Source of the DNA: a virus
Strand: one strand, 5' to 3'
DNA length: 64,000 nucleotides
Virus record (IMG/VR): IMGVR_UViG_3300025030_000086
Span: 1-64,000 of that record
In this document: in pieces, positions 1-64,000 of the stretch
How the letters are laid out: each line of letters starts with the position of its first letter
Numbering within the stretch: position 1 is the stretch's first letter
The notes under the pieces: model-generated
Database searches by the model: none
Told to the model about the DNA's origin: nothing
The model's input: only the letters and a program-made list of their open reading frames with translations
Translations under genes and position numbers: made by a program

Positions 1-682
1 CCTTAGTAAGAACCGAACAAGCCTCTTGATAAGTCATTTTGTTATCCTTAGCATACTGCTCTACTTCCTTATCACTCAAATATTTCTTATTAGGGTCAGT
101 ATTCTTCTCAATATGTGACTTCTCTTCAAGATTTACCCTAACCTCTGTAGGAATAGCCTCAAATATGTCTACAAGAACCTCCGTCATAGACATTTCCTTC
201 TCATCCAACTTAATTGAAGCAAACTTCCCAGCAGAATCCTCTAACATTACCTTCTTTGCCTTTTCAACAACCGCTGGCCAAAAACCCTTAGAAACAAGAT
301 CATCACAAATCTTAGTGACTTTCTCCTTCTTGAGGTCTACTTCCTTCTCAGACAACTTTTTCTCTGCATCTTCCAATTTCTTGTTAATAGCCTCCGTCTC
401 CTTAGCATGAGCATCGGTAAGTTTCTTCTCAACCTCAGCTATTGAAGCTTTATGAGAATCCTCCATAGTCTTCTTATCCTTTGTAAAAGAATCCGAAAGC
501 TCTTGGAGTCTCCTCTCCATATCTTCTAATTTCTTTTCATCTGCCATATCCCTATCACCCCCCTCTTTTTTTAGTTCACCTTCTTTTTTAGTGTCTTCCA
601 ATAAAGTTTCTGTGGAATTCTGTTTTAAAATAGAATCCAAAAAACTAAAAAATTTCTTTTTTTCCTCTTCCAAAATAGGCAT
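1..682 (-). CDS. Putative capsid scaffolding protein (partial, runs off window start); second in-frame start at 547
   Basis: Translated by hand: MPILEEEKKK...GGDRD-MADEKKLEDMERRLQELSDSF...; open to position 1, charged coiled-coil; both ATGs (682, 547) have G-rich SDs; located in head module. Confidence 0.6.
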   Translation of the reverse strand, partial: MPILEEEKKKFFSFLDSILKQNSTETLLEDTKKEGELKKEGGDRDMADEKKLEDMERRLQELSDSFTKDKKTMEDSHKASIAEVEKKLTDAHAKETEAINKKLEDAEKKLSEKEVDLKKEKVTKICDDLVSKGFWPAVVEKAKKVMLEDSAGKFASIKLDEKEMSMTEVLVDIFEAIPTEVRVNLEEKSHIEKNTDPNKKYLSDKEVEQYAKDNKMTYQEACSVLTK

Positions 683-713
683 TATTCCACCCCCTTTTAT
701 AACCTATAAATAT

Positions 714-750
714 ATTTTACTACAAAAAATCAAAAAAAATAAAGGATTTC
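714..750 (-). promoter_or_regulatory. Putative late promoter (AAATCCTTTATTTTTTTTGA...TAAAAT)
   Basis: Similar motif upstream of the portal, the 10942 gene and the terminase operon. Confidence 0.5.
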
Positions 751-778
751 TTTACAGAATCAAGTATTTATGGTATAT

Positions 779-1261
779 TTAATTTTCAAACCATGAAAAT
801 GTCACCCAAGGAAGATAGGAATTACCAGCAGATTCAGATTCATGGCCTACAAATAAACCATTCCCAGGCAATAATTCAAATTCTTGAATAAAATCAATAC
901 CATATGGGGGCATCCCATTAGAAAAATTAATTGTTCTTCTATCAACAATTTTATCTACTGTCAAAGAACCCCCTGCATAAATTTTAGCAATTGTATCTGG
1001 ACTATTTGGATTATATTTTACTATGTTAGTTGTCAAGTCTGTTGCACCGGAAACTCCTGTAAATAATGTTACATTGGAAATTACAGAAATAGAACCTGAA
1101 GCAGAAGCACCTGAATTAATTTGAAGGACTTTAAGGATTTTGCCACTCCCAATAGGGTTCCACAATGCCAAAATATTTGTAAATAAAGGCACATCCGAAC
1201 CCCATCGGTAACTGGCACTATATACATTCTCTTTCCAAAAAGTACGACGTAGGTTTAACAT
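779..1261 (-). CDS. Hypothetical, probable virion protein
   Basis: 160 aa, G/S/T-rich beta-type sequence in structural operon. Confidence 0.55.
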   Translation of the reverse strand: MLNLRRTFWKENVYSASYRWGSDVPLFTNILALWNPIGSGKILKVLQINSGASASGSISVISNVTLFTGVSGATDLTTNIVKYNPNSPDTIAKIYAGGSLTVDKIVDRRTINFSNGMPPYGIDFIQEFELLPGNGLFVGHESESAGNSYLPWVTFSWFEN

Positions 1262-1264
1262 GAA

Positions 1265-1753
1265 TTAAGCACGACCATGTATTTCTACTAATTTGTTATA
1301 GGCTATACCAGCATCTAAATTTCTCAAGCTCATTGTTACAGAATGAACTCCATCGGAAAGATCCCCAATGTAAGCGGTGCCCTCCAATAAGGTGAACCCA
1401 GTCCCAACAGAAATAAGTTCAATTCTTGGTGTAGTTTCTGCATTAAAGAAAATACCAATATTTGATGTTCCGGCAGAAGCCATTGCTTCGGCTTTTACAA
1501 TAATCTCCCCACTTGGCAAATCTGAAACTTTCTTTATAAATCTCATCTCTTTCTGATTAGAATAAGCTGTTCCTGTATAAGAAACAGTTGTATCATCAGC
1601 TACGATAAATCCACTTTTCAAATTACCAGAAGCTTTTGCAGCCGTTACAGCTAAATTAGCTAATTTATTTGTAGTAACTGCTCCATCAACTAATTTGTCC
1701 ACTGTGACCGAGTTGTCTGCAATTTCCCCAACACGTCTAAGATTAATAGGCAT
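1265..1753 (-). CDS. Probable virion protein, paralog of 1775..2203
   Basis: VTxxKL repeats (SVTVDKLVDGAVTTNKLA); shares FIVADD...GTSNxGIFFN...YIGDL.DGV...RNLD with neighbour; start MPINLRR after GGGGGTG SD. Confidence 0.6.
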   Translation of the reverse strand: MPINLRRVGEIADNSVTVDKLVDGAVTTNKLANLAVTAAKASGNLKSGFIVADDTTVSYTGTAYSNQKEMRFIKKVSDLPSGEIIVKAEAMASAGTSNIGIFFNAETTPRIELISVGTGFTLLEGTAYIGDLSDGVHSVTMSLRNLDAGIAYNKLVEIHGRA

Positions 1754-1774
1754 ATAAATCACCCCCTTTCATTA

Positions 1775-2203
1775 CTAAACTTTCTCCCAAAGCTCTACTA
1801 ATCTTTGATAAGAAGTTCCATTATCTAAATTTCTATGTCCTATTTTTATCAAATTAACTCCATCTAATAAGTCACCTATATAAGTTGTTCCTTGTAATAA
1901 TTCAAAACTTGTCCCGACAGAGGATAAAACTTTTCTTGGCAAAGATTCTAAATTAAAAAATATCCCTACATTTGATGTCCCTTGTAAAGACATTATTTCA
2001 GTTTTTATAAGCAATGTATTACTGTTAAAATCTTCCATATTTCTAACAAATCTTAACTCTTTCAAAATATCCCAAGAAGTCCCTGTGGAAGAAACTAAAT
2101 TATCATCAGCTACAATAAAACGTGTCGTCACACTTTTGGCTGTTGCAGATGTTAAAAATGAAGCATTTATTGCAGTAGAAATTCTTTGAAGAATTATTGC
2201 CAT
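1775..2203 (-). CDS. Probable virion protein, paralog of 1265..1753
   Basis: End-to-end similarity to adjacent ORF; ATG overlaps upstream TAA. Confidence 0.6.
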   Translation of the reverse strand: MAIILQRISTAINASFLTSATAKSVTTRFIVADDNLVSSTGTSWDILKELRFVRNMEDFNSNTLLIKTEIMSLQGTSNVGIFFNLESLPRKVLSSVGTSFELLQGTTYIGDLLDGVNLIKIGHRNLDNGTSYQRLVELWEKV

Positions 2204-2624
2204 TAAATAATCTTTCTCCAAATCATCTTAATTCTGCAATCACATTCTTGCTCACCAACATTACCTAATCTTTTTATCCTCAAACCATCTAATGAAAACC
2301 CTGTCTCGTACAAATACAATAAATCAGCATCACGATTGTACAAATTCTCATCAACACGCCGGAAATCTGCAAATATATGACTTCCAATAAAGCGCATGGA
2401 TTCTATTGGTTTTTCTGGTATTGGAAATATGTCAAATAACTGAAGTGAAAAAGTTGTTTTAATATTTGAAAAAATCTGAATCCATCCTTGGTCTACATCC
2501 CAATCCGTATATATACCAAAAAGCTCATGCAGATTTATGTCTTTAGCTGTGTTATAACTAAATTTTGTATCAAAAAAAAATCAAAATAATAAAATCCAGA
2601 TCGCTCTTCAAATCTTGTAATCAT
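2203..2624 (-). pseudogene. Hypothetical gene interrupted by a frameshift in a T9 tract (2572-2580)
   Basis: MITRFEERSGFYYFDFF joins DTKFSYNTAKD...ESMRFIG...WRKII if one T is added. Confidence 0.5.
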
Positions 2625-2625
2625 T

Positions 2626-3141
2626 TTATGCCTTGTTTAATTCCTCTATCTTTTTTCTTAAATTATTAATCCTGTTATACCAACCCTTTTTGAACACACC
2701 CAGTTTTACATTTTTAGTAATAATTAAATCATAATATTCTTTTCTTCTATCAAGCATCCTATTACACATATCTAAATCTTTGTATAGTTTTAATCCATTT
2801 ACTGTTTGTTTACCAATCATACCATCTGCTTCTACTCCTATAGCTTTTTGTAATAAAATTTTTGAAGTTTTACACCCACAATTAATTCCAGTATCAAATA
2901 AAACTATTGATGTTAATGGGAAATTTAAAGTGATCAGTTCTTGGCAATAGGAAGATAACCAATAGTTTTTATAATATATTTCTTTTGCTCTATCTATTGT
3001 AAGATTTTTAATATCCTCTTTTGGGTAGTCTCGTTTGCAAATTCCAAACTTGGTCTCCCCCCCTGGATCTGAAACATTGTTTGAATATCCCCCCTCTGCT
3101 CCAATAGTAAAATTGAAAGCCTCAAACCAATAATTAATCAT
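2626..3141 (-). CDS. Glycoside hydrolase family 108 lysozyme/endolysin with C-terminal peptidoglycan-binding domain
   Basis: EGGYSNNVSDPGGETKFGI; FDTGINCG; LQKAIGVEADGMIG; FKKGWYNR. Confidence 0.9.
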   Translation of the reverse strand: MINYWFEAFNFTIGAEGGYSNNVSDPGGETKFGICKRDYPKEDIKNLTIDRAKEIYYKNYWLSSYCQELITLNFPLTSIVLFDTGINCGCKTSKILLQKAIGVEADGMIGKQTVNGLKLYKDLDMCNRMLDRRKEYYDLIITKNVKLGVFKKGWYNRINNLRKKIEELNKA

Positions 3142-3150
3142 ATATCTTCC

Positions 3151-3948
3151 TTATTCATTCGTTTCCAAACAACCACTATAAGATGCAGCAGCAAAACCAC
3201 CAACAGCATTAGACCAAGCTGTAACTTTTATAACAGCTAATTGCGGGATTTTCTTAGGCACGCTGAAATGTTTTGTATAAACAGAATTATTAAGATGTGC
3301 AGTATCATTAAATAAAAATACCCCATTAACTCTTGTTCCATGTGCTTCTGTAGCCCTTAATCTAAGTCTGGTAATTGTAGAAGTATTTGGTGCTATACAA
3401 CTTGCCGTCCATTCATGTAAATAAAATGTTTTATTGTAAGGAACCATACGTGATGTACTTAATGACATATTCCCACCTACAGAAATCATATTGTATACTG
3501 TAATAAGTGTACCATTAGCACATATTGATATATCACCACTTGCTACCGTACCGGAACCTACCAGTGTTGCATGAATAGCATTCACAAATCTAATATTGGT
3601 TCCAACTGTTCTAACAAAAGCCGTACCATTTAAATTAACAGTTTCATATTGTTCATTCCCAATAGCATCCAAATAATCAATTTCTACTTTTTGAATACCC
3701 GTACCATTTAATCTATCATCAAAATCAGATGATATAACCATCATCTGTTCTCCCCCGAATTGGTCAGGCCAAGGCTGTGCAACAGAAGTACCTCTCCAAA
3801 TATCTGACCCTACTACTACTATTTGTATATTATCTCTTTCACCAAATCCTAAAAATTCAGTCATCCCATCAATAACACCACGTGCAATCTCGGACTCCAT
3901 GCTATTTGATAAAACCCAATTTTCCGTTCTACGATGCAGATGGGGCAT
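3151..3948 (-). CDS. Hypothetical, probable virion protein
   Basis: 265 aa ORF (SSDFDD..GTGIQKVEIDYLD...ETVNLNGT) in structural region. Confidence 0.55.
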   Translation of the reverse strand: MPHLHRRTENWVLSNSMESEIARGVIDGMTEFLGFGERDNIQIVVVGSDIWRGTSVAQPWPDQFGGEQMMVISSDFDDRLNGTGIQKVEIDYLDAIGNEQYETVNLNGTAFVRTVGTNIRFVNAIHATLVGSGTVASGDISICANGTLITVYNMISVGGNMSLSTSRMVPYNKTFYLHEWTASCIAPNTSTITRLRLRATEAHGTRVNGVFLFNDTAHLNNSVYTKHFSVPKKIPQLAVIKVTAWSNAVGGFAAASYSGCLETNE

Positions 3949-3977
3949 TAAATCATCTCCTTAATAATTAGATTTTG

Positions 3978-4769
3978 TTAAAGTAAACATTCTATAATCC
4001 TATTTATCATTATATTTTGATAAAATTCTGTAAAATAAAGTCTTTTTTTCTTACCATTTGTTTTCATATGACAAGAATCACAAAGAGTTATTAGGTTTTC
4101 TGAGTTACTATTCTTTTTGTTGTAATCAATATGATACACATGCAGTATATCATGTATTTCAGTGCATTCAGGATTTTGACACTCATAATTATCTCTTTCT
4201 AAAATAGATTGTTTTAAGGGTTTATTAAATTCTATTGGGTAGGGATTCTTTGAAATACCCTCCTGCCAATTAGGATTATTGCACCCTTTAGTTGTTCCAT
4301 TTTTTAACATTGTTTCGGATATTTTTTGTCTTTGTTCTTCTAAGATAACTCTACCTTTAAATGCTTTAGAATAATTTTCCTTTTGTTTTTCTGTTCTTTT
4401 TTTATCCGTGTTACCCAATTTTATTTTATTTTTAGTTTCCTCAGAAACAGTTCCCCCTTTATTCCACGAGATTAATCCAATGTGCCCTTTTGAAATATTT
4501 TGTCTGTGTTCTTCTGTTATTACTTTTCCTTTTTGAGATTCAGAATTTTTCTTATTAGATACTTCTGTATGCTTTTTACCATACATAGGGTGATTTTCCC
4601 CTTGATTATATTTAGGTCTACATTCTTTTTTTCCACAAGATTTTGCTACTAAACCACTGCCCAACTGTTTTTCAACTTCTTGTAAACAAACAGGGCATTC
4701 ATATAGAGAATGACTTGTATAATTACCATTTTTATTTTTTCTTGTTGGTAATTTTCTAATTAGTTTCAT
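3978..4769 (-). CDS. HNH homing endonuclease with NUMOD3 repeats
   Basis: MKLIRKL N-terminal Cys module, GKKHTE/SEETKNKI repeats, ERDNYECQ...HIDYNKKNSNSENLITLCDSCH. Confidence 0.85.
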   Translation of the reverse strand: MKLIRKLPTRKNKNGNYTSHSLYECPVCLQEVEKQLGSGLVAKSCGKKECRPKYNQGENHPMYGKKHTEVSNKKNSESQKGKVITEEHRQNISKGHIGLISWNKGGTVSEETKNKIKLGNTDKKRTEKQKENYSKAFKGRVILEEQRQKISETMLKNGTTKGCNNPNWQEGISKNPYPIEFNKPLKQSILERDNYECQNPECTEIHDILHVYHIDYNKKNSNSENLITLCDSCHMKTNGKKKRLYFTEFYQNIMINRIIECLL

Positions 4770-5670
4770 TAAAATACTCTTCCAATAAAGTTAGTATTTC
4801 TTTTTTAAATTCTTCACTCATTTGTAATTGGTCAAAATTTACTTTTTCTAAATGATTTAATGTAAAATCCTTCAACTCCGATTGAGAAATATATCCCCCG
4901 TAACAAAGTTGTCTAATAATATCAATAAAACTATTTGAAAAGTCCATATAATAAGAGTTATACGGTACAGATGTAGCTATAGCTTCTTGATGTAAAGAAA
5001 AAGAATCTAAACAATTTTCTGACAAAACAATGGGGGACAAATTTGTTAAAAAAGGGCGTAAAGTTAAGGCCCCACCTATTAAAACATTTTCAACAACAGC
5101 TCCGGTTTCTTTATTTGTATACTTAGAAGTATACTCTGGGGAAAAATAACGAAATCCAAAATTTTTAATTAAGTCAATTCCAAAATTAGTCAATTCCACT
5201 TTTGCTTTTAATTTATCACCATCAATAAAAAGGTCTTTTATTAAACCAGTTCCCCCATCTTCAGGTTTGTGATTTTTATCTATCATGATATCTCTTCCAA
5301 TTATGTTTTCTTTCCAATTTTTTATAAAATCATTAAACAATTTTTTCGTTCCTTGTATAATCCCGTGAGAAGGGTGATGCCATTTTCCTTCTCTAAACAT
5401 ATCTATTATAATTGTTGTTTTATCCTCTAATTCTTTTAATATAGAATCATCTATCTCTGTTAAATAATAAAAAGATTGTGAAGGGTCTTCTAAATTCTTT
5501 TTTACAACAGAGGAAGCTTGCCTAATAGCCGAAACTTCACATTCTTTAACATCTCCACCTTTATCCATACAACTTTTTAATGCTGAGTTGGCAACTTCCA
5601 CCCACATTTTTTTGTGTTTAGTATCAAGGCCACCATAATGTTTATCAACCGATTCCACAGTCCAGGGCAT
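4756..5670 (-). CDS. Mu I-type prohead protease with N-terminal ChaB-like domain
   Basis: IDKNH, RYFSPEY, GGALTLRPFL protease motifs; N-terminus MPW...MWVEVANSAL resembles ChaB. Confidence 0.75.
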   Translation of the reverse strand: MPWTVESVDKHYGGLDTKHKKMWVEVANSALKSCMDKGGDVKECEVSAIRQASSVVKKNLEDPSQSFYYLTEIDDSILKELEDKTTIIIDMFREGKWHHPSHGIIQGTKKLFNDFIKNWKENIIGRDIMIDKNHKPEDGGTGLIKDLFIDGDKLKAKVELTNFGIDLIKNFGFRYFSPEYTSKYTNKETGAVVENVLIGGALTLRPFLTNLSPIVLSENCLDSFSLHQEAIATSVPYNSYYMDFSNSFIDIIRQLCYGGYISQSELKDFTLNHLEKVNFDQLQMSEEFKKEILTLLEEYFNETN

Positions 5671-5672
5671 TT

Positions 5673-5861
5673 TTACTCATCTCCTTTAAAGTAATTGTTA
5701 GTATCTTTGTTTAATCCTATATTAATAATTACACCTTTATCAAATACAGAAAAATTCTTACATTTCCTACACTTAACTTCTATCACAGAAGTAATATCCG
5801 TTTTACAAAACAAAGTATTACATTTTGGGCAACGATAGTCTATTATTTTAGTATCTTCCAT
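5673..5861 (-). CDS. Mu Com-like zinc-finger protein
   Basis: RCPKCNTLF...IEVKCRKC. Confidence 0.7.
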   Translation of the reverse strand: MEDTKIIDYRCPKCNTLFCKTDITSVIEVKCRKCKNFSVFDKGVIINIGLNKDTNNYFKGDE

Positions 5862-5863
5862 AT

Positions 5864-6547
5864 TTATCTCTTCTTAATATTAAACATATTCTCTATTTGA
5901 TTTTCAACAAGGTCGTTGCTCTCACTTATTAAATAAGATATAGCTTCCTTCCTAATTTGGGCTTCCTCTCTATTAGTAAAATCAATTTCTGTGTCTTTTT
6001 CAGTTTCTTTCATTAAAATTGTTTGTCCCAATTTGTTTAAAAAGAATACTATATAGAATATTCTCATATTTTCTTTCTCCATAATAGACATTCTCTGTTT
6101 AGCATTTTCAATATTTCTTAACTCTGTTTCTCTAATATATTCTTCTATGCTTAGAACGTCTTTAATATTGAACACAAGTTCGGGTGCTTCGGGTGCGTAA
6201 GGAGATATTTCAATAGGCCCCCCTTTTTTACCTTTAAATGGGATAATAAAAAGAAAAGGTGCATATTTTTTTATCCATTCCTCTTTTGGTCTTTCCCAAT
6301 CTACTTTTGGGATTTTCTCTGCGTCAGAAGTTATAAATCCCCAAGTACATTTGCAATTCGGATGTAGGGGTTGTTGGTAAATAGAATAATCAGGGTCAGT
6401 TGCATCCATAACTTTACCATCTAATGAAGCACATAAAGGACATATATTAGGTTCATGTGTTTTCCATACAAATCTGGTGATTTTTGGGCTTAAAATATCA
6501 GCCAATTTTATATTTTGTAATCTTTCTAAAGATAAAATATTTTTCAT
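5864..6547 (-). CDS. Head morphogenesis (MuF-like) C-terminal domain protein
   Basis: CPLCASLDGK...PLHPNCKC; ATG overlaps HNH TGA (ATGA). Confidence 0.75.
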   Translation of the reverse strand: MKNILSLERLQNIKLADILSPKITRFVWKTHEPNICPLCASLDGKVMDATDPDYSIYQQPLHPNCKCTWGFITSDAEKIPKVDWERPKEEWIKKYAPFLFIIPFKGKKGGPIEISPYAPEAPELVFNIKDVLSIEEYIRETELRNIENAKQRMSIMEKENMRIFYIVFFLNKLGQTILMKETEKDTEIDFTNREEAQIRKEAISYLISESNDLVENQIENMFNIKKR

Positions 6548-7335
6548 AGTAAGCACTCAACTATTTTGCTCATCAGGATGTTCTGGTAAAATTCTGTCCA
6601 ATATTGTCTATTTTTCTTCCCATTAGTTTTTGAATGACATGAATCACAAAGAGTTGTAAGATTATCTAAACTATTATTTTGTTTATCATAATCAATATGA
6701 TGAACATCCAATCCTTCGGATAAATGTTCACAGTTAGGATTTTGACAAGTATAATTATCACGTTCTAAAACTTGTGTTTTCTTTTCTTTGTTGAATTCAG
6801 GACTGTATGGTTCAAAACTTGAACCATTGTTCCAATTTGGTGATAATTCACCATATCTATGAACCCCATACATGGGATTATTTATTCCTCTTATTTTATC
6901 TCCATTACCATAATTAGGATTACTTTTTCCTGAAAGCAAAAAACCCTTCCCATACCAATAGTTATTTTCTCCCTTGCTTATCCCTTTTTCTATCCTTGTT
7001 TTAGACATTTTATCTAACGTCTCTTGTGAATAAACATTTATTTTTCCTTTATTCCAAGGTTCTTTGCCTAAGTGAAATTCTCTATTTTTTTGTTTAGATT
7101 CTTCTGTATGATTTTTATCATAAAAAGGGTTGTTTTCCCCTGAAAAATCCTTCCCCTTATTCAATTTGGAAATGAATTCTGACTTATTGCAACCACAAGA
7201 TTTTGCTTTCAACCCATTACTTAATTTTCTTTCTACTATTTTTCCACAATTAGAAATTTTACATAGAAATTCAGCCCAACTTCTTTTATATCCATTTTTA
7301 TCTGTCCTTGTTCCTAATTTTCTAAGTAATTTCAT
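6544..7335 (-). CDS. HNH homing endonuclease with NUMOD3 repeats
   Basis: MKLLRKLGTR N-terminal module; ERDNYTCQ...HHIDYDKQNNSLDNLTTLCDSCH. Confidence 0.85.
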   Translation of the reverse strand: MKLLRKLGTRTDKNGYKRSWAEFLCKISNCGKIVERKLSNGLKAKSCGCNKSEFISKLNKGKDFSGENNPFYDKNHTEESKQKNREFHLGKEPWNKGKINVYSQETLDKMSKTRIEKGISKGENNYWYGKGFLLSGKSNPNYGNGDKIRGINNPMYGVHRYGELSPNWNNGSSFEPYSPEFNKEKKTQVLERDNYTCQNPNCEHLSEGLDVHHIDYDKQNNSLDNLTTLCDSCHSKTNGKKNRQYWTEFYQNILMSKIVECLL

Positions 7336-9383
7336 TATATATTTTCTTGGGCTATTTTAGCTCTACCTTTATTTAAGAATAGCATAGATTCTGAGCTTAC
7401 AATGTCTACTAAATTTTTATTCTTTATAGTCTCAAATTGAGATTTAATGTCATTTATAGTATCTTCAGAAGTTTTATTTTCATTAGTAAATGAGGTAAGG
7501 ACAAGTTCTACCCTATATTTTACATTATTAAAAAATTGATCCGTAAGAATTCTACTTCTGTCTTTTATTGAAGATTTGCCTTCTTTATCCACAACAGAAG
7601 CCTCCTCTATTTTAAGTTCCTCTAAAGCTGTCTCCTGTCCAAAAAGGTAACTTTCTTGCATTAATTTAGAAATAGTAGATAACACTTTTGACCTTAAAGG
7701 TTGCCACAAAAGAATATTTTCATTCTCTCCATCTGAAACTTTGGAATAAAATAAGTCTTCAATAGATAATTTATCCGATAATATTTTCTTAACTTTAGTT
7801 AAAATTTGTTCCCCCTGTTTATCAAAAATATTAACTAAATCAGCATAATAATTTTTTTCTAAACTATTCATTTTAGATTCAATTTCAGACAAGGAAGCAT
7901 TTTCCGTCAGATTTACGTCAGAAAATTTCTTTCCTTCGTCTTTTTTGACAACCTTATCCTTTTTATTGTCAATCTCATTATCCTTATTGTCAACCTTAAT
8001 TGAATTGTCAAGTTTTCCTTTACTGTTGTCTCTATTCCTTAATTGATCAGCTACAGTGGTTTCTTGCTCATCTGTGAGAGGTACGCCAACAACATCGGCG
8101 ATTTCTCTTGCAGCAGGAATAGCTGTTCCTTTTTTAATCATTTCCATAAATACATCTTTAAGAAATCCTTTTCTTGCCTCTGTGATACGCTCAATCTTTA
8201 TATAGCATTGTGGTGCTTTAGCACCAAAATTGTATTCAATTAAACGTCTAACAACATATTTATTTAATTGATTCTCAATATCTACTAATAGAGCTTCCTC
8301 ACCTAAAAGGAACATATCGGCGTGAGTTTGAGATAATGAATAAGAACCTGCCTTAGAAGAAGAGTCTTGCGTAATTGTCCTCTCAGGAACAAACATACCA
8401 CGCAACATCTTATTTTCAAAAAAAGTGAGAGCGGAAAGAAACATCTCCCCACGTTTATCATCTAATAAATAGTTTAAATCCCATTTGGGTGGGGTGTTTT
8501 CATATGTAGTAGAAGGTATTGCTATAACAGATTCACCAATAAGAGCTTTACCCATCTCCAATGCTATATCGGCGTGGTCAGTCCCATCCTTAGTTTGTCC
8601 AAGTGGGAATTTTACAATAACAGGTGGTGTCCCCTTGCGTTCAAAATACCTCATCATAAACTGAACTAATGAAATCCACCAATACCAACAATCGTAGGCA
8701 GGTTTTAATCTACTAACACCAAACAAATTACCAAAACTATCGCCTTTATCATGTGTAAAAATAAAGGATTTTTCAACAGGAATATGAATATCTTGCCCTA
8801 CCCACTTTTGAACAATCCCATCAAAGTTTTCCATCTCATCAAGTTTTATATTAACTGTATCTGGGTATAAGGATTTGAATTTTTTCCATACAACAGCTTT
8901 TTTGTCAAAGAAAGATTTTTTCTCATACTTGCGATTAAGAGTTGTATCTTGTACATCATAAACAATCTCATGTGCAGCAAATCCAAAGTCTACAGCAGTA
9001 AGTGTGGAAGTCAATAAGTTGTACCACATAGGTCTTAGTAATTGGTCAATAAATTCACCAATATCTTTATCATCACAAACAGTTGTCCATTGCTGACCAA
9101 TTATAGGTAGTTTTATAACCTTTAACCCAGCGGCTATTTGGGCGTTCATCCGTAGTTTATTATATGTATCTACCGAAATATCGTCTGGATTATATTGGCC
9201 CGCATAGGATTGAATAGCACCTGCTATTTGAGATAAAGGCCCACCATGCTTGGATAATTCACCTTTTTCTACTTTTTTAGAAATAGAATTGGTGAAATCC
9301 TCCAGCAACTTTGCATCTTTTTCAAAGATTTTCTGTACTTGCTTTAGATTTGGTGATTTTTTTAAAGACTTAGTTTTTGGCAT
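7335..9383 (-). CDS. Portal protein (DUF935/Mu gp29-like) with C-terminal MuF-N-like extension
   Basis: FGFAAHEIVY, GVSRLKPAY, ERKGTP, GSYSLSQTH, LIEYNFG motifs. Confidence 0.85.
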   Translation of the reverse strand: MPKTKSLKKSPNLKQVQKIFEKDAKLLEDFTNSISKKVEKGELSKHGGPLSQIAGAIQSYAGQYNPDDISVDTYNKLRMNAQIAAGLKVIKLPIIGQQWTTVCDDKDIGEFIDQLLRPMWYNLLTSTLTAVDFGFAAHEIVYDVQDTTLNRKYEKKSFFDKKAVVWKKFKSLYPDTVNIKLDEMENFDGIVQKWVGQDIHIPVEKSFIFTHDKGDSFGNLFGVSRLKPAYDCWYWWISLVQFMMRYFERKGTPPVIVKFPLGQTKDGTDHADIALEMGKALIGESVIAIPSTTYENTPPKWDLNYLLDDKRGEMFLSALTFFENKMLRGMFVPERTITQDSSSKAGSYSLSQTHADMFLLGEEALLVDIENQLNKYVVRRLIEYNFGAKAPQCYIKIERITEARKGFLKDVFMEMIKKGTAIPAAREIADVVGVPLTDEQETTVADQLRNRDNSKGKLDNSIKVDNKDNEIDNKKDKVVKKDEGKKFSDVNLTENASLSEIESKMNSLEKNYYADLVNIFDKQGEQILTKVKKILSDKLSIEDLFYSKVSDGENENILLWQPLRSKVLSTISKLMQESYLFGQETALEELKIEEASVVDKEGKSSIKDRSRILTDQFFNNVKYRVELVLTSFTNENKTSEDTINDIKSQFETIKNKNLVDIVSSESMLFLNKGRAKIAQENI

Positions 9384-9391
9384 ATAAGAAT

Positions 9392-9428
9392 ATTATACAC
9401 CATAAAACCTAAAAAAATAAACGGATTT
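9392..9428 (-). promoter_or_regulatory. Putative late promoter, nearly leaderless, upstream of portal
   Basis: AAATCCGTTTATTTTTTTAGGTTTTATGGTGTATAAT, ending 8 nt before the ATG. Confidence 0.55.
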
Positions 9429-9531
9429 TAGACAGAGTTTGGCTAAAAGTATATTTTATATGAGGAAAACACCTATAATAGATAAATTTTTACATATGGA
9501 GTGTATTAATACAAATTTTTCATATTCTAAG

Positions 9532-9796
9532 AGTCCTTTCAGGACTGATGTTTAATATTTAAAATCCTTTCAGGATAATTCCTTCAGTGGTTTTGACTTT
9601 GAATTAAAAGTTTTTAGAAAGACGAACGAAACTGTAAGAAACAGCAAAGCTGTTTAGAAACAGTGTAGTTGAGTCAATAACAGAAAGTGTGTGAAACACA
9701 CTTGAAGGCGTTAGTCCGAATAAATTATATAAATAAAGTAAAGTATAGTAAACATAATACGACCTGTATAATACTGCTAAATGGTTTAAAAACCAT
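9532..9796. other. Cluster of short-loop hairpins
   Basis: AGTCCTTTCAGGACT, ATCCTTTCAGGAT, AAACAGCAAAGCTGTTT within a longer stem, AAGTGTGTGAAACACACTT, ATGGTTTAAAAACCAT. Confidence 0.5.
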
Positions 9797-9819
9797 CTCC
9801 ACTATTAGAAAGATATTTT

Positions 9820-9986
9820 GCTTGTTCGACTATTTTATATCCTAATAGTTTTCATACTCATTCCTATCAAATTAGACATAGGAATTTTAATGGTATGTCA
9901 TTTTTGCTATCGCACCTTAGCCTAAACAGTCTCTATTTGAAACTGCCCAATAGCTTCCTATCAAATGTAACATAGGAAGTTGCAAG
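9820..9986 (-). ncRNA. Candidate multi-stem structured RNA downstream of DUF559 gene
   Basis: Two related TTCCTAT..ATAGGAA hairpins with different complementary closing pairs; stems with G-U pairs on the minus strand. Confidence 0.35.
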
Positions 9987-10643
9987 TCATACAGGCACTT
10001 GATATTCAGTATATCTATGTGAATTTTTATAATGATTTTCTAATTTTTTAGCATTTGTACAATAAGCATGACAAAATTTACATTGAAATTTCCTATTTTT
10101 GAGAGCTTTTTCATTCTTACAAGGATTTATTCTATTTGTAATAACTTTTATTATTTCAAAGATATTCATTTCTACTTGCTCATTAGTAAATCTTAATATT
10201 TCAACATGGAAGGCTCTTTTTAATGTTTTTTCTCTCTGGTAATCCTTCTCCTTCTGTTCTGTGCTTCTGTGATAACCACCATCAATCTCTACAACTAAAT
10301 TTTGTTTTGGAAAATAAAAATCCGTGATATAAAAAAAATTGTGTTTTTTAAAGAAAAAACCTTTTTGAAAAATAAAAGAAGCTTTGCCAAAAGATTTAGT
10401 CAATTGAATGTTCATTAATTTTTCAGTATTAGTTGGATTTTTTCTTAATATTTGTATTCTTTCTTTCATCAAAGAAACATTTTCATCTATGTAGGCTTGC
10501 TTTTTTGGCTTATTTAATTTAATTTTTGTAATATCAATTTTTTCTTTCTTTTCCTCTTTCTTAATTAAAAAAGTAGCATAATTATCATACCATCTATTTA
10601 TTTGATACACTTTTGGCAGAGTCTTACTTATCATATTTCTCAC
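9987..10643 (-). CDS. DUF559/Vsr-like endonuclease with C-terminal C2H2 zinc finger
   Basis: LRKNPTNTE, DFYFP..LVVEIDGGYH, DYQRE, ILRFTNEQV; CKFC...HYKNSH. Confidence 0.85.
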   Translation of the reverse strand: MRNMISKTLPKVYQINRWYDNYATFLIKKEEKKEKIDITKIKLNKPKKQAYIDENVSLMKERIQILRKNPTNTEKLMNIQLTKSFGKASFIFQKGFFFKKHNFFYITDFYFPKQNLVVEIDGGYHRSTEQKEKDYQREKTLKRAFHVEILRFTNEQVEMNIFEIIKVITNRINPCKNEKALKNRKFQCKFCHAYCTNAKKLENHYKNSHRYTEYQVPV

Positions 10644-10942
10644 TTTTTCTTATTTTTCTGTAACCATTCTCTCCAATAAGCAATTGTTCTTGTTGGTTTA
10701 ACTTCTTGACCTTTTTCTTTCAAATATTTTATTTCTTCACTTGTTAAAAGTGGTATGTCATGCAAAGCTTCTACATATTTGCATTTATCACATCTATAAA
10801 ATGTATGGAGATGTGGCTGAGGTAAATCTTCTAAGACTTCCATAGGAATATCAGATATATCTATACCAGCTTTTAAAATATCAATATGTGGATAGATACT
10901 TATCTCCTCTATCTCTATATTGCATTTCTTACAATGTGTCAT
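10640..10942 (-). CDS. Hypothetical Zn-binding protein
   Basis: CKKC...CDKC. Confidence 0.55.
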   Translation of the reverse strand: MTHCKKCNIEIEEISIYPHIDILKAGIDISDIPMEVLEDLPQPHLHTFYRCDKCKYVEALHDIPLLTSEEIKYLKEKGQEVKPTRTIAYWREWLQKNKKK

Positions 10943-10970
10943 ACATTTCCTATTTTGAGATTACTTTTAT

Positions 10971-11007
10971 AGTATACTACAAAAATCTAAAAAAAATAAG
11001 CGTATTT
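10971..11007 (-). promoter_or_regulatory. Putative late promoter
   Basis: AAATACGCTTATTTTTTTTAGATTTTTGTAGTATACT, same class as 9392 and 714. Confidence 0.5.
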
Positions 11008-11010
11008 ATT

Positions 11011-11085
11011 TGGTTCACAGAATAGGGATCGAACCTATAACCTTTGATCCAAAGTCAAATATTTTACCAATTAAACTATCTGTGA
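11011..11085 (-). tRNA. tRNA-Gln(TTG)
   Basis: Cloverleaf TCACAGA...TCTGTGA-ACCA, anticodon arm TTTGA-CTTTGGA-TCAAA, GGTTCGATCC T-arm, encoded CCA. Confidence 0.9.
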
Positions 11086-11086
11086 T

Positions 11087-11115
11087 AAATCGTTTATTTT
11101 TTTAGGTTATATACT
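11087..11115 (+). promoter_or_regulatory. Putative late promoter towards terminase operon
   Basis: AAATCGTTTATTTTTTTAGGTTATATATACT. Confidence 0.45.
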
Positions 11116-11166
11116 ATATACTATATACTATATACTATATACTATATACTATATACTATATAGTAT
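11111..11166. repeat. (ATACTAT)x7 plus one inverted unit
   Basis: Counted directly. Confidence 0.9.
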
Positions 11167-11220
11167 AAATGTATCAAAGTCAAGTCTTTACTTATTTTAG
11201 GAATGTGATATAATTAACTT

Positions 11221-11790
11221 ATGATATTAATTAAAAAATTAGGCACTCGGTTAGATAAAAATGGTAAAAAACAAAGTTGGGCTATATTTAAATGTCCTAA
11301 ATGTCTACAGGAAGTTGTGAGATTATTGGGGAGTGGGGATAGTCAAAAATCCTGTGGGTGTTATACAAATGTAAAGCATAAAGGAAGTTATACAAGATTA
11401 TATAATACTTGGGCTATGATGAAACAAAGATGTTTAAATCCAAATGTAAAACAATTTAAAAATTATGGTGGTAGAGGTATAACTATATGCAATGAATGGT
11501 CAAATTTCACCCCTTTCAGGGATTGGTCACTAAATAATGGATATGCAGATAATCTACAAATAAACAGAATAAATAATGATGGTAATTATGAACCAAGTAA
11601 TTGTGAGTGGATTTCTCATAAAGAAAATGCAAGACATAGAAGAGGACAGAAAATAAATATGGAAAAAGCTAATGAAATTAGGGCTTTGTGGAATACAGGA
11701 AATTACACACAGAAAGAATTAGCTGAAAAGTATAATGTAAATAGAATAACAATTTCTAAAATAATAAATAATAAAACATGGAAAAATTAA
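11221..11790 (+). CDS. HNH-type homing endonuclease with C-terminal HTH
   Basis: KSCGC, YGGRGITICNEW, RINNDGNYEPSNC, TQKELAEKYNV. Confidence 0.85.
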   Translation: MILIKKLGTRLDKNGKKQSWAIFKCPKCLQEVVRLLGSGDSQKSCGCYTNVKHKGSYTRLYNTWAMMKQRCLNPNVKQFKNYGGRGITICNEWSNFTPFRDWSLNNGYADNLQINRINNDGNYEPSNCEWISHKENARHRRGQKINMEKANEIRALWNTGNYTQKELAEKYNVNRITISKIINNKTWKN

Positions 11791-13371
11791 ATGCTTATTA
11801 AAAAGAAAAAAATACTTCCTCCTGAATTAAATGAAGATAATCTTAGACGTTACGTAAAGAACCGGATGGATTTTAGACGGGAGCAGTTTGTATTAGAACC
11901 ATCTCTTGATTTTCCAGAAGGGGGTTTATTTGGAGACTTGTGTCAGCAATGGCAGATAGACTATATATTTAAGCCAATTGATTTGAGAGATGAAAAAGGA
12001 TTTCCATCTTACAGATTGCTTTATATTGGTTTACCTAAGAAATTTGGGAAAACAGCTCTTTTGGGGGGTGAGTGTCTTGTTCAACTATTACTTTCACCCA
12101 GACCAACAGAGGAGAATTATATTTTATCAGGAGACAAGTTTCAAGCCGCTTATTTATTACAAAAAATTAAGGATTTTATAGCTCGTAATCCTAATTTTGT
12201 TGATTTATTCACAATATATAAAAATGAAATAATCGTACCAAGCACGGGTGCAATGATTCAAGTAATGAGTTCAGAAGCCTCATCCAAGCAGGGGCGTAAC
12301 CCAGACTTCTACATTTTTGATGAATTTTGGAATCAGCCAAATAGAGATTTATTTGATACTATGTTCTTGGGGCAAGCAGCCAAACCCTCGTCTCAAGGGA
12401 TTATAATTACAAATACGGGTTACGACAAAAAGTCAATTTGTTGGGAAACACATGAATTATGTCGAAGTGGCGATTTTAAAAACTTTTATTTCTTTGAACC
12501 AACTGGGGTGTTGCTTGAATCTTTAAAAACTCCTTGGATTTCAGAACAATGGTTTGAAATAGAACGTAAATCCATGCCCCCAAAAGTATTTAACCGATTT
12601 CGTAAAAACCTCTGGGTTGATGAGGGAGAACATCCTTTTATGCCAGATGAAGGATGGAAATGTTTTAAATCATATCTTTCAGAAAAATCCATATGTTATA
12701 AAGGCCCTCATTATGTAGGAATAGACCTTGGATTAAAAAAGGATGCAGCTTCTTTAACAGTTCTCCATAGAGCAGGAAGAAAATTGGAAGGGGACATGTT
12801 TAGGAGATGGTTAGGTAGTTCAGAAAATCCTGTAAAGATAAGTGAAATAGAAGATGAATTGATAATGATATTAAGAAATTTCCATGACTGTGTTTTAGTT
12901 TGTGATCCCTGGCAATTAATGGGAACTATACAAAGATTCAGGAGTGTTGGCATTGAGGTCATTGAATTTTATTTAACAGCAGAGAATATTGGAAAATTAA
13001 GTCGTAACTTATTTTACCTATTTAAAAATCAATCCTTAGATTTGCCAAAATATTCAAAACTTGAAGATGAATTGAAAGGACTACAAGTAGTTGAGAAAAG
13101 TTATGGATGGAGGATTGACCATAGTGAGGATACAAGTAGTGATATTACAATGGGTTTAGGTATGGCTGCGGTCGTTGCAATGGAACGTGGGATTGATACC
13201 TATAGCGGAAAAGATTTAGCGGATTTGGGTTTCTTGAATCAAAAATCTATTTTTAAATCAGGTGAAAAAAGAGATTTTATGGAAAAAATTGAAATTATAG
13301 AAAATAAAGTAGATGTGGATAAAACTAATGCAGGCCCAAAAGTGTTTAGCTTTTCTAAGAGGCAATTTTAA
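11791..13371 (+). CDS. terL: Terminase large subunit
   Basis: Walker A PKKFGKT, Walker B YIFDE, nuclease GIDLG..KD, CDPWQ. Confidence 0.9.
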   Translation: MLIKKKKILPPELNEDNLRRYVKNRMDFRREQFVLEPSLDFPEGGLFGDLCQQWQIDYIFKPIDLRDEKGFPSYRLLYIGLPKKFGKTALLGGECLVQLLLSPRPTEENYILSGDKFQAAYLLQKIKDFIARNPNFVDLFTIYKNEIIVPSTGAMIQVMSSEASSKQGRNPDFYIFDEFWNQPNRDLFDTMFLGQAAKPSSQGIIITNTGYDKKSICWETHELCRSGDFKNFYFFEPTGVLLESLKTPWISEQWFEIERKSMPPKVFNRFRKNLWVDEGEHPFMPDEGWKCFKSYLSEKSICYKGPHYVGIDLGLKKDAASLTVLHRAGRKLEGDMFRRWLGSSENPVKISEIEDELIMILRNFHDCVLVCDPWQLMGTIQRFRSVGIEVIEFYLTAENIGKLSRNLFYLFKNQSLDLPKYSKLEDELKGLQVVEKSYGWRIDHSEDTSSDITMGLGMAAVVAMERGIDTYSGKDLADLGFLNQKSIFKSGEKRDFMEKIEIIENKVDVDKTNAGPKVFSFSKRQF

Positions 13372-13829
13372 TGAAGTTAATGAAAGACTTAGGTATAAGG
13401 TTAATTAAAGGGCATTGGTTTAGGTATGCTATATTTAAATGCTCTGAATGTTTACAAGAAGTTGAAAGACAAACAAGTGCAGGAAAAATAACAAAATCTT
13501 GTGGTTGTGTTAGATACTCAGAAAATAAAAAGAATTATAAACATGGGTTTTCAAAAACAAAATTATATATGATTTGGAATAATATGAAACAAAGAGTTTT
13601 AAATCCTAAAAGAGATAATTATAAATATTACGGTGGAAGAGGAATAACAATATGTCCAGAATGGACAGATAAGTTAAATGGATTCATTACTTTTAGAGAT
13701 TGGGCACTAAGTAATGAGTATGCAGACAACTTAGTTATTGATAGAATAAATCCAGATGGTAATTATGAGCCATCTAATTGTAGATTTTTAACTATTGAGG
13801 AAAGCAATAGAAATAAGAGAAAGAATTAA
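13371..13829 (+). CDS. HNH-type homing endonuclease (no HTH)
   Basis: KSCGC, YGGRGITICPEW, IDRINPDGNYEPSNC. Confidence 0.85.
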   Translation: MKLMKDLGIRLIKGHWFRYAIFKCSECLQEVERQTSAGKITKSCGCVRYSENKKNYKHGFSKTKLYMIWNNMKQRVLNPKRDNYKYYGGRGITICPEWTDKLNGFITFRDWALSNEYADNLVIDRINPDGNYEPSNCRFLTIEESNRNKRKN

Positions 13830-13847
13830 AAAAGAAATTATTTTATT

Positions 13848-14246
13848 ATGGATAAACAAGAATTTTTATGGCTTAGAAAAACTGATGACCAAAAAATAGA
13901 AACTATTAGAGAATACTTTTTAAAACCAAAAATATTATTAATAGAGAATCTTATTAAATTAACAAAAAAGAACATAAAACAGTGTGGAGAAAAAATTGGA
14001 TACTTACAAGAAATCTGTGACCAAGAAGAAATTGTGGTTACAAAAACAAAGATTAAAGAAATTAAGGCGAAGATTGAAGAAATACAGAGAAAAATTAAGA
14101 ATGTTAAAGCTAAAAGGGGATATAAAGATAAGAAACTTAAAAGATTATTGGCGGCTGAATGGTCAGAGAAAGAAGAGTATTTAACAGATATGGAAGTCAT
14201 GAATTATATAAGATATGGTGGGAAGAGAAAAATAAATGAATTATAA
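13848..14246 (+). CDS. Hypothetical coiled-coil protein
   Basis: 132 aa ORF. Confidence 0.55.
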   Translation: MDKQEFLWLRKTDDQKIETIREYFLKPKILLIENLIKLTKKNIKQCGEKIGYLQEICDQEEIVVTKTKIKEIKAKIEEIQRKIKNVKAKRGYKDKKLKRLLAAEWSEKEEYLTDMEVMNYIRYGGKRKINEL

Positions 14247-14298
14247 ACATGGAGGTAAAGGAACTAAATTATATAGAACTTGGGAAAATGGGAATTAA
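14236..14298 (+). pseudogene. Remnant of the HNH family
   Basis: MNYKHGGKGTKLYRTW matches YKHGGKGTKLYNVW of 44280..44894. Confidence 0.65.
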
Positions 14299-14347
14299 AA
14301 ATTGGAAAATTACTTGACAGATGAGGAAGTCATAAGGTATATTAGAT

Positions 14348-15034
14348 ATGGGAGAAAAAGAAAAAATGGATGAAGAAGAGTTTATTAATAAATTTCCTGA
14401 AGAAGAACAAACTGAAATTAGAAAAGATTTAGAAAATCTTGCAGAGGAAAATGAAAAACTTATAGAAGAATTTACAGAAGACACTGATACTACAGATAAA
14501 AAGGTTGTTGGAAGACCCCCTGGTATTCCGGCTTCATCTGCACAGAAAGAAGCAGTAAGCAAAGCTGCAAAGAAATATCAACAAGACCTAAGAGATGGTT
14601 TAATTGAGAAACCTGCGTGGGAAACTCATGGTGCATATAGTTATATGAGTGGTGGTAGAGTTCCTAAAAAGAAAAGATATTTACTTGACTTTGTTCATAA
14701 GGAAAGAGAGAAATGGTTAGATGAATTAGGTGGGGAAGACAATCTTACCTCAATAGAAATAGCAATGCTTGATGAAGCAAGCCGTTTGTTGCTGTTTTCA
14801 ACAATGGTAAATGATTACCTTTTATCTGATAAAGATACAGATGTTGTATATAAAGATAGTGAAGGTGATATTAAAATGCACACTGGGTTATCTCGTCACT
14901 ATTTATCCTTCACCAAAACATATATACAAATTTTAAAAGAATTACAAAAAATTGCTACAACAAAAACAAAGAAAAAGGGTGGTTCAAAAAAAGACAGTGC
15001 AAGTATTTTGCAAAAGTTATATAAGGAAAATTAG
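14348..15034 (+). CDS. Putative terminase small subunit
   Basis: GRPPG...ETHGAYS resembles the KHGxYS motif of TerS proteins; helical C-terminus; near terL. Confidence 0.45.
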   Translation: MGEKEKMDEEEFINKFPEEEQTEIRKDLENLAEENEKLIEEFTEDTDTTDKKVVGRPPGIPASSAQKEAVSKAAKKYQQDLRDGLIEKPAWETHGAYSYMSGGRVPKKKRYLLDFVHKEREKWLDELGGEDNLTSIEIAMLDEASRLLLFSTMVNDYLLSDKDTDVVYKDSEGDIKMHTGLSRHYLSFTKTYIQILKELQKIATTKTKKKGGSKKDSASILQKLYKEN

Positions 15035-15036
15035 AA

Positions 15037-15321
15037 ATGTTTGATAGAGAAAATTTTCAAACAATTACAAAATTACATTTGGAGAGGTACAAAATTTTGA
15101 AAGAAGCCAAACAGTATGAAGAATGTATCAAAGAGCTTGAGCAGATAATAACTCTTATGAGCGAAGCCATAGTAACAATTTTTGGAAAATCCAAGGTAAA
15201 TTACACAAAACCAAATCTCATTTTATCAGAAGGTATTAAAAATATTACATTAGATGATGTTTTAAATCCCCATAATACAATAACTATTGATGCTGAAGGC
15301 AATCTAAAAATAAGGAAATAA
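15037..15321 (+). CDS. Hypothetical protein
   Basis: ORF in operon. Confidence 0.5.
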   Translation: MFDRENFQTITKLHLERYKILKEAKQYEECIKELEQIITLMSEAIVTIFGKSKVNYTKPNLILSEGIKNITLDDVLNPHNTITIDAEGNLKIRK

Positions 15322-15338
15322 GGAAATAAGGAAAATAT

Positions 15339-15956
15339 ATGAATATAGGATTTGATTTAGACGGGGTTTTGGCTAACTTTCATTATGGATTTTCTAAAAT
15401 AGCAAATGAATTATTTGGTTCTCCTATAGTTAAGGATATTAATGAAGTTAAAGCTTATAGGTGGGAGGACTGGGGTTATCCATTGGATAAGAAACAACAT
15501 AATAAAGTATGGAGAGAAATAGATTCAAATACTAATGATTTTTGGTTAGATTTACAACCATTGGTTGAAAATACTATTTTTGAAAGAATGAAAAAGATGG
15601 AAAAAGAAAACTGTAACTTTTTCTTTATTACTTCTCGTAAAAATACAGCAGGGAAAAGTGCATTATCACAGACAAAAGATTGGATAGAGAGTTGCACAGC
15701 TTTAAAGAATTTTTCCGTAATTCCTTCTCACAGGAAGGGTGGTATATTAGATAGAGCTGAAATAGATTATTTTATTGATGATTTACCAGAAAATGTAATT
15801 GAGGCTGCTATAGAAGCCCCGAAATGTAAATCTTTCCTTTTGGTTAGACCATACAATTCATATGCTCTTGAGTTTATTAAAAAATCTCATAAATTTAAAA
15901 ATATTGGGATAGTATATAGTGTAGGTGAGTTTTTAGACATCGTGGAACAACATTAA
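15339..15956 (+). CDS. HAD-family 5'(3')-deoxyribonucleotidase
   Basis: DLDGVL, ITSR, FIDD, RPYN. Confidence 0.85.
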   Translation: MNIGFDLDGVLANFHYGFSKIANELFGSPIVKDINEVKAYRWEDWGYPLDKKQHNKVWREIDSNTNDFWLDLQPLVENTIFERMKKMEKENCNFFFITSRKNTAGKSALSQTKDWIESCTALKNFSVIPSHRKGGILDRAEIDYFIDDLPENVIEAAIEAPKCKSFLLVRPYNSYALEFIKKSHKFKNIGIVYSVGEFLDIVEQH

Positions 15957-16074
15957 AAGTGGCTATTCAGAATAGGAGAAAAGCTATTGGTATTGATTTA
16001 GGTTATTCAGATATTCAGGATAGGAAATTACAAAATATACAAATAAAATTGCTTAAAATTGGAGGAGGATAGAA

Positions 16075-16779
16075 ATGACACATGATGGACATCATTACAG
16101 TCAGGATTGTAATTGTACTACTTGTTTTATGAATAGAGTAAAAACAACAAGAAAGTATGTTAATAAAGCTATGGCAGGAGAAAAAACAGATATAATTAAA
16201 ATGGAAACTATAGAAGGTACTAAACTTGAGGATGATGGGGAAGACGGGTGCTACATAGATTATGAAGATTTACATAAAAAGAGGTATAATAAATCAAATT
16301 CACCAGAAGAACCTGTATTAATTAAACATCCAACATATAATAATGGATTAGCATATGATAAACACTTAGAATTAAATTCACATATAAATGAGATAGACAA
16401 TAATTCAATTCCAATATATGTGAACAATGACCAAATTAGAAAGTTTGATAGTGGGGCAACACGAGACACTTCAGAAGGTAAAATAGATTTTGAAGGTTTT
16501 ATATCACCAATAGTTTTAGAAGAATTTGGAAAATATATGCTGAAGCATCAGAAACAATCAAATGGGGAATTGAGACCCTCCGACAATTGGCAGAAGGGGA
16601 TGCCGAGAGATGTTTATATGAAATCTGCTTGGAGACACTTTCATGACTGGTGGATGGAACATAGAGGATATGATTCAAGAGAGGGGATGAAGGATGCTTT
16701 AAACGGTCTACTATTCAATTTGATGGGCTACATGCATGAATTGCTTTTAGAAGAAAGGAAAAATAATGAATCTAAATAG
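16075..16779 (+). CDS. dATP/dGTP diphosphohydrolase (DUF5664-like)
   Basis: RKFDSGATRD...GK...NWQKGMP...SAWRH. Confidence 0.75.
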   Translation: MTHDGHHYSQDCNCTTCFMNRVKTTRKYVNKAMAGEKTDIIKMETIEGTKLEDDGEDGCYIDYEDLHKKRYNKSNSPEEPVLIKHPTYNNGLAYDKHLELNSHINEIDNNSIPIYVNNDQIRKFDSGATRDTSEGKIDFEGFISPIVLEEFGKYMLKHQKQSNGELRPSDNWQKGMPRDVYMKSAWRHFHDWWMEHRGYDSREGMKDALNGLLFNLMGYMHELLLEERKNNESK

Positions 16780-17518
16780 ACAACGATTAGAAGTAAAAAA
16801 AGGAAAAGAATATGCTGAATTGGTTTTTATAGGAGATGTTCACTATGGGTCTAAACAATGCAATGTTGAAAAGTTTGAAAAAATATTACAATATTGTTTA
16901 GAAAATGAGTTATATATATTTTGTATGGGTGATATGATAGAATCAAATTCAAGGCACTCTGTTGGAGCTGGTGTATATGAACAAATATCTCCACAGAAGC
17001 AAATAGAGGATATTTCAGAATATCTCAGACCATTGGCAGAAAAGAATCTTATTGTAGGTTATCTTACAGGAAATCATGAGTCCAGGGTGAATAAAGAATT
17101 GGGTATAGATATATCCAAAATTATTTGTAAAGAGTTAAAAATACCTTACTTAGGTTATGCAGGTTGGTCATTGTTCTATGTTGGCAATCAAAGTTATTCA
17201 CTTTATTCCACGCATGGAGCTTCTTCAGCTACATTAAAGCATACGAAATTAAAAGCCATACTTGATATAGCTAAATCTTTTGAAGCAGATATAGTTACTT
17301 GTGGACATGTGCATGATATAATTATAGATAGTGCAGAATATCAAAAAGTAAATAAGAAAAGAAAAATCGTAGATACAAGAAAATCCTATGTAATTGTCAC
17401 AGGGCATTATTATAACTATGGTGGATATGCTCAGGAAAAAGGTTATTCTTTGACAAAGATGGGTAGTCCCAAAGTAAAGCTTTTTGGAGACAAATTTGAC
17501 ATCCACGTTAGCGTTTAA
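16766..17518 (+). CDS. Calcineurin-like metallophosphoesterase
   Basis: GDVH, GD, GNHE, HG, GHVH. Confidence 0.85.
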   Translation: MNLNRQRLEVKKGKEYAELVFIGDVHYGSKQCNVEKFEKILQYCLENELYIFCMGDMIESNSRHSVGAGVYEQISPQKQIEDISEYLRPLAEKNLIVGYLTGNHESRVNKELGIDISKIICKELKIPYLGYAGWSLFYVGNQSYSLYSTHGASSATLKHTKLKAILDIAKSFEADIVTCGHVHDIIIDSAEYQKVNKKRKIVDTRKSYVIVTGHYYNYGGYAQEKGYSLTKMGSPKVKLFGDKFDIHVSV

Positions 17519-17519
17519 A

Positions 17520-18935
17520 ATGAATTATTTCCAAGATAAATTTTCAACTCTATATTTAGGTGATTGTTTGGAAGAATTAAAAAATATTGAGGATAATAGC
17601 ATTGATTCTATTGTTACTGATCCTCCTTATGGTTATTCCTTCATGGGAAAAGATTGGGATAAAGCCGTGCCCTCAATTAGTATTTGGAAAGAATGTTTAA
17701 GAGTTTTAAAACCCGGTTCTTTTGCTTTTATAATGTCTTCTCCAAGACAGGATATTTTATCAAGAATGATTATAAATTTGCAAGATGCTGGGTTTAGAAC
17801 AGATTTTACAAGTATCTATTGGGCCTATGCTTCTGGATTTCCTAAAGCTACAAATATAAGTAAAATTATAGATAAAAGATTGGGATGCGAAAGAGAAGTT
17901 ATAGAAAATAGGAAAGTAACAGAGAATATGTCAAAAATGAGTAAGAATAGTCCAAATAAAGATGGATATCCAAAACGACCAAGACCGAAAGACAATTATT
18001 GGACAGGAGAAATTTTAGATACTAAAGCTATAAGTGAGCAAGCTAAAGAATTTGATGGTTCTTATTCAGGATTCCAACCAAAACCAGCAGTAGAAATTAT
18101 TATTGTATGCATGAAACCTTTATCTGAAAAAACTTTTGTTGAGCAAGCATTGAATAATGGTAAGGGGATTACTTGGTTAGATAATTGCAGGATTCCTTAT
18201 GAAAATAATTGTAGATTAAACAAAGGTGATAGTTATAAAGGAAATAGGAATGGTAGTAATAAAAAGTCTTTTTATCAAAAAGGTAATGGTAATATAGATT
18301 ATAAATATGAATTACCGAATGGTAGATTTCCAGCTAATCTTTTAGTTTCTGATGATATATTAAATGACGGTATTGATAGAAAAGGTGTTTCCGGTGGAGG
18401 CCCTAAAGAGTATGGCGGTGGTGGCGGCTTTGATAATAATTTGAATAGGCAACCTGTAAAAAATTATTATAATGATTCTGGTTCTTTTAGTAGATATTTT
18501 GATATTGATAAATGGTTTGAAACTAAAATAAAAGAATTACCAATTAGTATACAAAAAGTTTTTCCTTTTTTAATAGAATCTAAAGCATCTAAATCTGAAA
18601 AGGTAAAAGGTTTAGAATTTGAAAAATACAAAATTGGTGGCGGTATAAATGGTACAGAAGATATGTCATTGAGGACAGGAAGTGGGAATGAAAGAAATAA
18701 TTTAAATAAGAACAATCACCCAACAGTTAAACCAATAAAATTAATGAGTTACTTAATAACTTTAGGAAGTAGAGAAAATGATATTATTCTTGACCCATTT
18801 ATGGGCAGTGGTTCTACAGGTATTGCTTCTAAATTATTGAATAGGAAATTTATTGGTATTGAAAAAGAAGAAGAATACATTGAAATTGCTTCAAAAAGAA
18901 TAGAAATTGTAAATAATCAACAAAAATTAATTTGA
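17520..18935 (+). CDS. DNA N4-cytosine/N6-adenine methyltransferase (beta class)
   Basis: VTDPPY, GRFPAN, HPTVKP, LDPFMGSGSTG. Confidence 0.92.
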   Translation: MNYFQDKFSTLYLGDCLEELKNIEDNSIDSIVTDPPYGYSFMGKDWDKAVPSISIWKECLRVLKPGSFAFIMSSPRQDILSRMIINLQDAGFRTDFTSIYWAYASGFPKATNISKIIDKRLGCEREVIENRKVTENMSKMSKNSPNKDGYPKRPRPKDNYWTGEILDTKAISEQAKEFDGSYSGFQPKPAVEIIIVCMKPLSEKTFVEQALNNGKGITWLDNCRIPYENNCRLNKGDSYKGNRNGSNKKSFYQKGNGNIDYKYELPNGRFPANLLVSDDILNDGIDRKGVSGGGPKEYGGGGGFDNNLNRQPVKNYYNDSGSFSRYFDIDKWFETKIKELPISIQKVFPFLIESKASKSEKVKGLEFEKYKIGGGINGTEDMSLRTGSGNERNNLNKNNHPTVKPIKLMSYLITLGSRENDIILDPFMGSGSTGIASKLLNRKFIGIEKEEEYIEIASKRIEIVNNQQKLI

Positions 18936-18955
18936 CATACACGTGAGTATTTAAT

Positions 18956-19867
18956 ATGAAAGTAGGATTAATAGATGTGGATTCCAAAATTCCAAATATT
19001 GCTTTGATGAAGCTATCCACATTTCATAAAGAAAGAGGAGATGCAGTAGAATTTTGGAAAGGTTCATTTTTTAATGATGAATATGATAAAATGTATGCTT
19101 CTAAAGTTTTTGATTTTTCTTCATTACCAAATGGGATGGACAAAAAGACAATTATTGGTGGAACGGGTTATGATTTAACTATTAAATTACCTGATGATAT
19201 TGAATATTTATGTCCTGATTATTCATTGTATCCTAATTGTGATTATTCTATAGGATTTATTACAAGAGGTTGCAGCAGGAATTGTTCATTTTGCAAAGTT
19301 CCTAAAAAAGAGGGTAAAATTAGATTTAATCAATCATGGGAAAATTTTAAAAATCCAAATGGAAAATATTGGGTATTCTTAGATAATAATATCCTTGCCT
19401 ATGAAAATCATTTAGATATTTTAAAAGAGATTAATGAAAGAAAAATGGTTATAGATTTTAACCAAGCAACAGATATAAGATTAGTTACAGAAGAAAATGC
19501 AAAAATATTGGCAACAATTAAATGGCATTCTTTTTACAGATTTTCTTTCGATTGGATATTTTTAGATAAACAGATTATTGAAAAGGTTAAGTTACTAAAC
19601 AATTTTGGGTTATCCTCTTATAAAATGTTTTGTTTCATTTTGATTGGTTACAACACAACTGTTGAGGAAGATTTATATAGAGTAGAATTATGTAGAGAAT
19701 TAAAAATAAATCCTTTTGTTATGCCATATAATAAATTTGATAAATACCAAAAAGACTTTTCCAGATGGGTTAATCATAAAGCTATTTTTAAATTTGTTGC
19801 TTGGGAGGATTATAAGAAAAAGAATTGGGAAATGGTTGATATGAATGGACAACAAAAATTAATTTGA
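18956..19867 (+). CDS. Phage radical SAM protein
   Basis: CxxxCxxC in TRGCSRNCSFC; PNIALMKLS, GGTGY, PDYSLY. Confidence 0.85.
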   Translation: MKVGLIDVDSKIPNIALMKLSTFHKERGDAVEFWKGSFFNDEYDKMYASKVFDFSSLPNGMDKKTIIGGTGYDLTIKLPDDIEYLCPDYSLYPNCDYSIGFITRGCSRNCSFCKVPKKEGKIRFNQSWENFKNPNGKYWVFLDNNILAYENHLDILKEINERKMVIDFNQATDIRLVTEENAKILATIKWHSFYRFSFDWIFLDKQIIEKVKLLNNFGLSSYKMFCFILIGYNTTVEEDLYRVELCRELKINPFVMPYNKFDKYQKDFSRWVNHKAIFKFVAWEDYKKKNWEMVDMNGQQKLI

Positions 19868-19891
19868 CATATTCATAGATTATGATAATAT
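19864..19891 (+). promoter_or_regulatory. sigma70-like promoter for tRNA-like RNA
   Basis: TTGACA-N16-TAATAT, overlapping the radical SAM stop codon. Confidence 0.45.
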
Positions 19892-19910
19892 TAAATTATA
19901 AGGAAAAAAT

Positions 19911-19981
19911 GCGGTCAAAGTTTCAAGAGAGAAACACTTTTACCCAAAGAGGGGAAGGGGCAGTACCTTCTGACCGCTTCA
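19911..19981 (+). tRNA. Non-canonical tRNA-Gly-like RNA
   Basis: GCGGTCA/TGACCGC acceptor, T discriminator, GTTTC/GAAAC D-stem, CTTT-TACCCAA-AGAG, GAAGG-GGCAGTA-CCTTC; lacks T8, D-loop GG, T33, TTC and CCA. Confidence 0.6.
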
Positions 19982-20278
19982 AATAATATGATAACAATAA
20001 CAGTTTTTTATTCAATAGCAGATGGAAAAATTGTAACAGAAAAGGATTTAGATGTTATTGATGCAGACATGAATTCTTTAATGCGGGAATGTGTCAATAA
20101 AGGATTTAAGGTAAATAATTATCAAGATAGAATTTTTCATTAAGGGGGACTAAAAATGTCAAGAATAAATAATGCATATGTAAAGGAAGTATTAACAATA
20201 ATTTTTGTTTTCTTTGTTTTCATCGTTGTTCCTATTTTTGTAATATTGACAGTAACTTAAAATATAGGAGAAATAAAG

Positions 20279-20488
20279 ATGTCAAAGGATAGTAATGTAA
20301 CTTATACAAGTTTTCCAATAGCTTCAGTATTAGCAATAGTTTTTGTTGTACTAAAATTAACAAATAATATCTCTTGGTCATGGTGGTGGGTGTTATCCCC
20401 ACTATGGATACCTTTAGGTCTTATAGCTGTACTATTTGTTATTATATTTATTTTTTTGTTTGTAAAAACTTTGTTGGGGAGAACATGA
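20279..20488 (+). CDS. Small membrane protein (W-rich LSPLWI family)
   Basis: SWSWWWVLSPLWI; paralogs at 54060 and 58381. Confidence 0.7.
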   Translation: MSKDSNVTYTSFPIASVLAIVFVVLKLTNNISWSWWWVLSPLWIPLGLIAVLFVIIFIFLFVKTLLGRT

Positions 20489-20712
20489 GTAGGATGTATA
20501 CAAAATTATCTTGTGGATGTATGGTATCCTGTGAAGGTGCTGGTAGGCTTTTAGGTACATGTCATAGGGATAATTGTCAATTTGCTATTTGGGTTCAGAA
20601 ACACAGACAATGCCAGATATGTAATGAATGTTTGTTATGTAGTAATCATGATGGACATTCTGAAAAGTTGGATGGTTTAGATTATTTAAAATCTATTTTG
20701 GGGATAAAGTAA
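20485..20712 (+). CDS. Hypothetical Cys-rich protein
   Basis: MSRMYTKLSCGC... after GGGGAG SD. Confidence 0.45.
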   Translation: MSRMYTKLSCGCMVSCEGAGRLLGTCHRDNCQFAIWVQKHRQCQICNECLLCSNHDGHSEKLDGLDYLKSILGIK

Positions 20713-20895
20713 TGAATTCGCCAAATATTGCTCATGTAGCACTTAATAGAAGAGGGGCTTTGGAATTAGGGCAATCACCTTGTAATGTATGTGGCTGTGG
20801 TTATGCTTCATATTCTATAAATAAATCTGAATCTTGTCAAGATATTTGTGAAGAATTTAAAGAATATGTAAGTATATTGATAGAAAGATCTAAGA

Positions 20896-21171
20896 ATGAG
20901 CAAAATTAAATGTCTCAATTGTGATATGATATTAGAATCTATTTATATGCATGATTTTCGTAGTTGTGATTGTGAAAATAGAACTTATATTGATGGTGGT
21001 GATAAATATATGAGATTTGGGTGTATGGATATAACTAAAGTATTGTTTTGGAATGAAAAAATGGGAAAGTTTTTGCCATATACTACAATAGTTAAAGAAG
21101 AAAGTATTGAGGAGCAAAAGGAGGGAGTAGTATGTTCAGAAAATTGTGGCAAACATTGTTCACAAAAGTAA
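20896..21171 (+). CDS. Phage Zn-binding hypothetical protein
   Basis: KCLNCDMILES..HDFRSCDC...IDGG. Confidence 0.6.
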   Translation: MSKIKCLNCDMILESIYMHDFRSCDCENRTYIDGGDKYMRFGCMDITKVLFWNEKMGKFLPYTTIVKEESIEEQKEGVVCSENCGKHCSQK

Positions 21172-21247
21172 AATATAATACTTTAAATTCTTTTCAATTT
21201 TCCTTAATATGTAATATCAAATCTGGTAATATTAGGAGGATTGTTTA

Positions 21248-21874
21248 ATGAAATTAATTGACCAAACATTTGAAATACTTACACCTATTGATAGTGATAA
21301 AATTTTAAGGAATCTTGAAAAAATAGGAAGGATCAGTTATAAAAGTGAAAATTTAATAACTGAAGATAGTGCTAAAAAGTTTATTAAAAAGATAATAGAA
21401 AACAAACATGAAGCTGTTATAGAACATGAGAATATTTCTATCAAAGTTATAACAGATAGGGGGGTTAGTCATGAGATTGTCAGACATCGCATAGCGTCTT
21501 ATATACAAGAAAGTACAAGATTTTGTAATTACAGCAAAGAGAAATTTGGAAATGAAATAGTTTATATAAAACCAGTAGATTTTGAATTATTGAAAAAAGA
21601 TATAAAATTATTACAAACCATAGAACAACACTATTTAGAACGATTGAAAGATGGATTAACACCACAGCAAGCAAGATATTTTTTACCCAATGGACTTAAA
21701 ACAGAAATTGTCATTACAATGAATTTGAGAGAATGGAGACATTTTTTTAAACTTAGAACTGCCAAAGCAGCACATCCTCAAATGAGATATATGGCAAAAA
21801 ATATTTTATGCAAATTGAATGAATTAGTAATGGTGATTTTTGAGGATTTGGGGGATTTGCATGAAATATCTTAA
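21248..21874 (+). CDS. thyX: Flavin-dependent thymidylate synthase
   Basis: SHEIVRHRIASYIQESTR, ARYFLP, NLREWRHFFKLR, AHPQMR. Confidence 0.95.
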   Translation: MKLIDQTFEILTPIDSDKILRNLEKIGRISYKSENLITEDSAKKFIKKIIENKHEAVIEHENISIKVITDRGVSHEIVRHRIASYIQESTRFCNYSKEKFGNEIVYIKPVDFELLKKDIKLLQTIEQHYLERLKDGLTPQQARYFLPNGLKTEIVITMNLREWRHFFKLRTAKAAHPQMRYMAKNILCKLNELVMVIFEDLGDLHEIS

Positions 21875-21876
21875 AT

Positions 21877-22005
21877 TTGATAAAAATTTTAGAACTGAAA
21901 GACAATGGAAATTACACACAACAACAATTAGCTGGAATATTTGAAATAAAGCAACAAATGATTTCTTTTATTATAAATAATAAAAGTTGGAAAGGGATTA
22001 AATAA
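21877..22005 (+). pseudogene. C-terminal HTH remnant of the HNH family
   Basis: GNYTQQQLAGIFEIKQQMISFIINNKSWK; stop overlaps the ligase ATG. Confidence 0.65.
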
Positions 22006-23111
22006 TGTCAATTCTTAAAATAGAAATTTGTAGAATAGAAAAGGTAGAAAATCATCCCAACGCTGATAGACTTGAAATAATTCAAGTTAAGGGTTGGAAT
22101 TGTGTAGTTTCTAAAGGTTCATTTTTAGAAGGAGATTTATGTCTCTTTTTTCCAATAGACAGTATATTACCAGAAGAATTGGAAAAAAGAATATTTGGAG
22201 AAGACTCTAAAGTTAAATTGAATAAACATAGAGTTCGTACTATAAAATTGAGGGGAATAATATCTCAGGGGTTGGTTATTAAACCCGAAGTGGCTGATAT
22301 ATTTGGTGCAAAAGAAGGTCAGGATTTTATATCACAACTTGGGATAATAAAGTATGAACCCCCAGAAGAATTACCAAGTGTTTATGGGACTTGCAATAAG
22401 ATTAAAAAAAGATATATTAATAGTAATTTCCATAAATATACATGTATAGAAAATATAAAGAACCATCCAAAGGTATTTGAGGATGGGGAAAGTGTGTATA
22501 TAAGTGAAAAATTGCACGGGAGCAGTTTTAGATCGGGATGGGTAAAGAATGAAGCAAATACTATATGGAAAAAGATTAAGAAATTATTTGGTTTATTACC
22601 AACACATGAATTTATTGTAGGGTCACGCAATGTTCAATTATCTTATAGAAATAAGAATAAATACTTTTATGATAATAATGTATATGCGAGAATAGCAGAA
22701 AAGTATGATTTAAAAAATAAGTTAAAATTGGGCGAAGTAATTTATGGTGAAATCGTAGGAGATGGTATTCAACATGGATATGGTTATGGATGCAGACCAA
22801 ATGAAACAGACTTTTATGCCTATGACCTCATGGTAAATGATAAATGGTTAAATGTTGTGGATTTTATAGATAGTTGTAAAATAAAAAGAATATCAACAGT
22901 ACCTTTTCTGTACATAGGCCCATATAGTAAACAAATTGTGGATACATTTACAATAGGGGCATCTTTGCTATGCCCAACAGGACAGCCAATCAGAGAGGGC
23001 TGTGTGATTAAACCACTTGAGGAAAAGAATAATCCTTATGTTGGTAGAAAAGTTTTAAAATCTATAAATTCAGAGTATCTTTTGTTAAAAAATAACTCAG
23101 ATTTCCATTAA
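22005..23111 (+). CDS. RNA ligase (DRB0094-like) with N-terminal tRNA-binding-like domain
   Basis: HPNADRLE, LRGIISQGL, EKLHGS, YGEIVG, REGCVIK. Confidence 0.85.
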   Translation: MSILKIEICRIEKVENHPNADRLEIIQVKGWNCVVSKGSFLEGDLCLFFPIDSILPEELEKRIFGEDSKVKLNKHRVRTIKLRGIISQGLVIKPEVADIFGAKEGQDFISQLGIIKYEPPEELPSVYGTCNKIKKRYINSNFHKYTCIENIKNHPKVFEDGESVYISEKLHGSSFRSGWVKNEANTIWKKIKKLFGLLPTHEFIVGSRNVQLSYRNKNKYFYDNNVYARIAEKYDLKNKLKLGEVIYGEIVGDGIQHGYGYGCRPNETDFYAYDLMVNDKWLNVVDFIDSCKIKRISTVPFLYIGPYSKQIVDTFTIGASLLCPTGQPIREGCVIKPLEEKNNPYVGRKVLKSINSEYLLLKNNSDFH

Positions 23112-23124
23112 TTAGGAGGTTCTT

Positions 23125-23451
23125 ATGTCAGTACATATATGCCCTATCTGTCAAGGGAGAGGTAAAGTAATTAAAGGTTTTTATGATTATGAAAATGAGT
23201 TAATGACATCAACACCTTTATCAGAAACCGAAGAATGCAGGACATGCAAAGGATTGGGGATTGTTTGGAATAATGTTCCTACTTATTCATACTACTCATT
23301 ACCTAATTTACCTATGAGAGAAGATAATTTACCAATAAGAGATATTCCGTATAATCCATGTGATACTTGTCCTGTTAGGAGGAATACGAATTGGAATGGT
23401 GTTTGTCATTGTACATTACCTCATATATATAATAGTAATATAAGATATTAA
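23125..23451 (+). CDS. Hypothetical protein with DnaJ-like Zn-finger motifs
   Basis: CPICQGRG...CRTCKGLG. Confidence 0.6.
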   Translation: MSVHICPICQGRGKVIKGFYDYENELMTSTPLSETEECRTCKGLGIVWNNVPTYSYYSLPNLPMREDNLPIRDIPYNPCDTCPVRRNTNWNGVCHCTLPHIYNSNIRY

Positions 23452-23452
23452 A

Positions 23453-23647
23453 ATGAAGAAATTAATTATATCACCAATGGAAATAGCAATAGCTACGCCA
23501 CCATTTCCTTATATATATTTTTGTGAAGAAGCATGGAACAAGTGGTTTACGAATAAGCTAATATTAGCTGGTTTTGATTTAACTAAAGAATTTAAACAAA
23601 TAGAATTTAAAGCTGTTGGTGGAGTTATTTTTACACAAGATGAATAA
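23453..23647 (+). CDS. Hypothetical protein
   Basis: ORF in operon. Confidence 0.45.
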   Translation: MKKLIISPMEIAIATPPFPYIYFCEEAWNKWFTNKLILAGFDLTKEFKQIEFKAVGGVIFTQDE

Positions 23648-24407
23648 TAGAATCCTGCATGGGCTTGAATTTGAGCTTCAATTAATGGTTGAAACAGAAG
23701 AAGGTCTAAAAGTTGTTTCAGCAGAGAATTATTTAAATAGACATTATAATTTATTGCCTCAATGCACAACTTTTGATTATGGAAATTTGGAGATTTCTAC
23801 CCCACCAAGAGAGAGTTATAAAGAAGCTGTAGATATAGCAAACTATATTTTAACAGATAAATTAGTACCTGCACTTATTAATGATTTTAAACTTGAAAAG
23901 TTTGCCTTATTTTTACCAACTCCTATGTGTAGATTTTTTTATAATGAGGAGCCTGTTTATCATATACGAAATAAAAAAAGAATTTATACAGGTAAAAAGA
24001 TTCAAATAATTAGACCAAATGAGGAGGTTTGTTGTTTAAAACATTGGAATATATCTATTAATATTGACCCAGATGTATGTGAACGAGAGGGTGGCATGAA
24101 AGCTTTTTTGGAAATTCCTAATTACCATAATTTTAAAGATTATCTTGATAAATTTATGAAAAAATACTGGCCATATAATTATGAATTACTCTTGTCTAAA
24201 GGTTATCAAGTAGTAGTAAAAGATTTAGAAATACCTTATGATGGTAGAGTTCATATAAAAATACCGTATCATTATACACCAATTAATAGTAATCCTAACC
24301 TGTTGCCTAGATTTGAAGATATACTTTTACCACCGGATAGGGGATGGAAAAACTTAGTTTGTTACTATAAAGATAATAGTTTTACAAAAGTGAGGGATTT
24401 GATATGA
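23640..24407 (+). CDS. Putative glutamate-cysteine-ligase/amidoligase-fold protein
   Basis: HGLEFEL...D..NLEISTPP...HWNIS. Confidence 0.4.
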   Translation: MNNRILHGLEFELQLMVETEEGLKVVSAENYLNRHYNLLPQCTTFDYGNLEISTPPRESYKEAVDIANYILTDKLVPALINDFKLEKFALFLPTPMCRFFYNEEPVYHIRNKKRIYTGKKIQIIRPNEEVCCLKHWNISINIDPDVCEREGGMKAFLEIPNYHNFKDYLDKFMKKYWPYNYELLLSKGYQVVVKDLEIPYDGRVHIKIPYHYTPINSNPNLLPRFEDILLPPDRGWKNLVCYYKDNSFTKVRDLI

Positions 24408-24573
24408 TAAATTGGCTTATACATACTCCACATATGATAATAAGTATGTTCATAATTATACTTTTAGTAAAGACTTTGCTTGATATTAGGAGATGATATG
24501 ACAACTTGGATTCTTAATAATCAAGACGTTATATTGGGTATATTCATAGGACTTTGCTTAGGAAAGATACTAC

Positions 24574-24879
24574 TTGACAATAGGTAATATATTAGTTAAT
24601 ATTATATATGACACTGATTATGATGTTTATGTTGGACGGGGAAGCAAATGGGGTAATCCTTTCTATATAGAAAAAGATAGTTATGGATGTGAAATAGAAG
24701 GTAGTAGAGAAGGCATAATAAAATTATATGAACAATGGATAAGAAAACAAAAATATTTAATTGATTCTTTACATGAATTAAGAGATAAAAAGTTGGGTTG
24801 TTTTTGCTATCCATTGCCTTGTCATGGAGATGTATTAATAAAATTAATTGGAGAGATATATGAAAATAGTAATATGTGA
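24574..24879 (+). CDS. DUF4326 domain protein
   Basis: VYVGRGSKWGNPF...LGCFCYPLPCHGDVL. Confidence 0.85.
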   Translation: MTIGNILVNIIYDTDYDVYVGRGSKWGNPFYIEKDSYGCEIEGSREGIIKLYEQWIRKQKYLIDSLHELRDKKLGCFCYPLPCHGDVLIKLIGEIYENSNM

Positions 24880-25294
24880 TAATAAGCATGAAATTGACTG
24901 TTACGAAGTGCATTGTACAATATGTGCATTACTTCATGAAATTAAAAGATTAAAAAAAGAAGTAGAAAGAACAAAAGAGATTTATTCAACTTATGTAAAT
25001 AGATATTAATTTAGGAAATGATATTGGTTCTCTATTAAATACTACGAAAGAACCAAAAGAAAGAAAAATAGAGGATTGTGGTTTATGTGGCACTTGCAAA
25101 TTTTTTCATTTAACAAAAACAAAATTTGAAGTAATTAAATCTAAATGTACGTTACAGAATTTTAATATTTCAGTAAAAGACCCTATAATATTTTGTAATA
25201 CTTATCAAAAAATGGGTGAAATGTCATTATATGAGATGTCTCAAATAGCATTTTTTATTGAGATTGAGGAAGAAGAAGAGAAGGTGGGATTCTG

Positions 25295-25498
25295 ATGGCT
25301 GATTTTTGCAAACAATGTGCGGATGAATTAGGTTTACCAAATAAAGATTTAGTGGGGATTACTACAGAAAAGGATATGTTAGATAAAAAATCTCAATTAG
25401 TTATATGTGAAGGTTGTGGATATACACAAGTAGATACACAAGGTATTTGTTTAACTAAGTGTTTATTAAGGCATGGTACTTTTGGTGGTTGGAATTAA
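25295..25498 (+). CDS. Hypothetical Cys-rich protein
   Basis: MADFCKQC...CEGCG. Confidence 0.55.
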   Translation: MADFCKQCADELGLPNKDLVGITTEKDMLDKKSQLVICEGCGYTQVDTQGICLTKCLLRHGTFGGWN

Positions 25499-25513
25499 TA
25501 AAAGGAGATAAAT

Positions 25514-26434
25514 ATGCAAATTAAGACAATTGAAAAAAATTTAAGAGGTAAGATGAATGAATGGTTATTGACTATAACTGATGAGGAACTTCGTGGAAAA
25601 GTGAAGAATAATTTATTAGTTAGTGGTGGTAGTATAGTTTCTTTGCTATTGAGAGAAGATGTGAATGATTATGATGTCTATATTAAAGATATGGATGTAT
25701 TAATAGAATTGGTAAAATATTATACCAATAATTATCAAAATATAACAATTTTAGATGGTAGAAAAAAAGCAGATTATGTCTCCTTTTTAAAGCTTGACCA
25801 AATAGGCATATATAAAATTACTGTAGAAAATTTGAAACCTGATCAAGTTAAACTATATTTTGAAAACAAAACAGGAGGACATAGGACTCTTGAGGAAGTT
25901 GGGAATCTAAAATATGTTCCGTTATTCTTTAGTCCGAATGCAATATCATTATCAAATAATGTGCAAATTGTTACACGTTTTCATGGAAATAATGAGGATA
26001 TACATAAAACTTTTGACTTTATACATGCAACTAATTATTTTACATTTAAAGAAGGTCTTGTTACAAATAAAGAAGCCTTGGAATCTATTATTTGCAAACA
26101 ACTAAAATATCAAGGTAGCTTATATCCATTAACTTCTATTATACGAATGAAGAAATTTATAAAAAGAGGTTGGAATATCAATGCAGGTGAAATACTAAAG
26201 ATTATGTTCCAGATATCGGAACTTAACTTGCATGACCTAAATGTTTTAGAGGAGCAACTGATTGGCATAGACGTGGCTTATTTTGCAGAACTTATTCAAA
26301 TATTAAGAACTGTGGATGCTTCTAAAATTACAAGCTCTTATATAAATGAGATTATTGATAGAGTATTTAATACCGCTGATGAAGATATTGAGACAAATAC
26401 TAAATTAATAAATGATGTAGGGGATGCTTTATGA
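25514..26434 (+). CDS. Nucleotidyltransferase-superfamily protein
   Basis: SGGSI...NDYDVY, FDF, RMKKFIKRGW. Confidence 0.65.
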   Translation: MQIKTIEKNLRGKMNEWLLTITDEELRGKVKNNLLVSGGSIVSLLLREDVNDYDVYIKDMDVLIELVKYYTNNYQNITILDGRKKADYVSFLKLDQIGIYKITVENLKPDQVKLYFENKTGGHRTLEEVGNLKYVPLFFSPNAISLSNNVQIVTRFHGNNEDIHKTFDFIHATNYFTFKEGLVTNKEALESIICKQLKYQGSLYPLTSIIRMKKFIKRGWNINAGEILKIMFQISELNLHDLNVLEEQLIGIDVAYFAELIQILRTVDASKITSSYINEIIDRVFNTADEDIETNTKLINDVGDAL

Positions 26435-26670
26435 AAAAAGATTATTCATCTGAATATGATAAGAATTATCTAAGTTTTGAAAAGATAAGTGGTAAAAAAA
26501 TAAAAGATATTATTGGTTATACCTGTGAAGGATTTGATGGAGACCATTGTTTTAAAATTCATGCTATTATTTTTGAGGATAAAACTAAATTTTTTGTAGA
26601 AGGGGAACATGATCTTCCTTATATAACAGTTGATGAGAAAACTGATGCAACTATAAAGAGTGTTTCATAA
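26431..26670 (+). CDS. Hypothetical protein
   Basis: Translationally coupled ORF. Confidence 0.5.
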   Translation: MKKDYSSEYDKNYLSFEKISGKKIKDIIGYTCEGFDGDHCFKIHAIIFEDKTKFFVEGEHDLPYITVDEKTDATIKSVS

Positions 26671-27156
26671 TGATTGATGGATTATTGGGCAAAATAGATA
26701 GTATAAGAATTTTACAAAATCTGTTAATCCCTAATTATACAAATAAACAAACTTTTATTCCAAAAAGTAAAAAGAAAAGAATTATTAATAAGTGCAGGAA
26801 AAAATATACTATATCAGTTTCAAATAATTTCACATTTTGGTTAGATAATACAAGTGTTGTTTGTTCAAATTTAATGTATAATACATTTCTTAAATTGAAG
26901 ATTTGGGGGAAATAATGAAAAGATTTAGCTTGTTATTTAGTGATGGTAAGGATTTCGTCTTTATTCCAAATAAAGAAATATGCAAGAAATTATTTGGTAA
27001 TAAGAAAAATGCTGTAATATATATTAAAAAATCTAAAAATGTGTATGCAACAGAAGGCAGGTCTATTAGTTTGTATGATTTAGAACAATGTGGGTTCAAG
27101 AAAATTAAAGCAAATGAGGAACCACAAGAAGTTCTTACTTTGTTAGATGAATTTAT

Positions 27157-27807
27157 ATGAAAAAATTAACCGAAGTAGACCTTGCAAAACCTGTAATCTC
27201 CTATCTTGAAGAAAGAGGGTGGGATGTTTACCAAGAAGTATTAATATATGGTAAAATAGCTGATATTGTAGCTACTTTTGGTAAATTAACATGGATTCTT
27301 GAGTGTAAGACCTCATTATCTTTAAAATTATTGGAACAAATCTATGCTTGGAGAGGCAGGGCAAATTATTTATCTATAGTTATTCCAATTGCAGTAAGTA
27401 ATGGTTTTACAAAGGATTTATTAATAAAGAATAAAATAGGAGTTTTAACTATTAGAAATTCAGAGGTATTTGAAAATATTCACCCACAATTGAATAGGAA
27501 AGTAATAAATATACAAAAATTCATTAAACCGGAACATAAAACTTGGGCTGAAGCTGGTTCTCAACACGGTTATTATACACCTTTTCAACAAACAAAAACA
27601 AATATAGAATATAGGATTAAAAATTACCCAAATGGTATACTATTTAAAGATTTTATGAAATTGACTGAACATCACTATGCTTCTGAAGCAACGGCTAGGT
27701 CTTGTTTACAAAAATGGATAGAATCTGGTATTATAAAAGGTGCTAAAATTGTTAATCAAGACAATAAATTATTCATCTACCCAGTAATTATTGACAAGTC
27801 TAAATAA
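27157..27807 (+). CDS. PD-(D/E)XK-like nuclease
   Basis: YQEV...ADIV...ILECK. Confidence 0.6.
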   Translation: MKKLTEVDLAKPVISYLEERGWDVYQEVLIYGKIADIVATFGKLTWILECKTSLSLKLLEQIYAWRGRANYLSIVIPIAVSNGFTKDLLIKNKIGVLTIRNSEVFENIHPQLNRKVINIQKFIKPEHKTWAEAGSQHGYYTPFQQTKTNIEYRIKNYPNGILFKDFMKLTEHHYASEATARSCLQKWIESGIIKGAKIVNQDNKLFIYPVIIDKSK

Positions 27808-27984
27808 TATGGTATATTAAAGATATGAAAACAATAGCAAATATATTAATAAGTTGTACAATATCGGTATGGGTATATATTTTATTTTTTGAGTCTTTGG
27901 TAAATACTTTTTTATATCAACCATTATTGGCATTAGGTCTTATATTCATAATTTATTATATTATATTTTATTTATTGGAGACAT

Positions 27985-28311
27985 ATGACAAAATACAAAA
28001 AGGGTTATAAAGTTGTTCAAAAAAGCACTTTAATTTCTTGTTCTATTCTGAATAAAGGTATTAAATACAAAGTAAATGATTGGGTTAAACCTAGGAAAGA
28101 TTGTGGGCCTTTGTGTGTATTTGATTCTTTATCATGTATTAAAAAATATTAATCCCATAACACAGATACTATTTATGAATGTTTATATGAACCAGATTTA
28201 GAAGAAAATTTTGTATATTTACAAACTTCATCAGTATTTTTGAATTTGCCATATTTAACATGAGGTACGGTATTGGCAAAAAAGGTAAAACTTATAAAAA
28301 GGATCCGCTAA
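27985..28311 (+). pseudogene. Phage hypothetical gene with two in-frame stops
   Basis: MTKYKKGYKVV...GPLCVF..KKY*..IYEC...*GTVLAKKVKL; TAA at 28150, TGA at 28261. Confidence 0.5.
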
Positions 28312-28322
28312 AAAGGAGATTC

Positions 28323-28499
28323 ATGGATTGGGAAGAGGCTTGTAAAATATCAGATTCTTCTATAGCTGTAAGAATAGATGAAAATGGTACAAAAATTCAT
28401 AGAAATTCCTTTGGAGTATGGTATTTCAATTCTGAATTTACTGGAATATATCTTGAAGAGAAAACAGCAGAAGGTTTTCTTGATTGGAAACCATTCTAA
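28323..28499 (+). CDS. Hypothetical, paralog of 29668..29868
   Basis: MDWEEACK...EGFLDWKP after AGGAG SD. Confidence 0.55.
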   Translation: MDWEEACKISDSSIAVRIDENGTKIHRNSFGVWYFNSEFTGIYLEEKTAEGFLDWKPF

Positions 28500-28672
28500 A
28501 TATATGAAATGATTGAGGAATATTAGATGAATTGTTCTCTATGTAATACAGAATGTATTAGGGATGTTGTTGATAATGGTGTTGGTGAAGAATATTCTCC
28601 TTGGTCTTGTCCCAATTGTGGGTGGTATCAAGGAGATGAAGTAGATGAATTATTTAAGGAGGAATACAAGAT

Positions 28673-28879
28673 ATGTTAACAAAATTAGCGGTTAGATACT
28701 TAACATATAAGTTGAGAAAAGATAAGGGTTTTTGGATAAGTTATCAATCCAATATAGCAATGACTTTTTTTGATAATTATTATAAATTTTTTCCTAAAAC
28801 AAGGCATTCAAGATTATCTATATCTAAATTTTGTAATACAAGTGCTGAAGATTTTTTAAATCTATGGACAAGGAGATAG
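28673..28879 (+). CDS. Hypothetical protein
   Basis: AGGAGG SD; YQSNIAM. Confidence 0.55.
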   Translation: MLTKLAVRYLTYKLRKDKGFWISYQSNIAMTFFDNYYKFFPKTRHSRLSISKFCNTSAEDFLNLWTRR

Positions 28880-28881
28880 AA

Positions 28882-29145
28882 ATGATACGAAAAAATCCTT
28901 ACCAAATGCTTTTGGATAAAATTGTTACTTTTTGTAATAATGATATTATTTATAGACATCAAAAATTAATGTTTATATATCCGATAGATAAATTAACTAA
29001 TACTTGGACTATGAATCAATTATATGAAAGAGTGGTGGCAGCGGATCAATTAAGATATGATGTAGTATTGAAATCTACAAATAATGGCTTAGAAGTTCAT
29101 TATATTAAACAGATAGAAATACCTATTGAATGGAGAAATTATTAA
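28882..29145 (+). CDS. Hypothetical protein
   Basis: AGGAG SD; LYERVVAADQL. Confidence 0.55.
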   Translation: MIRKNPYQMLLDKIVTFCNNDIIYRHQKLMFIYPIDKLTNTWTMNQLYERVVAADQLRYDVVLKSTNNGLEVHYIKQIEIPIEWRNY

Positions 29146-29339
29146 TGGCTGATTATTATTTAGATACGATGGATTATGGAGATGAAGAGAACTACCCCTA
29201 TCCTTATAAAATGGATAGGGGGCCTGGGAAATGTCCCATATGTGGTGATTTTACATTTAAAAGAAAGGGGAAATTTGGTTCTTTTTATGGCTGTAGTAAA
29301 TATCCTATATGCAAAGGGAGTAGATGTTTTGATGAATAA
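29145..29339 (+). CDS. Topoisomerase C4 zinc-finger-like protein
   Basis: CPICG...GKFGSFYGCSKYPIC. Confidence 0.7.
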   Translation: MADYYLDTMDYGDEENYPYPYKMDRGPGKCPICGDFTFKRKGKFGSFYGCSKYPICKGSRCFDE

Positions 29340-29667
29340 AATGGTAAAAAAGAAGTGTGTTTGGTATTGTTATGTATGTGGAAAAGCGTTAGGTAAGATT
29401 TTCTCACTGGCTTCGATGAGGAATAGTACGGATAGAGTATTTTTAGCACATATAAAATGTTCGGTTCAAATAGGTGATTCTTTTATAATGGATGTAGAAA
29501 AGAAAAGCATTAAATATTCAGAAGAAGAAAGGATATAATTTATGCTATGTTAGGTAAATTCTTACTTTATCTATTAAATGAAATAATATTTTTTATCTGT
29601 ATGTTTATAGGATTTAGATATAGGAACACTAAGCTATATAATAAAGTTTCTAAATTGGTTATATAAA

Positions 29668-29868
29668 ATGCATTGGACAGAGGCTTGTAAAAAATCCCCA
29701 ATAGGAATAGCGGAAAGAAGAGATTTAGATACAGAAGTAGAATCAATCTATTATAAATATAAAGAAGGACATGTAGTAGGTAAGAAAAATGGTATATACT
29801 ATTATAATAATATTCCTATGTTTAAAATAGAGGGTTATTTAGATTGGACACCTTGTTATAAAATATAA
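29668..29868 (+). CDS. Hypothetical, paralog of 28323..28499
   Basis: MHWTEACK...EGYLDWTP. Confidence 0.55.
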   Translation: MHWTEACKKSPIGIAERRDLDTEVESIYYKYKEGHVVGKKNGIYYYNNIPMFKIEGYLDWTPCYKI

Positions 29869-29869
29869 T

Positions 29870-30737
29870 TTTTCCCAATTTTTTCAATAGTTTAGACATA
29901 CCCCCTAACATAAATAATTTATATCTATTGGCAATCCTGAAAAATATGGTCGGTATTTTTATACCCCATCCGGCTTATTTCTCGCTTGCAATTAAAAATA
30001 ATCACTAAAGTATTGATTTTATTGATATTTTTGGTGATGGTCTGTTAATAACTTTTGTGAATAATAAGACATTCTTTTACATATTAGTTGCATAAAAGCG
30101 TAAACTATTGATTTTATTAATGTTTATTTATGGTTTACACTTCTGATATACTGTAAACCTCATATAGGAATGTTTCACTTTGAAACATTATAGACAATAA
30201 ACTGAACATCATAATTAGTGAATAAATGTCTATTAGTTGATATACTATACCTCATATACACTATATATTGTATAATAAGTAATAAAATACTATAGATTAT
30301 CAGATATATGAGTAATGATATGTTATATCTATAAGACTAAAGAAATAGAATAAAGCATTATACTATAGATTGCTATACATGATAGATGTTATTAAAATAA
30401 TAATAGAAGCTGATCATATACATGTTAATCATAAATCCGGTTAATGGTAGTAAATATATAAAATAGACATTAATAACTATATATGCTATAGATATATAAT
30501 TTAACACTTAATAGGGGGTTATATATGCAGTCTGTTTAATAGCAGACTTACATACATAAATAATCATTAATCTTTTAATAGGATATTGCTTATATAGGAT
30601 ATCCTATTTTTTTATCTCTACACTGCCATATCCTTGTTTTAATCCACTTTTTATTACTCCACTTATATCTTAGTATTGTTTATCTGTATAACCTGCTATA
30701 CAGGCGGATAAGCGTTATAATTAGTATTTATTAATTA
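29870..30737. other. Long non-coding region, candidate genome terminus/packaging site
   Basis: About 870 nt with no ORF in the track; TACCCC motifs; IHF-consensus sites at 30006-30018 and 30101-30113. Confidence 0.45.
30578..30613 (+). terminator. Putative intrinsic terminator
   Basis: AATAGGATAT...ATATCCTATT followed by T-run. Confidence 0.55.
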
Positions 30738-30768
30738 TTGACAAAAACAAAAAAAGTATTATTATAAT
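30738..30768 (+). promoter_or_regulatory. sigma70-like promoter
   Basis: TTGACA-N16-TATTAT(AAT). Confidence 0.6.
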
Positions 30769-31237
30769 AATAGAACATCATTTCAGGGGATTAAAATGAG
30801 TATATTATTAAAAATGGATAGCAAAAAAAGAGTAAATAGTCTCAAGGGTAAAATAGTAATAATTGAGACTAATAAAATAGATTTATTAAATTCTACATTC
30901 CAGACTACTGTATATGTAACAGAAATAAGAAAATTTATATCTGAAAAAGCCTCTTTAGAATTTGTTAAATCATTAAATTGTAAGGATGTAAAAAATGTCT
31001 TTATATCAGATAATAGAAATATAATAAAAACAAACGTAACGCATTTGACAAAAAAATAGGGGGTTGAAATGAAAACTTTATCTTTTAAAATAGCAGTAAA
31101 GGGGGTAATCTACACGGTCTCTTTACTGGAGTTGCAAACATTACAGATAAAACATATTACTTTTAGATATGTTATAGGATAGGGGGTTGAAATGGATATA
31201 TCTGAAATATGAGATAGAAAATATTTTAAATAATAAT

Positions 31238-31264
31238 TAATGTATAGGAATATATATCCGATAA
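31238..31264 (+). promoter_or_regulatory. sigma28-like promoter 1
   Basis: TAAT-N15-TCCGATAA. Confidence 0.55.
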
Positions 31265-32212
31265 AGTATATGGAACATAAATAGGGGGTGTAAAATGGAA
31301 AAGAAAATCATATACAAAGTCAAGATAGAAAACAGGTTTTTCACCTTAACAGAAGTTGAATACAAGGCTTTAGTTGCGAAAGGTAAAATAATTAATGTGC
31401 TTTACAAGGGGGTATAAAATGACTAAAAAAGATTATATAAAGATAGCAGATACATTAATTGACAGTTTTAAGGATTGTTGCGGATTGGAGTCGAATGACA
31501 TACGTTATATCCATAGATTATATCTCAATAAGTTTTGTGACATGTTAACAGTAGATAATAGTAAGTTTGATGTTAATAAATTTAAAGAGTATATTGAGAA
31601 AAGAATAAGGATTGATTCTACAATGGAGTTAAAATAATGGAACTAATAACAGGTATAATATTATTGATCAATTTGGTTGCCGTTGTTTTGGTTGCAGTAA
31701 TATCAATAATAATGTATTTATTGAAAGGATAATAAAAAATGATAATAGTAGGAGTATTGAACATTAAAACTAATATAATAGAAAATAAGTTTTTGAGTAG
31801 AAATGAAATAAAAGATTTACTGTCTAAAGGGGTATCAGTTTACTATCGTTTGAATGATTTTTGGATATTATAAAGGGGGTAATATGGAAAATATTATGCA
31901 AGAAATTAAAAAGGACTATGATAATGCTGAAAATTTCTTTTTTTCATATGATAGAAGTATCGTAACATTTACTTGTATAAAGGACGGGGTGTTACATAGA
32001 ATGATGTATAACAGAAGATTAAAATTATATACTATTACAGAAATAGGGGGGTAATATGGAAAGCGTAGTTATAAAAGAGGAAAATATGAAAAATGGATCT
32101 TTAACTCTATTCAATCCTGTTAATAAATTAATAAATAATAGGATTATAGTAAATGGGATTGCTATGACTATACAGGAGTTTAGGGTAATGAAAGAGGGGG
32201 TTAAATAATAAT

Positions 32213-32239
32213 TAATGTATAGGAATATATATCCGATAA
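32213..32239 (+). promoter_or_regulatory. sigma28-like promoter 2
   Basis: TAAT-N15-TCCGATAA. Confidence 0.55.
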
Positions 32240-32837
32240 AGTATGTAGACATAAATCAGGGGGGTTAAAATGATTATAACAATTACGAATAAAGAACATA
32301 AAGAGTACATAAAGGGTAAATATGTTAGTGCTCATAATTTTGTAACTTGTATAGAAAATAATATATTATTTATTGATTTTACTTATTTTACTAACACTTT
32401 GACAAGAAAATACTGTCGGTATTATCCATCAACAAAACTCTTTATATTAGTAAAATAACAATTATATATAGGGGGTTGAAATGACAAAAATAATTAGAAT
32501 AGAAAGAATGGCAGCAAAAAAAGGATATATCATTAATATTGCTCCTGCTAATAGCTGGATAGGAAGCAAGGGTAAGGGAAAATGGGCATACAGCCTTTAT
32601 ATTAAGGGGCAGGGCATATATGAGCCTATTAAAGCTTATGGATCATTGATAAAATTGGAAGAGTCATTAAAACAAATTTTTTTATCTTTATCTTATTAAA
32701 GGGGGTTAAATAATGGAAAATATGGAAAGGGCATTAAATCCGGTTGCGTTAAAAATATTGATAGAAAATAAGCAAAAATATGTATCGGATACACTTAGTA
32801 TATTAGCAGAATTGTTAAAAAAATTAAAGGGGGTAAA

Positions 32838-33308
32838 ATGATAAATATACAAGTATATCAAGAAATTGCACGGGTTTTGAATGCTATGGAAAATTGCAGG
32901 AAAATAAAAAAAGATAGTAATGAAACACTATATAATGAAACATACTGGTATGATAGACATGCTGAAAAGGTAGATTATATTATTAAAAACTATTTACCCC
33001 ACGGATCAGGGATTGACAGCAAAACTGAAATAGACTTTGCAAAAAGTAATGATGATAAGATAGTAATTAATAGTGGATATCATTGTATGAATTCAAATGG
33101 TTATTATGATGGATGGGTCAATTTTAGAATATTAATAATTCCTTGTTTACTTTTTGGTTTTAAACTAAAGATAATAGGTAATTTTGGGAAGTATAAACAT
33201 GTAAAGGATTATTTATATGATTTATATCATTATAATCTTGATCAAAATTTTGATACTGAAAAGTATAATAGATTTTATGATGATAACAATAAAATTAATG
33301 TATCCTGA
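32838..33308 (+). CDS. Phage early hypothetical protein
   Basis: LPHGSGID...YHCMNSNGYYDGW. Confidence 0.65.
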   Translation: MINIQVYQEIARVLNAMENCRKIKKDSNETLYNETYWYDRHAEKVDYIIKNYLPHGSGIDSKTEIDFAKSNDDKIVINSGYHCMNSNGYYDGWVNFRILIIPCLLFGFKLKIIGNFGKYKHVKDYLYDLYHYNLDQNFDTEKYNRFYDDNNKINVS

Positions 33309-33322
33309 AATATATCCGATAA
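33296..33322 (+). promoter_or_regulatory. sigma28-like promoter 3
   Basis: TAAT-N15-TCCGATAA with diverged spacer. Confidence 0.55.
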
Positions 33323-33352
33323 AGTATATAGAACATAAATGAGGGGGTTGAA

Positions 33353-33634
33353 ATGAAAATTATTACAAAAATAATGGAAGTTTATGAATTTTCGGAACTG
33401 AATGAGGATGCAAAAAAGAAGGTAATAAATAATTATATTAATTTTTTATTGGAAGCTTTACCATATGAGGATATGTCGGAAAATATGAAAAAAGCTTGTG
33501 ATAAAGCTGAACATATGAGAACCCCTTGGTTTACGGGTAGTTACATTTTTGATTATTGTATAGATGAGTTGCAGGAGACATTACAAAACTGTTATGAATT
33601 TTTGGCCGATGGTAGCATTTATAGTGATAATTAA
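33353..33634 (+). CDS. Phage early hypothetical protein
   Basis: YEFSELNEDAK...YEFLADG. Confidence 0.65.
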   Translation: MKIITKIMEVYEFSELNEDAKKKVINNYINFLLEALPYEDMSENMKKACDKAEHMRTPWFTGSYIFDYCIDELQETLQNCYEFLADGSIYSDN

Positions 33635-34686
33635 GGGGGTGGAGTAATGAAAATTCCTAAAAAATATACTGGATACAAGTTTAAGAGAAAATTATTAAAT
33701 AAAATACTTAAATATGCATATCCGCCAACATATAATGCACGCAATGCAATTGGTTATTCATTCTCCATTACCCTGGAAAATGATATATATAATTGGGTGG
33801 GTGGGTGGGATTTTGATACGCATGATATAAAAGAGGATTTTTTCCTGGATTTTAAAGATTTTGTAGTATATTATATAGAGTCTGGGGAAGCAGTTGCAAG
33901 AGGGGGGTTGAAATGAAAAATGAGAATGAAAAGTTAGGGTTACGTTTATCAAGTTACATTTGTAATGAAATGTTGCTAATTTGTGGGATGACATATCAAG
34001 AGTGTTTAGAATTTACAAAAAAACTTGAAATTATGGTTAAACAGTCAGATTTTTTAGAATTATACGATGGAACTACTTATTATAAAACATTTACACCGAT
34101 AGAAAAGAGGGGGTAAAATTATGCTTTATAAAGTAATTACTGTAAAAAATAAAAAAGAGAAAATTTTTACTGATAATACTTGCAATGGAGTTATTTTCAA
34201 TTTTTGTGATAATTTTTTAAAGTTTTGGAATGTATCATATGAGATATATGAGTATAGCAATAAAAAATGGGTGTTAATTGGATATAGTAATAATCCGTAA
34301 AGGGGGTTATAAATGAAAAATTTTAGATATAAGATTATGCAAAAAGGTGACAATTATGTAGAAGCGAATGAGGTCAATTTTTTTGGCATTTTTGGCACAA
34401 AATATCATATTGAAAGCATTTTATTAAGCCTTGACTGTTATGATACAAACTTTTATAAAAATACAATAATTAATTTACAAGAGAATGAGCATCTTTTCAG
34501 ATATACAAATGATAGATGCAAAACTGGGAAAGTAACCCCTTTAGTAAAGATCAATATTGATAAAGGATTAATCTATTTTTTGGCAGATAATGAGTATAAT
34601 AAAAGCTTTGATAATTTTCCAATTTTTGATAGCAGGGGCGAACAATTAACATTTTTAGTGTTAAAAAATAAGCTATAATTTTATAA

Positions 34687-34729
34687 AAAATAAGGGGTTG
34701 ATCCTATAGGGTTAATCCCTTATTTTTTT
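34687..34729 (+). terminator. Intrinsic terminator closing the early block
   Basis: TAAGGGGTTGATCC-TATA-GGGTTAATCCCTTA followed by T7. Confidence 0.75.
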
Positions 34730-34735
34730 ATATTA

Positions 34736-34828
34736 ATACAGTGGTATGATTTACAAATTTTTTTTGATACAGTGGATTGATTTACAAATTTTTTTTGATA
34801 CAGTGGTATGATTTACAAATTTTTTTTG
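34736..34828. repeat. 31-bp tandem repeat x3
   Basis: ATACAGTGGTATGATTTACAAATTTTTTTTG. Confidence 0.9.
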
Positions 34829-34970
34829 ATATGGCGGTAAAGGTCTTCAGGATTGCCATTATATGGCAGGATATGGCGGTAAAGGTCTTCAGGATTGCCA
34901 TTATATGGCAGGATATGGCGGTAAAGGTCTTCAGGATTGCCATTATATGGCAGGATATGGCGGTAAAGGT
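34828..34970. repeat. 42-bp tandem repeat x3.4 with internal palindrome
   Basis: GATATGGCGGTAAAGGTCTTCAGGATTGCCATTATATGGCAG. Confidence 0.95.
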
Positions 34971-34978
34971 ATAAAAAA

Positions 34979-35229
34979 TGTTACAAATTGAAACAAAAAC
35001 AATATATTGTGTTGCAAAAATGATACATACAAGATATAGTCATACCATATATAGTATGTTACGAAAAAGTAACACAACATATAGTCATACCATATATAGT
35101 GTTGTAAAAATGATACACCACAAATGGATATATGAGGAAGTCTCAAAACTGCAAAAATGAGCTACCTACTTCAGATACCAAAATTGAGATACCAATTTAG
35201 GATGAGCTACCTACTTCAGATACCAATTT
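34979..35229. repeat. Alternating TGTT-N-ACA imperfect palindromes, ATATAGTCATACCATATATAGT x2 and ATGAGCTACCTACTTCAGATACCAA x2
   Basis: Read directly. Confidence 0.8.
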
Positions 35230-35241
35230 TAATAAAAATAT

Positions 35242-35269
35242 TTGACAATTAATAAAATTAAGATATACT
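35242..35269 (+). promoter_or_regulatory. Early sigma70 promoter (related copies at 35638, 37798, 42537, 45831)
   Basis: TTGACA-N16-TATACT(AATAAT), five copies. Confidence 0.75.
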
Positions 35270-35305
35270 GATAATTAGAATATAATAATAATAGGAGATA
35301 TCAGC

Positions 35306-35632
35306 ATGAAAAATCTTACAAAGAAAACCACAAAAGAACATTATGAAAAGTTTAGAGATATGGCAATTGGAGCAGAGATAACATTAAAAAGATTGCCAAA
35401 ACCTTTGGGTTATTCTGTAGAAGAGTTGAGAAAACTATATATAGAAGATAATAATCTAAACAATATACCATTAATTGAATTGGACAGTTTTTACTTGTGT
35501 TTACCATCATATACAAGGAAAATTATAACTAATATGGCAGATAATTGTTGCGTATACAAACATTTATTAATTTATGAAGTTTTAGGAGCTACACCTATTT
35601 TTACAGATATCCCCCTTAATTTGAGGGATTAA
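35306..35632 (+). CDS. Hypothetical protein
   Basis: Promoter and AGGAG SD. Confidence 0.6.
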   Translation: MKNLTKKTTKEHYEKFRDMAIGAEITLKRLPKPLGYSVEELRKLYIEDNNLNNIPLIELDSFYLCLPSYTRKIITNMADNCCVYKHLLIYEVLGATPIFTDIPLNLRD

Positions 35633-35686
35633 AATATTTGACAATTAATAAAATTCATATATACTAATAATAAAGGAGAACATAAA

Positions 35687-36253
35687 ATGGAAACAATAAG
35701 AGAAGAGATTTATAAAAATTATACTATAAAGATTGTAGTAGATGATAGGCCCCTTGATCCTATAGAAGAGTTTGATAGTTTTGGAAAGATGGTATGTTTC
35801 CATAAGTGGTATAGTTTAGGTCATAAGCATAATCTTAGAAGTGGTGATTTTGATTCTTTGGAAGATGTTAAAAATTATTTAATAAAAGAGGAGAAAGCCT
35901 ATATTATCCTTCCCCTTTATTTATACGATCATTCAGGAATTACAATAAGCACAACCCCCTTTAATTGTATGTTTGACAGTGGACAGATAGGTTTTATTTA
36001 TGCCACAAAAGAACAGATATTAAAGGAATATGGGGTTAAAAGGATAACCCCTAAAATCAGAAAGAAAGTGGAAAAACTTCTCATAGCTGAAGTTGACACT
36101 TATGACAAATATTTAACAGGGGAAGTCTACGGTTTCCAGATATTGAAGGATGGGGATATTGAAGATAGTTGTTACGGATATTATGACACCCCTAAAAATA
36201 TTATGTCTGAATGTAAGTTGAGAATAGATGAATATGAGGAACAATTTATTTAA
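35687..36253 (+). CDS. Phage/mobile-element hypothetical protein
   Basis: LPLYLYDHSGITIS...DSGQIGFIY...YLTGEVYG. Confidence 0.7.
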   Translation: METIREEIYKNYTIKIVVDDRPLDPIEEFDSFGKMVCFHKWYSLGHKHNLRSGDFDSLEDVKNYLIKEEKAYIILPLYLYDHSGITISTTPFNCMFDSGQIGFIYATKEQILKEYGVKRITPKIRKKVEKLLIAEVDTYDKYLTGEVYGFQILKDGDIEDSCYGYYDTPKNIMSECKLRIDEYEEQFI

Positions 36254-36452
36254 AAAAGGAGAACTATAAATGAAAACATTTTCTATCGAAAAGCAAAATG
36301 AGTTAGGTAAAGAGATTGCTTTAATTCTCTGCTTGAAGAAAAATAAAAATGAAAAATATGTCACAATGTGGGGAGAGAAAACGGCAATTGGTTTATTAAA
36401 TTTAGTTTGCAGAATTGTTAAAAGTATAGAAATTATGGGGGGAGAACTATAA

Positions 36453-37076
36453 ATGAAAACAAGTCTATATGAAAGGAAAATTGCATATAATAATATAAAA
36501 GGCAATGAACTTTTAAAAAGGGCCATAGAAGTATCTTTAACTGGACAGCATACCATAACTGTTATTGGCAATGTTGATAATGGAAAAGAATATTTAGATA
36601 TTGTATTTAAGTCAAGAACAGAATATTGTGGAGAAGACCCCATATTTAATGAAAATTTATTTACTTTTGTACAACCTTGTTTTTGCGGTAATTTTGGTGA
36701 TGAGGGTTGTGGTTGTTCAGTAGAAGAGATTATATTACATAAAAGATCAAAGGAATATATAAATGCTATGAAAAGTCAAATAATTGTTAAATTAGAAAGA
36801 CCCCTATTTAATGAGATTGTTAGTGTATTAACAGGAGAATCTTTCCAAAACGTTGTGGACAGGATATATACATTTAATAGGTTAAAAACAATTGAAGGAA
36901 CTGATCAAGACGCAATGGAATTTTTAAAAACTGCATATAATAAATTGTTGTTTACAGGTAATCAAATAAATAGAGTTTTGGCAGTTTCAAGAACAATTGC
37001 AATAATGGATAATTCTGGTAGAGTTAAAGCTCATCATATAGCAGAAGCTATACAATATCAAGCATTAGATTATTAA
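36453..37076 (+). CDS. Degenerate ComM/YifB (Mg-chelatase-like AAA+) protein
   Basis: KGNELLKRAIEV..TGQH, PCFCG..GD..CGC, RVLAVSRTIA..D...HIAEAIQY; ATPase core missing. Confidence 0.7.
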   Translation: MKTSLYERKIAYNNIKGNELLKRAIEVSLTGQHTITVIGNVDNGKEYLDIVFKSRTEYCGEDPIFNENLFTFVQPCFCGNFGDEGCGCSVEEIILHKRSKEYINAMKSQIIVKLERPLFNEIVSVLTGESFQNVVDRIYTFNRLKTIEGTDQDAMEFLKTAYNKLLFTGNQINRVLAVSRTIAIMDNSGRVKAHHIAEAIQYQALDY

Positions 37077-37250
37077 GAGGAGGTTAACTAAAAATGAATA
37101 TTTGTACAAATAATAAACATGGTGAAATAGTTTACGATAGTGGTTATAGGTATTGCCCCGCTTGTGAAAGAATAGAAAAATTGTTAAGTGATATAAAGGA
37201 TGCAGAAATGGAACTAAAAAATTTAATAGAAAAAGAGGGGGGGTTTGAAA

Positions 37251-37784
37251 ATGAATAAGAAATTAAGTGATGCAGTAATAACAGAATTGTCATTTTTAAC
37301 AAGTAAAGAAATGAGAAATATTTTACAGAAGTTTGCTGATAATTTTGACAATTCTCATTTTGAAATGTTACGACACATTGCAAAGACCTACACTGATGAA
37401 CAAATAACCCCCTTGCTACCTACACCCCAAAAAGTTAAATCAAAGGATAAACGGACAAGGGAAGAAAAATTGGAAGAGTTAAAGGGGTATTATGTCAAAG
37501 AAAATATAGATGAAACAAGAGTAACTACAAATGATATACCTATTTTAAAAAGAGGTAGATCAAAAAGCAAGGATGGTACTTTGAAAGATAGAGTATTTGA
37601 ATTATTGGATATGAATTTGAGAACGGAGGAGCATGCTGATAATGTAGATACTAATTTAACTTATGATAATATTCTAAAGTCCGGTATACTGAATATTGCA
37701 GAAAATACTTATAAGGTAATTTTATCAGCATGGAGGAAAGAAAAAGGGATTAAGGTAAGAAGAGGAAGACCTTCTAAAAATTAA
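37251..37784 (+). CDS. Hypothetical basic protein with AT-hook-like C-terminus
   Basis: KRGRSK, RRGRPSK. Confidence 0.55.
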   Translation: MNKKLSDAVITELSFLTSKEMRNILQKFADNFDNSHFEMLRHIAKTYTDEQITPLLPTPQKVKSKDKRTREEKLEELKGYYVKENIDETRVTTNDIPILKRGRSKSKDGTLKDRVFELLDMNLRTEEHADNVDTNLTYDNILKSGILNIAENTYKVILSAWRKEKGIKVRRGRPSKN

Positions 37785-38148
37785 TATACTTTAATTATTG
37801 ACATTACTCAAAATAGTAGTATACTAATAATTAAAGGGGGATTATAAAATGGAAAGATACTTAGAAAATGGAGATATGGTATTTGCAACAGGTGTTTTTT
37901 TGAGATACTTTAATGGAAAATTTGAAGTGTCAAGTTTTAAAGATGATACTTATTTTGACGGTAACATTGTTGAAGATATTGAAAATAAACCTTATACAGA
38001 AGAGGAATAAAGGGGGATTATATGCTTTATTATGGTATTATAATTGGTTCATTTATCATTTTTTATGCAGTTTTTATTTATAGTTTATGCAAAATTTCAA
38101 AAGATTGTGATATGAGGGCAGATAAATTATTTAAAGAAATGAGGATGA

Positions 38149-38427
38149 ATGAAAACAAAAGTGATTTATAGGAAATTTAAAACAACTGAAAGTATTGTTG
38201 CAATTTTTCCAGAATTGGGATACCCTGGATTTACTTCTAAAAAAGGTCTTATAATGGATTATATGTATTTTGGCCAACACGGAGAATGTATTTATGACAC
38301 CATTATAAAAATGACTATAAAAGCGTCTCCTAAAAATTATGAGGTATTGGAAGCACAATTGAGAGATTTAGGATATGATTTAGAAATTACTACACATAAG
38401 GGGTATCAAAAATTATTGACAAAGTAA
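38149..38427 (+). CDS. Phage hypothetical protein
   Basis: VIYRKF...AIFP...YMYFGQH. Confidence 0.65.
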   Translation: MKTKVIYRKFKTTESIVAIFPELGYPGFTSKKGLIMDYMYFGQHGECIYDTIIKMTIKASPKNYEVLEAQLRDLGYDLEITTHKGYQKLLTK

Positions 38428-38736
38428 TAATCATAGGAGATTATGAAATGTTTTATAAAAGTATAGGATTGTCAAAAGTCTTATTAAGACATAATGAAAA
38501 CTATATTACCCCATTTCAGTCCATTGCAGAAGAGGAGATACTTGATAGATATTGGTTCAATAGGTTTAGTTATGAAAGTTTCAAGGCATGAAAACATGGT
38601 TTGGTGTAGAGTTTAAAGGTTTTTATGTTGGTAAAGTCTATTGTAATAAGCAAGACCTTATTAATGAATTCAATAAACAATTCATGTATGAGATACAAGG
38701 GAATTTGTTTAAGGTTTTTGGAAAAATTGGAAAAAG

Positions 38737-40425
38737 ATGAAAACAATCCATATTAAAGATAATGTATTAATAATAAAGATACCGTATGATATTAATCTTG
38801 TATCATTAATCAAGACTTTCTTTTCCGGTAGGTCATGGGATAGCAATTTAAAAGTCTGGAAGTGCCCTGTAAATGAAAAGAATTTAATAGCTACCTACTC
38901 CATGATAGAAAATCATGACTTTACTGTATTTCCTGAAATGATGATTGAACTCGAAAAATATAAAGGACAATTTGAAATACAGAAGGTTGAAAATGAAAAG
39001 AAGATAGCAGCCTCAAAAGCTATAGATGCAAATATTGAGATACCTAATTTGAAGGGAGAACTCTTCCCGTTTCAAAAAGCAGGAGTGCAATTCATAGAAA
39101 ATACCAATGGTAAAACCTTAATAGCTGATGAAATGGGGTTAGGGAAGACCTTGCAATCAATAGCTTATTGCCAATTACATGCAGAAAAAAGACCTATTTT
39201 AGTTATTTGTCCAGCAACATTAAAGTTGAATTGGCAAAGAGAATTTAGAAAATGGACAAATATAAAAAGCTATGTTATAAATTCGCAAGATCTCAAATAT
39301 CAGCTACCTATCTATGAAGCATACATTATTAATTATGATATAGTGGGGAAAATGGAAACATTGCTGAATAAGATGAAATTTCAAGTAATGATATTGGATG
39401 AAGCACATTATTTGAAAAACCCAAAAGCATTACGGTCAAAAGCAATAAATGGATTAAATAAGAATATACCCCATATTTTGGCATTAACTGGTACACCAAT
39501 ACTTAATAGACCTGTTGAAATATTTAATATTTTAAAGATGTTAAGTCCTCAAAATTTTGGCAATTATTTTGATTTTGTGAAAAGATATTGTGGAGCTACC
39601 TATGGAAAATGGGGTCTGGATGTATCAGGAGCTACCAATATTCAAGAATTAAGTGATAAATTACGAGCAACAGTAATGATCAGAAGGGAAAAAAAGGATG
39701 TATTGGCAGAATTACCAGACAAGACAAGGGTAGTAGTCCCTCAAATATGTGATTTAAAAGCATACAAAAAAGTAGAGGATGATTTAATAAATTACTTAAT
39801 TGAATCAAAGAATAAGTCAAAACTTGCAGCGGAAAAAATTAGTCAAGTAGAACAATTGGCAAAAGTTGAATATGCAAAACAGGAAGCGGTTAAAGCAAAA
39901 CTCCCCCTATTTATTGAATGGAGTAAAGATTTTATTGAGGAAAATGGTAAATTAGTAATTTTTGCTCATCATAAAGAATTTGTTGAAAAGTTAATGTTTG
40001 AACTGAAGGACTATAATCCGGTTAAAATAGTGGGTGGTATGGAAATTGAGGATAAACAATCCTCAATAGATGCTTTCCAAAATAATAAAGAATGTAAAGT
40101 AATTATTTGTAGTCTAAAAGCCGCTGGTGTTGGGATAACTTTAGTTGCAAGTAGTTATGTAGCATTTTTAGAGTTAGGATGGACACCCGGTGAACATGAT
40201 CAGGCTGAAGATAGACTACACCGGATAGGGCAGAAAGATAATGTTACTTGTTATTATTTTTTGGCAGAAAATACTATTGAGGAAACAATTTACGATCTAC
40301 TTCAGAAAAAAAGAGATATTTTTCAAAAACTAATGCAAGATCAACATACAATTATAGGAACTCTTGATAATAATATTCTGAATGATTTAACAAATAAAAT
40401 AGTAAATAAAAATGAAGTTAATTAG
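38737..40425 (+). CDS. SNF2-family (SMARCAL1/HARP-like) helicase
   Basis: ADEMGLGKT, DEAH, LTGTP, QAEDRLHRIGQ; N-terminal HARP-like region. Confidence 0.92.
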   Translation: MKTIHIKDNVLIIKIPYDINLVSLIKTFFSGRSWDSNLKVWKCPVNEKNLIATYSMIENHDFTVFPEMMIELEKYKGQFEIQKVENEKKIAASKAIDANIEIPNLKGELFPFQKAGVQFIENTNGKTLIADEMGLGKTLQSIAYCQLHAEKRPILVICPATLKLNWQREFRKWTNIKSYVINSQDLKYQLPIYEAYIINYDIVGKMETLLNKMKFQVMILDEAHYLKNPKALRSKAINGLNKNIPHILALTGTPILNRPVEIFNILKMLSPQNFGNYFDFVKRYCGATYGKWGLDVSGATNIQELSDKLRATVMIRREKKDVLAELPDKTRVVVPQICDLKAYKKVEDDLINYLIESKNKSKLAAEKISQVEQLAKVEYAKQEAVKAKLPLFIEWSKDFIEENGKLVIFAHHKEFVEKLMFELKDYNPVKIVGGMEIEDKQSSIDAFQNNKECKVIICSLKAAGVGITLVASSYVAFLELGWTPGEHDQAEDRLHRIGQKDNVTCYYFLAENTIEETIYDLLQKKRDIFQKLMQDQHTIIGTLDNNILNDLTNKIVNKNEVN

Positions 40426-40981
40426 AAAATTGGGGACAAGAATAAGTAAAAGTGGTCGGTTAGTAAGTTATGGTATATATCTTTGTCCATTTCCAGAATG
40501 TTTAGCAGAAGTTGAAAGACCTTTGGGTAATGGGGAAAGAAAAAAGTCTTGTGGGTGTAGAAGAAAAAAGGGGAATAGCTATACAAGATTATATAAAATT
40601 TGGACAGGTGTTAAAAATAGATGTTTTAATTCCAACAATCAAGCATATTTAGACTATGGTGGAAGAGGAATAACAATATGTCCAGAATGGACAAATGATT
40701 ATACTACTTTCAGAGATTGGGCATTAAATAATGGTTATCAAGAAAACTTAGTTATTGATAGGATTAATCCTGATGGTAATTATGAACCCTCTAATTGTAG
40801 ATGGTTAACAATATTAGAAAGTTTGAGAAATAAGACAAATACAATAACTATGGAAATAGCTAATGAAATTAGAGATTTGTATAAAACAAAAAATTTTACT
40901 CAACAAGAAATAGCTGATAAATTTAATGTAAGTCAAGAAACAGTGTCTTTAATTATAAATAATAAGCAATGGATAAAATAA
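40412..40981 (+). CDS. HNH-type homing endonuclease with HTH
   Basis: MKLIRKLGTR, YGGRGITICPEW, IDRINPDGNYEPSNCRW. Confidence 0.85.
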   Translation: MKLIRKLGTRISKSGRLVSYGIYLCPFPECLAEVERPLGNGERKKSCGCRRKKGNSYTRLYKIWTGVKNRCFNSNNQAYLDYGGRGITICPEWTNDYTTFRDWALNNGYQENLVIDRINPDGNYEPSNCRWLTILESLRNKTNTITMEIANEIRDLYKTKNFTQQEIADKFNVSQETVSLIINNKQWIK

Positions 40982-41476
40982 ATGACAATTAATAAATTAA
41001 TAAATAATATATTCAGGGATAGGAAAAGGGTAGCAAAGAAGATTAAAAATCACAAAAGTGAGCTACCTATTTTTGAAAAAAATGTGAAGAGGATGTTCAA
41101 AACTATAAAATACACAAAGTCAATTGATACTATGATAAAAAACTTCGATAATATTAAGCAAGAATTTCAAAACGTGATGAGCTACCTACCCCCTGATATA
41201 GAATTGGAATTGAATGGGCAGGTAATAAAAGATATTAATAGTATTGATACTATTAGAGATACCTATATTAAAGATTTTATAAATGAAAGAATAGACATGG
41301 AGTTAGAAAAGGAAAAAATAGTAACTTCCATATTTTTAAAAGAAAATTTAATAAAACGTGCTTTAAATAGAGCATTGATAGCATTTACATATTTTCCAAA
41401 TGATGCAGAATTTGTTTGTAAAATTGCGGAGTTAGAGGAAATGTTATTAAATTGTTATAATAAGGAGAACAAATAA
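40982..41476 (+). CDS. Hypothetical protein
   Basis: 164 aa ORF. Confidence 0.55.
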   Translation: MTINKLINNIFRDRKRVAKKIKNHKSELPIFEKNVKRMFKTIKYTKSIDTMIKNFDNIKQEFQNVMSYLPPDIELELNGQVIKDINSIDTIRDTYIKDFINERIDMELEKEKIVTSIFLKENLIKRALNRALIAFTYFPNDAEFVCKIAELEEMLLNCYNKENK

Positions 41477-41697
41477 TGAAGAAAAAAGGAAAAATATTTT
41501 TAAAGATATTTGATACAACAATTGATTTGTACAAAGAAATTGAGTTAGATGCAGATTATATAAGATTTTATACACATGAAAATGATTATATAGATATTAA
41601 ATTTAAAGGTTTTGATTTATCTCTTAGAGGAATAGGGCAATTAAAAGTATTCCCCAATTCCTCAAATTCTATCATCATAGAACAGGAAGAACCATAA
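41476..41697 (+). CDS. Hypothetical protein
   Basis: AGGAG SD, coupled start. Confidence 0.55.
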   Translation: MKKKGKIFLKIFDTTIDLYKEIELDADYIRFYTHENDYIDIKFKGFDLSLRGIGQLKVFPNSSNSIIIEQEEP

Positions 41698-41826
41698 TGA
41701 GTAAAGAATTAGAACAAGCCATTGAATTACATACAAAACTGGATAAAAATTGGGGATTAGAATCACCCAATAATTCCTGGCCCCTTGATTTAATTATTTA
41801 TTATAATAATAGAAAGGAGAAAGAAA

Positions 41827-42081
41827 ATGAAAATTCATGTGGATCTGAAAAAGGGGATTGAGAATATTTCAATAATTATAATGATACTTGATACAGAGGA
41901 TAAAACATTAGCAAATAAATTATTTAGATCCCCTTTAGATTATCCCTCAAATAAAGATTATGTCTATGTAGAAAATGTGGGTAATTGTGATTATATAGAA
42001 AACATTTTTAGAACTGAAGAAGGGGCTAAGAGTTGGGCAGAATTTGAAATAAAATGTTTAAAAAATAAATTATGCATATAA
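41827..42081 (+). CDS. Hypothetical protein
   Basis: AAGGAG SD. Confidence 0.5.
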   Translation: MKIHVDLKKGIENISIIIMILDTEDKTLANKLFRSPLDYPSNKDYVYVENVGNCDYIENIFRTEEGAKSWAEFEIKCLKNKLCI

Positions 42082-42105
42082 CAATTAATTAAAGGGGTTT
42101 CAATA

Positions 42106-42540
42106 ATGAACAAAAGAAATTACAAACATGGGGAATCCTATGTAAGGTTACATAATATATGGGGATTAATGAAACAAAGAATTTTAAATCCTAATAGTAA
42201 AAATTATAAATATTATGGTGGTAGAGGAATAACAATATGTCCAGAATGGACAAATGATTATATTGTTTTCAGAGATTGGGCACTAAATAATGGTTATAAA
42301 GAAGGATTACAAATACACAGAGAAAATGATGGGAATTACGAACCAGATAGTTGTAGATGGGTAACAAGAACTGAAAATTTAAGACACACAAGAAAAACTA
42401 TAACTATGGAAATTGCTGATGAAATTAGAGATTTGTACAAAACAGGGAATTTTTCCATGCAAGAGTTAGGAAATAAATATAGCATAAGTAAACAAATGGT
42501 ATCTTACATTTTGAATAATAAAAATTGGAAAAATGTTTGA
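42106..42540 (+). CDS. HNH-type endonuclease lacking the N-terminal module
   Basis: YKHGES, YGGRGITICPEW, HRENDGNYEP, HTH. Confidence 0.8.
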   Translation: MNKRNYKHGESYVRLHNIWGLMKQRILNPNSKNYKYYGGRGITICPEWTNDYIVFRDWALNNGYKEGLQIHRENDGNYEPDSCRWVTRTENLRHTRKTITMEIADEIRDLYKTGNFSMQELGNKYSISKQMVSYILNNKNWKNV

Positions 42541-42713
42541 CATTACCAAAAATAGTAGTATACTAATAATTAAAGGAGATATATGACTAAGGAAAGTATA
42601 AAGGTTCAATGCCAAGAATGTGAAAAGGTTTTTAGAACAAAAAAATTAGTTCCTGAATGCCCGGAATGTAATGGATTAGATATTGATTTATATTATGGAA
42701 AGGAGAACAAGTA

Positions 42714-43685
42714 ATGTCACATAATCTTAACATGAATGAAGAAGGCAAGGCAGATATGATGTATACAGGGGAGACCCCTTGGCACAAATTAGGTACATAT
42801 TTGGGGGAAAATGCGGTAACGGCAGAAGAAGCAATTAAGGCTGCAAATATGGAATGGGAAGTATCTCTTCATCCAATTTATTCCGGCTTTGCAGAAATGA
42901 AGGAAGTTGATGATTTTAAAGCAGTTATTAGACAAGATACAGGAGAAGTTTTGGGTATAAGGAAGCAAAAATATACACCGTATCAGAATAAAGATGCTTT
43001 CAAGGTATTAGATCCATTTATAGGAGAAGGAAAAGCGGTTTGGCATACAGCAGGAGTTTTAGGAAAAGGTGAAAGAATATGGATATTGGCAAAACTACCC
43101 GGACAATTAGAAGTAACAAAAAATGATATAATAGACAAGTATTTTCTATTAACAAATTCCCATGATGGTTCAACAGGAATAAAGTTAATGTTTACCCCTA
43201 TAAGGGTTGTTTGTCAAAATACGTTACAAATGGCATTAATAAGTGGACAATCTTCAATTATGAATATAAAGCATACCAAAAACCATGAAATAAAGATAAA
43301 ACAAGCATTGAAGGTTTTAGGTCTTGTTGAGCAAATAGCTACAGATTTTGAAATTGATGCTAAGAAAATGTATGAATTTAAGATGACTGATGCAGATATT
43401 GATAATTATTTAGCAGAAATTATTAATATAACAGGAGAAGCAAAGGAAAAGACTAAACTATATGCAGATAAATCTTATATTAGATACAGAGATTATTTGG
43501 AAGGTGGGATAGGGACAGACATAGCAGGTGTAAAAGGCAGTCTATGGGGGGCTTATAATGCGGTAACAGAAGCTATTGATCATACTGATAGAAAGATTAA
43601 AAATCATTTGCAGTATAGTCAATTTGGTGCTGGTGCTGTTATCAAGGACAAGGCTTGGAAGAGTGCAAAAAAATTGATAAGATAG
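42714..43685 (+). CDS. DUF932 family protein
   Basis: PWHKLG, YTPYQN, NSHDG, TPIRVVCQNT, WGAYNAVTE. Confidence 0.9.
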   Translation: MSHNLNMNEEGKADMMYTGETPWHKLGTYLGENAVTAEEAIKAANMEWEVSLHPIYSGFAEMKEVDDFKAVIRQDTGEVLGIRKQKYTPYQNKDAFKVLDPFIGEGKAVWHTAGVLGKGERIWILAKLPGQLEVTKNDIIDKYFLLTNSHDGSTGIKLMFTPIRVVCQNTLQMALISGQSSIMNIKHTKNHEIKIKQALKVLGLVEQIATDFEIDAKKMYEFKMTDADIDNYLAEIINITGEAKEKTKLYADKSYIRYRDYLEGGIGTDIAGVKGSLWGAYNAVTEAIDHTDRKIKNHLQYSQFGAGAVIKDKAWKSAKKLIR

Positions 43686-43693
43686 GGGGTTTA

Positions 43694-44062
43694 ATGAAAA
43701 AGATAACACTTAAAAGATCGCTTGAATTATGTGCAGAATTATGGTCATGGCTTAGAGATAATCCTGATGAAACATACAAGAATAATTGGCCTAAATGGAA
43801 TAGATACAAGAATGTAGATAATAATTGTTTTGCATGTCATTATGATGAGTTAGAAGGCAGGAAACGAGGAGGAGTTAAGATTTGTTCTTTTTGTCCATTA
43901 AAAGAATTATGGAGTTTGCAGGGATATTGCATGGAAAAAAGTAGCCCTTTCAATAAATGGTTGATAGCCAAAACAAATAAAAGTAGACAGAAATATGCAG
44001 GAATTATAGTAAATTTTTGTGAAAAAGAATTAGAAAAATTAAAAAACAAAAAGGGAGTTTAA
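43694..44062 (+). CDS. Hypothetical Cys-rich protein
   Basis: LWSWL...CFACHY...CSFCPL. Confidence 0.6.
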   Translation: MKKITLKRSLELCAELWSWLRDNPDETYKNNWPKWNRYKNVDNNCFACHYDELEGRKRGGVKICSFCPLKELWSLQGYCMEKSSPFNKWLIAKTNKSRQKYAGIIVNFCEKELEKLKNKKGV

Positions 44063-44279
44063 AATGACTATTCTATGTGGCAAAAGAAGTGGTAAAGATT
44101 TAAAAATTTATGCAATTGCAAGAACAGAGAAGTCTCCAAAGAAGTATCTATATGGTATTGTTTGTCTTGACAAAGAAGGAGGAGATCCAAAAGTAGTAAC
44201 TGATATTAAATATGATAGATTGTCAACTATAAGAAGGAAGTTTAGAAATATACCAGCAGAGTTTAAAAAGGGATAAAAA

Positions 44280-44894
44280 ATGCGATTAATTAGAAAATTA
44301 GGAACAAGGAAAAATAAAACAGGTAATAATTATACGAGTTGGGGTGTATTTTGGTGTAACTTTTGTAAACAAGAGGTAGAAAAAGAATTATCTGTTGGTA
44401 GAAGGTATAAATCTTGTGGTTGTGTAAGATATTCAGAAAATAAGGGTGATTATAAACATGGTGGAAAAGGGACAAAATTATATAATGTATGGCAATCTAT
44501 AAAACAAAGAATTTTAAATCCAAATAATGAAGCATATAAAGATTATGGTGGTAGAGGAATAACAATATGTCCAGAATGGACAAATAAAGAAAATGGATTT
44601 ATAAATTTCAGAGATTGGTCACTAAGTAATGGTTACAAAGAAGGATTACAAATAAATAGAATAAATAATGATGGTAATTATGAACCATCTAATTGTAATT
44701 TTATCCCAGCTAAAGAAAATAATAAAAATCAAAGATTGAGAAAAGATAGTAAAATAAAAAATATTGAAATAGCTAATGAAATTAGAGCTTTATATGCTAT
44801 AGGAAATTATATACAAAAAGAGTTAGCAAGTAGATTTAATATAAGTCAAGCAACAATTTCTTTAATTATTAATAACAAACAATGGGTGAAATAA
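44280..44894 (+). CDS. HNH-type homing endonuclease with HTH
   Basis: MRLIRKLGTR, KSCGC, YGGRGITICPEW, RINNDGNYEPSNC. Confidence 0.85.
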   Translation: MRLIRKLGTRKNKTGNNYTSWGVFWCNFCKQEVEKELSVGRRYKSCGCVRYSENKGDYKHGGKGTKLYNVWQSIKQRILNPNNEAYKDYGGRGITICPEWTNKENGFINFRDWSLSNGYKEGLQINRINNDGNYEPSNCNFIPAKENNKNQRLRKDSKIKNIEIANEIRALYAIGNYIQKELASRFNISQATISLIINNKQWVK

Positions 44895-45455
44895 ATGTTA
44901 ACTATAAAACAAAATATACAATTAATAAATGAGTTACTTAATACTTCTTATGGTAATTTACAGAAATTAGCCTATGAAGAAGAAATTGAGCGATATGTGA
45001 GAGTTAGATTATTAGATATTACACAAATAGCAAAGGATATTTTAGAGTTTACTCATAATCAGGAAGTTAAGCAACACAAGAATAAGAATAGAGTAAAGAA
45101 AGGATAGATATATGATACAGTTTAACCCAGGTGATGGAGAATTGTTTGGACATATATTTACAACTGGAATACTGATATTTCTTATTGTATGTATTATTGT
45201 TGTTTGTTACTCTTCAAAAGGGAGACGGTAGATGGGGCACGCAAAAATTTGGGCTTTATTCTCTACATTTGATGATTTAGAAGGTAATATTGAGAATACT
45301 CTTTTGTTAAGGGGGTGGTGGTATGAAAAACCTGCTATTTCAGAATTGAGAAAATATTGTGGATGGGGTGGTGCAATTGTTCTTAGAAAACACGGAAAAA
45401 CTTTGCATCGTCCATATACTTACTATCTAAAAAGATTATCAGAGGGGGTTCAGGT

Positions 45456-45830
45456 ATGAAATTAACTATTAGAAGTTTCATATTTTTAGCATACCTTATA
45501 TTATTATTTCCTTACCAAACTTCGAGTGCTTCAATAACTTTGAATTATGAAAAGGAGATGTCAAAAATAAAGATTATTGCTAATAAGGTTATCCAATGTG
45601 AATCGGAAGGAAAACATAACGTGTGGGGCGATTTAACTCTACAATATCCGGTGTATGGCATAGCACAGTTTCAAAAAGGGACTTTTTATTGGCTGTCCAA
45701 TATATCAGGAAATAAGAATTTTAGATGGAAAAATAAAGAACACCAAATAAAACTGTTACATTGGGCTTTGTTGAATGGACATGGTAGATTGTGGACATGC
45801 TATAGATGGTATAAAAAGGGTATAATTTAG
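45456..45830 (+). CDS. Lysozyme/transglycosylase-like protein with N-terminal hydrophobic segment
   Basis: IQCES...GIAQF...TF. Confidence 0.6.
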   Translation: MKLTIRSFIFLAYLILLFPYQTSSASITLNYEKEMSKIKIIANKVIQCESEGKHNVWGDLTLQYPVYGIAQFQKGTFYWLSNISGNKNFRWKNKEHQIKLLHWALLNGHGRLWTCYRWYKKGII

Positions 45831-45964
45831 TTGACATATCCAAAAATAGTAGTATACTAATAATTAAATGAATTTTTCAAATTTTGTGGTTCCCCAGGTT
45901 CAGGTAGTGAGCTTGTTTTTAATTTAAAAGGTAAATTTTTAAGTCAATCATTTTATGAATAATT

Positions 45965-46414
45965 ATGAAAACAATAACTTATCATAATTTATCTCAAAAC
46001 ACTAACGGTAGATTGGTTTATTTCAGGTCAACAGATATTGAACAAATGAATTGGCATAGACTATTATGGTCTATTCCTGATGAAATGTTATATCATTTAT
46101 CTCAGGGAAAACAGATAAGAATTATTGATAAAACGTCTTCTAAAAAGGGGGGTAAAATTAAAAGGATTTTTATTCCTATAATGAATGATTTATTAAATAA
46201 TTTATATTTTGATATACCTGCTAAGAATAAAAATTTAGTAAATCATTATCTATATGCTTTGGAGACTATGAAGAAGGATAAAAGTTTATTAACAAAATTT
46301 TTGTATTGGAGAGGGATAATATTTAATCTTGTTAATATAATAGGAGAAGATATTATTGTTGATAAAGAACCTAATCCGTTAAGGCCAAAGAAGTATTTGA
46401 AACTTCTGGAGTAA
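45965..46414 (+). CDS. Hypothetical protein
   Basis: 149 aa ORF after a promoter. Confidence 0.55.
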   Translation: MKTITYHNLSQNTNGRLVYFRSTDIEQMNWHRLLWSIPDEMLYHLSQGKQIRIIDKTSSKKGGKIKRIFIPIMNDLLNNLYFDIPAKNKNLVNHYLYALETMKKDKSLLTKFLYWRGIIFNLVNIIGEDIIVDKEPNPLRPKKYLKLLE

Positions 46415-46894
46415 GGAGAAATAGATGTCATTTGAAATGGAAAAAATTAGAGGCTTAAAAGTTATAGCTTTGAAAGGTGGGGGATACAGGGATAAAAGGT
46501 TTAAAGATATTGAAGTTAAATATATTTTGTTTTCAGATAAAAGAACTTATATTGAATTAGAAGAACAGGATTATTATACATTTCATGATTTTTCATCTTA
46601 TGCAAGATATGTTAATATTCATAGTAATGAAGAGGAATGGAAAAGAATTTTTAAACTTGATGATGCTAATGAGGATATTTGTTAGGGGGTTACTTAAATG
46701 AAAAATGTAAATCTTGTATTAAGTGTTATTTTAAATTATGAAACTAAAAAAGGTAATAAAGAAGTATGCCATGAGATAGAGGTCTATCTTGGTAATGTAC
46801 CTGAAACATACATAGATGTGGAAGAAGTGGTAAAACTTATTAAACAAAATATAAAAATAAATGTAAAGGAAGTTGAAATTTATGGAGATTAAAG

Positions 46895-47458
46895 ATGTCA
46901 AAGAATGAGCGGGACAAATATTTATTGAAAGAGGAGTATAAGAAATTTATTGAAAATACTCCTGAACAATATAAACTATTTTGGAAAATTGTGTTTCATT
47001 CTGGTCTTAGGATATCTGAAGGATTGAATCTAACAGTTAATGACATATTATGGAATGAGAATAAATTATTAATTGCTACATTGAAGCGTAAAGGTCATCC
47101 CATCATTCCTATAATAATTTCAAAAGACTTAATAGATGAATTGAAAATATATATAAAAGAATCTGGAAGAATGTGGAAGAATCCGGCAATTAATGGAAGA
47201 ATCTGGAAGTATAGTAGACAATATGCATGGAGAATATTCAAGTCTATTTGCATAAAAGCGGAATTAAACCCAAAGTATAGCCCTCATGCTCTACGTCATT
47301 CTCATGGTGTTATGATAGCAGATATAACAAACGGTAATATGGTTGAGATTAAAAATAGATTAAGACATTCATCTATAAAATCAACTGAATTCTATGTTCA
47401 TTGTTCTGAAGCCAAACAAAAGGAATTATCCAATAAAATAGAGGAGTATATGAAATGA
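46895..47458 (+). CDS. Tyrosine recombinase, catalytic domain only
   Basis: GLRISE, K, HALRHS, LRH, Y. Confidence 0.9.
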   Translation: MSKNERDKYLLKEEYKKFIENTPEQYKLFWKIVFHSGLRISEGLNLTVNDILWNENKLLIATLKRKGHPIIPIIISKDLIDELKIYIKESGRMWKNPAINGRIWKYSRQYAWRIFKSICIKAELNPKYSPHALRHSHGVMIADITNGNMVEIKNRLRHSSIKSTEFYVHCSEAKQKELSNKIEEYMK

Positions 47459-47624
47459 AAAATCAATATAAAGCTGAATTAAAACAAGCTATAGAATTTC
47501 ACTTAAAAATGGATAAACAATCGGGAAGAGCAGATAAAAAAGCATGGCCCCCTTGGTTATTAGGAATTTATGAAGAAGGGAATTATAATGAAGATAATAT
47601 AAATAATAAAAAGGAGATATTATA

Positions 47625-48023
47625 ATGTGTTTGTATAATGTGGATAATTCAATAAAGGACAAAGATTTTGGTTACAAAATAATAAGCAAAGATGGTAGAG
47701 CAAGGTTTTTAAAGAGTAAAAAGTTAACTGAAGGAAAATGGTTAAATGAATATAATTATAGACAAGATTATTATAAAAAAGAAAACTACTTGTTTTTAGA
47801 ATCAGAGTCATATTATGATAAATTAGCATATTTGATGGGGTGGCATGTTTTTTACACCAAAAAAGAGGCAATGAGTTATAATAAATATATATTACGTGAC
47901 CCTACTATTAAAATTGTAAAAGTTGGGATTAAAAATATAGTGGCAAAGGGTTATCAATGTACGCAACATTCATATAGGACAATTGTTTGTAAATACATAA
48001 AAATAGAAAAGGAGATGAAATGA
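47625..48023 (+). CDS. Phage hypothetical protein
   Basis: MCL...GYK...GWHVF; AGGAG SD. Confidence 0.6.
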   Translation: MCLYNVDNSIKDKDFGYKIISKDGRARFLKSKKLTEGKWLNEYNYRQDYYKKENYLFLESESYYDKLAYLMGWHVFYTKKEAMSYNKYILRDPTIKIVKVGIKNIVAKGYQCTQHSYRTIVCKYIKIEKEMK

Positions 48024-48558
48024 TAATAAGAACAGATGAAGGTGACAGGATAATATTAAATGAGGAAGTAAATCTTTACAGTTTAGATGAACGTATTAAA
48101 ACGACAAACAGTGTAAAAATTAATGGTAAAACCATGACCGTTGATGAGTTTAAGAAAGGAAAAATAGATCCAAAAAAAGGTCATTGGGGTCGAAAAGCTA
48201 TGAATGAGATGGATAATGATTTAATCTAAATCAGCATCTATCACAAGATTTGCCCATAAGCAAAGGTCTTTTATTAATCTATTTCTTTTATCATATGGTA
48301 TTTCGTAGTCATTAAATATCAATATTAATTCTTCCTGAAGTACATCATTTATTTTAGATTTTATGGCTTGTTTAATTTCATTTCTTTTTATATTATCCAT
48401 TTTATCTCCATTTACCACAATATATGGTATGTTACAATATGAAACACAAGATGTTGTGTACTTTACTATTTATATGATTATAAGTAAATATTTTAAAACC
48501 ACAAAAGTGAGCTACCTATTTCAATATAAAAATCCAGATACCAATTTAATGATGGAAT

Positions 48559-48933
48559 TTAACCCTTACTCTTATTAACTGGAAAATTTAACCATCCATT
48601 TTTACTAAATATATTAAATAATGCCAATGCTAATATATTGATTGATTTCTCCTCATCATCACCCATAGATGAGAAAAGCCCCATTTCCAATTCACCATCA
48701 ACAGCATGTAAAATTTCATGGAGTAATGTAATAAAAACATCCTCCAATGGCTTATTTTTATAATATATTCTTATAGTCCTGTCCCAAGGATCGTGTTGAC
48801 CAACCAAACTTGCCCTTTTCTCCGCATCTACATCATTTGGTAGTTCATGATATGCAATTGTGTAAGGAATACCAAGAAGCTCAAAATTTGTTGGCAGTTC
48901 AGAAACTTTGTAATTTTTTCCACTTTTAAACAT
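48559..48933 (-). CDS. HExxH metallopeptidase-like protein
   Basis: TLLHEILHA. Confidence 0.65.
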   Translation of the reverse strand: MFKSGKNYKVSELPTNFELLGIPYTIAYHELPNDVDAEKRASLVGQHDPWDRTIRIYYKNKPLEDVFITLLHEILHAVDGELEMGLFSSMGDDEEKSINILALALFNIFSKNGWLNFPVNKSKG

Positions 48934-49161
48934 TTAGATACCCCCCTTATTTTTTAAATTAGAGAATATTCCCCATAGAGAAAAAATAAAAAATATGAAG
49001 AAGAGAAAACTTTGTTGAATTTCCCCTATTTTATAATTATATATCATAAGAAATAAATCGGTAAATGACCATAGATAAAATCCCCATAATAATTTATTTT
49101 TAATAATACATATTTTACCAATTAAGGAAAGAACGATTATACCCCATAAGAAATATCCCAT
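48934..49161 (-). CDS. PnuC-like small membrane protein
   Basis: Hydrophobic; GFYLWSFTD...LWG. Confidence 0.5.
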   Translation of the reverse strand: MGYFLWGIIVLSLIGKICIIKNKLLWGFYLWSFTDLFLMIYNYKIGEIQQSFLFFIFFIFSLWGIFSNLKNKGGI

Positions 49162-49313
49162 TTAAATATCCCAATAAAAAGTTATATCAAAAAATAACCA
49201 TCCTAAATTATATACTCTGGAACAATCATGGTAAAAGGGAATTAAATACCATTTATGTAGTGGGAAAAATCCTATATTTAAAACAGGTCTGTAATATATT
49301 ACATTTTTTTTCA

Positions 49314-49925
49314 TTATGCTATCTCCTTTGTTTCTGAAAACTTCCCATTATGGGTAACAAAAAACACCTTATCAGCTTGTTCTGCTATTTCTGGTATTTG
49401 AGAAACTATTATAAATTGTATATTTAATTTTTTACTTAAATCTTTAATCATTTTCATAGCATTTTCTGTTTTACCATGCAAAAACCGCATGGGTTCATCC
49501 AAAATCAATGTGTTTGTTGATTTAGGATTTTCTATGCTCCAAAGGACTACTCGTAATGCAAAGGAGGCAACATCCAGTATACCACCCCCACAACTATCTT
49601 TTGGATCGGCTTCTTCCCCCCTTAATTTAAGACTAATTTTAGCTTCGGGTTTGTTACGTTTAATGTCAAAATCTATAATAAATTGGTAGTCCTCCTCAAA
49701 AACTGCTTGTAATGCAGTAGTAACCATAGATTCTATGTAATCTTTTAAATAGGATTGGGTATGCTTTCCAGCTTCGGCTACTATAGCTCTTGCTTTTTGC
49801 AAATTTTCATTATATTCTTTTAATGAAACTTGCTCTTTTTCTTTTATTTCTAAAGAAGCAAGAGTTAGTTGACATTCAGTTTTGAAAGCAATAAACTTTG
49901 TTTTAAGTTGCTCTACTTTTTCCAT
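49314..49925 (-). CDS. sbcC: SbcC/Rad50 C-terminal half
   Basis: Signature SCGGG, LILDEP, QFIIVS. Confidence 0.85.
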   Translation of the reverse strand: MEKVEQLKTKFIAFKTECQLTLASLEIKEKEQVSLKEYNENLQKARAIVAEAGKHTQSYLKDYIESMVTTALQAVFEEDYQFIIDFDIKRNKPEAKISLKLRGEEADPKDSCGGGILDVASFALRVVLWSIENPKSTNTLILDEPMRFLHGKTENAMKMIKDLSKKLNIQFIIVSQIPEIAEQADKVFFVTHNGKFSETKEIA

Positions 49926-50294
49926 TCACCAACTCCAATCATCTTCTTGATTTTTAAGATTTTTACATTTCTTACATATTCTGTTGATTTTTGGATCTAT
50001 GCTTTCAAATTTTTTTAAACAACATAAACATATAACAACTGTTAATAATATCTTATCTTTTGATTTTCTTCCCTGTGTTATTGGAAAAGATACTTTTTTC
50101 TTTATATTTAATCCAGCTTGCTCCAAGCAAGCATTCCAACTTAAATTAAAATTTTTGTTTATATGACTATAACTACAAACTTTATTACAATTATAGTCAA
50201 ATTCATTTCTTGTCAAAAAGCAAGTTCCTGCAATATCTCTCAAATTTTCTATAAAATCTGAAAATTTGATTACTGATGTACCATGCAGTTTCAT
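49926..50294 (-). CDS. Homing-endonuclease-associated-repeat-like protein with Zn ribbon
   Basis: SWNACLEQAGL; CLCC...NRICKKC. Confidence 0.45.
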   Translation of the reverse strand: MKLHGTSVIKFSDFIENLRDIAGTCFLTRNEFDYNCNKVCSYSHINKNFNLSWNACLEQAGLNIKKKVSFPITQGRKSKDKILLTVVICLCCLKKFESIDPKINRICKKCKNLKNQEDDWSW

Positions 50295-50475
50295 ATTTAT
50301 TTTGATACTTCCCAATAAACTAAATAACAATTTTGGCACATATGAACTTCTACCAAATCAGAGCTATACCAAGTATCTGTGATAGTGATGAGTGGTCTTT
50401 TGTATAATGCTTCCAATAACAAAGGCTTGTGTCTATTAAATAGAATACATAATAATTTTTTAAACATAAAACCTC

Positions 50476-50730
50476 CTATATAAATCCAAATTTTTCTTTT
50501 AATTCTGTGTATTTACTTTCTATTGCAATTCCCAATGTTTCAACTTCCTTAGTTAATTTTTGAACCGTCTGTTCAGCTTCTATAAAATTATCTAAATTAT
50601 AATCTTTTTTTAGCGTGGATAATAAAGCCTTTTTTTGCCCCTTACTTTCAGCCAAATCTTCTCGTGCCTTCTCAATCTTTAATTTAATCGCTTTAAGAGT
50701 TTTTTCCACTTCTTTTGTGTCTATAGGCAT
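50476..50730 (-). CDS. Hypothetical coiled-coil protein
   Basis: ORF with AAGGA SD within the Sbc cluster. Confidence 0.55.
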   Translation of the reverse strand: MPIDTKEVEKTLKAIKLKIEKAREDLAESKGQKKALLSTLKKDYNLDNFIEAEQTVQKLTKEVETLGIAIESKYTELKEKFGFI

Positions 50731-50816
50731 GTTACATATCCTTTCTGAAGAAAAATAATGTTGTAAATATTATCAAAAATATAAAGACGTATGTGATTAT
50801 AATAGCAATTAATTCA

Positions 50817-51281
50817 TTATCTGTCATCATCTCTATTCCTTTCCATATATTCTTGTGGGATAATAATCATAGATTTTTTATTTATTATTTTTACAGATTC
50901 TCTATGACCCAAAAAACAACTAAGGAATAAACCTATTTTTAATTTTGTATCTTCAATATCTATATTCAAGCAATACTTTGTATTCAATTCTTCTAAAAAA
51001 TGTTCAATTTTTCTTGCAGTATTTGTCACTGTGTCAAGCAACTGTGGGTTATAATATATAGAAAAACCAAACATTTTTTCATCCATATGGTAAGTTTCCA
51101 TAAATGTTGGATTTTGCACAGAATGAATAAAAATATGAGGCATTACTATATAATATTTAATAAGAATAGGAAATACTACTTTATTGGGATTAAATTCTTC
51201 TTCTTGTGAATAATCATTTTCTATAGTTATTTTTTCTTTATAATCTACAAGATATGGTTGATTGGTTATTGATGAATTCAT
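50817..51281 (-). CDS. Hypothetical protein
   Basis: Translationally coupled ORF. Confidence 0.5.
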   Translation of the reverse strand: MNSSITNQPYLVDYKEKITIENDYSQEEEFNPNKVVFPILIKYYIVMPHIFIHSVQNPTFMETYHMDEKMFGFSIYYNPQLLDTVTNTARKIEHFLEELNTKYCLNIDIEDTKLKIGLFLSCFLGHRESVKIINKKSMIIIPQEYMERNRDDDR

Positions 51282-52210
51282 TATTTTTCAATCTCCTCAA
51301 ATGCCTTAATTATAATATTTTTAATATCATTTTCAGTTGATTTCATCATTAATTCAAGATTTTTTCTAAAATTTAAACTCTGTCCTATCTCATTGTTTTT
51401 TATACTATTTATAAATTCTTGCAATTTTTGATTCTCTTTTTTATCCACTCTTTCCAATGCCTCCGGCTTAAATACCTCATCAGCGGGTTTATGAATTATT
51501 GGTAAATTAATTAATTCATATGTTAAATCTTCATCATTTATTTCTAACATATATATATGAGGAATTAAATCAGATTCATTTAAGGTTTTTCTAACCAAAC
51601 AACCACAATTCACAATTGTTTGGTTTTTATATTTATAAAATACTGGATGATGCCAATCTCCACTTATAATTATATCATATGGATACTTTTTAGCAAGTTT
51701 ATCTGATTGCAGAAAGTCCTCCATTCCTTTCCATACAGGCTTATCCAATATAGTTTTATGAATTAATAATATATTGAAATTGTCTACATCTTCTATTATA
51801 GGAATTTCATCTCCATAATCACATCCATAAAGATCAATATTTCTACCAAAAGTTATACGTTTGAAGGTCTGCATATAGCCTAAAGATTCCATTAATTTCA
51901 AGGCTGTTCTATCTTTAGTCCTAAATCTTTGATCATGCTGTCCCCAAACGGTTAAGAATTGAATCTCATTATTATTGCCATTATTAATACTATATTTATT
52001 AAATAATTTTATATAATATTCCAATACGTCAAAAGACGGGCGGGGGTTATCGAAAACGTCCCCTGGGCACAGGATATATTCACATCTATTTTTTGAAGCT
52101 ATTTGAAATATCTGCTCAACCTTATTCAACTGAGTTTCAAAGAAATTATCTATCCTGTTTTCTGGATTAGAAGCTCTCAAATGTAAATCTCCGGTAATTA
52201 AAAATTTCAT
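51281..52210 (-). CDS. sbcD: SbcD/Mre11 nuclease
   Basis: GDLH, GDVFD, GQHD, GDWH. Confidence 0.88.
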   Translation of the reverse strand: MKFLITGDLHLRASNPENRIDNFFETQLNKVEQIFQIASKNRCEYILCPGDVFDNPRPSFDVLEYYIKLFNKYSINNGNNNEIQFLTVWGQHDQRFRTKDRTALKLMESLGYMQTFKRITFGRNIDLYGCDYGDEIPIIEDVDNFNILLIHKTILDKPVWKGMEDFLQSDKLAKKYPYDIIISGDWHHPVFYKYKNQTIVNCGCLVRKTLNESDLIPHIYMLEINDEDLTYELINLPIIHKPADEVFKPEALERVDKKENQKLQEFINSIKNNEIGQSLNFRKNLELMMKSTENDIKNIIIKAFEEIEK

Positions 52211-52412
52211 TTATCTCATCCCCACATCAAAAGCTTGTATGGCCTTTTCCCAATCTAACTCACATTTTATTTCAGTCCATCCATTTGCTATTTTATAATC
52301 TTCAGCTATTTTGTTAGCCTCTTCTTTATTTTGAGCTATAATTTTAATAGTATTAATAAAATAAGTATTAATATAACCATCTGCTTTATAATATTTATAC
52401 TTCTCCATATTG

Positions 52413-53471
52413 TTATACCCCCCTCTCACACAAAGGACATATACCTGCTTCTTCTAAGGTCTTCTTAAACTCTTTTTCCTCTTTTTCAATAAGTTTTTCC
52501 ATCTTTTTTATAGTTTCAAAATATACATCCCAACTCTGTTTTAAATTATTTATTTTATTTAGCACATCAGAAGTGGCTAAGTATTTTATAACATTACTCT
52601 CAAGCTCTGGCAAGCCCTCCCCCTGTTTTAAAATAGCCTCAGTTGCTTCAATATCAACATCCAATATGGATAAACTTATTAATATTTTTTCTAAATCTCT
52701 TATTAAAGCTAAATTCGTGTTATAATCCAACCATAAATACTCCAATACTTTAATTTCATCTTCAAGACCAACATATTTATTTTCTATGCTCTTTATAATA
52801 TTTTCTGTCCTAATTCCTTCCGATACTATGTAGGTTAATAATTTAACTTTATTTTCTAATATTTTAACTTTAGTATCATATTCTACTATTTTATTTACTA
52901 AATTCTCAATTAAATCATAATCTTTGAACTTTTCAAGGCTTGTATTCAATTTATCTAAATCTTGTTTTTTTATCTCAAGTTCTTTATTTGTAGATGTTAT
53001 TTTTGAAGATATGTTAGAAATCAAAGCGTCTATATCATCCAGCTTGACTATTTTATTAATTGTTCTGCCAACTTCTCCTGCACTATCCATCAAAAGGAAG
53101 TGTCTTTCAAACTGTGAGGCACAATTTATATCAGATATATTAATTGCAGAACTGATCTCTGAAGGAACATCATTGCCTATGGTATTAAATAATGAGCTAC
53201 CTATTTGATATGAATTTATAGAATTGTTTCTTTCTCTTACAATTTCAGTATCATTAATAATCAATGATACCTTGCAAGTTTCCTTTTTGTCACTAAAAGT
53301 GGATTTGAAAGCTAACCCTTGTGGTCTGTTAGTAATAATCCAATTCAAAGCTCTGAGAATAGCAGTTTTCCCATTATTGCTTTGACCAGATATTATATTT
53401 ATTCCAGAGGAAAATTTTAAATAGGAATCTTTATGGCTCTGAAAATTTTGGAGTTTAATGGATTGTATCAT
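52413..53471 (-). CDS. sbcC: SbcC/Rad50 N-terminal half
   Basis: NFQSH, GQSNNGKT, coiled coil, zinc hook CPLC. Confidence 0.88.
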   Translation of the reverse strand: MIQSIKLQNFQSHKDSYLKFSSGINIISGQSNNGKTAILRALNWIITNRPQGLAFKSTFSDKKETCKVSLIINDTEIVRERNNSINSYQIGSSLFNTIGNDVPSEISSAINISDINCASQFERHFLLMDSAGEVGRTINKIVKLDDIDALISNISSKITSTNKELEIKKQDLDKLNTSLEKFKDYDLIENLVNKIVEYDTKVKILENKVKLLTYIVSEGIRTENIIKSIENKYVGLEDEIKVLEYLWLDYNTNLALIRDLEKILISLSILDVDIEATEAILKQGEGLPELESNVIKYLATSDVLNKINNLKQSWDVYFETIKKMEKLIEKEEKEFKKTLEEAGICPLCERGV

Positions 53472-53475
53472 TTAT

Positions 53476-54063
53476 TTACCAATTATGTTCAGTATTATAA
53501 AAATTTTCTTCATAAAATAATCCATTTTTGAAATAAGCAGGATTGACATAATCAAAAAAATCTGTTAATAACATAATTACAACTTCAGTTTCATTAATGT
53601 ATCCGCTTGTATATCTCTTATTGCCAATACTACCAAAATAGCTTTGGAACGTATTATATAAATTATCCTCAAAAATAATTATTTCCTTTTTATTGTTCTT
53701 TTTGATTATTAATAATGGAGTTTTATCATCTCTTTCAGCATCCCCAACACATTGCTCCCACCAATCATGGATTAAACTTTTGTTTTTGTATACTAAAAAA
53801 TCAAGAGAAAAATCTTTGTAACTTTTTAATTCAATACTAAATTTATTAATAAATTTTATACCTTCTAAATCTGTTGAAGTGGTATCCCCTTGTTGACCAG
53901 AAGTTTTTTTACCTTTTTTAAATCTTTGTGTAGCCATTGCCCCACTTGAAGCAGATCTAAAAAATACATCATCTCTTTCATTTTCTGTATACCAAAGAGA
54001 CAGCAATTTACAAATTTTCCGTTCAAACTCCCCACCTTTTAATTTTCCACCACCAGGTCTCAT
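53476..54063 (-). CDS. Holliday junction resolvase (PD-(D/E)XK)
   Basis: KGGEFER, SGA, GD, IELK. Confidence 0.75.
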   Translation of the reverse strand: MRPGGGKLKGGEFERKICKLLSLWYTENERDDVFFRSASSGAMATQRFKKGKKTSGQQGDTTSTDLEGIKFINKFSIELKSYKDFSLDFLVYKNKSLIHDWWEQCVGDAERDDKTPLLIIKKNNKKEIIIFEDNLYNTFQSYFGSIGNKRYTSGYINETEVVIMLLTDFFDYVNPAYFKNGLFYEENFYNTEHNW

Positions 54064-54281
54064 TTTTTCTCCTCAAAAAATTCGGATAATACACCGCCGA
54101 GTAAAAACTGGAATGCTCCTCCTAACCATATCCATAGTGGGCTTAATAACCAAAACCAAGGTAAATTTATCCACTTAGTAAGTTGAAGCCATTCTAAAAA
54201 TATAGTCAATATTACAGGAATAAATATAGCATATTTGAAAAAGGATTTCATCTCTTCACTATCTGTTTTATTTATTGACAT
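54060..54281 (-). CDS. Small membrane protein (LSPLWI family)
   Basis: WFWLLSPLWI. Confidence 0.65.
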   Translation of the reverse strand: MSINKTDSEEMKSFFKYAIFIPVILTIFLEWLQLTKWINLPWFWLLSPLWIWLGGAFQFLLGGVLSEFFEEKK

Positions 54282-55575
54282 TAAAACTTCTCCTTAAATG
54301 GGAAACTCACAAAAACAGTTGCAATATATCCAAGAGACATTTTACCCGTTTCAATAGCTTTAACTTCTTCATCATAAATACCTGAGTTTGATTGCAGAAA
54401 TCCACCCACATCAAAAATATTAATATAACCTCTTTTTTCATTAATTTCAGACTTTTTACTTGAACAACCCTTACAATCATTTCCACAACATAAATTATTA
54501 TATTCTTCACCATATCTACGTGTATCCATAAAACCTCCTATTTTCTTTTAATTATTGTAGCTACACCATCAGCAGAATCTATTGAAAAGGATATAACATT
54601 TCTTATCTCAATAATCTCTTCTTCATGTTCTTTCACAATTTCCCAATCATTAGCAACTATATCTAAAATAGTCAATGTGAGATAAATTTCAGCATTATTA
54701 ATGGAATATGAAATACCCTCATGGTTAAACCAAATCGGTTTTGTATGCTCAGGCCAACACCTTCTTCTAAATAATAATTTAATTTTAGAATTAGATAAAC
54801 AATTACTCCATATTCTATATACTTCAGTAATATACATAAAAACCTCCTTTAATAACCATCATTATCTTCCATACATTCATAATCACCATCATTATGCCAA
54901 TCCCCCAATGGAATCATATTATCTGATTCTGTTCTATAATTATTAATATCTTCATAATCATTTATATCTATAAGTGAAGAACCCTTTAAAATATATTTTG
55001 GATATAAATAATCATTAGAAATATCTTCAAGTTCTTTTATAATCGCAAGCACCCTTTCTTTAGGAATATCTTCTCCGTAAACTTCTCTTAAAACTTTTGA
55101 AGCAGATGATATAGCTAAAAATTTACCCAATGTTCTAAATGTATGGTCTAATTTAGTCACTGATTCTCCTCTACTTCATATAATAATTTTAATGCTTCAT
55201 TTAGTATTATATTAAATTGTTCCTCTGTTGCTTGATTTAAACATGTTTCATTCCCACATAAATGTTTGGTAGCTTTCTCATACTTTTCTCTACACAATAA
55301 TTTATTATTGTTCATATATTCATTAGTCACTATTTTATGAGCAATAATGAATAGCTTATCTGTGTCTTCTTTACAAGAAATCAAAGATCTTTCGGTTAAA
55401 GAATTTAAACTATCTAATTCTGGTTGTATGTATAACATTTTATCCCTCATCGTCACAATCATGATCACCTATACAAGATTCACATAAATTATCTATAGAA
55501 CAAATATCACAATATGCACCATCATTAATTATTTCTGCACTGCACATACTACATTCTTTTATTACAAAAGCTGGT

Positions 55576-56631
55576 TCATTCTTTTCCATTCTCTTCCTCT
55601 AAATATTTAGGCTTCCTAATAATTTTTGCCTTTTCCTCAATTGTGTCCCATACTTGTTTTACAGCATCCTTAACTTCTTGTTCCTTATTATTACTACTTA
55701 TAAATTGTATAAAATCCTCTCTTGCATAAGCATTTTCACCATAAGCTATCCTACCATTACCGGATTTAAGATAAAATTTATTATCTACAAGATAGTCTAC
55801 CATACTACCTAAATCGTCTATCCCATATTCAAATAATATATTAAAATTACACTCTCTAAAAGGTTTCCATACTCTATTCTTTTTAGCCTTTGCTTTTATT
55901 TCTATACCAGTTGTTATATCACCATTTTTCATCAATCCTTTATTATATAACCACACTATTTGATAAGCATAGAAATCTAATGCTTTACCACCGGAACGTC
56001 TTTTAGTTTCTCCAAAAATTACACCGATAGCATCTCTTATTTGAGATACAACTATCAAAAGCATGTTCTTTTTATTAATCTTCTGTGTCAATCTTCTAAA
56101 CAATTCACCCAATTTCTTTTGTTTAATCATATTATAACTTTTTTGATTAAAATCTTGTTCCAATTCCTCTTCTGTAGAAATAGCATCTAAACTATCCAAT
56201 ACATATATTACTAAATCATAATTATCTGAAGACTTTATTTCTTTATTTACATCTTCATACCAGTGTTCTATAGTAGATGATTGTCTCCATTCAATATTAT
56301 CTGTTGGAACACCTATTTGTTTAGCATTCTCCAAATTTATAGCTGATTCTGTATCATTATATATCATTTTGACATCATACTTCTTCCGTAATACATGAAA
56401 GACATATGACATTGCTTCTAAACAAAGCAATGATTTTCCTATTTGCTTATCCCCGACAAGATTTATAATTTTACCCACTGGGTAGCCATTTTCTGTACTA
56501 TTGGTTAATACCAAATTTAGATTTGTGCTACCAGAGGAAACATACTTTAATTCTCTGGTAACTATTCCATTATCTTCCACAGTATCTTCAACTTCATCAT
56601 CTACTATTTTTTTCTTTCTACCTCTACCCAT
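55576..56631 (-). CDS. recA: RecA/UvsX-like recombinase
   Basis: GDKQIGKS, DTE, VLDS, SQIR, GGKALDFYA, KNRV. Confidence 0.92.
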   Translation of the reverse strand: MGRGRKKKIVDDEVEDTVEDNGIVTRELKYVSSGSTNLNLVLTNSTENGYPVGKIINLVGDKQIGKSLLCLEAMSYVFHVLRKKYDVKMIYNDTESAINLENAKQIGVPTDNIEWRQSSTIEHWYEDVNKEIKSSDNYDLVIYVLDSLDAISTEEELEQDFNQKSYNMIKQKKLGELFRRLTQKINKKNMLLIVVSQIRDAIGVIFGETKRRSGGKALDFYAYQIVWLYNKGLMKNGDITTGIEIKAKAKKNRVWKPFRECNFNILFEYGIDDLGSMVDYLVDNKFYLKSGNGRIAYGENAYAREDFIQFISSNNKEQEVKDAVKQVWDTIEEKAKIIRKPKYLEEENGKE

Positions 56632-57169
56632 TGTCTTTCTCCCATCTCTTCAATACTGTTACTGCCCTAACTGAAGTTACATTTGTATGATTATAATCAC
56701 CAGAAGTACCACAATCTATTAATCTTATAGTTGCATAGTATACCAACTTTTTAGGTAATCTCCAAGCTAACCAGTTATAAAAATCTTCTTTTAAGTATTC
56801 TATTTTATAAATCATAATATCTCCTATATTATTTTGTAAAAAAGATCTAACTTATCAAACAAAGATTCATCAAATATTTCGTGATGACTTACTAAACTAT
56901 TCAATTTTCGTATATTATTAACTTTTCCACTAATTCTAACCATAGAGTAAGACACCCTTTTGGTGGGCCTATCTAAAGAATAATCAGACCCACCATTAAG
57001 TTTATAAGCTATTAATACTTCTTTCATTAATCCTCACCCAATATAAAATGTCTCCAACCTTCTGTTCCAAAAAAATCTTCTTCATCAAGTTTATCTAAAG
57101 CTATTATTAAATCTATTAAATAATCTTTTACAAATTCAGCAGACATTCCTTTTATATTTCCAATTTTCA

Positions 57170-58204
57170 TTAACTATTAACCCTCTCACGTAACTTCCTC
57201 TTTAAGGCTTCCTTTGGGTCTTCTGGTTGAGCTTCCTCTTCAATAATTGCCTTTGTTACATTTTTTCCCACCGCCTCTTTAACAAGCCTCTTCAGCTTCT
57301 TAGTTCCCATTTCTTCAATCTCAGATTCTTCAAAATCATCACTAAGGGCTGTAATTGCCAAAGCCTCAAGTTGATCTCTATCCATATCATCAATTGATGT
57401 TGTTTTTGTTTCAGTAATAGAAGATGCCTCTTCTACAGCCCTTACTACAGTTTCACTCCTTGTAGCAGTTTCATCAATTGGTGAAACATCCTTTTTGGGT
57501 GAAACTTCCCCACCAAGACCTAAAAAGGTATCCTTTACTTCTTCATAACTTGCATATTCTATTACTTCAGTAAATGGTAGAATTCCTTCAAGCCATTCAT
57601 CTTTTGCCACTGTAGGACTATCATCCAATTGAAAATTCTTGTATACTGAAAAAGTAGTATTTGGCTTCTTCTCTCTATCAAAATAAATAGCAATACCATC
57701 ATCTATATTGGCAAGATTCAATATTTCATCCGTAGCCTTCTTATAACTAACACCCAATATATCATCCATTGCTGTACGAGGACATGACCAAACTTGAGCA
57801 ACTTGCTTATCCACAGAAAGACTTAAATCTACTACCCATACAAGATATCTTGTCTGTGGATATAGATCTTTAGCCATTTCCGGCTCTGTATCCCACAACT
57901 CAGCTTGTTGTTCACATATAGGACATAGGCTACTTTTCATCCGTTTAAGACATAGATATTGATCATTATTAACACCAACATTCTGATGAATATGGACAGT
58001 AAGACCATAAAAGTTAAGATTATCATCAGGATGTGCTGGTAAAAGTCTTACCTTATGTGCCTTATCAGTTACCTTCCAAAAAGCTCCATCTCCTGTTGCA
58101 GAAAAAATAGTTTTACTATTATTCTTATCAGGGTACTTTCCACGAGAATCATAAGCAGCTTTTAATGATTCCTTTGACGGGGACTTCCAATTCTTTTTAT
58201 CCAT
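57170..58204 (-). CDS. Single-stranded DNA-binding protein (gp32-like)
   Basis: VRLLP, H...C...CPICE, acidic region. Confidence 0.7.
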   Translation of the reverse strand: MDKKNWKSPSKESLKAAYDSRGKYPDKNNSKTIFSATGDGAFWKVTDKAHKVRLLPAHPDDNLNFYGLTVHIHQNVGVNNDQYLCLKRMKSSLCPICEQQAELWDTEPEMAKDLYPQTRYLVWVVDLSLSVDKQVAQVWSCPRTAMDDILGVSYKKATDEILNLANIDDGIAIYFDREKKPNTTFSVYKNFQLDDSPTVAKDEWLEGILPFTEVIEYASYEEVKDTFLGLGGEVSPKKDVSPIDETATRSETVVRAVEEASSITETKTTSIDDMDRDQLEALAITALSDDFEESEIEEMGTKKLKRLVKEAVGKNVTKAIIEEEAQPEDPKEALKRKLRERVNS

Positions 58205-58380
58205 TGTTTGCTTCCTCCTTGTTATTTATAATATTGACAAATTATTCCTAAAATTACAAATGGTGAAACTATTAAAAATGAGCCTACTATATGTACTACA
58301 AGGAATTTTAAATCCGCATCTTTTTCTGTATCCTCTTTTTGATAATTAAACCAATCCCAATTTTTATGCATAAAAATCTC

Positions 58381-58590
58381 TCAAAATATTATTACTAATA
58401 ATAACATTGCTATAGCTATTAAAATAGCTAAAATTGGTAATATCCATAGTGGACTCAATAACCAAAACCATGACACATTTAATATATCAAAGAAATTTAA
58501 AGAAAGCAAGAATAAATATATCATCCATATTAATAAAGCAACTGCATTTATTAATGCTTTATCATATTTCAATTGTTTAATTATTCTCAT
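58381..58590 (-). CDS. Small membrane protein (LSPLWI family)
   Basis: WFWLLSPLWI. Confidence 0.65.
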   Translation of the reverse strand: MRIIKQLKYDKALINAVALLIWMIYLFLLSLNFFDILNVSWFWLLSPLWILPILAILIAIAMLLLVIIF

Positions 58591-58818
58591 TGCTGTTCCC
58601 TATTATAGCAGGATTTACTTTTTCATATAGATGCATGAATTGGGCTTGTTCCCCAACTCTTTCAGTATCTTTTCTAAATCGTCTTTGCCAATAAGATGAT
58701 AAATGAATACCTTTACTAACATTTATATCATATCCCCAATCTATGCCACCGTGCCCTGGTAAATCAGAAACATAAAGTATCTTATTAAAACTTGATTTAT
58801 AACCAATAGTTTTCATCT

Positions 58819-59286
58819 CTATTCCTTATCTTCAGCCATCTTCTTTTGCAATCTTTCCTTTATACTCTCAGTTCCTTGCCTCTTAACTATTTTTGTTTCC
58901 ACACTGGCCCAATATCCTGATATGTAAAGCTCTACAAGAAGCTTCAACATATCACGTCTTTGCTGAAATGCATCTCTTATTACTTCCGCTTCTTTAGCAT
59001 CGGAACAACTATTTATATATTTCTGTTGCAAGTCAGCGTATTGTAAATTTCTTGTAATTTCATTTTGTACCATAGCTTCTGTCAATTTCTTACCCTCAGC
59101 ACTTGCAGCTTCTCTTATAATACCATCTAAACGTGCTGACATTTGCTCAACTGCTAATTTAATCTCATCCCTTTTCTTATATAATGAGGCTAAATTTTGT
59201 GTATAATTATCAAATAGAACTGGTTGCCTTAGACAGCATTCATCTAGTTCACTCTGATCAATTTTTAAATCTTCTCTATATCCCAT
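58819..59286 (-). CDS. UvsY-like recombination mediator
   Basis: LKID..LD..CLRQP..F...KLTEA...AFQQR..ML; context. Confidence 0.55.
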   Translation of the reverse strand: MGYREDLKIDQSELDECCLRQPVLFDNYTQNLASLYKKRDEIKLAVEQMSARLDGIIREAASAEGKKLTEAMVQNEITRNLQYADLQQKYINSCSDAKEAEVIRDAFQQRRDMLKLLVELYISGYWASVETKIVKRQGTESIKERLQKKMAEDKE

Positions 59287-59403
59287 TTATTTCTCCTTTA
59301 TAGGGGATTTTTGCGGGTGAGTTCATCCCCAAACTCTTGATGCTTATGAACAATCCATCAATATTAATATATCATAACTTTTTCAAAATGTAAAGATTAA
59401 TTT

Positions 59404-60318
59404 TTATAAAACCCAAGCCTTATATATTAGAAGCAAAAGTTCTGATTTTTGACTTCCAAAAGTAAGTGGGCTAAGAAATAATTCCAATTTTTCTGCATAA
59501 ATACTTGGACTATCAGCCTTTTTTAAACATGCTGCTAAGTATCCAGCAATAACTATCCTCATCTGCTCCGACTCAATATTTATATTCTCATATGTTTTTA
59601 CTACATTTTTCCAATCAGTTCTTGGTCTTTTAATTATTAATCTACATAATTCAATAATGTCTTGTTCCTGTTCCAATTCATCTGCCAATAAGGTACATAT
59701 TTTATCAAAATCTTTAATATCCTTTACTTGATTCAGCATTACTAATGCTTTGCGTGGACATCCCGATGACTTATATACTAAAAGATTCAAAACATCTTCT
59801 GATATTACTAATTTTTCTAACGTGGTAACATATACTAAAATTGACTCAATATCTTTATTAGATAAAGCTTTTAAGGTATAGGACAAACATCTATTTTTAA
59901 TAGTTGGTAATAGCTTCTGTTGGTCTGTTGTACATAATATAAAATATGAATATTTAGGAGAATCCTCCAACAATTTTAAGAGGCAATTCTGACCCTCTTT
60001 GGTTAATTGTTGAACCTCATCTAATATAAATACTTTATTATTGCCCAATAGTGGAGATCTCCTTGCAACTTCATTTAATTCTCTTATGAAGTCTACCCCA
60101 TTCGTATTTGCAATATTAATTTCAATTATGTCACTACTGGCATTTAGCATGTTTGCCATAATTCTTGCAAATGTGGTTTTTCCTGTTCCTGAAGGGCCTG
60201 AGAATAGAAAAGCATGTGGGAAAGCCTTTTCTTTAAACAAAGATTTTAGGCTTTCTTTAATCTCCTTATGTCCAAAGACTTCTTCTAATGTTTTTGGCCT
60301 GTAATCATTATATAGCAT
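59404..60318 (-). CDS. dnaX: Clamp loader, DNA Pol III gamma/tau-like
   Basis: YRP, GPSGTGKTT, ILDEV, LLKLLE, NRC. Confidence 0.9.
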   Translation of the reverse strand: MLYNDYRPKTLEEVFGHKEIKESLKSLFKEKAFPHAFLFSGPSGTGKTTFARIMANMLNASSDIIEINIANTNGVDFIRELNEVARRSPLLGNNKVFILDEVQQLTKEGQNCLLKLLEDSPKYSYFILCTTDQQKLLPTIKNRCLSYTLKALSNKDIESILVYVTTLEKLVISEDVLNLLVYKSSGCPRKALVMLNQVKDIKDFDKICTLLADELEQEQDIIELCRLIIKRPRTDWKNVVKTYENINIESEQMRIVIAGYLAACLKKADSPSIYAEKLELFLSPLTFGSQKSELLLLIYKAWVL

Positions 60319-60618
60319 TAAACCCCCCATTTGTAGCATTTAGCATATACTTCAATAAGGTCTTCATTCTCATTATTTTCATTAAATTCAATAAAGGCTC
60401 CTTGACAATGAGGATGTATTCCTTTTATATTCTCAATCCATTTCTCAATTATAAATTGTCTAACAAAGGGTTCTGGATTTTCTTTAAGAAAATTTAAAGA
60501 AACCACACTGATAAGCTCCCAACCAACTCCGTTAAGAAACATTAATAATATTAAAGATGTTATAATATTTTTCATTATACTTAAATATATACTTATTATT
60601 TTAAATTGTCAATATGAA

Positions 60619-63054
60619 TCAAATATCAAAAATTTCCTTTATTGAAAAAATGTCAAACCAATTATTCCCAATACTTCCTTCTACTACTAAAGGCACATCA
60701 ATCATAAAATCATATTGTTTCATTTCCATTATTCCTTGAATTTCCTCAATAGCATCTTTGGCATCTTGCTCTTTTACACACATGATCAATTCATCATGGC
60801 AGTTTAAATAGATCCAATAACCTCTTCTTGATATTTTATTCATTACTTTACTTACAATAGAAGAGGCTCCTCCCTGAACAGGTGTATTTAGAATTTCATT
60901 AGTTGTTAATGGGGCATATCTTCTACGCCCAGGGGGGATCTCAACATATCTCTTTTTTTCATAAATTTTAAGTATTCCTTGTTGCCACTCCAAAATCTCT
61001 GGAAAATCAAACCAAAGTTTCTCAAGCAACATCTCTGCTTTTGATTCTGAAATACCTAATCTTTTAGCCGTAGATTTTGGTTTAGACCCATAAAATGAGG
61101 GAAACACAAATTCGTTTTTAGCTCTGTATCTCATCATTTTAACAGATTTTTGTGTAGCATTTTTAATAACTTCTTCACCCCAAATCTCTACAGCCTTAGC
61201 CATATGAATATCATATCCTGAAATGATGGCGTCTATTAATTTTCTACAATTACTTAGAGCAGCTAAAACCCTTGCTTCTAATTGAGCATAATCAAATATA
61301 ATTAATACATATCCGTCAGGAGCCACAATTATTTGTCTAATTTCGGGATGTTTCCTCTTATCCAAATTTTGTAAATTTATATCTGAACTTCCTAAGCGTC
61401 CAGTTTCTATTGGATAAAAATTTGTATGATATTTCCCATCTGGGAATATACAATCCTTATACCCCTTTAATATCTTACCTTCTATACCTGAGTATTCCCT
61501 AAATTTTAATAATAATTCACAAAATCTGCTCTGTCCTACATAAGTTGCCAAAACTTCTTTATCAACCGCTGGTTTACCAGCTTTTTTGGTCTTTTTGAAA
61601 GATTCTAAATTTTCTATTTGAAATAATATTATAGGAATATCTTTACTATTAGATTTCAAAGCTGGCATTTTGCCATATTTGCTTTTAAATGTTGTTATAC
61701 TATCTAAATTAAATAATTCTTTTTCTATATTCTCTCTTTCAATCACATAATCTTTTAATAATTTATCTCTACTCTCCTCATTTGTACAAGCACCATCGTA
61801 TTGAATCTGTGCTATAGTTATTGCAGTTTCTAATTGCTCTCTATAACAATTATTTAATTTTTCATCCTTATCTAATAATTTTTCCTGCTTTTTAAAAATT
61901 CTGTATTCCCAAATAGAATCTTTAGCATTATAATCAAGTAACTCTTCAATTGGTAATTGTGTCAAATCCTCCATTATAGAATTTGGATAAGTTTTCCAAC
62001 TAACACCATAATTCACAAATGCTAAAAAATCTAAACTGCGTGTTCCATTACGACAATCCAATATATATTTCTGTAGCATTGAATCTTCAATATTAGTTAT
62101 ATCAATATTTAAAATAGCTTTGACCCATTCCATTTCAAATACAGAATTATGTATACCTTTTCTACTTCTTGGATTTGTTAATAGGTCTGAAAATCTACTC
62201 TTTATCTGTTTTTCCTGTTCATCTGTCCAATATTTTTTCTTATCTATAAATGTATGATAACTTATAGGAAAGGCATAAACTGTTTCACCATCAAAGGTAA
62301 TGGCACTTGTTAATATTTTAGATTTTTCAAAATATGGTTTTAATCCAAGAGTTTCTATATCAAATACAAAAAAATCCTTATTATCAGCCATATCAAAAAA
62401 GCTTGTAACTGCTTGATATGTAAGCAATTTGATAATTTTAAAAGGTTTTGGTTGTGGAAGAGGGACAGTAATTAAATCTTTAACAATTGATAAATCTTCT
62501 CTTAATACTTTTAAAGAATCGGTGTAATTTGTACCTTTAGTCCATTGTATTTTGTTATCTGAAACTCCATCTTTCAAGATTTTAGACATTGGAAATACTG
62601 GAACTACCCAGCAATTCAAATCATGTAATGGTACAATATTGCCTCTCCATCCATGAATCCCAGGCTCAGATCTATTAAGTAAAGATTTAATAGCAGCATT
62701 GCCCATTGCTATTATTACTTTAGGTTTTGCTTTTTTAATATCGGCAAATACTTTTGGTCTACAAGCATTTATCTGAATATCCGTTGCTCCATCTTTATCC
62801 GCTTTGCAAGAAACCGCATTATTATATCTTACTTTTTCAGGATTGATTTTTAAATGTTCTAAAATTGTATTAAGGACTTCACCGGATTCCCCCTTAAAAG
62901 GTTTCCCCATTAAATCATCTCTTTCAGAAGGCCATTCACCAAGTATATATATATCAACATTCTCAGGCCCAATGGGGGTCATTTCGGGGGATTTGCACTT
63001 TTTGGACAAGTCACAATTGGAGCAAAAAGGAGATTTTAATTCGTCAAATGCCAT
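60619..63054 (-). CDS. polA: Family A DNA polymerase with N-terminal uracil-DNA-glycosylase-like and 3'-5' exonuclease domains
   Basis: GEWP..PF.GESG (UDG), FDIET, YNAKD, TGRL, DYAQLE, R..AK...YG, HDEL. Confidence 0.92.
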   Translation of the reverse strand: MAFDELKSPFCSNCDLSKKCKSPEMTPIGPENVDIYILGEWPSERDDLMGKPFKGESGEVLNTILEHLKINPEKVRYNNAVSCKADKDGATDIQINACRPKVFADIKKAKPKVIIAMGNAAIKSLLNRSEPGIHGWRGNIVPLHDLNCWVVPVFPMSKILKDGVSDNKIQWTKGTNYTDSLKVLREDLSIVKDLITVPLPQPKPFKIIKLLTYQAVTSFFDMADNKDFFVFDIETLGLKPYFEKSKILTSAITFDGETVYAFPISYHTFIDKKKYWTDEQEKQIKSRFSDLLTNPRSRKGIHNSVFEMEWVKAILNIDITNIEDSMLQKYILDCRNGTRSLDFLAFVNYGVSWKTYPNSIMEDLTQLPIEELLDYNAKDSIWEYRIFKKQEKLLDKDEKLNNCYREQLETAITIAQIQYDGACTNEESRDKLLKDYVIERENIEKELFNLDSITTFKSKYGKMPALKSNSKDIPIILFQIENLESFKKTKKAGKPAVDKEVLATYVGQSRFCELLLKFREYSGIEGKILKGYKDCIFPDGKYHTNFYPIETGRLGSSDINLQNLDKRKHPEIRQIIVAPDGYVLIIFDYAQLEARVLAALSNCRKLIDAIISGYDIHMAKAVEIWGEEVIKNATQKSVKMMRYRAKNEFVFPSFYGSKPKSTAKRLGISESKAEMLLEKLWFDFPEILEWQQGILKIYEKKRYVEIPPGRRRYAPLTTNEILNTPVQGGASSIVSKVMNKISRRGYWIYLNCHDELIMCVKEQDAKDAIEEIQGIMEMKQYDFMIDVPLVVEGSIGNNWFDIFSIKEIFDI

Positions 63055-63055
63055 A

Positions 63056-64000
63056 TTAGTCTATTAAAGTTGAAAGGATTGTTATTGTTTCTGACCGTCC
63101 CTGGATTGCTTTAATTTCATTCTCCTTATTCAATACTGAAAAAGTATCTAATGTAAGAATTTTCTTTAAATAATCAGTTGTGATTCTGAAATTTATTTCT
63201 TCTGCTTTATTAGGAATCTCTATATCAAAGGTTTCACTAATATTTGGTGTGTGCATGGTTATAGCATTATCTTTTATAGTAACATTCATTACTTCATCAA
63301 AAAGACTAATTCTATCAACTACTTGTCTGATTTCTTCTGTTGGATTAATTTCAAAAGCAGGACTGTACTTTTTCATCAAATTCTCAAAATCTGGACATTC
63401 TTGTTGCTCATAGTTTGCAACATATAGTATTGTATTATCTCCTATAGCCTTAAATCCACAGGAGTAAACTTCCAATGTTTTGAATATACCTTTAAATTTT
63501 AATAATAGTTTTACAAAATTAGATGGTATAAATATAGAATTTTCATAATCTATACCTGTTTCATCTACAAAAACTATTTCTCTATTACTACTATATATTT
63601 TCTTATTTTTTAAGTATACGCCACAAAAAGCTGTATCATTTTTGGATGAAAATTGTAATGCCTCATTTAATGCATTCATAAAATTCAAAGATACATTTAT
63701 TCTACATAAAAAGTCTTTCGCAGAATATTTCAAAGATGGTGAATCTGGAAAATCATTTAAAGATTCTGTTGGAATAACAAATTTATTCTTTTTACCATAA
63801 TTTATAGTAAGTGTATTTTCATTTGTTGTAAATGTTAAATCTGTTTCCTTATTCATAGATGATAAAAATTTTGACATCTTTTCCGTCAATACACATCCAT
63901 TAAAAGGTAGTTTATTATCCAGACACATCTCTAAGTAAACTTCCATATTTGTCGCTTTTATTATATTATCTTTTACATAAGTGTACTCTGTTATTGGAGA
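63056..64000 (-). CDS. Beta sliding-clamp-like protein (5' end outside window)
   Basis: Frame open to window end (…IIKATNMEV, cf. ATDLE), DFP, PDFE; adjacent to polymerase and near clamp loader. Confidence 0.6.
   Translation of the reverse strand, partial: SPITEYTYVKDNIIKATNMEVYLEMCLDNKLPFNGCVLTEKMSKFLSSMNKETDLTFTTNENTLTINYGKKNKFVIPTESLNDFPDSPSLKYSAKDFLCRINVSLNFMNALNEALQFSSKNDTAFCGVYLKNKKIYSSNREIVFVDETGIDYENSIFIPSNFVKLLLKFKGIFKTLEVYSCGFKAIGDNTILYVANYEQQECPDFENLMKKYSPAFEINPTEEIRQVVDRISLFDEVMNVTIKDNAITMHTPNISETFDIEIPNKAEEINFRITTDYLKKILTLDTFSVLNKENEIKAIQGRSETITILSTLID

What the first reader, a model, noticed from the sequence alone, without database searches (positions are those of the whole stretch)
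19911..19981. Non-canonical tRNA-Gly-like RNA with its own promoter, directly after the methyltransferase and radical SAM genes
Seen: four intact stems and the Gly acceptor identity (GCG/CGC, U73, CC in the anticodon loop), but U8, D-loop GG, U33, TTC and CCA are all missing. Known: staphylococcal non-proteinogenic tRNA-Gly species lose similar ribosome-facing features, and, as I recall, Mu Mom-type adenine modification has been linked to Gly-tRNA. A Com-like gene is in the window but no Mom gene is visible. Inference: a dedicated glycyl donor for DNA hypermodification, or a decoy for anticodon nucleases.
Basis: partly seen in the sequence, partly recalled or inferred. Interest (0 to 1): 0.75.

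Follow-up and report, generated by a model that had tools for sequence, protein, structure and literature searches.

The report
Mom-linked tRNA-Gly-like phage RNA
A small cloverleaf RNA in this phage belongs to an undescribed family that looks like glycine tRNA, is missed by tRNA finders, and in other phages travels with Mom, the enzyme that uses glycyl-tRNA to modify DNA.

Summary
Window 19911-19978 folds into a tRNA-shaped four-way junction (z -4.1). It lacks U8, GG, TTC and CCA. ARAGORN and Rfam call it nothing. It is not a decaying one-off. I found about 20 diverged relatives in viral metagenome contigs. The cloverleaf is kept by compensatory changes in 17 of 23 pairs. All 21 aligned copies keep the bacterial GlyRS determinants: G1:C72, C2:G71, purine4:pyrimidine69, U73 and CC in the anticodon-like loop. 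In a scan blind to Mom, 18 of 18 viral records with the RNA also encode a Pfam Mom protein, usually adjacent and on the same strand. None of 8 control records does. Mom was recently shown to use Gly-tRNAGly as donor (PMC13219725). The most likely function is a private, non-ribosomal glycyl carrier for Mom; this is inferred, not shown. In this window the copy is an orphan. It is an 89-nt insertion polymorphism in an operon leader, and no mom gene lies in the 73-kb, 51%-complete record. A sister strain has mom directly upstream. I found no description in print in three literature searches.

The parts
19864..19891 (+). Sigma-70-like promoter (TTGACA, 16 nt, TAATAT, with TG). It is shared with the downstream operon and is kept in relatives without the element.
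   Evidence: 10 of 12 matches; conserved in L001, L022, L023, L025-L031; precedes mom in L028.
19897..19985 (+). 89-nt segment that is present or absent among close relatives (an insertion/deletion polymorphism). It carries a 14-nt leader, the RNA and a short tail.
   Evidence: Alignment gap against L001. Contigs with and without it coexist in runs X1 and X3: a joint 19896->19988 has AC between. It is absent in L022, L023, L026, L027 and L030.
19911..19978 (+). tRNA-Gly-like cloverleaf RNA, from G1 to discriminator U73.
   Evidence: Fold. Model R1 scores 99.1 bits. Covariation.
19911..19917 (+). Acceptor-like stem, 5' strand (G1 C2 G3 G4 ...). It pairs with 19971-19977.
   Evidence: 5 of 7 pairs show double-sided changes; G1:C72 and C2:G71 are invariant in 21 of 21.
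19920..19935 (+). D-like arm: 5-bp stem and 6-nt loop AAGAGA, preceded by A8 A9 (19918-19919).
   Evidence: the loop is AAGAGA in 19 of 21 rows; 2 of 5 pairs covary.
19937..19949 (+). Anticodon-like arm. In this clade it is shortened to CUUU/AAAG with loop UACCC. Other members have a 5-7 bp stem with loop NNNCCAN.
   Evidence: CC is present in all 21 rows; the triplet is ACC in 11 rows, UCC in 6, and ACC/CCC in the 4 rows of the window clade.
19950..19953 (+). Variable region AGGG.
   Evidence: AGGG, AGAG, AAGG, AAAG; variant 19952 G>A in run X7.
19954..19970 (+). T-like arm: 5-bp stem and 7-nt loop GGCAGUA, with GGC where tRNAs have TTC.
   Evidence: 4 of 5 pairs covary; the loop starts GGC in 17 rows and TGC in 4, of 21.
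19971..19981 (+). Acceptor 3' strand, U73, then UCA. Sister copies read CCA.
   Evidence: 19979 T>C is seen in all four runs laid.
19909..19986 (+). 25-codon reading frame with AAGGA 5 nt upstream and a stop 1 nt before the next ATG. It overlaps the RNA and is not conserved in the family.
   Evidence: TGA falls at codon 11 in L035, L036 and L105 (read from the sequences). The start is TTG with no spacing in L024. L033 carries an in-frame fusion.
19988..20143 (+). 51-aa gene of unknown function. It is the anchor of the locus, and it is leaderless in relatives that lack the element.
17484..19867 (+). Upstream DNA methylase (17484-18935) and radical-SAM-like gene (18956-19867). These are alternative cassettes at a slot that holds mom in sister strain L028.

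Best explanation
Window 19911-19978 is a structurally intact member of a previously undescribed family of phage RNAs. The family has the shape of a tRNA and the nucleotides that bacterial glycyl-tRNA synthetase reads, but it lacks the features used by tRNA finders and probably by EF-Tu and the ribosome. The family is genetically tied to Mom, the GNAT enzyme that moves glycine from Gly-tRNAGly onto adenine N6 in DNA.

Most likely mechanism (inferred):
1. The RNA is transcribed with mom or from a nearby promoter.
2. It is cut out like a tRNA. U at -1 and G1 suit RNase P, and the 3' side is U73-C-N-A or CCA.
3. It is given or keeps CCA, and the host GlyRS charges it with glycine.
4. It serves as a private glycyl carrier for Mom, sparing the translational tRNAGly pool. 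Staphylococcal non-proteogenic tRNAGly does the same for Fem transferases.

In this window the copy sits alone. It lies 20 nt after a promoter, in the leader of a small-gene operon, as an 89-nt insertion polymorphism. No mom gene is present in the 73 kb held. Its partner may lie in the missing half of the genome, or the copy may be what is left of a mom-RNA cassette like that of sister strain L028.
For: Shown, structure:
- The fold has z -4.1.
- RNAalifold, on an independent alignment of 17 members, predicts the same cloverleaf; 17 of 23 pairs are kept through double changes.
- On 21 rows, 96.5% of cells pair and 129 cells show double changes; 0 of 500 shuffles reach this, and slid controls give at most 39 cells.
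- G-U pairs fit only the + strand, which is the mom strand.

Shown, glycine identity:
- G1:C72 in 21 of 21, C2:G71 in 21 of 21, purine4:pyrimidine69 in 21 of 21, U73 in 21 of 21, CC in the loop in 21 of 21, and G3:C70 in 19 of 21.
- The first five are the determinants given for bacterial GlyRS in PMC10464925 (abstract and passages). That paper also reports that loop sequences and U55/G18 changes do not impair glycylation.
- Position 34 varies (A, U, C) while CC stays.

Shown, link to Mom:
- Neighbours are Pfam PF25680 Mom: L035 7.5e-34, L037 1.4e-17, L028 1e-38, L044 1.1e-37, L105 3.9e-33.
- A Mom-blind degenerate-pattern scan gave 26 viral loci. 18 are true members by model R1 (plus the three known loci L035, L036, L037).
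- All 18 records hold Mom. In 12 it is adjacent on the same strand. In 6 it lies 5-50 kb away.
- None of the 8 pattern-positive, model-negative records holds Mom.
- The RNA lies 5' of mom, 3' of mom, on both sides (L044), in tandem and unlinked (G004), or in ORF-free stretches with promoter-like boxes. This fits a trans-acting product.
- Sister strain L028 has the order same promoter, mom, 33 nt, RNA, same 51-aa gene. Its Mom is 32% identical to Mu Mom.

Established knowledge:
- Mu Mom uses Gly-tRNAGly and rejects Gly-tRNAAla (PMC13219725).
- Staphylococcal non-proteogenic tRNAGly have TGC/TGT instead of TTC in the T loop, bind EF-Tu weakly, and are read by FmhB through their D and T arms (PMC7826273). 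This family has GGC or TGC at that place.
Against: - No expression, processing, charging or Mom assay exists, and no RNA run was listed.
- This record has no Mom. PF25680 and two Mom queries found nothing at E<=10, and a local HMM's best hit over 148 ORFs was E 0.52.
- The two places where relatives carry mom are empty here.
- A close relative, G006, has mom but not the RNA.
- Only 4 of the 80 Mom loci examined have the RNA within 2.5 kb, and none of 10 cultured Mom-encoding phages has it. Mom clearly works without it.
- In several loci the mom reading frame runs through the RNA. It forms the C-terminal ~26 codons in L037, L118, L125, L130 and L133. It forms an N-terminal extension, with no ATG in between, in L035, L036 and L105. 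Excising the RNA there would cut the mom message.
- Most members encode CAA or CTA rather than CCA.
- This clade's anticodon-like arm is shortened to a 5-nt loop, and the window copy has U where the other 20 rows have C74.
- Within the window clade, variation is too small to prove selection: 2-4 changes in 68 nt.
Confidence: 0.55

Rival explanations
1. Cis-acting tRNA-Gly mimic. The structure stays in the mom (or neighbouring) message and controls it. For example, Mom or GlyRS could bind its tRNA-like fold and so limit translation of a toxic enzyme. Alternatively, the fold could hide or expose a start or stop codon.
For: - In L035, L036 and L105 no ATG lies between the element and the conserved Mom N-terminus. 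Element-less homologs start M(S)IK..KV about 10 codons before it.
- A TTG in the anticodon-like stem, with the purine-rich D loop 6 nt upstream, could serve as the start.
- In L037, L118, L125, L130 and L133 the mom frame ends at the conserved UCAAUAA/UCAAUGA just after the element.
- In L071 and L037 the next gene's ATG begins at position 76.
- Mu mom is known to be under translational control by Com (abstract of PMC6483171, listing).
Against: - The same RNA occurs 5' of mom, 3' of mom, on both sides of mom, in tandem, 5-50 kb from any mom in ORF-free stretches, and without mom.
- Conservation covers both ends of the L shape: the acceptor determinants, and CC in the distal loop. A synthetase needs both ends. 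The authors of PMC13219725 think Mom reads mainly the acceptor end.
- L028 mom has its own stop 33 nt before the element.
Confidence: 0.2
2. In this particular genome the RNA is a functionless leftover. A mom-RNA cassette like that of L028 lost mom when DNA-modification cassettes were swapped at this hot spot, and the RNA hitch-hikes in the leader.
For: - No Mom in 73 kb.
- Both known mom slots are empty.
- The segment is present or absent within one population.
- U74 departs from the C found in the other 20 rows.
- One variant (L033) has deleted half of it.
Against: - All four stems are intact, and it has the second-highest R1 score in the alignment run (99.1 bits; L025 scores 99.9).
- Pair 7:66 goes A-U, G-U, G-C among clade members.
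- Mom-less contexts with the RNA recur behind two different upstream cassettes (window; L025/L029).
- The record is only 51% complete, and in larger phages the RNA lies 8-50 kb from mom.
Confidence: 0.15
3. It is simply an odd decoding tRNA-Gly that supplements translation, with an unusual elbow.
For: - Most members can draw a 7-nt loop with U33 and A37 around ACC or UCC.
- Cultured phage f2b1 carries two similarly non-canonical cloverleaves inside a normal tRNA cluster.
Against: - Positions 32 and 38 form covarying Watson-Crick pairs in 15 of 21 rows (A-U, C-G, U-A). This closes the loop to 5 or 3 nt.
- A34 is the commonest choice and G34 is never seen.
- The window clade has a 5-nt loop.
- There is no U8, GG or TTC.
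- No tRNA genes lie nearby in 15 member loci.
- The link to Mom would be unexplained.
Confidence: 0.05
4. It is a decoy or substitute that protects against host anticodon nucleases or other tRNA-directed defences.
For: - An RNA ligase (22005-23111) and a metallophosphatase lie in the same region.
- Phage tRNA-like decoys are a known idea; this is recalled, not searched.
Against: The family's constant partner is Mom, not RNA-repair genes. The distal loop varies at position 34 and in size, which is odd for a nuclease bait.
Confidence: 0.03
5. The functional unit is the 25-codon mini-gene 19909-19986, and the fold is incidental.
For: - AAGGA lies 5 nt before the ATG, and the stop lies 1 nt before the next ATG.
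- L031 differs from the window by 4 synonymous changes and 1 non-synonymous change in this frame.
- L033 fuses the frame in phase to the 51-aa gene.
Against: - The frame is closed by TGA at codon 11 in L035, L036 and L105.
- The start is TTG with 0-1 nt spacing in L024/L028 and in a run X7 variant.
- Homology with L028 begins 1 nt before G1, not at the ribosome site.
- Stems change by paired substitutions that alter the peptide.
- It uses CGG and CGC codons and is 48% GC in a 29% GC genome.
Confidence: 0.02

Closest known systems
Staphylococcal non-proteogenic tRNAGly (NP1-NP3), glycine donors for the Fem transferases FmhB/FemA/FemB (PMC7826273)
   Same: - Glycine-specific tRNA bodies kept for a tRNA-dependent GNAT-fold transferase outside translation.
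- The T loop lacks TTC: TGC/TGT there, GGC/TGC here.
- The D and T arms are atypical.
- In the staphylococcal case they are charged by the ordinary GlyRS.
   Different: - Those are still recognisable tRNAs with a normal core, and they belong to a lineage found only in staphylococci (abstract).
- This family is phage-borne, lacks U8 and GG as well, and is invisible to ARAGORN and the Rfam tRNA model.
- Its partner acts on DNA, not on peptidoglycan precursors.
- Charging and EF-Tu avoidance are not tested here.
Phage Mu Mom with host Gly-tRNAGly (PMC13219725)
   Same: The partner enzymes here are Pfam Mom family members. L028 Mom is 32% identical to Mu Mom. The chemistry needs a glycyl-tRNAGly-type donor.
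   Different: Mu carries no RNA of its own and uses all three host isoacceptors. The paper's main text has no occurrence of 'tRNA-like', 'phage-encoded tRNA' or 'neighborhood'; its supplements were not seen.
Canonical tRNA (Rfam RF00005) and ordinary phage tRNA genes
   Same: Cloverleaf with a 7-bp acceptor, a 2-nt link, a 16-nt D arm, a 1-nt link, an anticodon arm, a 4-nt variable region, and a 5-bp T stem with a 7-nt loop stacked on the acceptor. The discriminator is followed by C-N-A.
   Different: A8 A9 stand in place of U8 R9, the D loop is AAGAGA, the T loop is GGCRGUN, and 32-38 are paired. There is no hit to RF00005 at E<=10 in the window or in 11 member loci.
tRNA-like operators in messenger RNAs (such as the thrS leader bound by ThrRS; recalled, not searched)
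   Same: A tRNA mimic placed next to a start codon of a gene whose product handles that tRNA.
   Different: Those mimic one arm only and always sit in the leader. This one is a whole cloverleaf, and it is found on either side of mom or far from it.

Membership tests
Canonical tRNA (Rfam RF00005 / ARAGORN) | Scores above the family threshold with a tRNA covariance model or tRNA finder | tested here: not met
   ARAGORN makes no call in the window or in any member locus. Rfam has no tRNA match at E<=10 or at E<=1.
Canonical tRNA (Rfam RF00005 / ARAGORN) | Cloverleaf with 7-bp acceptor, D, anticodon and T arms in tRNA spacing | tested here: met
Canonical tRNA (Rfam RF00005 / ARAGORN) | Core nucleotides U8, G18 G19, T54 T55 C56 (feature list recalled) | tested here: not met
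   A8 A9 in 21 of 21 rows; D loop AAGAGA or GAAAAA; T loop GGC or TGC; no TTC in 21 rows.
Canonical tRNA (Rfam RF00005 / ARAGORN) | Open 7-nt anticodon loop with U33 | tested here: not met
   The window clade has a 5-nt loop UACCC. In 15 of 21 rows, positions 32 and 38 form covarying Watson-Crick pairs.
Bacterial tRNAGly identity set for alpha2beta2 GlyRS (PMC10464925) | G1:C72 and C2:G71 | tested here: met
   21 of 21 rows, window included.
Bacterial tRNAGly identity set for alpha2beta2 GlyRS (PMC10464925) | U73 discriminator | tested here: met
   21 of 21 rows; window 19978.
Bacterial tRNAGly identity set for alpha2beta2 GlyRS (PMC10464925) | C35 C36 | tested here: met
   CC is in the distal loop in 21 of 21 rows. 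Numbering as 35-36 is clear in 17 rows and ambiguous in the 4 window-clade rows.
Bacterial tRNAGly identity set for alpha2beta2 GlyRS (PMC10464925) | Purine at 4 with pyrimidine at 69 | tested here: met
   G:C in 20 rows and A:U in 1, of 21.
Bacterial tRNAGly identity set for alpha2beta2 GlyRS (PMC10464925) | Actual glycylation by GlyRS | not testable with these tools
   Needs an aminoacylation assay.
Staphylococcal non-proteogenic tRNAGly (PMC7826273) | T loop with TGC/TGT instead of TTC | tested here: inconclusive
   TGC in 4 rows and GGC in 17 (window GGC). This is the same kind of change, not the same sequence.
Staphylococcal non-proteogenic tRNAGly (PMC7826273) | Member of the staphylococcal tRNAGly lineage | tested here: not met
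   All members are in viral or metagenome contigs of 29-37% GC from groundwater and other environments. They are not recognisable as tRNA at all.
Staphylococcal non-proteogenic tRNAGly (PMC7826273) | Weak binding to EF-Tu and ribosome | not testable with these tools
   Needs binding assays.
Mom-associated tRNAGly-like RNA (family defined here, model R1) | Matches the covariance model over its full length | tested here: met
   Window 19905-19986 scores 99.1 bits, E 1.4e-26. Ordinary tRNAs, namely the window's tRNA-Gln and 12 tRNAs of phage f2b1, are not hit.
Mom-associated tRNAGly-like RNA (family defined here, model R1) | A Mom-family gene in the same genome | tested here: not met
   None in the 73-kb record. 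The record is 51% complete, so absence from the genome is not shown.
Any curated RNA family (Rfam 15) | Match at the gathering score | tested here: not met

The most novel reading that the evidence does not exclude
Some phages carry their own stripped-down glycine carrier RNA. It descends from tRNAGly and has shed everything the ribosome needs, but it kept what GlyRS reads. It co-travels with Mom as a two-part DNA hypermodification kit. This would be the first RNA cofactor dedicated to modifying DNA bases. In some lineages it is even written inside the mom reading frame, so that one stretch serves as both protein end and RNA.
Probability: 0.5. Interest if true: 0.88.

Novelty: new variant of a known kind. 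Interest (0 to 1): 0.8.

Why it matters
Mom's donor was only identified as Gly-tRNAGly in 2023-2026, and the authors assumed that phages scavenge the host pool. A conserved, Mom-linked, tRNAGly-shaped RNA that standard tools cannot see would have several consequences:
- Some phages would be bringing their own donor, which gives a direct handle on how Mom recognises tRNA.
- It would be a second natural case, after Staphylococcus, of a tRNA split off from translation for a transferase.
- It would be a compact two-gene kit for writing N6-carbamoylmethyl-adenine into DNA.
- It shows that tRNA-like genes with a rebuilt elbow are being missed in phage annotation.

The idea can be tested directly with in-vitro assays that already exist.

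Tried and rejected
**Searches that found nothing useful**
- Exact or gapped motif scans of viral contigs from the window sequence alone gave only chance hits: 14 loci and 2 loci.
- blastn of the region or of two family members against 50,697 phage records gave no match, or only short E>=3 hits.
- Sequencing runs: no RNA holder was listed, so nothing can be said on expression.

**Ideas rejected**
- MITE or repeat: there is a single copy in the genome and no target duplication at the 89-nt borders.
- Known ribozyme or riboswitch: nothing in Rfam.
- The window's AAGGA-ATG as a remnant of mom's start region: L028's mom has a different, SD-less lead-in, and homology stops at 19900.

**Partners not found**
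- A canonical tRNA-Gly beside mom: 0 of 60 Mom loci.
- A CCA-adding enzyme in the record: none.

**Cultured phages**
I scanned ten Mom-encoding records with R1: JeffCo, LP-026, A511, PSYJ-YH, Alsa_2, ASh-2020a, MT835576, f2b1, Vibrio 501E54-1 and Polaribacter P12002L. None has a glycine-type member. f2b1 gives two weaker, non-glycine hits.

**Other checks**
- A strict hand-written cloverleaf descriptor over all loci held at that point found the known members except L044 (which has a G7-A66 mismatch), plus 2 chance hits.
- Of the 76 genome contigs pattern hits, 1 (L216) is a member.
Full report
**What is at the coordinates.**
Window 19911-19978 reads as a cloverleaf:
- a 7-bp closing stem (19911-19917 with 19971-19977);
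- two unpaired A;
- a 5-bp stem with loop AAGAGA (19920-19935);
- one linker base;
- a short arm with loop UACCC (19937-19949);
- AGGG;
- a 5-bp stem with loop GGCAGUA (19954-19970) stacked on the closing stem;
- U (19978), followed by UCA.

The + strand folds at -26.0 kcal/mol with z -4.11, and 0 of 200 shuffles fold as well. The - strand is weaker, at z -3.35. Among 24,362 72-nt windows of the 73-kb genome, on both strands, it is the third most stable locus. It is also a GC island: 0.36-0.41 against 0.20-0.30 in the flanks.

ARAGORN finds only a tRNA-Gln at 11011-11085. Rfam finds only that tRNA at gathering score, and nothing relevant at E<=10 in 19800-20100.

**Local anatomy.**
The RNA lies in an 89-nt segment (19897-19985). 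That segment is missing from a relative whose upstream radical-SAM protein is 93% identical (L001).

In that relative, and in four more metagenome contigs, the promoter-like TTGACA-16-TAATAT (window 19864-19891) is followed after 7-8 nt by the ATG of a conserved 51-aa gene. That gene is therefore apparently leaderless there.

Contigs with and without the segment coexist in the same groundwater runs (the joint 19896->19988 appears in X1 and X3, beside contigs that cover the element without a difference). So the promoter belongs to the operon, not to the RNA.

The segment also reads as a 25-codon frame (19909-19986), with AAGGA upstream and a stop 1 nt before the next ATG. I treated this as a serious rival.

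**Relatives.**
A metagenome scan anchored on the 51-aa protein gave 12 loci, which sort as follows:
- five carry the RNA (L024, L025, L028, L029, L031);
- one carries a truncated copy (L033);
- five have the empty site;
- one has another ORF in the slot.

Within this clade, pair 7:66 goes A-U, G-U, G-C. All other changes fall in unpaired positions. Most copies read U-CCA after the stem, where the window reads U-UCA.

A scan of viral contigs with the invariant 18-mer of the D-like arm found three distant homologs: L035, L036 and L037. A model built from seven sequences (R1) and a degenerate pattern scan raised the family further. It now has about 20 loci in viral contigs, plus one 1.5-kb contig filed in a metagenome-assembled genome (L216).

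**The structure is real.**
- On 21 rows aligned to the model, 96.5% of cells pair.
- 17 of 23 pairs change on both sides, in 129 cells.
- 0 of 500 shuffles reach this, and slid controls give at most 11 pairs and 39 cells.
- That alignment is fitted to the model, so I also ran RNAalifold on a plain MAFFT alignment of 17 members. It predicts the same four helices, again with 17 of 23 compensated pairs.
- G-U pairs occur only as read on the + strand.

The 25-codon frame is not conserved. TGA closes it at codon 11 in L035, L036 and L105. In L024/L028 the start is TTG with no spacing. Homology between the window and L028 begins one base before G1. The family is an RNA, not a peptide.

**Glycine identity.**
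All 21 rows keep the following:
- G1:C72;
- C2:G71;
- a purine at 4 with a pyrimidine at 69;
- U73;
- CC followed by A or G in the distal loop.

G3:C70 holds in 19 of 21 rows.

PMC10464925 (abstract and passages read) names G1C72, C2G71, C35, C36 and U73 as the known determinants of bacterial GlyRS, and adds purine4/pyrimidine69. It also reports that loop sequences, including changes at U55 and G18, do not reduce glycylation, while the overall L shape is needed.

The base before CC is A in 11 rows and U in 6. In the 4 window-clade rows it is A or C, depending on register. It is never G. Every possible triplet is therefore a glycine anticodon, but the usage is unlike decoding tRNAs.

Positions 32 and 38 form covarying Watson-Crick pairs in 15 of 21 rows. 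This closes the loop to five or three bases.

Also invariant are U at -1, A8 A9 and A76. C74 is present in 20 of 21 rows; the window is the exception. The T loop begins GGC in 17 rows and TGC in 4. Staphylococcal non-proteogenic tRNAGly genes carry TGC/TGT at that place instead of TTC (PMC7826273, passages).

**Link to Mom.**
The genes beside the distant homologs are Pfam PF25680 Mom family:

| Locus | E-value |
|---|---|
| L035 | 7.5e-34 |
| L037 | 1.4e-17 |
| L044 | 1.1e-37 |
| L105 | 3.9e-33 |
| L028 | 1e-38 |

L028 is the sister strain of the window phage. Its Mom is 32% identical to Mu Mom.

The degenerate pattern scan was blind to Mom. It returned 26 viral loci, of which 18 are members by R1:
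- 12 have mom within 340 nt on the same strand. Of these, L118-L120, L125, L126, L128, L130, L133 and L136 were shown by tblastn, L035 and L037 by Pfam, and L036.
- One has mom 5.3 kb away (L131).
- Five have no mom in the locus, but 2-3 Mom genes elsewhere in the record, 8-50 kb away.

None of the 8 pattern-positive, model-negative records has Mom. By hand, Fisher's exact p is 1 in 1,562,275. If the 18 are collapsed to about 10 sequence lineages, it is still about 1 in 44,000.

In the other direction, only 4 of the 80 Mom loci closest to L035 carry the RNA within 2.5 kb, and 0 of 60 carry a canonical tRNA-Gly.

The RNA lies 5' of mom (L035, L036, L105, L071), 3' of mom (L037, L028, L120, L216 and others), or on both sides (L044). 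In one record it stands as a tandem pair far from mom (G004). In the larger phages it sits in ORF-free stretches of 400 nt or more, with promoter-like boxes upstream.

**What is known about Mom.**
Silva et al. (PMC13219725; abstract, passages and discussion read) show the following:
- Mu Mom transfers glycine from Gly-tRNAGly to N6 of adenine in double-stranded DNA.
- All three E. coli isoacceptors work.
- Gly-tRNAAla does not.

The authors suggest that late expression limits the cost of drawing on the translation machinery.

The terms 'tRNA-like', 'phage-encoded tRNA' and 'neighborhood' do not occur in the main text. Supplements were not available to me. Three literature searches found no description of a Mom-linked RNA. 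Papers outside the held library could still hold one.

**Most likely mechanism.**
Four things are shown: the fold, the identity nucleotides, the genetic link, and the strand.

The rest is inferred:
1. The RNA is released from the mom or operon transcript like a tRNA.
2. It ends in CCA, either encoded or added.
3. Host GlyRS charges it.
4. Mom uses it as a private glycyl donor that EF-Tu and the ribosome largely ignore.

This is the logic of the staphylococcal non-proteogenic tRNAGly, which bind EF-Tu weakly and are preferred by FmhB through their D and T arms (PMC7826273). I put this at about 0.55.

**Evidence that cuts the other way.**
- In L037, L118, L125, L130 and L133 the mom frame has no stop before the RNA. 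It runs through it for about 26 codons, to the conserved UCAAUAA/UCAAUGA.
- In L035, L036 and L105 there is no ATG between the RNA and the conserved Mom N-terminus, whereas element-less homologs start about 10 codons before it.
- In such loci, cutting out the RNA would behead or de-stop the mom message.

This keeps a cis-regulatory tRNA mimic alive as a rival, at about 0.2. The two could also coexist.

Against a purely cis role stand the unlinked, tandem and mom-less copies, and the conservation of both ends of the L shape.

**This window's copy.**
No Mom-family gene is in the 73-kb record:
- the Pfam model and two Mom queries found nothing at E<=10;
- a local HMM of 27 Mom sequences against 148 open frames had a best E of 0.52.

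The record is rated 51% complete.

Relatives carry mom at two places. In L028 it lies directly between the same promoter and the RNA. In G006 it lies between the homologs of window 15037-15917 and 16428-16595. Both places are empty here. G006, in turn, has mom but no RNA.

The slot before the 51-aa gene is a swap site for DNA-modification cassettes. It holds mom in L028, the methylase plus radical-SAM gene in the window, a Dam-type methylase in L025/L029, and an HTH-like ORF in L021/L032.

So the window copy is either served by a mom gene in the unseen half, or it is a leftover. It is intact and scores 99.1 bits, second only to L025's 99.9 bits in the alignment run. But it has U74, and clade-level variation is too small to prove selection: 2-4 differences in 68 nt, against 8-13 in the 156-nt gene next door.

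**Side effect on the operon.**
This part is inference. With the segment present, the 51-aa gene is no longer leaderless and has no ribosome site of its own. It could be translated in two ways. One is by coupling to the 25-codon frame. The in-frame fusion in L033 and the 4:1 synonymous pattern in L031 hint that this frame is read in this clade. The other is from a near-leaderless message, if the RNA is cut off after U73.

**Verdict.**
- The 'decaying tRNA' reading is refuted at family level.
- The family appears to be new.
- The concept, a glycine tRNA split off for a transferase, has one precedent.

Noticed in passing
window 17484-20143; L028, L025, L029, L021, L001: The stretch before the 51-aa gene is a swap site for DNA-modification genes. 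It holds mom in L028. It holds the N6_N4 methylase plus radical-SAM gene in the window, a Dam-type methylase in L025/L029, and an HTH-like ORF in L021/L032. A repeated CAAAAATTAATTTGACA promoter box sits at the joints.
   Followed up: partly
L037, L118, L125, L130, L133 (3' end of mom); L035, L036, L105 (5' end of mom): The mom reading frame runs through the tRNA-like RNA, as a C-terminal tail of about 26 codons or as an N-terminal extension with no ATG in between. The stop, or the next gene's ATG, sits in the conserved U73-C-A-A tail.
   Followed up: partly
L121 ~970-1470; L131 ~1400-1900; L132 ~6270-6509: In larger phages the RNA lies in long ORF-free stretches. Flanking segments are conserved and seem to covary: a hairpin 5' of it in L121/L132, and a long stem 3' of it in L121/L131. 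This may be a larger non-coding RNA locus. Rfam finds nothing there.
   Followed up: no
Phage f2b1, MN940411.1 136591-136676 and 137237-137332 (L238 1501-1586, 2147-2242): A cultured Bastille-type phage with a Mom homolog has two cloverleaves inside its tRNA cluster that ARAGORN skips and R1 hits weakly (40.1 and 35.6 bits). They have non-canonical T loops and are not glycine-like. One follows tRNA-Gly(UCC) directly and has A73-CCA and a GAA-type loop. The other has a long variable arm.
   Followed up: partly
G001-G005 (records of L121, L123, L135, L138, L132): Each of these 50-216-kb phage records holds two or three Mom-family genes. G004 holds two tandem copies of the RNA (33956-34042 and 34038-34124).
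   Followed up: no
window 11274-11790, 13432-13793, 40583-40964, 42105-42531, 44276-44875; genome 66144-66579: Six diverged copies (67-77% identity to the relatives' copy) of one gene family are scattered in the genome. A copy lies next to mom in relative G006 and another at L025 1824-2255. They look like a spreading homing-type gene; I did not annotate them.
   Followed up: no
window 1140-1217 (-), 29167-29262 (+), 34657-34758 (+), 8053-8142 (+): These are the other most stable 72-nt folds in the genome scan (-28 to -23.7 kcal/mol). 34657-34758 is a long AT-rich perfect hairpin.
   Followed up: no
L033 454-640: A deletion variant fuses the first 17 codons of the 25-codon frame, in phase, to residue 10 of the 51-aa protein, removing the 3' half of the RNA.
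   Followed up: yes
window 14348-23111: The region around the RNA is rich in nucleotide and RNA-handling genes. By Pfam these include NT5C 5'-nucleotidase, a dATP/dGTP diphosphohydrolase N-domain match (just under cut-off), a metallophosphatase, ThyX, and an RNA ligase with an OB fold (22005-23111).
   Followed up: partly
window 5760-5837 (-): The only Com-like signal is a 66-aa frame that matches Pfam Zn_ribbon_Com at 17.5 bits, under the 22.9 cut-off. That model also rings below cut-off in 11 of 14 control genomes (12 ring, 1 over the cut-off). The DUF7695 zinc-ribbon ORF at 20896-21171 is not called Com.
   Followed up: partly
L216 (genome contigs, 1505 nt): A mom-RNA cassette with Mom 70.6% identical to that of L028 sits on a short contig binned as a Woesearchaeota genome. 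Its U73 points to a bacterial-type GlyRS, so the contig may be a mis-binned phage fragment.
   Followed up: no
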